In this document: piece by piece, positions 1-32,000 of the stretch | Layout: every line of letters starts with the position of its first letter | Numbering within the stretch: the stretch's first letter is position 1 | DNA from: Fastidiosibacter lacustris | GTDB taxonomy: Bacteria > Pseudomonadota > Gammaproteobacteria > Francisellales > Francisellaceae | Reading direction: 5' to 3' | Assembly (NCBI RefSeq): GCF_003428155.1 | Contig: NZ_QLIR01000013.1 | Span: 1 to 32,000, forward strand | Length of the DNA: 32,000 nucleotides | Notes under the pieces: generated by a model | What the model was told of the DNA's origin: nothing | Databases searched by the model: none | The model's input: the letters and a program-made list of their open reading frames with translations, nothing else | Made by a program: the position numbers and the translations under genes

Positions 1-271
1 CTCAATGAAATTAAAATCTACATCCTAACTCCATCTCCATTACACTAACTACAATCCACAAAATCTATCGCTCAAAGTATTCAAGTATCTACACTTCATA
101 TCTCTTTCAAACATCCTTTAAAACCCTTATCCAGAGCCCTCTCACCAAACACTCTCAGTGACAACGAGTCGCCATTATACACACACATCAATTCCCCGCA
201 AGCGCTTTTTTTAACTTTTTTTTAATTTTGTTTAATCGTGTTTGAAAAATCGTCATACAGCTGTTTTCATT

Positions 272-300
272 TTTACTTTGTTTAAAAACTTCCATACAAT
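272..300 (+). promoter_or_regulatory. candidate sigma70 promoter for kdsD (TTTACT-17-TACAAT)
   Basis: -35-like TTTACT at 272-277, a 17-nt spacer, then -10 TACAAT at 295-300, about 36 nt upstream of the ATG at 337. Sequence match only. Confidence 0.3.
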
Positions 301-336
301 ACAGGCATTTGATTTTCCATACTAACTTATAACGTT

Positions 337-1311
337 ATGACTCTAAACCACCCTTTTGTTATTGACGCACTGCAAACGATTTCTTTGGAAATAGAAAGTC
401 TATGTCACCTAAAACAATATATTGATGATAACTTTATTAAGGCCTGTGAAACAATACTTAAATGCAAGGGGCGTGTAATCATCATTGGTATGGGCAAATC
501 TGGTCACATTGCCTCTAAAATTGCAGCCACCCTAGCCAGTACAGGGACCCCTTCCTTTTTTGTTCACCCAGCTGAAGCAGGTCACGGCGATTTCGGCATG
601 ATTACCAAAGAAGACATCGTCATTGGTATCTCTAACTCAGGCTCCACTCCTGAATTAACTGCACTAATTCCTATGATTAAGCGTTTACATATTCCTCTTA
701 TTTCAATTTCAAGCAAAACTCATTCACCACTTGCACAAGCTGCTGATATTTCATTAAACCTAGGGGTTACCAAGGAAGCATGTCCACACAACCTTGCACC
801 AACCTCAAGCACAACCGCAGCACTCGTACTTGGAGACGCGCTTGCAATTGCTTTATTAAATGCCAAAAACTTTACTGCTGAAGACTTTGCTATTTCTCAC
901 CCTAGCGGTTCATTAGGAAAACGTTTATTCCTCAAAGTTTCAGATCTGATGAAAGTAGGAAAAAACCTTCCAATTGTTGACCCTTCAAGTGGACTTGAAG
1001 ATGCTATCTTAGAAATAAGCAGCAAAGGTTTGGGTATGTGTTTAATTTCTCAAGATGGCAAAAAGCTGCAAGGCATCTTTACCGATGGCGATTTACGGCG
1101 TGTTTTTCAACATTCTTTATATCAAAAAGATATTCCCATCTCCGAGGTCATGAGCAAAAATCCCAAAACGATCCATCAACACGCAATGGCAACTGAAGCA
1201 CTTGAACTGATGAACCAGTTAAAAATTACAACGCTCGCTGCCGTTGATGATGATCAACATATTGCTGGAGTGATACATATGCACGACCTTATCCGTGAAG
1301 GTATAGCATAA
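337..1311 (+). CDS. kdsD: arabinose-5-phosphate isomerase (KdsD/KpsF/GutQ family)
   Basis: 324-aa ORF. The N-terminal SIS domain shows VIIIGMGKSGHIASKIAATLASTGTPSFF and GISNSGSTPE. Tandem CBS-like segments follow (VMSKNPKTI..., AAVDDDQHIAGVIHMHDLI). This is the typical KdsD/KpsF architecture. Confidence 0.9.
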   Translation: MTLNHPFVIDALQTISLEIESLCHLKQYIDDNFIKACETILKCKGRVIIIGMGKSGHIASKIAATLASTGTPSFFVHPAEAGHGDFGMITKEDIVIGISNSGSTPELTALIPMIKRLHIPLISISSKTHSPLAQAADISLNLGVTKEACPHNLAPTSSTTAALVLGDALAIALLNAKNFTAEDFAISHPSGSLGKRLFLKVSDLMKVGKNLPIVDPSSGLEDAILEISSKGLGMCLISQDGKKLQGIFTDGDLRRVFQHSLYQKDIPISEVMSKNPKTIHQHAMATEALELMNQLKITTLAAVDDDQHIAGVIHMHDLIREGIA

Positions 1312-1345
1312 GCAGAGTTACATCGCTACTATATCAAGCCTTATT

Positions 1346-2200
1346 TTACAGGTCGTCATATGCGGACGCTATGCTTACTTTTCCTGTATTTTTGAGGTAT
1401 ATGTGATTCTCTAAATTTTCTAAAGGAAAAATTAACGTTTGATAGCCTTTTATTACTTCTGTTGGCACTAACGGGAAATTGAGATAACCTGCACTAAAAG
1501 TTCACAACTTTCAAATAGATGAGTATAATAAGCAAAACCACTACAACCATAGCGACATCAATCATTATCAACCAGAAACTTACCTGCTGGTCATACTGAT
1601 AAATAATCAGATTCTATAAGGTCTAACTTATACACCCTAGCATTTCGAATGCGAGGACTCATCTCATCAGTAATAATACCTTCATATGTGTTTTGAATAT
1701 TCCTGTAAAGATAATATGGTCAATCCCAGCTACCAAAATCACAGGAGCATTAAAGTAGCATCTGTATTACGTGTTGCATAAAGCATAGGCCTGTTTAACG
1801 TCAGTTCGGCATAAATGTTTACTCTAGACGGTATCTCTAGAGATGTGATAAACAAACAACCTCGGAAATAATTATGCGGGTTAAAAAGACCAATTAGTTG
1901 ATCGTATTGTAAACATTTATGCTGAACTGAAGTTAAGAAAATAGAAACGTGTAAGAATATGATTTATTCAAGTACTTAAAACCTTAAAGGTAATTTTGTC
2001 TTAAGAAAATCAGCCACTAAAACAAAAAAACCTCACTTATCCTCCGAATTGTTAATAGAAATCAAACAAACACTTGACCACAAATGCAAAGGCAGTGGAG
2101 GTTGCCCGAGTTAGTAATACAAGGAGTGTTATAATTGTAAAAGAACAAGCCAAAACCAAAGAAACTTTGTGACGCCATTTGTCTTTAAAAGTGAAAGACA
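1346..2200 (-). pseudogene. probable decayed gene (family unidentified; N-terminal TM-like segment, multiple TGA stops and a frame change)
   Basis: Neither strand has an ORF of 60 aa or more across 1312-2248. On the minus strand a 53-codon ORF starts at ATG 2200 (MSFTFKDKWRHKVSLVLACSFTIITLLVLL...). One frame from 1740 down to 1471 reads DFGSWD*PYYLYRNIQNTYEGIITDEMSPRIRNARVYKLDLIESDYLSV*PAGKFLVDND*CRYGCSGFAYYTHLFESCELLVQVISISR, and all three internal stops are TGA. After a frame change it reads LVPTEVIKGYQTLIFPLENLENHIYLKNTGKVSIASAYDDL*, with the stop at 1346-1348. Confidence 0.35.
1795..1936. repeat. 142-bp palindromic element with 28-bp imperfect terminal inverted repeats (MITE/ERIC-like)
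   Basis: The left arm at 1795-1822 is ttaacgtcagttcggcataaatgtttac. The right arm at 1909-1936 is gtaaacatttatgctgaactgaagttaa, which matches the reverse complement at 26 of 28 positions (one mismatch would be a G-U pair in RNA). The 86-bp interior contains a second small hairpin (ctctaga 1822-1828 / tctagag 1836-1842). Confidence 0.85.
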
Positions 2201-2207
2201 TTACAAT
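2179..2207 (+). promoter_or_regulatory. candidate sigma70 promoter for the arn-like operon (TTGTCT-17-TACAAT)
   Basis: TTGTCT at 2179-2184, a 17-nt spacer, then TACAAT at 2202-2207, 42 nt upstream of the ATG at 2249. Sequence match only. Confidence 0.4.
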
Positions 2208-2248
2208 GCTAGACTTAGATACTCTAAAAGTTCATGATTAGGTAGGAC

Positions 2249-2620
2249 ATGACAATCATTATTTGGTGCTTGCTGTTGTTTGGCGTGTTTTTAAATGCGT
2301 GCGCACAGCTATTTTTGAAATTTGGCATGGAGCGTATTGGTACATTTAGTTTTACACTTGCTAACGTTTGGCCAATTGGTTGGAAAGTAGCAACAAACTA
2401 TTTTGTCATTTTAGGATTAGCGTGTTATGTCATAAGTGTAATCGTGTGGCTTATGGTTTTATCTCGCGTGCCGGTTGGACTAGCTTATCCAATGGTTTCA
2501 ATTGGTTATATTATCACGGCCATAGCAGGATACTTTTTATTAGGGGAGCCATTAACTGCAACACGCATAGCGGGTATTTTTGTAATTATTTTGGGTGTTT
2601 ATTTGGTTGCAAAACCATAG
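2249..2620 (+). CDS. arnE: SMR/EamA-type small membrane protein, ArnE/ArnF-like undecaprenyl-phosphate-aminoarabinose flippase subunit
   Basis: 123 aa with four predicted TM helices. The segment LSRVPVGLAYPMVSIGYI matches the ArnE signature LQNVPVGIAYPMLS as I recall it from E. coli. It is the first gene of the arnB-arnC-arnA string. Confidence 0.65.
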   Translation: MTIIIWCLLLFGVFLNACAQLFLKFGMERIGTFSFTLANVWPIGWKVATNYFVILGLACYVISVIVWLMVLSRVPVGLAYPMVSIGYIITAIAGYFLLGEPLTATRIAGIFVIILGVYLVAKP

Positions 2621-2664
2621 ATAGAAAGTGGCCAAGTGTTTGTAAAAAAAAAACGAGATAAAAA

Positions 2665-3816
2665 ATGAGAGAAACCTTTTTACCGTTTGCCAAGCCAAGC
2701 TTGTCAGAAGAAGCAATTTCAGAGGTGGTTGATAGCTTACGCTCAGGCTGGTTGACCACAGGTCCTAAGCTTAAAAAATTTGAAGCCATGCTGCGGGAAT
2801 ATCATAAGGTACAGTATGCGCTATGTCTAAGCTCTGCCACAGCGGGGTTACAGTTAGCTTTAATGGCATTAGAGCTCAAACCGGGTGATGAAGTTATTAC
2901 CACACCGATGACCTTTGCAGCGACTTTAAATGTGATCGAAATCGTTGGTGCAACAGTCAAACTTGTTGATGTTGATAGAGGAACTTACAATATTGACATC
3001 AATAACATTGAGGCGGCAATTACGGATAAAACTCGCGTAATCATGCCAGTGCATTTTGCAGGACTCCCTGTTGATTTAGATCCAATTTATTCATTAGCTC
3101 AAAAGTATAATTTAACCGTTATAGAGGATGCAGCACATTCAATTGGAGCTGAATATAAAGGGCGAAAAATTGGTAGTTTCGGTGATATACAGGTCTTTAG
3201 TTTTCATCCAAATAAAAATATGACCACTGGTGAAGGTGGCTGTGTGGTAACAAGAGATAATGATGTTGCTAAACATATTTCGTTAACGCGCTTTCATGGA
3301 ATGGATCGTGAAGCCTGGAATCGTTTTGGCAAAGAAGGTAGTGCCCATTATCAAATTGTCTATCCTGGCTATAAATACAATATGATGGATTTACAAGCCG
3401 CCCTTGGTCTTCATCAATTACCATTTTTAGATGTATTTATTGAAAAACGTACTAAGCTAGTCAAGCGTTATTACCGAAAGCTTGCTGGTTTTGATCCACT
3501 TATTTTGCCTAAGCAACCTCAATATGTGCATAAACATGCGTGGCACTTATTTGCACCAACTTTAAATTCAGATGTTGCCAAAATCTCACGTGATGAGTTC
3601 ATGAGCAAATTAAAACAGATGAATATTGGCTGTAGTGTTCATTATGAAGCTGTACATTTATATCCCTATTACGCTAATAAATATGGGTTCAAGAAAGGTG
3701 ATTTTCCAAATGCAGAAGCCATTGGTGAAAATGTAGTTAGTTTACCTTTGTTTCCTGACATGACAGAGCGTGAACAAGATGATGTTTTAGAAGCTTTATA
3801 TACAATATTTAATTAA
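2665..3816 (+). CDS. arnB: UDP-4-amino-4-deoxy-L-arabinose--oxoglutarate aminotransferase (DegT/DnrJ/EryC1 family)
   Basis: 383 aa. It aligns by eye along the full length with E. coli ArnB: FLPFAKPSL...SGWLTTGPK, SSATAGLQLAL, GDEVITTPMTF, VIEDAAHS, FSFHPNKNMT (PLP lysine region), PGYKYNMMDLQAALG, HAWHLF and SLPLFPDMT. Confidence 0.88.
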   Translation: MRETFLPFAKPSLSEEAISEVVDSLRSGWLTTGPKLKKFEAMLREYHKVQYALCLSSATAGLQLALMALELKPGDEVITTPMTFAATLNVIEIVGATVKLVDVDRGTYNIDINNIEAAITDKTRVIMPVHFAGLPVDLDPIYSLAQKYNLTVIEDAAHSIGAEYKGRKIGSFGDIQVFSFHPNKNMTTGEGGCVVTRDNDVAKHISLTRFHGMDREAWNRFGKEGSAHYQIVYPGYKYNMMDLQAALGLHQLPFLDVFIEKRTKLVKRYYRKLAGFDPLILPKQPQYVHKHAWHLFAPTLNSDVAKISRDEFMSKLKQMNIGCSVHYEAVHLYPYYANKYGFKKGDFPNAEAIGENVVSLPLFPDMTEREQDDVLEALYTIFN

Positions 3817-3834
3817 AGTCGAAGGAGAAGCGCG

Positions 3835-4818
3835 ATGATAAAACCCTATTTAAGTGTAGTTATTCCAATATATAACGAGGAGGAAGTGCTACCAACGTTG
3901 TTTTCGCGCTTATTTTCAGCATTGGATAGCATTGGTAAAAGCTATGAGGTGATTTTTACCAATGATGGCAGTAAAGATAAATCAATAGAGCTACTCCGTA
4001 AAATACATAGTGAACGACCATCTCAGGTAAAAGTGATTAACTTTAATCGTAACTTTGGTCAGCATATGGCAATTATGGCGGGCTTTGAACATGTCGATGG
4101 AGAAGTAATTGTTACGATGGATGCTGATTTACAAAACTATCCTGAAGACATTCCTTTATTGCTTGAAAAGATTGATCAAGGACATGATGTAGTTGGCGGT
4201 TATCGTATGGATCGCCAAGATAAAAAATGGCGTCTATTTGTATCTAAATTGCATAACTTATTACGCTTAAAACTAACCGGTATCGATATGGTGGATGAAG
4301 GTTGTATGTTAAGAGCCTATACGCGTGAAGTAATTGATCGTGTGGTTGCCACAGGCGAAAATTCTACTTTCTTGCCAGCATTGGCACATAGTTTTTCATC
4401 TAACCCAACTGATGTAGGGGTACGTCATGCTGCTCGCACAGAAGGCAAATCAAACTACAATCTATATAAACTTATTCGCTATAATTTCGACTTTTTTGCT
4501 AACTTTTCAAAAGCACCACTTGAATTTTTCACAATATCAGGACTCCTTGTTTCACTTTTAAGTATCTTGCTTTTTGTTTACTTGATTATAAAGCGTTTGA
4601 TTGTAGGACCTGATGCGGATGGAGTGTTTACGCTTTTTGCGATCATGTACTTTTTAATTGGTATACTCTTGATGGGACTTGGTATCATTGGCGAATATAT
4701 CGGGCGAATTTATGAGGAAGTACGTAAACGCCCTCGCTTCATTATTAAGGAATACTTAATGCCAAAATCTGATCCAGCTGAAGAAAAATCAATTTCTTTA
4801 AAAAATGAGCACGAATAA
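3835..4818 (+). CDS. arnC: undecaprenyl-phosphate 4-deoxy-4-formamido-L-arabinose transferase-like GT2 (ArnC)
   Basis: 327 aa with an AAGGAG Shine-Dalgarno sequence upstream. It is collinear with E. coli ArnC: LSVVIPIYNEEE, NDGSKD, NRNFGQHMAIMAGFEHV, TMDADLQNYPEDIP, GCMLRAY, STFLPALA, two C-terminal TM helices, and GEYIGRIYEEVRKRPRF. Confidence 0.88.
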   Translation: MIKPYLSVVIPIYNEEEVLPTLFSRLFSALDSIGKSYEVIFTNDGSKDKSIELLRKIHSERPSQVKVINFNRNFGQHMAIMAGFEHVDGEVIVTMDADLQNYPEDIPLLLEKIDQGHDVVGGYRMDRQDKKWRLFVSKLHNLLRLKLTGIDMVDEGCMLRAYTREVIDRVVATGENSTFLPALAHSFSSNPTDVGVRHAARTEGKSNYNLYKLIRYNFDFFANFSKAPLEFFTISGLLVSLLSILLFVYLIIKRLIVGPDADGVFTLFAIMYFLIGILLMGLGIIGEYIGRIYEEVRKRPRFIIKEYLMPKSDPAEEKSISLKNEHE

Positions 4819-4857
4819 ACAAGCAAAAATACTGTTAAATAAAGCAAGGTAGAATAA

Positions 4858-5874
4858 ATGTCGACAAAGTTATTAGTTTTAGGTGTCAATGGTTTTATTG
4901 GCAGTAGTATGGTAGAAAAAATCTTGAAAGAAACGGATTGGGAAATTTATGGTATGGATTTATCCGATCATAAAGTTAAGGCATTTCTTGGTCATTCACG
5001 TCTACATTTTGTTAAAGACAATGTGTTAGAGAATATGCCATGGGTGGAAGAGCATATCAAAAAGTGTGATGTAATTTTTCCATTAGTTGCTGTTGCAAAT
5101 CCTGCATTGTATGTGTCTGATCCATTATTTGTTTATAAACTAGATTATGAATCAAATATCGATATCGTTAAGCTTTGTGTTAAGCATAAAAAGCATCTTG
5201 TTTTTCCATCTACCTCTGAGGTTTATGGTATGAGTAAAGATATTCCTTTTGATGAAGAGACAAGCTCGTTAGTAACTGGTCCAATCAATAAACAACGTTG
5301 GATTTATTCTTGTGTTAAGCAGCTTTTAGATCGTGTAATTTATGCCTATGGTATGCAAGAAAACTTAAATTATACCCTATTTAGACCATTTAATTGGATT
5401 GGACCCAAGCAGGATGAAATCAAGTCATCCCAAAAAGGTAGTGCTCGTGTATTGGCACAATTCGTTTCGAATATTATTGATGGTAAAGATTTACAACTTG
5501 TCGATGGAGGGAATCAACGTCGTTGTTTTACCTATATCGATGATGGGATCGATGCTTTGATTAAGATTGTAAAAAAACGTAATAATGAAGCACATAGACG
5601 TATTTTTAACATTGGCAATCCAGATAATGAGTATTCGATTAAAGTATTGGCAGAAATGACTATAGAAGCAATGAAGCGTTATCCTGAATATAAGGCACTT
5701 GCAGCATCAGTAAAAATCACTGCCACAACCGCAGGTAATTATTATGGGAATGGTTATCAGGATGTCGAGCGCCGTGTACCTTCAATTAAAAATGCAAGAA
5801 AATACCTTGATTGGTCACCAAAAGTATCAATGGAAGAAGCGTTACAAAGAACGTTGGATTACCATTTGGGCTAA
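4858..5874 (+). CDS. arnA: UDP-glucuronate decarboxylase, equivalent to the ArnA C-terminal dehydrogenase domain only (no formyltransferase domain)
   Basis: 338 aa. It aligns with E. coli ArnA residues from about 315 to the end: LVLGVNGFIGS, KKCDVIFPLVAVANP, FPSTSEVYGM, RWIYSCVKQLLDRVIYAYG, LFRPFNWIGP, RCFTYIDDGI, YYGNGYQDVERRVPSIKNA. The ORF begins directly at the Rossmann motif, so the N-terminal Fmt-like domain is absent. Confidence 0.88.
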   Translation: MSTKLLVLGVNGFIGSSMVEKILKETDWEIYGMDLSDHKVKAFLGHSRLHFVKDNVLENMPWVEEHIKKCDVIFPLVAVANPALYVSDPLFVYKLDYESNIDIVKLCVKHKKHLVFPSTSEVYGMSKDIPFDEETSSLVTGPINKQRWIYSCVKQLLDRVIYAYGMQENLNYTLFRPFNWIGPKQDEIKSSQKGSARVLAQFVSNIIDGKDLQLVDGGNQRRCFTYIDDGIDALIKIVKKRNNEAHRRIFNIGNPDNEYSIKVLAEMTIEAMKRYPEYKALAASVKITATTAGNYYGNGYQDVERRVPSIKNARKYLDWSPKVSMEEALQRTLDYHLG

Positions 5875-5989
5875 CGAAAAAGAAAGTCTCTTAGAATTTT
5901 TAATATTAACGATCGCGTTATTATGCAGTTAAGAAATTGGATACGTCTCAACTCAAAACCATCTCAAGCTAATGGGGCAACTTTAAAAC

Positions 5990-6757
5990 TTAACGATAAC
6001 AAATCGCAAGAGGTGCGTGATCTGAAAACCATTCATCCGTGTAGATGTATTCACTTATAACCTTTTCTTTCAAACAAGGTGAAATAAATTGATAATCGAT
6101 GCGCCAACCCACATTTTTAGCACGTGCTTGACCGCGATTTGACCACCAGGTATATTGATCAGGTTTTTGGTTAATAACCCTAAATGCATCTACCCAACCA
6201 ATGTTGTTAAAAACATGATCAAGCCAAGCACGTTCTTCAGGTAGTACACCTGATGTTTGTTGGTTTTGCTTCCAGTTTTTAATGTCAATTTCTTTATGAA
6301 CGATATTAATGTCACCACAGATAATAAAAGGCTTTTTTTGATTAATCTGTGTGATAAGTATATCTTGGTATTTGTTCAAAAAATCCATCTTATAAGCTTG
6401 GCGCTCATCACCACTAGACCCAGAAGGTATATAAATTGAAGCAATACTTAAATTGTCATAGTCAAATTGGATATAACGCCCTTCATCATCAGCCCAATCA
6501 ATACCAAGTTGCTGAATGACCTTATTAGGTTTACGTTTGGCATAGATAGCTACACCACTGTAACCTTTTTTGATCGCATCCGTAAAAGCATAATGGTAAC
6601 CTTTAGGAAAATAAATTGACTCATTTGCTAGTTGGTGGAATTGAGCTTTAGTTTCTTGGATACATAAGAAATCAGCATCTTGGTAATTGAACCAGTTTAA
6701 AAAGCCTTTTCTGATAGCAGAACGGATACCATTAGCATTAAATGATATTACTTTCAT
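5990..6757 (-). CDS. xthA: exodeoxyribonuclease III
   Basis: EEP-fold nuclease collinear with E. coli Xth: MKVISFNANGIRS, FLCIQETK, GYSGVAIY, IICGDINI, WWSNRG, RIDYQF, SDHAPL. The track ORF starts at a TTG at 6820. The homology-supported start is the ATG at 6757 (MKVISFN...). Confidence 0.9.
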   Translation of the reverse strand: MKVISFNANGIRSAIRKGFLNWFNYQDADFLCIQETKAQFHQLANESIYFPKGYHYAFTDAIKKGYSGVAIYAKRKPNKVIQQLGIDWADDEGRYIQFDYDNLSIASIYIPSGSSGDERQAYKMDFLNKYQDILITQINQKKPFIICGDINIVHKEIDIKNWKQNQQTSGVLPEERAWLDHVFNNIGWVDAFRVINQKPDQYTWWSNRGQARAKNVGWRIDYQFISPCLKEKVISEYIYTDEWFSDHAPLAICYR

Positions 6758-6776
6758 ATTTCTGTCCCCAAATAAA

Positions 6777-6799
6777 ACAAAAAAGCCCGCAATGCGAGC
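6777..6799 (-). terminator. intrinsic terminator-like hairpin after the Mip-like gene
   Basis: The minus-strand RNA reads GCUCGC-AUU-GCGGGC (6-bp stem with one G-U pair, at 6785-6799) followed by UUUUUUGU (6777-6784). It sits about 22 nt after the stop at 6821-6823. Confidence 0.5.
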
Positions 6800-6820
6800 T
6801 ATAAATAAGTGAATATTCAA

Positions 6821-7678
6821 CTATTTACTTGTGTTTTCCTTGGAGTCGTAACTGTCTTCTACTTTTTTATCAGTATCTGCTTTTTCAGTTTTAATTAGTT
6901 CAACTTTAAAACTTAATACTTGGTTCGGTCCGATTTGTGGTGGTGCCATTTCACCATAAGCTTGTGCTGGCGCACAGTATAAGATAACTGTAGAACCAAC
7001 TGGAATTTGACTAAGTGCATCTGTCCAGCATGGAATAACTTGATTTAAGGGGAAAGTAACAGACTTACCTGCCTTCTCAGAACTGTCAAACACTTTACCT
7101 AGAAGCTCGCCTTTGACAAGCTTAGCAGCAGCATCTTTAGTATCTTTAGCGTAGTCAGTAGCAGGAGTAGTACCAGTATAATTAACAGTCACTACATCAG
7201 TTTTAGAAGGAATTTCACCTTTACCTTTAGTAATAATTTGATAATAAATACCATCAGCAGCTTTCTTGACGGTTGCCATTTTAGCAATGTCAGCCATAAA
7301 CGTATCAGATGTTTTTAAGTTTGCTTCACTTTCAGCTTTCATTTTAGCTTGTGCTTTTTCAATCATTTCCATTTGGAAAGCTTGCATGGTTTCTTTAGAT
7401 TTGTCTTCACTAATTTTCGACTCTTTTCCAGATAAACCAGCTTTTAATCCTAAGTTAAGATCTTTGATATTCAACTTAATGTCTTGAGATTTAAAGCCTT
7501 TACCCATTTCATAACCGATGATATAACTAACATCATCCATATCGACTTTAGCGAGTTCAGCTTTCTTTTCAGCAACTGGCTTGTTTTTTGTTGCAGAGTT
7601 TGCGACTTGATCAGCAGCATAAGTTGTCATCGAACCAGCTAGAAACATTGCAGTTGTTAAAGCAATAATTTTTTTCAT
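6821..7678 (-). CDS. FKBP-type peptidyl-prolyl cis-trans isomerase, Mip/FkpA-like, secreted
   Basis: 285 aa with an AAGGAG Shine-Dalgarno sequence. It has a signal peptide (MKKIIALTTAMFLAGSMTTYAA), an N-terminal dimerisation/long-helix region, and a C-terminal FKBP domain (VTVNYTG...VFDSS, VTFPLNQVIPCW, AQAYG, LSFKVELI), collinear with Legionella Mip as I recall it. Confidence 0.85.
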   Translation of the reverse strand: MKKIIALTTAMFLAGSMTTYAADQVANSATKNKPVAEKKAELAKVDMDDVSYIIGYEMGKGFKSQDIKLNIKDLNLGLKAGLSGKESKISEDKSKETMQAFQMEMIEKAQAKMKAESEANLKTSDTFMADIAKMATVKKAADGIYYQIITKGKGEIPSKTDVVTVNYTGTTPATDYAKDTKDAAAKLVKGELLGKVFDSSEKAGKSVTFPLNQVIPCWTDALSQIPVGSTVILYCAPAQAYGEMAPPQIGPNQVLSFKVELIKTEKADTDKKVEDSYDSKENTSK

Positions 7679-7876
7679 ACTATCTCCTTAAAAAATTTAT
7701 CAGCGCTTTTAAAATTAAATTATTAGGACAACACATCCTAGGAATTGCTTTAGCAGAAGTCAATAAGTGTATGCACCAAAAGTGTGCAAAATTCCTGAGA
7801 TTTCAGATAGCAGAAAGTCTGTAAAATGGTTTGTGATGAGTATACAATGTTAGCATTGATTTTTGTGGAGATAGTA

Positions 7877-9418
7877 ATGGCAAAAAACACAACGGTGCTT
7901 GTTATCTTGGATGGTTGGGGATATCGTGAAGAAAACAAACATAACGCAATTAATAATGCAAACAAACCAAACTGGAATAATATTTGGCAGCATTCAACAC
8001 ACACCTTAATTAATGCATCCGGATTAATGGTTGGCTTACCTCAAGGGCAAATGGGTAATTCTGAAGTAGGACACATCAATATCGGTTCAGGAAGAGTGGT
8101 ATATCAAGAGTTAACGCGGATTGATAAAGCAATTGAAGATAAATCTTTTTATCACAATAAGGTATTGAATTACACAGTAAGTTCAGCTGTTATGGCAAAT
8201 AAAGCTGTTCATATTATGGGATTGTTATCACCAGGTGGCGTTCACTCACACGAAAGTCATATTCAAGCAATGGTGAAACTTGCTGAACAAAAAGGTGCTA
8301 AAAAAGTATATGTTCATGCTTTTTTAGATGGTAGGGACATGCCACCACGCTCAGCTGAGTTATCGATTAAAAAGATGGACAAATTGTTATCAGATTTAGG
8401 TGTGGGTTATATTGCCACAATCAGTGGACGTTACTTCGCTATGGATCGTGATAACCGTTGGGATAGAGTGGAGAAAGCTTACAATGCAATAATTAATGGT
8501 CAGGCAGAATTTTACGCAAATAGTGCGCAGGCAGCATTAGAGATGGCATACTATCGCAATGAAAGTGATGAATTTGTACAGCCCACAGCCATTCAAAAAA
8601 ATAAGCATAAAGTAACGATTGAAGATGGTGATACAGTTATTTTTATGAATTTCAGAGCAGATCGTGCAAGGCAAATGAGTTATGCTTTTACAGATGAGTA
8701 TTTTGTAGGGTTTGTGCGTAAACGCTTTCCAAAAACTCATTTTGTAAGCTTAACAAAATATGCCGACGATATTAAGGCGTCAGTTGCCTTTGAGTCTGAA
8801 AAGTTAACACATATACTAGGAGATGTGCTAGAGCAAAAGGGACTTACCCAATTGCGCATTGCTGAGACAGAAAAATATGCACATGTGACCTTTTTCTTTA
8901 ATGGAGGTCAAGAACGACCCTTTAAAGGAGAAGATCGTATTTTAGTACCATCCCCAAAAGTGGCAACCTATGACCTTAAGCCTGAAATGAGTGCTTATGA
9001 AGTTACTGATAAGTTAGTTAGTGCTATCAAATCCCAAAAGTATGATGTGATTATTTGTAACTACGCCAATTCAGATATGGTTGGACACACTGGCAATTAC
9101 GATGCCACAGTAAAAGCTATTGAAGCTTTAGATATTTGCTTAGGGCAGGTATCACAAGCAGTTAAAGAAATAAATGGTAACTTGTTTATCACAGCTGATC
9201 ATGGTAATGCTGATCAAATGGTTGATCCTGAAACGGGCAAAATACATACTGCGCATACTACTAATCCTGTTCCTTTTATTTATCAAGGTAGACACCATGC
9301 GGAAGTTACAATTAAAGAAGGGAAATTATCGGATATTGCACCTACGATTTTAGCGGTAATGGGGATTACTCAACCAAAAGAGATGACTGGCAGAGCAATT
9401 TTTAAGTTTGCAAATTGA
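7877..9418 (+). CDS. gpmI: 2,3-bisphosphoglycerate-independent phosphoglycerate mutase
   Basis: Collinear with E. coli GpmI: [97 protein letters not shown]. The start is set at ATG 7877 ([13 protein letters not shown]), which has a GGAGA Shine-Dalgarno sequence. The track ORF begins 17 codons earlier. Confidence 0.95.
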
Positions 9419-10711
<1,293 letters not shown>

Positions 10712-10715
10712 TACG

Positions 10716-10741
10716 AGATCTTCGACAATAGATCTTTGTGT
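10716..10741 (+). terminator. weak hairpin downstream of serS
   Basis: AGATCT at 10716-10721 pairs with AGATCT at 10730-10735 (6-bp stem, 8-nt loop), followed by TTGTGT. The stem is short and the U-tract is poor. Confidence 0.25.
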
Positions 10742-10972
10742 ATGGACCTTATGCTGGATCTAACAACAGTCATTATTTTGTTAATAATTTCCTGCAAGAC
10801 ACAGCGTGTTACAATTGCATGTGATAATGTACAAATGCTGGGATGCACGTCATAGTACAAACATTTATAGCTAAACGCTGGAAACACTTTTTATTGTGTT
10901 TGTATGCTTAGTTTTAAATTAACTCATGTTACAATGAGCTTAATTTTGTTAAGAATGAGTCTCATTTGTTTG

Positions 10973-11536
10973 ATGAAGAATGTGGCAATTGTTTATTTTA
11001 GTGGTTATGGTCATACCAAAAAGATAGCAGAGCATATTAAAATTGGCATTGAACAAAGTACAAAAGTATATGCAAGCTTAATAAATGTGGATGAGTTACA
11101 AGATGTGGATGCATTAAATGACTATGAAGCGATTGTTTTTGGTGCGCCAACTTATATGGGTTCTGTGCCTTATCAATTTAAGAAATTTATGGATGATGCT
11201 TCTAAAGTATGGCTTAAGAAGGCGTGGAAAGATAAACTTGCCGCGGGATTCACCAATTCTGGTGCTTTAAGTGGTGATAAATTTAACGTTTTGATGCAGC
11301 TTTGCACCTTTGCTTGCCAACATGGCATGCTTTGGTTATCGCTAGGTATTGACAATACTTCAGGACAAAATGAGTTTAGTACAGGTCATATCGAGGCACT
11401 AAATCGCATGGGAGGATCTTTGGGACTCATGACACAATCTGAAAATGACTCACCAGAAGTAACCCCTCCAATTGGAGATAAGCGTACGGCTGAATTATTT
11501 GGACAACGTATTGCACATTATGTAATAAAACTATAG
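10973..11536 (+). CDS. flavodoxin-like fold protein (WrbA-type NAD(P)H:quinone oxidoreductase family)
   Basis: MKNVAIVYFSGYGHTKKIAEHI matches the WrbA/flavodoxin FMN-binding N-terminus, and AIVFGAPTYMGS and GFTNSG follow. The start is chosen at ATG 10973; the track ORF has a 23-codon hydrophobic extension with no homology support. Confidence 0.7.
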   Translation: MKNVAIVYFSGYGHTKKIAEHIKIGIEQSTKVYASLINVDELQDVDALNDYEAIVFGAPTYMGSVPYQFKKFMDDASKVWLKKAWKDKLAAGFTNSGALSGDKFNVLMQLCTFACQHGMLWLSLGIDNTSGQNEFSTGHIEALNRMGGSLGLMTQSENDSPEVTPPIGDKRTAELFGQRIAHYVIKL

Positions 11537-11747
11537 TCAAATACTTAATATTTTTTAGCCATGCTTGTTGTTGTTTGCTTTGCATAAAGTAGCTACCATA
11601 CTAGTATTGAACAGCATATTGGTTTTGAGATGGTTGACTCATGTTTTGGTATCAGGGTTGTTTCTGTACAAAACCACCTCTTGATTTTAAGAACCAGAAA
11701 AAAATTAGAAAGGTTAACCCAAAATAAGGTAACGAAGGATATAAAGC

Positions 11748-12164
11748 ATGAATGATCATACAACTGCATTCAAAGTGTTGGAAAATTATGGGAATTTAGT
11801 TATTAGAACTGTACCAATGCCATCTGATTGTAATCATGGTGGCACTATTTTTGGTGGTTGGATACTCAGTCAAATAGACATAGGCGCAAGCCTTGCGGCA
11901 ATTCATTACAGTAGTGGGCGTGTTGTTACGAAGGCTGTAGAAAAGGTTACCTTTATTAAACCTATCCACGTTCATAACCAAGTTGATATTTATGCAAAAT
12001 TATCAAAAGTTGGTAACACTTCTGTAACTTTCGATGTTTATGTTTTTGTAAGTAGTCGAACAAGTATAAATGAATTAGCGGTTACTGCTAATATTGTTTT
12101 TGTGAGAATTGATGATAACCACAAACCTATAGGCATATCAAAACTAAAGAAAGAAAGTAACTAA
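11748..12164 (+). CDS. yciA: acyl-CoA thioesterase, YciA-like hot-dog fold
   Basis: 138 aa. LVIRTVPMPSDCNHGGTIFGGWILSQIDIGASL parallels E. coli YciA LVLRTLAMPADTNANGDIFGGWLMSQMD, and GRVVTKAVEKVTFIKP also matches. Confidence 0.8.
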   Translation: MNDHTTAFKVLENYGNLVIRTVPMPSDCNHGGTIFGGWILSQIDIGASLAAIHYSSGRVVTKAVEKVTFIKPIHVHNQVDIYAKLSKVGNTSVTFDVYVFVSSRTSINELAVTANIVFVRIDDNHKPIGISKLKKESN

Positions 12165-12170
12165 CAGTAC

Positions 12171-13913
12171 TCAGTAACAAGGAGCCTTTTGAAAAATACT
12201 ACTTTGCTTAATACAAACTTTTTGTAGAATACTTTCAATTGCACATGAAATTTCTTCTTTTATTTGCGTTTTGCGGCATTTGTATTCAATTACGTTGTTT
12301 TCAAGGCCACGCTCACCGATAATAAGCTGATGCGGAATACCAATTAAATCCGCATCAGCAAACATAATCCCCGCGCGTTCTTTGCGATCATCAAACAAAA
12401 CCTCAAAACCTGCTGCTCTTAGATCATTATACAATTTGTTTGCCTCTTCAAATACGCGTCCTGATTTGTGCATATTCATAGGAATGATAACAATATCGTA
12501 TGGGGCAATCTCTCGTGGCCAGATAATTCCATTTTCATCATGTGATTGTTCGATAGCAGCAGCAATTACGCGTGAAATACCAAAGCCGTAACATCCCATA
12601 ATCAAATCTTGCTTTTTGCCATTTTCATCTAAAATGCTTGCATTCATTACTTTGGAATAATGCTCGCCTAATTGAAAAATATGACCCACTTCAATGCCAT
12701 TTGTTTGCTGTAACCTACCATTCCCATCAGGAGAGAGATCTCCTATCACAACGTTACGAATATCTTCTACCACATAATCGTTGACGTCGCGTTGCCAATT
12801 TGCGCCAAATAAGTGAAAACCATCTTCATTTGCACCACAAACAAAATCGCTTAACATAGCCGCGCTATAATCAACGATAACAGTAATAGGCGAGTTAACA
12901 GGACCAAGTGAACCTGTAGTTGCACCATATACATGCTGGATATCAGCATCAGTTGCAAAATTAAAAGGTGCCGTGATTTGCGGAAGTTTGCTTACTTTAA
13001 TTTCATTGAGATCATGATCGCCACAGAGCACTAAAGCAAAGAATTTGTTACGGCTATCCTTTATCACGATTGTTTTAACTACTTGTGCTGCTGAAATAGA
13101 AAAAGCTTCGCATAGTTGAGTGATTGTTTTTAAATTTGGTGTCGCTTTTTTTGTTAACTCTTCTGCTGACTTTGCTCGCTTTGTTAAATCTGGCTTTAAA
13201 TATTCTGCCATTTCAATATTTGCCGCATAATCGCTTTGATCACTATAGCAGACAATATCTTCACCCACTCTAGCTAGTACCTGAAACTCATGAGTCTTAC
13301 TTCCTCCAATGGCACCTGCATCGGCATTAACGACACGAAACTCAAGGTTAATACGCTTCAAGATATTGCAGTAAGCAGCGTGCATTTTTTGATAAGTTTC
13401 CTCTAGGCATTTATAGCTATTGTGAAAAGAATAGGCATCTTTCATAATAAACTCACGTGCACGCATAACCCCAAAGCGTGGACGAATTTCATCACGAAAC
13501 TTAGTTTGTATTTGGTAGAGATTAAGAGGGAGTTGCTTATAGCTTTTGATTTCTTTGCGGGCAATATCAACAATAGGTTCTTCGTGTGTAGGACCATAGC
13601 AGAAATCACGATTATGACGATCTTGCATTTTCAAAAGCTCAGGACCAAATTTTTGCCAACGATGCGTTTCTTGTAAAAGCTCCGCAGGTAAGATACTCGG
13701 CATTAAAATCTCACTAGCGCCTGCTTTGTTCATTTCTTCACGAATAATGGTTTGTACTTTTTGTAGTACTTTCACGCCGGTGGGTAACCATTGGTAAATC
13801 CCCGAAGCAAGTCTACGAATTAAACCTGCTCTTAACATGTATTGATGGCTAATCAATTCAGCATCTTTAGGTATTTCTTTCTCGGTTGCAAGTAGGGTTT
13901 GTGAGACTCTCAT
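12171..13913 (-). CDS. proS: proline--tRNA ligase (bacterial type with INS editing domain)
   Basis: 580 aa: [78 protein letters not shown]. Confidence 0.97.
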
Positions 13914-13949
13914 AATTGATTTGTCAAAAAGGCAATAAGTATGCTTACG

Positions 13950-14201
13950 TTAGCTGGTTTTATGGTTTGGTTCAAGGGTATTTTCAGAATTTGTCGATTT
14001 TGGTTTATTGGTAAATAGCAAGTTGCGTAAGAAGGTATATAACACCATGAGAAGTGGTGCAAGATATACCCAATAAATGGCATGTCCTTTGACAATAATG
14101 CTGAAGTTATTGAAATAAAAAACGATCGTTAGCGTTGCAATAAAGGCAATGCAGGAAAGAAAGAAAATAGTATCGGCAACATAGCGTAGCTTTTGTTTCA
14201 T
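13950..14201 (-). CDS. hypothetical small membrane protein (2 TM)
   Basis: 83 aa with two hydrophobic helices. A strong AGGAGG Shine-Dalgarno sequence lies 8 nt upstream of the ATG at 14201, and the gene sits immediately upstream of proS on the same strand. I recognise no family. Confidence 0.55.
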   Translation of the reverse strand: MKQKLRYVADTIFFLSCIAFIATLTIVFYFNNFSIIVKGHAIYWVYLAPLLMVLYTFLRNLLFTNKPKSTNSENTLEPNHKTS

Positions 14202-14536
14202 GGTGAAACCTCCTGAATTAATTGGAAAATACTTTACTTCAGAATAAATGGGTAATTTATGTCTAGCATTTTAAAGATTAAAAATAGACTAGAAAGTAAA
14301 ATTACAGCAGGCGTGCAAAAAAGTTAATACTGAATTATTTTTGGAATTTTTGGTTGTGATATACAAAACAACAATCTGTCTTATACGTACGAAATGTGAT
14401 TGTGTCTAGGCATAATTATTCAGATAGATCAATTTAAACAATATAATCATTTACAAAAATAAAAAAAACGCAACCAAAAAAAACTTAATAGCTATAGCGA
14501 AAAACATTAAAATTATGTAAATAAACGTTATGGAAT

Positions 14537-15337
14537 ATGTTTAGTAATGGGTTATATAAAATGAACCAAACAAGGAAAATAATATTTTTGTTAGTAGCAT
14601 TGGGAGGTGGTTTTTTCTATCATCAAACTTCTGCAAATCAGACTACAATCATCAAAGAAAAGCCTAGTGACTTTATCAATATTAAGAGTGTTATACCAAC
14701 TATTCAAGTATCAGTAAGATATTATACTGATAATAATTTTGTTGGAAGAAGAATAAAAGGTTATGAGACTCCCGTGTGTCTTTTAACAAAAAAAGCCACT
14801 TTAGCACTTAAAAAAGTTCAAGATCAACTCCTTCCAATGGGGCTTTCATTAAAAGTGTATGATTGCTATCGACCTCAAACTGCTGTTAATGATTTTGCTG
14901 ATTGGGCAGAAAACCTTAATGAAACACAAATGAGAACCGAATATTATCCAACAGTAGATAAATCTAATTTATTCAAAGAGGGATATATCGATTATCACTC
15001 TGGTCATAGTAGAGGAAGTACAGTGGATTTGACTATAATTCCGTTAGATTCAAAAATCCCCATATACGATCCTAAGAAAAAACAAGCTCCTTGTACCTCA
15101 GCTCAACATTTACGTTCACCTGATAATAGTTTAGATTTTGGAACAGGTTTTGATTGTTTCAGTCCAATGTCTCATCCTAGCTATCAAAATTTGTCTCCTC
15201 AAATTAAAGCAAATAGACTATTACTTCGTACGCTTATGATAGAGGCAGGATTTAAACCACTAGAAACAGAATGGTGGCATTTCACGTTAAAAGAGGAACC
15301 TTATCCAAAGATCTATTTTGATTTCCCTGTTCAATAG
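14537..15337 (+). CDS. ddpX: D-alanyl-D-alanine dipeptidase (M15D, VanX/DdpX family) with N-terminal signal peptide
   Basis: Zn-peptidase motifs are YDCYRP, SGHSRGSTVDLT (the SxHxxGxAxD-type motif) and EWWHF. The N-terminus MNQTRKIIFLLVALGGGFFYHQTSA-NQ looks like a Sec signal. The real start may be the ATG at 14561. Confidence 0.8.
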   Translation: MFSNGLYKMNQTRKIIFLLVALGGGFFYHQTSANQTTIIKEKPSDFINIKSVIPTIQVSVRYYTDNNFVGRRIKGYETPVCLLTKKATLALKKVQDQLLPMGLSLKVYDCYRPQTAVNDFADWAENLNETQMRTEYYPTVDKSNLFKEGYIDYHSGHSRGSTVDLTIIPLDSKIPIYDPKKKQAPCTSAQHLRSPDNSLDFGTGFDCFSPMSHPSYQNLSPQIKANRLLLRTLMIEAGFKPLETEWWHFTLKEEPYPKIYFDFPVQ

Positions 15338-15359
15338 CACTCTTACATATTTAGATTAA

Positions 15360-16574
15360 TTACAGTGCTTCACCAAGCTTGAACATTGGAATATACATGC
15401 TAACAACTAAGAAACCTACAATACAGCCAAGTACAATCATGATAACAGGTTCAAGTGCACTGCTTAAATTGGTAACCAACACATCAACATCCTCTTCGTA
15501 AATTTTAGCAATATTTGCCAGCATCTCTTCTATTTGACCAGACTCTTCACCAACAGAAATCATCTGTAACATCATCCCTGGGAAAGCCCCCGTTTCAGAA
15601 GCAGCATATAGCATCGAACGCCCTTTTGAAACTTCATCACGAATAAATAACGTCGCTTTTTCATATTTGGTATTCCCTGTAGCGTTGGCAACAGTAGTTA
15701 AAGCATCAAGCAAAGGCATTCCTGCTGCGGAAGTCGTCTCTAATGTACGTGCAAACCTTGCCAATGAAGACTTTTGGATCACCTTACCGATAACAGGCAA
15801 CTTCAATAGCAAATAGTCTTGCCAAACATTGATTTTCGGATAACGTTTCTTGGAAAATTTAAATCCAACTATGAATACAATAATAAACGAAACAAGCACC
15901 CACCAATATTTCTGGCTAAATTCGGATAAATCAATGGTGATCTTGGTGATCTTTGGCAAGGGTGTTCCCGATGATATAAAAATATTGGCAAAAGCAGGCA
16001 CTGCATAATTCAGTAAAATCCAAGTCACTAAAATAGCAACGCCAATCACCATCGCTGGATATGTTAAGGCTTTTTTCACCTTTTTTTTGATAGTGTGCAA
16101 CGATTCCCTGTGGCTAGCAACACGATCTAACATAACGTCTAAAGTCCCAGATTCCTCTCCCACTGCACATAAGCTACAGAATAATTTATCGAAATACTTA
16201 GGGTGATTGCGTAATGTATCACTAAAGTAATTACCACTTTCAACACTTTGTTTAATCTGAATTAACAGTTTTTTAAAGCTTTTGTTATTGCTTGATTCCA
16301 TAATAGTGTCAAGCGCACGAATAATAGGAACACCAGCTTGCGACATTGTAGCAAGCTGACGTGAAAAAAGGGTGACCTCTTCACTTTTAATCCGTTGTGG
16401 AAAAAGTTCGAGTGGTTGTTTTTTGATTTTTAAAACCTTAAATCCATTGCGTTCAACTTGAGCCTTGGCAAGATCAATATTAATGGCTTCAATAATACCG
16501 TTAGTTTTGATATTCCGCTTATCATAACCTGTCCATAGAAAAGTTTTTTTCTTTAATTTAACACCTGCCTTCAT
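15360..16574 (-). CDS. pilC: type IV pilus assembly platform protein PilC (GspF family)
   Basis: 404 aa with two GspF repeats, three TM segments, and FSRQLATMSQAGVPI / FARTLETTSAAGMPLLDAL. It follows pilB directly after a 33-nt gap. Confidence 0.9.
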   Translation of the reverse strand: MKAGVKLKKKTFLWTGYDKRNIKTNGIIEAINIDLAKAQVERNGFKVLKIKKQPLELFPQRIKSEEVTLFSRQLATMSQAGVPIIRALDTIMESSNNKSFKKLLIQIKQSVESGNYFSDTLRNHPKYFDKLFCSLCAVGEESGTLDVMLDRVASHRESLHTIKKKVKKALTYPAMVIGVAILVTWILLNYAVPAFANIFISSGTPLPKITKITIDLSEFSQKYWWVLVSFIIVFIVGFKFSKKRYPKINVWQDYLLLKLPVIGKVIQKSSLARFARTLETTSAAGMPLLDALTTVANATGNTKYEKATLFIRDEVSKGRSMLYAASETGAFPGMMLQMISVGEESGQIEEMLANIAKIYEEDVDVLVTNLSSALEPVIMIVLGCIVGFLVVSMYIPMFKLGEAL

Positions 16575-16607
16575 GATTATAACCCTTTATTGCATTTTAT
16601 TTTTAAC

Positions 16608-18314
16608 CTAGGTTGAGGTCACACGATGCGCTTCTTCTATCGAAGTAATGCCGTGAACAACTTTTATTAAAGCAGATTGCTGTAAGTTATCGATACCTTC
16701 ACGTTGTGCTTGCTCAGCTAGTGTTAGTGTGCTTCGCCCTTCAACAATCAAGCGACTCATGGCCAAACTCAGTGGCATCACTTCGTAAATAGCAATACGT
16801 CCTCTATAACCTTTAAAGCAACGTGTACAACCATTAGGATTACTGCGATAAGCAGTAAAGTCTTTTTCAAGATGTTGTGGGCGAATACCCATATCAAGCA
16901 GTAACTGACGTGTAACATCAGGGGCTGGTCTTTTGCAATGGGGACAAAGTTTTCTAGCCAAGCGTTGAGCAATGATGAGTGAGACTGAAGAAATAATATT
17001 ATAATGCGGGATTCCCATATCTAATAAGCGATTAAGGGTTTCAGGAGCACTATTAGTATGAATGGTTGATAGCACTAAATGACCTGTTTGTGCAGCTTTA
17101 ATTGCTATATCAGCCGTTTCGAAGTCTCGAATCTCACCGATCATGATAATATCAGGATCTTGACGTAAAAATGCTTTCAAGGCACGTGCAAAAGTCAAAC
17201 CTTGTTTGTTATTGATTTGCACTTGATTGATACCATTGACGTTAATCTCGACTGGATCTTCTGCAGTTGAGATATTTTTTTCTACCGTGTTGATGATATG
17301 TAAGCCTGTATAAAGCGTTATCGTTTTACCACTTCCAGTTGGTCCTGTAACGAGAATCATACCCTGAGATTGGTTAAGCGCAGATAAATAGATCTTTTGT
17401 TGATGAGACTCAAGACCAAGTTTATCTATACTCAAATATGTCTTGGCTTGATCAAGAATCCTAAGTACAATTTTTTCACCAAAAGCAGTTGGACAAACAC
17501 TGACTCTAAAATCAATCACATGTGTTTTTGAAATTTTGAGTTTAAAGCGCCCATCTTGTGGAATGCGTCTCTCAGCAATATTTAGCTGAGCCATAATCTT
17601 GATTCTAGAGGCCGTACGGGCAGAGATTTTAAGTGGTGGAAAAGCAATTTCCTGTAACATCCCATCGATACGGTAGCGAATGCGAAAATTCGTAGCGTAA
17701 GGTTCAAAGTGAATATCTGATGCACCTTTATTGATAGCATCAACAATAATTTTATTAACGTACTTGATAACGGGTTCATCATTATCGCCAAAATCATCGT
17801 CTTCTTTAAACTCATCCCCTTCGACAATATCAAGGTCAATTTCTTCAAGCTCCATACCTTCAAGAGTTTTAAGCGCATCATCAGTTGTATTTTCTGTGAC
17901 CTCTTTAATTAATTTACTCAACATGCCTTCTTCAACGATGACTTGCTCGATATCCAAATTGCTAAAGAAACGATATTCTCTTATTGCATTTAAATTTAAT
18001 GGGTCACTAGTGGCCAATAATAGCATTTTTTTATGCTTATACAGCGGCAAGCAATGACATTCGGTGATTAATCGTTCATTTAGATACTTGCGCGGGAAGA
18101 ATTCCAAGTCATAAGCATTTAAATCAAATAAAGTAAGATTGAAAAATTTAGCAGCTTCAATCGCAAACAATTTACTATCTAGTAACTTATTGCTGACCAA
18201 ATGACTAATCAGGCGCTCATCTGCTTTATCGGCAGCCTTGATTACTTCATCAAGCACCTCACTTGCAATAAGATTTTGACTCAATAGAAAACTACTAATT
18301 CCGTGCTGACTCAT
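16608..18314 (-). CDS. pilB: type IV pilus assembly ATPase PilB (GspE family)
   Basis: It has an N-terminal MshEN/GSPII domain, Walker A (VTGPTGSGKT), an Asp box, Walker B (IIMIGEIRD), a His box (LVLSTIHTN) and a tetracysteine motif (CPHC...CTRC). The start is taken as ATG 18314 (MSQHG...); the track ORF starts at a TTG 4 codons upstream. Confidence 0.93.
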   Translation of the reverse strand: MSQHGISSFLLSQNLIASEVLDEVIKAADKADERLISHLVSNKLLDSKLFAIEAAKFFNLTLFDLNAYDLEFFPRKYLNERLITECHCLPLYKHKKMLLLATSDPLNLNAIREYRFFSNLDIEQVIVEEGMLSKLIKEVTENTTDDALKTLEGMELEEIDLDIVEGDEFKEDDDFGDNDEPVIKYVNKIIVDAINKGASDIHFEPYATNFRIRYRIDGMLQEIAFPPLKISARTASRIKIMAQLNIAERRIPQDGRFKLKISKTHVIDFRVSVCPTAFGEKIVLRILDQAKTYLSIDKLGLESHQQKIYLSALNQSQGMILVTGPTGSGKTITLYTGLHIINTVEKNISTAEDPVEINVNGINQVQINNKQGLTFARALKAFLRQDPDIIMIGEIRDFETADIAIKAAQTGHLVLSTIHTNSAPETLNRLLDMGIPHYNIISSVSLIIAQRLARKLCPHCKRPAPDVTRQLLLDMGIRPQHLEKDFTAYRSNPNGCTRCFKGYRGRIAIYEVMPLSLAMSRLIVEGRSTLTLAEQAQREGIDNLQQSALIKVVHGITSIEEAHRVTST

Positions 18315-18448
18315 AGGTATTATCAATGGTCCATTTATGCTTCAGTATAGGCATAAACTATCGAATTTTCTATGTAAATTTAAGAAGATATACCAAGCCC
18401 AGGGATATCTCGAATTATTTTGTGGTAGTGGGCAAAGTTACTTTTGAG

Positions 18449-18964
18449 TTAGCCAAACAAAATAAGCTTGCGCCACCAAGCCTTGTTATGAATGTTTTTT
18501 TCAACTTTTTCACGTTTAATAGCTAACGATGTCCTTAAGTCATTCGGAGTTAAACGATGGGAAGCAAAATCATTGTTGGTTAATGGTGCTTGTGCACTTT
18601 TAAAAGCAGCATCAATCAGTTCAGAACAAAACCATTTATTATGGTCATTCAACCAATTACGTCGCCAAAGCCCAAGTCCTAAAGCAGAAATATAGTCATA
18701 TTTTTTACCCCACTGTCTAATAAGAAAATCAATTAAAGCCGCTTTTTGCTGATCGTTAATTTGAGTCACCCATGTTTCAAGCACATCTTGTGATTTTCTT
18801 AGCTTCTCATACGAACGTTTATAGACACCGAGTGAGCCGCTACTACTATAGCATTCACCATCGATTTGTACTTCAACATGCGAAAAATGAGAGCGCGTTA
18901 CCCAGCGAATACCATAACTTATTGCGCGATAGCTGTATCCAAAATAAATATATATTGTGTGCAT
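18449..18964 (-). CDS. permuted papain-fold NlpC/P60-like protein (YaeF/YiiX-like)
   Basis: About 171 aa. A His-containing strand (RSHFSHVEVQI) lies N-terminal to a Cys motif (KWFCSELIDAAF), the circularly permuted order typical of the YaeF/YiiX/LRAT branch. ATG 18964 is preferred because an AGGAGT sits 10 nt upstream. The assignment is from motifs only. Confidence 0.45.
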   Translation of the reverse strand: MHTIYIYFGYSYRAISYGIRWVTRSHFSHVEVQIDGECYSSSGSLGVYKRSYEKLRKSQDVLETWVTQINDQQKAALIDFLIRQWGKKYDYISALGLGLWRRNWLNDHNKWFCSELIDAAFKSAQAPLTNNDFASHRLTPNDLRTSLAIKREKVEKNIHNKAWWRKLILFG

Positions 18965-19042
18965 GATGACACACACTCCTATACTGCCTGTCCTTGATGT
19001 AAGGAGTATAGCAAAAATAGTTTGTGAGCGATAAAATAAACT

Positions 19043-19672
19043 TTACTTTTGCTTGTCAGAGATATTCGAAAATTGAATTAACATGTGATTGCCTTGTGCT
19101 TCATTGACTAATATACGCGTGACGTACTTCTCACCTATAATCTCAATGCTATCAATAGCTTTATTTAAAGGTGAGTCAATGGGTTTTAAGCCCAAGTGCC
19201 AATTATTATTACATTCGATAAAGTAGATATCAAAATATTGTTTTAATGCTTCTGTATTGCCTTTAAAAATCGATAAAAAAATATGGGTAAAAGAAAATAC
19301 AATCGGTTGTTCTTTTTTAGTAATGACCATTGCCTGTTTCCCTTCAATTGATTGTTGAATTTTATCTTCTGTGATCATCAGTATTGATTTAAAGGGTTTT
19401 TGTTGCAACCATTGTAAACCATCAGTTTTGGAAAGATGGAAAACACCACTGGAAATAAGTGGCTTTGATAAAAGCTTCATATAACGTGTTTGGGTAAAAT
19501 CACCATAAACATTATCAATTTTAGCCTGGGCATTTTGCACTTTCATAAAAGCAACTTCATTTTTCGCAGATAAAGGATGATAAAAAATACTGTTTTTGCT
19601 TGCAGCCAAGCTCCCATTAAAGAAAAAAATAAAAATTAAAGTAGGGAAAGTGATATGTATACGGAATTGCAT
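19043..19672 (-). CDS. LolA-fold periplasmic lipid/lipoprotein carrier-like protein (ApeL-like)
   Basis: 209 aa with a signal peptide (ITFPTLIFIFFFNGSLAAS). GDFTQTRYMKLLSKPLISSGVFHLSKTDGLQWLQQKPFKSILMI follows the LolA pattern (F.Q......L..P..S.G.F......L.W....P). It starts 1 nt after the upstream thioesterase stop. Confidence 0.65.
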   Translation of the reverse strand: MQFRIHITFPTLIFIFFFNGSLAASKNSIFYHPLSAKNEVAFMKVQNAQAKIDNVYGDFTQTRYMKLLSKPLISSGVFHLSKTDGLQWLQQKPFKSILMITEDKIQQSIEGKQAMVITKKEQPIVFSFTHIFLSIFKGNTEALKQYFDIYFIECNNNWHLGLKPIDSPLNKAIDSIEIIGEKYVTRILVNEAQGNHMLIQFSNISDKQK

Positions 19673-19673
19673 G

Positions 19674-20093
19674 TTAAAAACTCTTTATTTTTTCGATTAA
19701 ACACAAGGGTGAAACAAATTGTAGTTGTTGGGTTTTAAGATCAATAGCAAGTTGAGTAGTATGTCCCTTGGTGAGTTTTTGTTGGCTTGATTTATCGACA
19801 ATAAGATAGGCAATTTTCAGGCGATTCTGATACTCAATAATACTACTTACAACTTGAATAGTTTGCCCAAATACAGCAGGTCGAATATATTTAATCTGTA
19901 AATCGACGATTGGCCACATATAACCACTTGCTGCCATATCATTATAGTTATAACCTATTTCATTCAAAAGTTCGCATCGAGCGACTTCAAAGTACTTTAC
20001 ATAATGACCATGCCAAGCAATATGTAAGCTATCAATATCATAAAATGGAACACGTATCTCAGTTAAATGTGAAATGGTTTTGCTACTGATCAT
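19674..20093 (-). CDS. 4HBT/YbgC-type hot-dog acyl-ACP/CoA thioesterase (ApeK-like)
   Basis: IRVPFYDIDSLHIAWHGHYVKYFEVARCELL is the classic 4HBT N-terminal motif with its catalytic Asp. The start is set at ATG 20093, which overlaps the acyltransferase stop by 11 nt. The track ORF extends 29 codons further, into the upstream gene. Confidence 0.75.
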   Translation of the reverse strand: MISSKTISHLTEIRVPFYDIDSLHIAWHGHYVKYFEVARCELLNEIGYNYNDMAASGYMWPIVDLQIKYIRPAVFGQTIQVVSSIIEYQNRLKIAYLIVDKSSQQKLTKGHTTQLAIDLKTQQLQFVSPLCLIEKIKSF

Positions 20094-21030
20094 TCCTACC
20101 CCAAAAGTCAAAAAAATTGAACCATTGTGTTGGATATTGTATGCAATGCCAAGCAATAAAATCACTATATTGTTGTGCATATTGGTTTAATATAAGCTGG
20201 CGATTGTGACGAGGAAGCTTAATGCTTTGAGCAAATGACTCAAAAACAACATTAAAACGCTTTTTTTGTTTTAAGCATAGCATCGTATAGACCGGTGCTT
20301 GTAAAATTGCTGAAAGTATGAAAGGTCCTTGTGGCAAAATGCACTTTTCACCTAAAAACTCAACCCAAATAGTGTGATTAGGATGATTAACAGAGATGCG
20401 ATCACAGGCTATGATAATAAACTCACCTTGGTCAATTTTTTGTTGTAACTGAATGGCAAAAACAAGATCGATATGCTCAATTGAAATTAAACTCAATTGC
20501 GAATCAGCGTTAACTTGGGTCAACAACGTATTGAATTTCTGAGCATGCTGATTAAAGATTAAGGCATTAACTTTAAGTTTAGGTATCAAACCAGACAATG
20601 CGCGCATCACTTCAATATTGCCTAGGTGCGCACTAAAAATAATAGCCCCTTGTTTTTTATTAACCAGATCAAGTAAAAGCTCACGATTTGGAAAGTGTAA
20701 GTCATGACGCGTGATGATTTTATTCCATACTGCAACCTTGTCAATTAAGCTTTTACCAAAACTCATAAAATGGCGAAAAGGCTGTGGTTTTATGACTATA
20801 TTTTTTTGTGCAGCGTAACGTTGTAAATGTATAAAATATTGCCAAGAAGCTTTACGCGCACCACGTGAAAAAAGATAGAAATAAACTATAGCAGGGAACA
20901 TCAATACATAAGTTACCCGTCTACCAAGCAGTTTAAAACAGATAAGCATGAATTTAAGTCCTATTATGCTTCCTTTTTCAGGTAACTTTGACCAGTGTTT
21001 ATGCTGGCTACGACCTTGATTATTTGTCAT
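20083..21030 (-). CDS. LpxL/HtrB-family (lipid A late / lysophospholipid) acyltransferase
   Basis: 315 aa with an N-terminal TM anchor. SAHLGNIE corresponds to the H(x)4(D/E) box HxGNWE of LpxL-type enzymes, and the overall length and layout fit that family. Confidence 0.7.
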   Translation of the reverse strand: MTNNQGRSQHKHWSKLPEKGSIIGLKFMLICFKLLGRRVTYVLMFPAIVYFYLFSRGARKASWQYFIHLQRYAAQKNIVIKPQPFRHFMSFGKSLIDKVAVWNKIITRHDLHFPNRELLLDLVNKKQGAIIFSAHLGNIEVMRALSGLIPKLKVNALIFNQHAQKFNTLLTQVNADSQLSLISIEHIDLVFAIQLQQKIDQGEFIIIACDRISVNHPNHTIWVEFLGEKCILPQGPFILSAILQAPVYTMLCLKQKKRFNVVFESFAQSIKLPRHNRQLILNQYAQQYSDFIAWHCIQYPTQWFNFFDFWGRNDQ

Positions 21031-21766
21031 GTCTATTTATTAATTTTTTTAGATGGAGGCGTGGCATATAGTAAAACATCGCAAAAAAAAGTCGAGTATG
21101 CAACCATGAGATCCGAACGTTATCTTTCCATAGACGAAAGTGAGATTGCCCAGATTTAGGGTAGTTAATTTGCGTTGGAATATATTTCACATCAATCGCT
21201 TGCCAATAAGCTTTTACCATGATTTCAATATCAAACTCCATTCGCCTACCAGATACTTTTGGTAATACGCTTTGTAAAGGATTTAAGGGGTAGATGCGAA
21301 AGCCACACATTGATTCAACAAGTCTTGTGCTCCACGTTTCAATCGCCACCCAAAAGTTAGTGATTTTGCGACCGTGTAAGCGAGCTTTAGGCACACTTTT
21401 ATCATAAATTGACTTGCCAGAAATAAGGCTATTGGGGTGATATTGAAATAGTGTCAGAAACTTTGATAAGTCGTTTAAATCATGTTGGTGATCGGCATCG
21501 ACTTGAATTGCATGTGTATAGTGATGATGATACAAATACTGAAAGCCATTCATAATCGCTGCACCTTTGCCAGAGTTAAGTGCCAACGAAATAGACTTGA
21601 CCCATGAGTATTGCTGGCATATATGGTTAATTACGGCTTTGGTTTTTTGATCACTACCATCATCAACAATTAAGCAATTGATACCATAAACTGCAAGCTC
21701 AGAAACAACACTCACAAGTGTCTCACCATGATTATAAATTGGAATAAGAAAACAAGGTTTGGTCAT
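21020..21766 (-). CDS. family 2 glycosyltransferase
   Basis: CFLIPIYNHGETL...LIVDDGSDQKT...QVDADHQH are GT2 (GT-A fold) signatures including DxD. An ATGA overlap with the upstream dehydratase and an 11-nt overlap with the downstream acyltransferase support operon membership. Confidence 0.8.
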   Translation of the reverse strand: MTKPCFLIPIYNHGETLVSVVSELAVYGINCLIVDDGSDQKTKAVINHICQQYSWVKSISLALNSGKGAAIMNGFQYLYHHHYTHAIQVDADHQHDLNDLSKFLTLFQYHPNSLISGKSIYDKSVPKARLHGRKITNFWVAIETWSTRLVESMCGFRIYPLNPLQSVLPKVSGRRMEFDIEIMVKAYWQAIDVKYIPTQINYPKSGQSHFRLWKDNVRISWLHTRLFFAMFYYMPRLHLKKLINRHDK

Positions 21767-22110
21767 AACTGGATTTTTCCACTTGAATAGCGATTTTGAT
21801 CATCATCAGTATATTCAAATTGCAGCTGATGTTCAGATAATTCTATCTGCAAATTGAGCACCTTATTAGGTAAAATCACTTGGCTGAATTTAAGCTGCGG
21901 GATATGACGTACTTGCTTCTTGTCAAGCATTAAAAAACAAGAGCTAAACTCAATAACAAAATCTGTTTGGGCAATCCCTGGCAAAATAGGATTATCGGTA
22001 AAATGACCTTTAAAAAAAATCAATTTTTCATCAAACAGCAGCTTAAGCTTCACAACTGAAGACTTTTGTCGTTTTTCAATTGAATGTTCAAGAATTTCAG
22101 GATAGCGCAT
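21763..22110 (-). CDS. FabA/FabZ-like hot-dog dehydratase (ApeI-like)
   Basis: 115 aa. FFKGHFTDNPILPGIAQTDF matches the FabZ-type active-site motif HFP..P..PG. Confidence 0.65.
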   Translation of the reverse strand: MRYPEILEHSIEKRQKSSVVKLKLLFDEKLIFFKGHFTDNPILPGIAQTDFVIEFSSCFLMLDKKQVRHIPQLKFSQVILPNKVLNLQIELSEHQLQFEYTDDDQNRYSSGKIQL

Positions 22111-22118
22111 GAATTTCC

Positions 22119-22739
22119 TTAATATGTACTTTTAACAGCATCACAAAACGCTTTAATTTTGGCATGAGACTTAATGCCTTTTTGCGACTCAACACCGCCG
22201 CTGACATCAACCGCATAGGGTTGAATTTCAGCAATCGCATGAGTTACATTTTCAACCGTTAATCCACCTGCTAAAATGATACTGTTTCGCATTTCGTTAG
22301 GAATGATTGACCAATCAAATGTTTTACCTAAGCCACCATAGAAATTTCGATCATAAGCATCTAGCAATATGGCACGCGCGTTTTGATAATATTGTTTAGC
22401 TTTGTTGAGCGTTAAGCGGTCCTCAATGCGTAAAGCGCGTATATATGGAAACTGAAAACTGTTACAAAATTCAAGTTGTTCGTCACCATGGAATTGAATC
22501 ATACTAATACCAGCTGCAATTGCAGTTTTAATTTCATCTGGCATAGCATTAACGAAGAGTCCACAAATCGTCACAAAAGGTGGTAGCTTTTGAATAATTT
22601 TATGTGCCTCATTAATAGTAATAAAGCGAGGTGATTTGGTATAAAAAACAAAGCCTAATCCTTCGACTCCACATTCAAGCGCAAAAAGGGCATCTTCAAG
22701 GTTACGGATACCACAAATTTTAATTTTAGTTCTATGCAT
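22119..22739 (-). CDS. trpF: N-(5'-phosphoribosyl)anthranilate isomerase
   Basis: 206 aa: KICGIRNLEDA, GLGFVFYTKSPRFI, IQFHGDE, ILLDAY...GGLGKTFDW, ILAGGL, VDVSGGVE. This is a monofunctional PRAI TIM barrel. Confidence 0.9.
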   Translation of the reverse strand: MHRTKIKICGIRNLEDALFALECGVEGLGFVFYTKSPRFITINEAHKIIQKLPPFVTICGLFVNAMPDEIKTAIAAGISMIQFHGDEQLEFCNSFQFPYIRALRIEDRLTLNKAKQYYQNARAILLDAYDRNFYGGLGKTFDWSIIPNEMRNSIILAGGLTVENVTHAIAEIQPYAVDVSGGVESQKGIKSHAKIKAFCDAVKSTY

Positions 22740-22745
22740 GCCTTA

Positions 22746-23183
22746 CTACGCCATAAAGTTAATTAAGGCCGCTGCTACCATAGATGCAGTTGCTACACTC
22801 ACACCCGCTGTGGCAAGTAAGCGATCAACCTTGTCCAGGTGATACTTTTTACGTGTTTGCACTTCTAAAGCGTCATCACTTTCGGCAATCTCGCTTAATA
22901 TGGAGATGTATTGTGGAAATAAGGGTGGCTCATTAAATTCACCCGCTTCAAACCCTTCTGCCCAATAGTTATGTTCAATCGTGTTTACTGGAAAAGGGTT
23001 AAGTGTTTCTGACTTGTTTTTTTTGCCATGGACGTAACCAAACATCCAAATTTTTTCAAGCTCATCCAATGTATCTACTTGTGCAGATAAAATAAGCTTT
23101 AAGCGTGAGTCAATTTCATTTGTGTGCATAAAAACTTCATGTTCTATAACTAAAGTTAGTTGAGTATACCATAGCTTTAGCAT
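22746..23183 (-). CDS. hypothetical protein with C-terminal TM anchor
   Basis: 145 aa (127 aa if it starts at ATG 23129, MHTNEID...). It has an acidic soluble domain (WMFGYVHG, NYWAEGFEAGEFNEPP) and a single C-terminal hydrophobic helix (LLATAGVSVATASMVAAALINFMA). It ends 6 nt before trpF. I recognise no family. Confidence 0.45.
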   Translation of the reverse strand: MLKLWYTQLTLVIEHEVFMHTNEIDSRLKLILSAQVDTLDELEKIWMFGYVHGKKNKSETLNPFPVNTIEHNYWAEGFEAGEFNEPPLFPQYISILSEIAESDDALEVQTRKKYHLDKVDRLLATAGVSVATASMVAAALINFMA

Positions 23184-23324
23184 CTATCCACTAACTGTGT
23201 TTTATTCGTTAAATAGAACTACTAAAATTTTTTATATATCAATAATTAAATCATTTTACAGGTTTCCTTAAGTTTGTATTTTACGTGCTTTTATCTTCTT
23301 TTTTCTAGGCGAGGCTATCTACGT

Positions 23325-23353
23325 TTGACAATGCTGGGGATATAGGCTTAAAT
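23325..23353 (+). promoter_or_regulatory. candidate sigma70 promoter for gltA (TTGACA-17-TTAAAT)
   Basis: A perfect -35 TTGACA at 23325-23330, a 17-nt spacer, then TTAAAT at 23348-23353. Sequence match only. Confidence 0.35.
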
Positions 23354-23478
23354 ATGCCACATTAATTTTAGCTACCCGCACTCAACGGGGTTTAAGTCAC
23401 TTTATAAAACTTAAGGTCTATTTAGTTTAGAGTGATATTTTTTATAAATTTTAGAGTGCGATAATCATGGAGAACAAC

Positions 23479-24750
23479 ATGTCTGAAACTGCAATCTTAA
23501 CCCTTCCAGATAAAAATTTATTGCTAGAGCTACCTATTTATACCCCTGTTTTAGGACAACAAACTGTTGACGTTTCTTCTTTAGTTAAAGAAGGCTTATT
23601 TACCTACGACCCAGGATTTTTATCCACAGCAGCATGCTGGTCAAAAATCACCTATATCAATGGTGGTAAAGGCGTTTTATTACACCGTGGTTATCCTATT
23701 GAGCAGTGGGTTGAAAAATCTCATTATATGAATTTATGCTATGCACTTTTAAATGATAAACTTGCCTTAACAAATGAAATTACTGAATTTTCAACTCGAA
23801 TTCTAAATGATATGCCTGTATGCACACACATTCAAGAGACCATCAAAGCTTTTCCACAAGATGTGCATCCAATGGCACCACTTATGGCAGCGGTAAGTGT
23901 AATGGCAGGTGAAAACCAAAAAACGATGAATAAAAAAGATCTTACTCAGCAAACTCAAATGGCTGAAAAACTGATTGCTCAAATGCCAACTATCGTTGCA
24001 ATGACTTACCGTCATCGCAACGGGTTGCCGTTTATGGCACCCAAAAAATCGCTTTCTTACGCTGAGAACTTCTTATACATGATGTTTGCAGATAGTGAAA
24101 ATTACCAACCTGATTCAATTGCCGCACGTGCGATGGATACAATTTTTATTCTGCATGCAGATCACGAACAAAATGCGTCCACATCAACCGTGCGCCTTGC
24201 TGGTTCAACTGGCACTGATCCATATGCTGCTATTGTTGCTGGTATTGCCGCCCTTTGGGGACCTGCACATGGTGGTGCAAACGAAGCCGTTGTCAAAATG
24301 CTTGAACAAATCGGTGATGTAAGTAATATTGATAAGTTTATTGAACGCGCTAAAAACAAAGATGATTCTTTTAGATTAATGGGCTTTGGTCATCGTGTAT
24401 ATAAAAATACTGATCCACGTGCCATTGCTATGAAAAAAGCCTGTGAAAGTATTTTAAATCAACTGGGCGATAGCGATAATCCACTATTGGTGATTGCTAA
24501 AAAATTAGAGGAAATCGCACTTAATGATAGGTACTTTATCGATAGGAAGCTTTTCCCTAATGTTGATTTCTACTCTGGTATTATCTTAAAAACACTACAC
24601 ATTCCAACTTATATGTATACGTCTATTTTTGCCTTAGCTCGCGCATCTGGCTGGATAGCTCAATACCTTGAGATGTACAATGATCCAAAAATGAAAATTG
24701 GTCGTCCACGCCAGCTATATATCGGCGAAGCACAAAGAAATCTTCCTTAA
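23479..24750 (+). CDS. gltA: citrate synthase (type II, hexameric Gram-negative type)
   Basis: Collinear with E. coli GltA: FTYDPGFLSTAAC, ITYINGGKGVLLHRGYPI, ILHADHEQNASTSTVR, LWGPAHGGANEA, FRLMGFGHRVYKN, NVDFYSGIIL, RPRQLY. ATG 23479 (MSETA...) has a GGAGA sequence 5 nt upstream. The track ORF starts 4 codons earlier, at 23467. Confidence 0.95.
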   Translation: MSETAILTLPDKNLLLELPIYTPVLGQQTVDVSSLVKEGLFTYDPGFLSTAACWSKITYINGGKGVLLHRGYPIEQWVEKSHYMNLCYALLNDKLALTNEITEFSTRILNDMPVCTHIQETIKAFPQDVHPMAPLMAAVSVMAGENQKTMNKKDLTQQTQMAEKLIAQMPTIVAMTYRHRNGLPFMAPKKSLSYAENFLYMMFADSENYQPDSIAARAMDTIFILHADHEQNASTSTVRLAGSTGTDPYAAIVAGIAALWGPAHGGANEAVVKMLEQIGDVSNIDKFIERAKNKDDSFRLMGFGHRVYKNTDPRAIAMKKACESILNQLGDSDNPLLVIAKKLEEIALNDRYFIDRKLFPNVDFYSGIILKTLHIPTYMYTSIFALARASGWIAQYLEMYNDPKMKIGRPRQLYIGEAQRNLP

Positions 24751-24864
24751 TTTCAATATAATAACTTGCTACTAAATTAAATAACAATCACCACCCATAT
24801 CAATTATCATAATATATTGCCCATTTAAGGGATAAGGCACTAAAGCATATACTAAAAAAGACTT

Positions 24865-25077
24865 TCACTTGCTTTTAAGGAATTGACGAATCCGTATAAT
24901 TAAGTACCATACGACAATACCGATAATAGCAACTGAAATAAATGGATGGTCCTCTACAATTTGTGGAACAAAGGATAATGTGCTTGGAACACACACCTCT
25001 GTAATCAGTCTTTCAACCGCAAAAACCATATTTGCATAAAACCCTATGACTAGAAAAAGCCAAACCTTAAATTTCAT
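24865..25077 (-). CDS. hypothetical small membrane protein (2 TM)
   Basis: 70 aa with two hydrophobic helices and a basic C-terminus (RIRQFLKSK). It does not overlap another gene, its Shine-Dalgarno sequence is weak, and I recognise no family. Confidence 0.35.
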   Translation of the reverse strand: MKFKVWLFLVIGFYANMVFAVERLITEVCVPSTLSFVPQIVEDHPFISVAIIGIVVWYLIIRIRQFLKSK

Positions 25078-25284
25078 ATTTGCCCTAAATCAAGCTGTTT
25101 TGATGACACAGGCGATTGTATCACAATCTTGTGAGAGATTAACCACAATCACATACACTTTTTCTTAATTATGGATAGATAATAGCTTAAAAATGACCTT
25201 AAAGCATTATTTTTCTGATTCTTTAACAGCCAATACAGAACTGAAATAATATGAATTTATTGTAAGAAGCATTCAACTTAATGA

Positions 25285-27303
25285 TTAAAACAAGTATTTA
25301 TCTTTAATTGACTTAATTTGGTCACGCACTTCACCTGCTTGCTCAAATTCTAAATTACGGGCATGCTCTTTCATCACACGCTCAAGTTTTTTAACAAGAC
25401 TCAAGGCTTCTTTAACTCCTAGCACCTCATCTAATAGGAGATCTTTGACTTTCTTACGCATACTACTTTCAGCTGTTTTCTTGTTTATTTCAGGAGAGAA
25501 CCCCAGCATATCACTAACACCTTTACGAATAGTCGTTGGTATTATATTGTGCTGTTGATTGTATGCTTGCTGCTTATTACGCCGTCGCTGCGTTTCTTCC
25601 ATTGCACGCTGCATTGAGCATGTAATCACATCAGCATAGAGAATGGCTTTGCCAGATACGTTTCTTGCCGTGCGTCCTATGGTTTGAATCAATGAGCGTT
25701 CTGAACGCAAAAATCCTTCTTTATCAGCATCAAAGATGAGTACTGTACTAACTTCAGGCATATCTAAACCTTCACGCAATAAATTAATTCCAACTAAAAC
25801 ATCGAAAACTCCTATTCGTAGATCGCGAATAATTTCAACTCTCTCAACCGTATCTACATCCGCATGTAAATAGCGCACATTTATGCCATGCTCGGCTAAA
25901 TAATCGGTTAGATCCTCTGCCATGCGCTTAGTCAAGGTCGTAATCAGTATACGCTCGCCTTGAACAACTGCCTTATTGATTTCTGATAACGCATCTTCTA
26001 CTTGAATCGCAACAGGTCGTACTTCAACCGTAGGATCCAATAAACCCGTTGGGCGCACCACTTGCTCAACAATATTTTGCTGATGCTTTTGTTCATAATC
26101 CGCAGGTGTTGCTGAGACATATATCGCCTGTCGCACTAAAGCTTCAAATTCATGAAATTTTAACGGTCGATTATCTAAGGCTGATGGTAATCGAAAACCA
26201 TAATTTACCAAATTTTCCTTACGTGAGCGATCACCTTTATACATGCCACCAAATTGTGGAATTGTCACATGTGACTCATCGATTACAATAAAAGCATTTT
26301 CAGGTAAATAATCCAATAGCGTCGGTGGGGGTTCCCCTGACGCACGCCCTGAGAGTAAACGCGAGTAATTTTCAATCCCCGTGCAATAACCCAATTCATT
26401 GATCATTTCTATGTCATAAAGTGTACGTTGTTCAATTCTTTGTGCTTCAATCAAACGATTTTCCTTTTGAAAATAGGCAATACGCTCTCTTAGCTCTTCT
26501 TTTATTTCTTCAACCATACTCTTTTGTCTGTCTTTTGAACTGACATAGTGTGTACCTGGAAAAATCGTTGTTCGATAGACTGAATGAATTTTCTTGCCTG
26601 TTAGCGGATCAATAATCGTTAAGCTCTCAATTTCATCATCAAATAATTCAACACGCACGGCTTCTTTATCTGAATCCGCTGGGAAAATATCGATCACCTC
26701 GCCTCGCACACGATAAGTTCCACGCGTAAAATCCATATCACTACGCTGATACTGCATATCGCTCAAACGCCTTAAAATACTACGTTGATCAATTTCCACC
26801 CCCAATTTTAAATGCAATAACATTTGCATATATTGCTCAGGATCACCTAATCCATATATAGCTGAAACTGTTGCGACAATAATCACATCTTGACGCTCCA
26901 AGATTGACTTAGTTGCCGACAAGCGCATTTGCTCAACATGTTCATTGATTGATGAGTCTTTTTCAATATAGGTATCTGATGTTGCAACATAGGCTTCTGG
27001 CTGATAATAGTCATAATATGACACAAAGTACTCCACAGCATTATGGGGAAAAAACTGTCTCATTTCAGCATAAAGCTGAGCAGCTAATGTTTTATTGTGT
27101 GCCAAAATCAAAGTAGGTCGCTGTACATTTTGAATAACATTCGCAATGGTATAGGTTTTACCTGAACCGGTTACCCCTAACAACGTTTGGTGCCTCAAAC
27201 CATTTTGTAACCCTTTTGTTAATGAGGCAATCGCTTTAGGTTGATCACCAGCAGGTGGATAAGTTGCTACTAATTTAAATACTTTTTTTATATCTTCTTC
27301 CAT
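25285..27303 (-). CDS. uvrB: excinuclease ABC subunit B
   Basis: 672 aa: [16 protein letters not shown] (Walker A), VIDESH, helicase motifs, and a C-terminal UVR domain ([16 protein letters not shown]). Confidence 0.97.
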
Positions 27304-27559
27304 TCTTTCGTACCATTACAATCTAATTAATCATATTAAACAGATCATAATAAACACATTAGTAAGTATTTTATAGCTTCCTGAGCTTGGATTACCAAGC
27401 TTTTACATTTTTGTCATTTTATTGATTAAAAAATCATCATGGCGATTTGATTACATTATTTCAGTATTTTTTACATTAAAAAAACGTTTTTCTCCATATA
27501 GAAAAATGCAATAAATAACTATGCTAAAAATACCAAAAGGGAAAATAAGGATATTTATC

Positions 27560-27814
27560 ATGAGTCACATAGAAAAATTCATCTACGCTACAGCTGAAGC
27601 ACGTTACGAAAATGCAAGAAAAGACCCAACTGATCAACCACGCTTTACATTAAGTATTGTTACAGAAGAAGTCGAACGTGGCTTAATTGAAGCAACTCTT
27701 GCTTATACTGGCTTTCATCTTACTAATACCGCTGAAGTGTTAGGTATTAGCAGTGCTACGCTCAAAGCCAAAATTAAAAAATATGGTATATTCATGTTAG
27801 ACTTCTCAAGCTAA
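27560..27814 (+). CDS. fis: Fis-family small DNA-binding protein
   Basis: The C-terminus EEVERGLIEATLAYTGFHLTNTAEVLGISSATLKAKIKKYGI parallels E. coli Fis [41 protein letters not shown]. ATG 27560 is preferred because an AAGGA sits 9 nt upstream. The track ORF starts 13 codons earlier. Confidence 0.75.
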   Translation: MSHIEKFIYATAEARYENARKDPTDQPRFTLSIVTEEVERGLIEATLAYTGFHLTNTAEVLGISSATLKAKIKKYGIFMLDFSS

Positions 27815-27836
27815 ATAATATTCGCTGCTTTACAGA

Positions 27837-28535
27837 GGCTCATTATTATGGATAGTGTTTTATTTTGTCATAAAAATATGTAAGATATTCAATCAAAAAT
27901 GGCGAAAATTGATGTATGTTGCAGGAATTGCAACTCAATAAAAACAGTTAAAGCAGGTAAAAACCAATTGAAATCTAGTCCAAGTGGTGCGCAAAGGTAC
28001 CGTTGCCTAGATTGTGGCAAATACTTTCAACTTGAATATAAAGCACTAGGTCGGCTGCCCAAGATAAAAGAAAGAATTATTGATATGTGTAGCAATAGTA
28101 GTGGTATACGAGATACAGCACGTGTTTTAAAAGTTAGCACAAAAACCGTGATTAATACGATAAAAAAAGCCTGTAGATTGTTGAAATGTAACTGGAACTT
28201 ATTAATGAATATAAGCTCAGTTGTTGTGATGCCACTTATGCTTGAGCTTGATGAGTAATGGTCATATTTTGGAAACAAAAAGAACCAACGATAGCTTTGG
28301 TTAGCTATCTGCCATAAGATAAGTCAAATTGTTGCCTATTATTTTGGTAAGCGTACGCATGAAAGCTCTGAATTACTTTTTATGAAAAGCATGGCAACGA
28401 TGCTCAAGCGCTTGGTAGAAGCAAAGCAATATAGTCACAAGTCCAAACGTCCTGGCTTACCAATTTATCTTATTGGCGTTTTTACAGATAAACAAGAAAT
28501 GTCAACGGCTTTAGAGTAAAAAAGTAGATTAAACC
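27837..28535 (+). mobile_element. decayed IS1-family insertion sequence (boundaries approximate)
   Basis: It encloses the InsA/InsB-like reading frame. The left-end region cattattatggatagtgttttat resembles the IS1 terminal region CAACTTATTGATAGTGTTTTAT as I recall it. The putative right end ...gtagattaaacc has a GGT terminus on the reverse complement. The terminal inverted repeats are poorly conserved, so both ends are uncertain by 15 bp or more. Confidence 0.6.
27899..28519 (+). pseudogene. IS1-family transposase (InsA-InsB fused frame) inactivated by two in-frame stops and an internal deletion
   Basis: The Zn-finger/HTH part is CRNCNS...QRYRCLDCGKYFQLEY and IIDMCSNSSGIRDTARVLKVSTKTVINTIKK (compare IS1 InsA QRYLCSHCRKTWQLQF and [31 protein letters not shown]). 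The same frame then reads LELDE*WSYFGNKKNQR*LWLAICHKISQIVAYYFGKRT (compare InsB [23 protein letters not shown]...VVAHVFGERT). The stops are TAA at 28256-28258 (where Q is expected) and TAG at 28292-28294 (where W is expected). About 35 residues that would carry the second catalytic Asp (TDGW region) are missing. Confidence 0.8.
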
Positions 28536-28633
28536 TTGACCCTTTTAGAACAAAACAATCTGGCAAAACGAGTTGATCGCTTGCTTTTCCCTGTTATCAT
28601 AGGTTTGATACGTTTTACATACGAGGAAAAATA

Positions 28634-31132
28634 GTGGTGCTTAAGCGTAGTAAAAAAGCTAATACTCCAAAAATAGATAAAAAGGCAACTAAACAAGCTG
28701 CTAACCAGGCAAAGCCTAAAAAAGAAATTAATCAATTATTAGTCGATCGTTTACGTATTGCATGGTTGATACTAATGGGGGCTATTGCCTTGTTTTTACT
28801 ATTATCACTCTTTTCATACAACAGTAGCGATCCAGGCTGGACAATCGTTCAATCACAACTTCATATTTACAACTATGCTGGTATTGTTGGTGCCTACACC
28901 GCCAATGTTATTTTAGCTATTTGTGGTGTATTTGGCTTTCTGATCCCATTTATTCTGGTATATGGTGTATGGCAGCTATTTTTGGAACACAAAAATTTTT
29001 CTGAAAGTAGTACACTTTTGATGCTTGCTCGCTTTGTTGGCATCATTTTACTAATTGGTTCTGGTAGTGGTATCGCCGAAATTACATTATCTGTTTTTAC
29101 CGTTTATATGCCTGAAGGCTCAGGAGGTATTCTAGGTCAAGAAGTTGCAAAATATACGGTTTTATATCTTAGCACCACAGGTGGTGTATTTGCATTAATT
29201 GCTGCATTTGCACTTGGCTTAACTTTATTCTCGGGTGGTTTTTGGCTAAGGTCTATTGCGGCACTTATTCGCTTTTTAGCATTACAGATTAAAAATTTTT
29301 TCACCTCTACACCCGAAGAAAAAGCACAAAAAGCAAAAGAACGTGCTCAAAGAAAAATAGAAAAAGAAGTCTTAAGAGCTCAAAAGCAGGAACAAAAACA
29401 ACTGCAAAAAGAGCAAAAGGAAGCTGACAAACAGCAAAAACTTGATAGCGATGATAATATCAACATTTTAGCATTCAACGACCCTAATCTGATCCAAGAT
29501 GACCCTAAGATAGCGTTACCATACACACTACATGATAATCAATTCACCCTTGTTTCAAATTTGGACGATAATTTTTATGAGGAAGAAGAGCTACCTATTA
29601 CCACCCCATCTATTACTAAACCCTCCAAATCTAAAAAAATAAAACATAAAACTGATAAAATCACAGGTCTCCCTTCTTTAGACCTTTTGGATGATCCCAA
29701 AAACCAAAAGGAGCAGATATCAAAAGAATTTTTACAAAAAATGGCAACCCTTGTTGAAGAAAAACTTGCCGACTTTGGTATTCAAGTCAAGGTTATTGCT
29801 AGCTATCCAGGTCCTGTAATTACGCGCTTTGAAATTGAACTTGCTCCTGGTGTTAAGGTGAGTAAGTTAAGCGGACTTGCTCAGGACTTGGCACGCTCAC
29901 TTTCGGCGGCACGTGTGCGTGTGGTTGAAGTTATTCCAGGCAAACCTTATGTTGGTATTGAATTACCAAACCAAAAACGTGAAATCGTGCGCTTAAAAGA
30001 AGTGTTATCACATAAAAAATTCATCGACTCTAGCTCACCCCTTACGATGGGGCTTGGAGTGGATATTGCTGGGATTCCCGAAACCGTTAACCTTGCTAAA
30101 ATGCCACATTTGCTTGTCGCTGGTACCACTGGATCAGGTAAATCAGTGGGTGTTAATGCGATGATTATTAGCATGTTATATAAATCTGCACCCGATGATC
30201 TGCGCTTTATTATGATCGATCCTAAGATGCTTGAGCTTTCTATTTACGAAGGCATTCCACATTTATTAACTCCTGTGGTAACTGATATGAACGAAGCAGC
30301 TAATGCACTTCGTTGGTGTGTGAAAGAAATGGATCGCCGTTATGAACTTATGGCAGCAGCAGGAGTTAGAAATATCGCAGGATTAAATGAGAAAATTCAA
30401 GAAGCTGAAAAATCAGGCGAATCAATAAAAGATCCACTATGGTTAAAACTTCGCCCAGATCCAAAAGAAGATGCACCAATACTTGAGAAACTACCTTACA
30501 TTGTCGTGATTGCTGATGAGTTTGCCGATATGATGATGGTTGTTGGTAAAAAGGTTGAAGAGCTTATTGCGCGCTTAGCACAAAAAGCACGTGCCGCAGG
30601 AATTCACTTGATCCTTGCAACTCAACGTCCATCCGTCGACGTAGTCACAGGCTTAATCAAAGCAAACATCCCTACGCGAATTGCCTTTCAGGTCTCTTCA
30701 AAAATTGACTCTCGCACGATCTTAGATCAACAAGGTGCTGAGCAATTATTAGGTCATGGTGATATGCTTTATCTTCCACCTGGGTCTGGAGTGCCAACAC
30801 GTGTTCATGGTGCTTTTGTTGATGATGACGAAGTACATCGCGTAGTAGGTGCTTGGAAAGAAATGGGTGAACCTGAATATATTGATGATATAACCGCAAG
30901 TGACGAAGAGGTTGAAGGTGGTGAAGTTGAAGGTGATAGTAATGATCCACTCTACGATGAGGCCGTTAAGATTGTGCTTGAGACACAACGCGCGTCGATC
31001 TCAAACATCCAACGACGCTTACGTATCGGTTATAACCGCTCCGCACGACTGATTGAAGAAATGGAAGTTGCGGGTATTGTGAGTGAAATGCAGTCTAATG
31101 GCATGCGTGAAGTTTTAATCAAAAGGTCATAA
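28634..31132 (+). CDS. ftsK: DNA translocase FtsK
   Basis: 832 aa with a GTG start and a GAGGA Shine-Dalgarno sequence. It has N-terminal TM helices, a K/Q/E-rich linker, a motor domain ([11 protein letters not shown] Walker [12 protein letters not shown] Walker [10 protein letters not shown]) and a C-terminal gamma winged-helix domain ([25 protein letters not shown]). Confidence 0.96.
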
Positions 31133-31134
31133 CA

Positions 31135-31797
31135 ATGAGGCAAAAATTTGAAAATATTCTCAAAGACACGCTCTTTATCATATTTAGCATTTTTGCTATT
31201 GATTTATGCTTTGCTAACAATAATACCGTCTCGCAGCCATCTGAGATAAATTATTCTGAACAAAGCCTTTTTGATAAACTTGCCAAGCTTAAAAACATGC
31301 ACGCAAGCTTCAATCAAACTATACTTAACCCACAACAAAAGCTTAAACAACAAAGCCAAGGTGAACTTTGGGTCAGTAAACCTAGCTTCTTTAAATGGCA
31401 GGTGCTAAGCCCACAAAAACAAATGCTATTGTCCAACGGTAAACAACTTTGGAATTACGACGAAGAACTTGAACAAATCACTATTAACGAAGTTCCTAAA
31501 AGCATCTCTCAAGCACCTTATCTTCTACTTTTAACAGGTGATAGCAAAACACTTAATCAGCTTTTTACTATTGAACGACTTAACGATAACACCTATCGCT
31601 TAACGCCAAAAGTCAAAGATCAATCCTTAATAAAATACATCAATATGACTTTTAAAGGCAATATTCCTACACATATGGTTATTGAAACAGAAACTGGGCA
31701 ATCTACCAACATTGAACTCTTAAATATATCAACTCAACTTATTCCTCAAAGTGTCTTTGAGTTCACACCTCCTCAAGGAGTTGATGTATTGGGATAA
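31135..31797 (+). CDS. lolA: outer-membrane lipoprotein carrier protein LolA
   Basis: 220 aa with a signal peptide. FNQTILNPQQKLKQQSQGELWVSKPSFFKWQV...LLSNGKQLWNYDEELEQI follows the LolA pattern. It occupies the conserved position 2 nt after ftsK. Confidence 0.9.
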   Translation: MRQKFENILKDTLFIIFSIFAIDLCFANNNTVSQPSEINYSEQSLFDKLAKLKNMHASFNQTILNPQQKLKQQSQGELWVSKPSFFKWQVLSPQKQMLLSNGKQLWNYDEELEQITINEVPKSISQAPYLLLLTGDSKTLNQLFTIERLNDNTYRLTPKVKDQSLIKYINMTFKGNIPTHMVIETETGQSTNIELLNISTQLIPQSVFEFTPPQGVDVLG

Positions 31798-32000
31798 CTT
31801 TATACTTTTATGTAAAATTAAGTGGTAAGTATAAAACCTATGTGTAATATATTCTTCACATAGAACAATCCTCAGAAAAAAGAACAAGGCTAAATGGTAA
31901 AAACGACATAAGCGAAAAACTTATATAAGTCAAGTTTCTTCTAAGGGAAATAAATGCACATATTAGAGAATATAAAACATATTGCTGAGTTACCTTTAAA

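What the first reader, a model, noticed from the sequence alone, without database searches (positions are those of the whole stretch)
19043..22110. Aryl-polyene-type tailoring/export module (DH - GT2 - LpxL-like AT - 4HBT TE - LolA-like) with no polyketide core
Five intact minus-strand genes are packed as one translationally coupled unit. There is an ATGA overlap at 21763-21766, 11-nt overlaps at 21020-21030 and 20083-20093, and a 1-nt gap at 19673. Their products are a FabZ/ApeI-like dehydratase, a GT2, an LpxL/HtrB-type acyltransferase, a 4HBT thioesterase and a signal-peptide LolA-fold protein. This is the gene order of the ApeI-ApeJ-ApeK-ApeL segment of aryl-polyene/xanthomonadin-type lipid clusters. 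Nothing that builds the polyene is present in the 32 kb: no ketosynthase/CLF, ACP, ketoreductase or adenylating enzyme. The MMPL/RND exporter that usually follows the LolA-like gene is also missing. All five ORFs are open and tightly coupled, which argues against a decaying remnant. My working hypothesis is a self-contained module that draws on FAS-II 3-hydroxyacyl/enoyl-ACP, makes a glycosylated or acylated lipid, and hands it to a dedicated periplasmic carrier for delivery to the outer membrane.
Basis: partly seen in the sequence, partly recalled or inferred. Interest (0 to 1): 0.72.

Follow-up and report, generated by a model that had tools for sequence, protein, structure and literature searches.

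The report
Aryl-polyene lipid cluster stripped of its polyketide core
Fastidiosibacter lacustris keeps five intact, selected genes from the lipid-attachment and export part of an aryl-polyene pigment cluster, plus a matching exporter gene elsewhere in the genome, while the pigment-building genes appear to have been lost, which hints that the lipid anchor pathway is useful without the pigment.

Summary
Five minus-strand genes at 19043-22110 have exactly the overlaps described, and profile searches support all five family assignments: ApeI-like dehydratase, GT2, LpxL-type acyltransferase, YbgC/4HBT thioesterase and LolA-like protein. The window comes from Fastidiosibacter lacustris.

The same five-gene block stands alone in Cysteiniphilum (6 genomes), Facilibium and two MAGs. 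Its flanks differ between these genomes, and no ketosynthase, CLF, ACP, KR or adenylase lies within 10 kb. More distant relatives embed the block in progressively fuller clusters:
- Fangia has apeD through apeL.
- Three Thiotrichales strains have apeC through apeM.
- Francisella uliginis and all hits at 41% identity or less have full clusters.

The block is therefore a vertically inherited, reduced APE cluster. dN/dS is 0.04-0.23, like the adjacent trpF, and the catalytic motifs are invariant.

The MMPL exporter is not missing from the genome: an ApeM orthologue sits alone on another contig. The block also abuts trpF (8-nt gap) and probably shares its operon.

A CLF profile search found no CLF in these genera. 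KS, ACP and KR could not be checked genome-wide.

Best reading: a pigment-free module that assembles and exports an acyl-HexNAc-phospholipid. This is a new variant of a known kind, of moderate interest.

The parts
21763..22110 (-). ApeI-like hotdog dehydratase (115 aa). The GHF...P..PG...Q.D motif has His36 and Asp50 at +14, the spacing known for FabA (own knowledge).
   Evidence: Pfam PF22818 at 2.1e-11. His36 and Asp50 are invariant across core-less and full-cluster orthologues. 45% identical to Francisella uliginis in-cluster ApeI.
21020..21766 (-). GT2 glycosyltransferase (248 aa), equivalent to the N-terminal half of ApeJ. It is of the lipid-phosphate sugar transferase type.
   Evidence: Pfam PF00535 at 1.2e-15. 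Best solved relatives are DPMS, GtrB and ArnC. NCBIfam hits PpgS and ArnC. DDGS and DAD motifs are invariant. Fused to the AT in L014, L018, L019 and L021.
20083..21030 (-). LpxL/LPLAT-type acyltransferase (315 aa), equivalent to the C-terminal half of ApeJ. It has an N-terminal membrane anchor and an HX4E dyad (H135/E140).
   Evidence: Pfam PF03279 at 2.6e-8. H135 and E140 are invariant. The AF2 model (pLDDT 80.9) best matches LpxM and the sugar-6-O-acyltransferase PatA.
19674..20093 (-). ApeK-like 4HBT/YbgC-type thioesterase (139 aa).
   Evidence: Pfam 4HBT_2 at 3e-12. TIGR00051 scores 69.7 bits against a cut-off of 68.7. The D19/D21/H28 motif is invariant. The gene call starts at 20093.
19043..19672 (-). 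ApeL-like LolA-fold carrier (209 aa) with a signal-peptide-like N-terminus (MQFRIHITFPTLIFIFFFNGSLAAS). It is a paralogue of the housekeeping LolA at 31135-31797.
   Evidence: Pfam LolA at 1.8e-5 (above cut-off). NCBIfam LolA2_flexi at 5e-20. Aligned with ApeL orthologues. The true LolA is elsewhere in the window.
22119..22739 (-). trpF (phosphoribosylanthranilate isomerase). It lies directly upstream (8-nt gap) and is probably co-transcribed. It is not part of the module's chemistry.
   Evidence: Pfam PRAI at 5.6e-41. The same trpF-to-DH junction occurs in Cysteiniphilum. Facilibium has nuoN there instead.
22746..23183 (-). orf145, a conserved unknown protein and probably the first gene of the same operon. 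Not part of the module in Facilibium.
   Evidence: No Pfam or NCBIfam hit. 68-74% identical in Cysteiniphilum. dN/dS 0.01-0.06.
23184..23466 (.). Divergent intergenic region between orf145 and gltA. This is the most likely place for the operon promoter (inference).
   Evidence: It is the only sizeable gap upstream of the coupled genes. Promoter-like hits in the region are no more frequent than in shuffles, so no specific site is claimed.

Best explanation
The block is a vertically inherited, reduced derivative of an aryl-polyene-lipid (APEL) gene cluster. An ancestor of Fastidiosibacter, Cysteiniphilum, Facilibium and Caedibacter lost the genes that build the polyene: KS ApeO/R, CLF ApeC, ACPs ApeE/F, KR ApeQ, DH ApeP and adenylase ApeH. 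It kept the lipid-anchor and export part, namely the ApeI-like DH, ApeJ split into GT2 and AT, the ApeK thioesterase and the ApeL LolA-like carrier. The ApeM MMPL transporter was also kept but now sits alone elsewhere in the genome. Proposed mechanism, inferred by analogy with the published APEL pathway: at the inner face of the cytoplasmic membrane the GT2 transfers a HexNAc from a UDP-sugar onto the phosphate of a diacylglycerol-phosphate lipid. The LpxL/PatA-like AT then esterifies the sugar with an ordinary acyl chain from FAS-II acyl-ACP in place of the aryl polyene. The DH and TE act on or proofread the acyl-ACP donor. The ApeM-type MMPL and the periplasmic LolA-like protein carry the product to the outer membrane. 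Shown here: gene content, orthology, phylogenetic pattern, purifying selection and intact catalytic motifs. Inferred: substrates, product and localisation.
For: Identity and anatomy. Stand-alone block with different flanks and no core genes within 10 kb: Cysteiniphilum (L003, L009, L010, L012, L015, L016), Facilibium (L005/L013) and MAGs L011 and L014. Graded series in relatives: Fangia has D-E-F-G-H-I-GT2-AT-K-L; three Thiotrichales strains have C through M; metagenome L006 has I through M; Francisella uliginis has the full R-Q-P-O / C through N cluster; every hit at 41% identity or less is a full cluster. In the AT neighbour-joining tree the five-gene clade is monophyletic (bootstrap 86) with Fangia as sister (78). 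Selection: dN/dS of 0.04-0.23 for all five genes within Cysteiniphilum, against 0.09-0.19 for trpF. Invariant catalytic residues. ApeM orthologue in F. lacustris and in Cysteiniphilum, Facilibium, Caedibacter and Fangia. It is solitary among housekeeping genes, 68% identical between Fastidiosibacter and Cysteiniphilum and 46% identical to the in-cluster Francisella ApeM. A CLF profile search returned 278 hits (best 120 listed), including related Thiotrichales strains, and no listed hit is named for Fastidiosibacter, Cysteiniphilum, Facilibium, Caedibacter or Fangia. Chemistry: ApeJ adds GalNAc to the lipid phosphate and then acylates its 6-OH (10.1101/2020.12.19.423268). The GT2 resembles lipid-phosphate GTs. 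The AT model resembles LpxM and PatA. Base composition is like the rest of the window.
Against: Genome-wide absence of KS, ACP, KR, ApeP, ApeH, ApeD, ApeG and ApeN was not tested. Only CLF was probed, with a word-seeded search that can miss divergent members, and 158 of its 278 hits were not listed. The relocated MMPL shows that genes of this system can be scattered in this genome. The 35.5 kb of the contig to the right of the window was not seen (searches failed). Some lineages are eroding the block: the TE is deleted in C. halobium, and the DH and most of the GT2 are deleted in Caedibacter taeniospiralis. So not every component is indispensable. ApeI is reported to work in heterocomplexes with other core enzymes (PMC8253772), and its role without them is unclear. 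No product is known.
Confidence: 0.6

Rival explanations
1. Ordinary split biosynthetic cluster. The polyketide core (KS, CLF, ACPs, KR, ApeP, ApeH) is still present elsewhere in the F. lacustris genome, and the organism makes a normal aryl-polyene lipid.
For: The ApeM MMPL is indeed on another contig, so the system is dispersed. The three Thiotrichales strains carry C through M without O through R nearby, and a CLF without a KS partner suggests split clusters exist in this order. The assembly is a draft, and most of it could not be inspected.
Against: The CLF profile search lists no CLF from any of the five genera, although it recovers CLFs of related strains and the same database holds their AT and MMPL proteins. 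In every fuller relative, apeC through apeH lie directly upstream of apeI, whereas here trpF is 8 nt upstream. The MMPL neighbourhoods in three genera are purely housekeeping. No remnants were found by lenient tblastn.
Confidence: 0.2
2. Non-functional relic. The five genes are left over from cluster decay and are on their way out.
For: The TE is reduced to about 39 codons in C. halobium. The DH is gone and the GT2 is reduced to about 20 codons in Caedibacter taeniospiralis.
Against: All five ORFs are intact in F. lacustris and in at least 8 other genomes across genera whose synonymous sites are saturated. dN/dS is 0.04-0.23, like trpF. Catalytic residues are invariant. Overlapping start/stop junctions are retained. 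The unlinked ApeM orthologue is also retained at 68% identity.
Confidence: 0.08
3. The module has been recruited to LPS or lipid A modification. The GT2 makes a polyprenyl-phosphate sugar and the LpxL-like AT adds a secondary acyl chain to lipid A or a related glycolipid.
For: The GT2's nearest characterised relatives are polyprenyl-phosphate GTs (DPMS, GtrB, ArnC, PpgS). The AT belongs to the LpxL/LpxM family by Pfam and by fold.
Against: Both proteins are orthologues of the two halves of ApeJ and are fused in several relatives. The substrate reported for ApeJ is a glycerophospholipid. NCBIfam lipid A acyltransferase equivalogs score far below their cut-offs (37 against 273 bits). The window already has a separate Arn/Flm-like set at 2249-5874. 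Linkage to a LolA-like carrier and an MMPL points to export of a free lipid rather than the Lpt route (inference).
Confidence: 0.1

Closest known systems
APE/APEL biosynthetic gene cluster of E. coli CFT073 and Xenorhabdus doucetiae (apeA-R)
   Same: It shares the gene order ApeI-ApeJ-ApeK-ApeL and has an ApeM-type MMPL in the genome. Family memberships match: PF22818, GT2 plus LPLAT, 4HBT and LolA-like. The predicted chemistry matches that reported for ApeJ, a sugar on a lipid phosphate followed by O-acylation of the sugar.
   Different: There is no KS, CLF, ACP, KR, ApeP, ApeH, ApeD, ApeG or ApeN in the locus. ApeJ is split into two genes. ApeM is unlinked. The block is embedded in a trpF operon. 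No aryl-polyene donor is apparent.
Full APE-type cluster of Francisella uliginis (CP016796, about 1.886-1.899 Mb), found here; no study of it was found
   Same: Its proteins are 40-49% identical to the window's five and to the F. lacustris MMPL, in the same order I-GT2-AT-K-L-M. By record names it comes from a related group (Francisella, with Fangia and Fastidiosibacteraceae).
   Different: It carries the complete core (R-Q-P-O and C-D-E-F-G-H) and ApeN. The window's genome retains only the I-to-L block plus a solitary M.
Flexirubin cluster LolA2 (NCBIfam NF053544) and related pigment-export LolA-like/MMPL pairs
   Same: The LolA-like protein matches LolA2_flexi at E=5e-20. The pairing of a LolA-fold carrier with an RND/MMPL exporter is the same.
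   Different: The score of 71.7 is below the equivalog cut-off of 125. No flexirubin or dialkylresorcinol genes are present.
Mycobacterial PatA and lipid A late acyltransferase LpxM
   Same: The AT model's best structural matches (E about 1e-9 to 3e-10, TM 0.55-0.58). PatA acylates the 6-OH of a sugar on a phospholipid-linked glycan (own knowledge), which is the same type of reaction proposed here. The HX4E dyad is conserved.
   Different: Sequence identity is only 12-16%. This is a resemblance of fold and reaction type, not orthology.

Membership tests
Aryl-polyene (APE/APEL) BGC, using the core set of Grammbitter et al. (KS apeO/R, ACP apeE/F, CLF apeC, DH apeI/P, KR apeQ, transporter apeM) | KS ApeO/ApeR in the cluster | tested here: not met
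   No ketoacyl-synt domain in any window ORF. tblastn with two reference clusters was negative. Genome-wide presence was not tested.
Aryl-polyene (APE/APEL) BGC | Chain-length factor ApeC (PF13723) | tested here: not met
   Absent from the window. The profile search of the 5.8-billion-protein database lists no CLF from Fastidiosibacter, Cysteiniphilum, Facilibium, Caedibacter or Fangia. That search is word-seeded and showed only 120 of 278 hits.
Aryl-polyene (APE/APEL) BGC | Dedicated ACPs ApeE/ApeF and adenylase ApeH | tested here: not met
   Absent from the window and from the flanks of the block in all five-gene relatives. Present in Fangia and fuller relatives. Genome-wide presence was not tested.
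Aryl-polyene (APE/APEL) BGC | Dehydratases ApeI and ApeP; ketoreductase ApeQ | tested here: inconclusive
   ApeI-like is present (PF22818). ApeP and ApeQ are absent locally. Genome-wide presence was not tested.
Aryl-polyene (APE/APEL) BGC | ApeM MMPL/RND transporter | tested here: met
   It is not in the window, but orthologue P0183 is on contig JAMBMW010000011.1 of the same assembly. It is 46% identical to the in-cluster ApeM of F. uliginis.
Aryl-polyene (APE/APEL) BGC | Attachment and export genes ApeJ (GT and AT), ApeK and ApeL in order | tested here: met
   Orthology to in-cluster genes at 40-49% identity. GT2-AT fusions occur in relatives.
Housekeeping LolA (TIGR00547) | Score above the equivalog cut-off; the genome's sole lipoprotein chaperone | tested here: not met
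   28.5 bits against a cut-off of 112. The genuine LolA is at 31135-31797, downstream of ftsK (Pfam 8.4e-33).
Lipid A late acyltransferase LpxL/LpxM | Equivalog-level sequence match; HX4D/E dyad; LPLAT fold | tested here: inconclusive
   The dyad H135/E140 is invariant and the fold matches LpxM. NCBIfam equivalogs score 37 or less against cut-offs of 209-273. It belongs to the superfamily but is not an LpxL orthologue.
FabZ/FabA of FAS-II | Equivalog-level match | tested here: not met
   FabZ TIGR01750 scores 31 bits against a cut-off of 155. The best match is ApeI-like PF22818.
YbgC/FadM acyl-CoA thioesterase subfamily (TIGR00051) | Score above the subfamily cut-off; N-terminal catalytic Asp | tested here: met
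   69.7 bits against a cut-off of 68.7. D19 and D21 are invariant.

The most novel reading that the evidence does not exclude
The anchor half of the aryl-polyene lipid pathway has a physiological role of its own. In Fastidiosibacteraceae it makes a colourless outer-membrane phosphoglycolipid, such as acyl-HexNAc-1-phospho-diacylglycerol, from ordinary FAS-II acyl chains. The lipid is exported by an unlinked ApeM MMPL together with the ApeL LolA-like carrier. This would be a natural experiment that separates the lipid scaffold and its export route from the pigment.
Probability: 0.35. Interest if true: 0.6.

Novelty: new variant of a known kind. Interest (0 to 1): 0.45.

Why it matters
[quoted passage not shown] The roles of ApeI through ApeN in lipid attachment and outer-membrane delivery are still largely inferred. 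A lineage that dropped the pigment machinery yet kept the attachment and export genes under purifying selection suggests the phosphoglycolipid scaffold or its transport route has value apart from the polyene. It also offers a simple genetic background for studying ApeJ, ApeK, ApeL and ApeM function, because Cysteiniphilum is culturable. The graded series from Francisella to Fangia to Fastidiosibacteraceae is a clear example of stepwise cluster reduction. It is also a caution for genome mining, because rule-based tools would either miss the block or mislabel it.

Tried and rejected
1. I tried to see beyond the right end of the window by exact look-up of the window's LolA and FtsK products. Neither is on record, so record positions 32497-68001 of the contig remain unseen.
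2. A single-sequence AlphaFold model of the LolA-like protein had mean pLDDT 31.6 and was unusable. The LolA assignment rests on the Pfam and NCBIfam hits only.
3. The promoter scan found 21 promoter-like sites against 21.7 expected, which is not informative. Terminator-like sites were 8 against 3.1 expected, but none is convincingly placed after the block.
4. Rfam and tRNA scans of the window found nothing.
5. Base composition gives no sign of recent transfer. The block has GC 0.32-0.37 within a window range of 0.30-0.43.
6. The literature searches found no report of core-less ape modules, of APE clusters in Francisella, or of secondary-metabolite analysis of Cysteiniphilum.
7. Lenient tblastn for remnants of lost ape genes around the block and around the MMPL found none.
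8. I considered and rejected the idea that the LolA-like gene is the housekeeping LolA, because the true one is at 31135-31797.
9. I considered whether the genes downstream of apeM in the Thiotrichales strains were divergent KS or KR genes. Pfam shows an opine-dehydrogenase and FecCD ABC-transport set instead.


Full report
**Source and observation.** The acyltransferase product matches, residue for residue, a protein of Fastidiosibacter lacustris GCA_024208055.1 on contig JAMBMW010000010.1 (68,001 bp). By my arithmetic from the coordinates, the window covers record positions 497-32496. The five minus-strand ORFs exist as described. The junctions read from the sequence are:
- DH/GT2: an ATGA overlap at 21763-21766.
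- GT2/AT: an 11-nt overlap at 21020-21030.
- AT/TE: an 11-nt overlap at 20083-20093.
- TE/LolA-like: a single nucleotide (19673).

The thioesterase junction requires the start at 20093 (139 aa), which is the deposited gene call. The only real upstream gap is the divergent region shared with gltA (23184-23466). The block therefore looks like the distal part of a seven-gene operon.

**Family assignments.** All five pass curated Pfam thresholds: ApeI-like PF22818, Glycos_transf_2, Lip_A_acyltrans, 4HBT_2 and LolA.
- NCBIfam adds LolA2_flexi (E=5e-20, below its equivalog cut-off) and YbgC/FadM TIGR00051 (above its cut-off). FabZ, LpxL and LolA equivalogs score far below their cut-offs.
- A profile of the GT2 finds DPMS, GtrB and ArnC as its nearest solved relatives. 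All three transfer a sugar to a lipid phosphate.
- An AlphaFold model of the AT built on 11 homologues (pLDDT 80.9) best matches LpxM and the mycobacterial sugar-6-O-acyltransferase PatA.
- The rest of the window is housekeeping: kpsF-like, an Arn/Flm-like set, mip, gpmI, serS, proS, pilB/pilC, gltA, uvrB, ftsK and the genuine lolA.
- No KS, CLF, ACP, KR, adenylase or MMPL was detected by Pfam or by tblastn with two reference clusters.

**Relatives.** A scan of one genome per species with an AT alignment returned the 80 best loci. I scored each for APE genes within 10 kb of the block. The pattern is graded.
- Five genes only, in differing contexts: six Cysteiniphilum loci, Facilibium, and MAGs L011 and L014. 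The block follows trpF in Fastidiosibacter and Cysteiniphilum and follows nuoN in Facilibium.
- Fangia hongkongensis has ApeD, two ACPs, ApeG and ApeH, followed by the five genes.
- Three 'Thiotrichales bacterium' strains have a methyltransferase, then ApeC through ApeM, followed by unrelated opine and iron-transport genes.
- Metagenome contig L006 has ApeI through ApeM only.
- Francisella uliginis has the complete R-Q-P-O / C-D-E-F-G-H-I-GT2-AT-K-L-M-N cluster.
- Every hit at 41% identity or less (Pseudoalteromonas, Colwellia, Moritella, Idiomarina and others) is a full cluster.

In a neighbour-joining AT tree the five-gene genomes form one clade (bootstrap 86) with Fangia as sister (78). L006 and the Thiotrichales strains group with Francisella uliginis (bootstrap 100). 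The simplest reading is vertical descent from a full cluster, with stepwise loss on the Fastidiosibacteraceae lineage and a separate reduction in the L006 lineage.

**Relic or functional.**
- Within Cysteiniphilum, where synonymous sites are not saturated, dN/dS is 0.10-0.23 for DH, 0.11-0.21 for GT2, 0.07-0.11 for AT, 0.04-0.13 for TE and 0.04-0.11 for the LolA-like gene. Adjacent trpF gives 0.09-0.19.
- Catalytic residues are invariant between core-less and full-cluster orthologues. These are DH His36/Asp50, the GT2 DDGS and DAD motifs, AT His135/Glu140 and TE Asp19/Asp21/His28.
- Against this, two lineages have eroded the block. C. halobium retains only about 39 codons of the TE. Caedibacter taeniospiralis, an obligate endosymbiont, has lost the DH and all but about 20 codons of the GT2.
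- AT and the LolA-like gene are retained in every genome examined.

**The exporter.** A profile of ApeM proteins from the closest relatives retrieved an MMPL from F. lacustris itself (P0183). It also retrieved MMPLs from Cysteiniphilum, Facilibium, Caedibacter taeniospiralis, Fangia and several Francisella species.
- In F. lacustris the gene lies alone on contig JAMBMW010000011.1. It is divergent from ddl-ftsQAZ and is followed by a Sel1/TPR gene and hisS.
- It is also solitary in Fangia, near hisS, and in Cysteiniphilum.
- It is 68% identical between Fastidiosibacter and Cysteiniphilum and 46% identical to the in-cluster ApeM of F. uliginis. That matches the divergence of the block proteins.
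- The exporter is therefore missing from the window but not from the genome.

**Is the core elsewhere?** This could be tested only in part. A profile of CLFs from the nearest relatives gave 278 hits, of which the best 120 were listed. They include related Thiotrichales strains, but no listed hit is named for Fastidiosibacter, Cysteiniphilum, Facilibium, Caedibacter or Fangia. The same database holds the AT and MMPL proteins of these genera. The search is word-seeded and did not list 158 hits, so it lowers the probability of a hidden core without excluding it. The 35.5 kb of the contig to the right of the window could not be fetched.

**Mechanism.** In Xenorhabdus the APEL end product is a 1-acyl-2-(conjugated acyl)-glycero-3-phospho-GalNAc that carries the aryl polyene on the sugar's 6-OH. 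A diacyl-G3P intermediate accumulates in an apeJ mutant. The authors therefore propose that ApeJ first adds GalNAc to the phosphate and then acylates the sugar from ApeE (10.1101/2020.12.19.423268). E. coli genetics place ApeD, ApeJ and ApeK in attachment and ApeL, ApeM and ApeN in export (PMC8253772).

Carried over to this module (inference):
1. The GT2 makes a HexNAc-phospho-diacylglycerol.
2. The PatA/LpxM-like AT esterifies the sugar with a housekeeping acyl-ACP chain.
3. The DH and TE condition or proofread the donor.
4. The unlinked MMPL and the secreted LolA-like protein move the lipid to the outer membrane.

The role of an ApeI-like DH without its usual partners is the weakest step.

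**Verdict.** It is wrong that the exporter is missing from the genome and that the module is self-contained. It is untested on genome-wide core absence and on the product. This is a new variant of a known kind, a natural core-less derivative of the APE/APEL cluster. I found no published description of such a module. Interest is moderate.

Noticed in passing
window 2249-5874 (+): An Arn/Flm-like set: a small EamA/SMR-like membrane protein (123 aa), a DegT/ArnB-type aminotransferase, a 327-aa GT2 (ArnC/FlmF-like) and an NAD-dependent epimerase/dehydratase. It is probably a polyprenyl-phosphate aminosugar pathway for envelope modification.
   Followed up: no
window 22746-23183 (-): orf145 has no Pfam or NCBIfam hit. 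It is conserved upstream of trpF in Cysteiniphilum (68-74% identity) with very low dN/dS (0.01-0.06, tighter than trpF) and has a hydrophobic C-terminal tail.
   Followed up: partly
window 27899-28258 (+): A lone IS1 InsA-like ORF (119 aa) lies between uvrB and ftsK. It has no InsB partner and is not called as a gene in the deposited annotation, which instead calls a 97-aa HTH_8 gene nearby.
   Followed up: no
window 31135-31797 (+): The genuine housekeeping LolA lies directly after ftsK (Pfam LolA 8.4e-33). The genome therefore has two LolA-fold proteins within 12 kb.
   Followed up: partly
window 13914-14536: A gene-free, AT-rich stretch of about 620 bp (GC about 0.30) lies between proS and a D-Ala-D-Ala dipeptidase gene. 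It has no Rfam or tRNA hit.
   Followed up: no
L016 10929-11045 (Cysteiniphilum halobium); L008 9919-9978 (Caedibacter taeniospiralis): The block is eroding in some lineages. C. halobium keeps only about 39 codons of the thioesterase. C. taeniospiralis has lost the DH and all but about 20 codons of the GT2, and its AT-TE-LolA remnant follows a polyprenyl synthetase gene.
   Followed up: partly
L020, L022, L023 (Thiotrichales bacterium 19S3-11, 19X7-9, 19S9-11), about 3000-14400: These carry half clusters: a methyltransferase, then ApeC-D-E-F-G-H-I-GT2-AT-K-L-M, followed by opine-dehydrogenase and FecCD ABC-transport genes. No KS, KR or ApeP lies within 10 kb. A CLF without an adjacent KS partner is odd.
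   Followed up: partly
L090 1-12917 (Francisella uliginis CP016796, about 1.886-1.899 Mb): A complete APE-type cluster (R-Q-P-O divergent from C-D-E-F-G-H-I-GT2-AT-K-L-M-N) in a Francisella species. ApeM homologues are also present in F. philomiragia, F. frigiditurris and Francisella sp. SYW-9. I found no paper in the held library that discusses APE clusters in Francisella.
   Followed up: partly
L088 10001-14507; L089 7415-13625: The solitary ApeM-type MMPL lies near hisS in both F. lacustris and Fangia. In F. lacustris a 193-aa Sel1/TPR protein sits between the two genes. Whether that protein relates to export is unknown.
   Followed up: no
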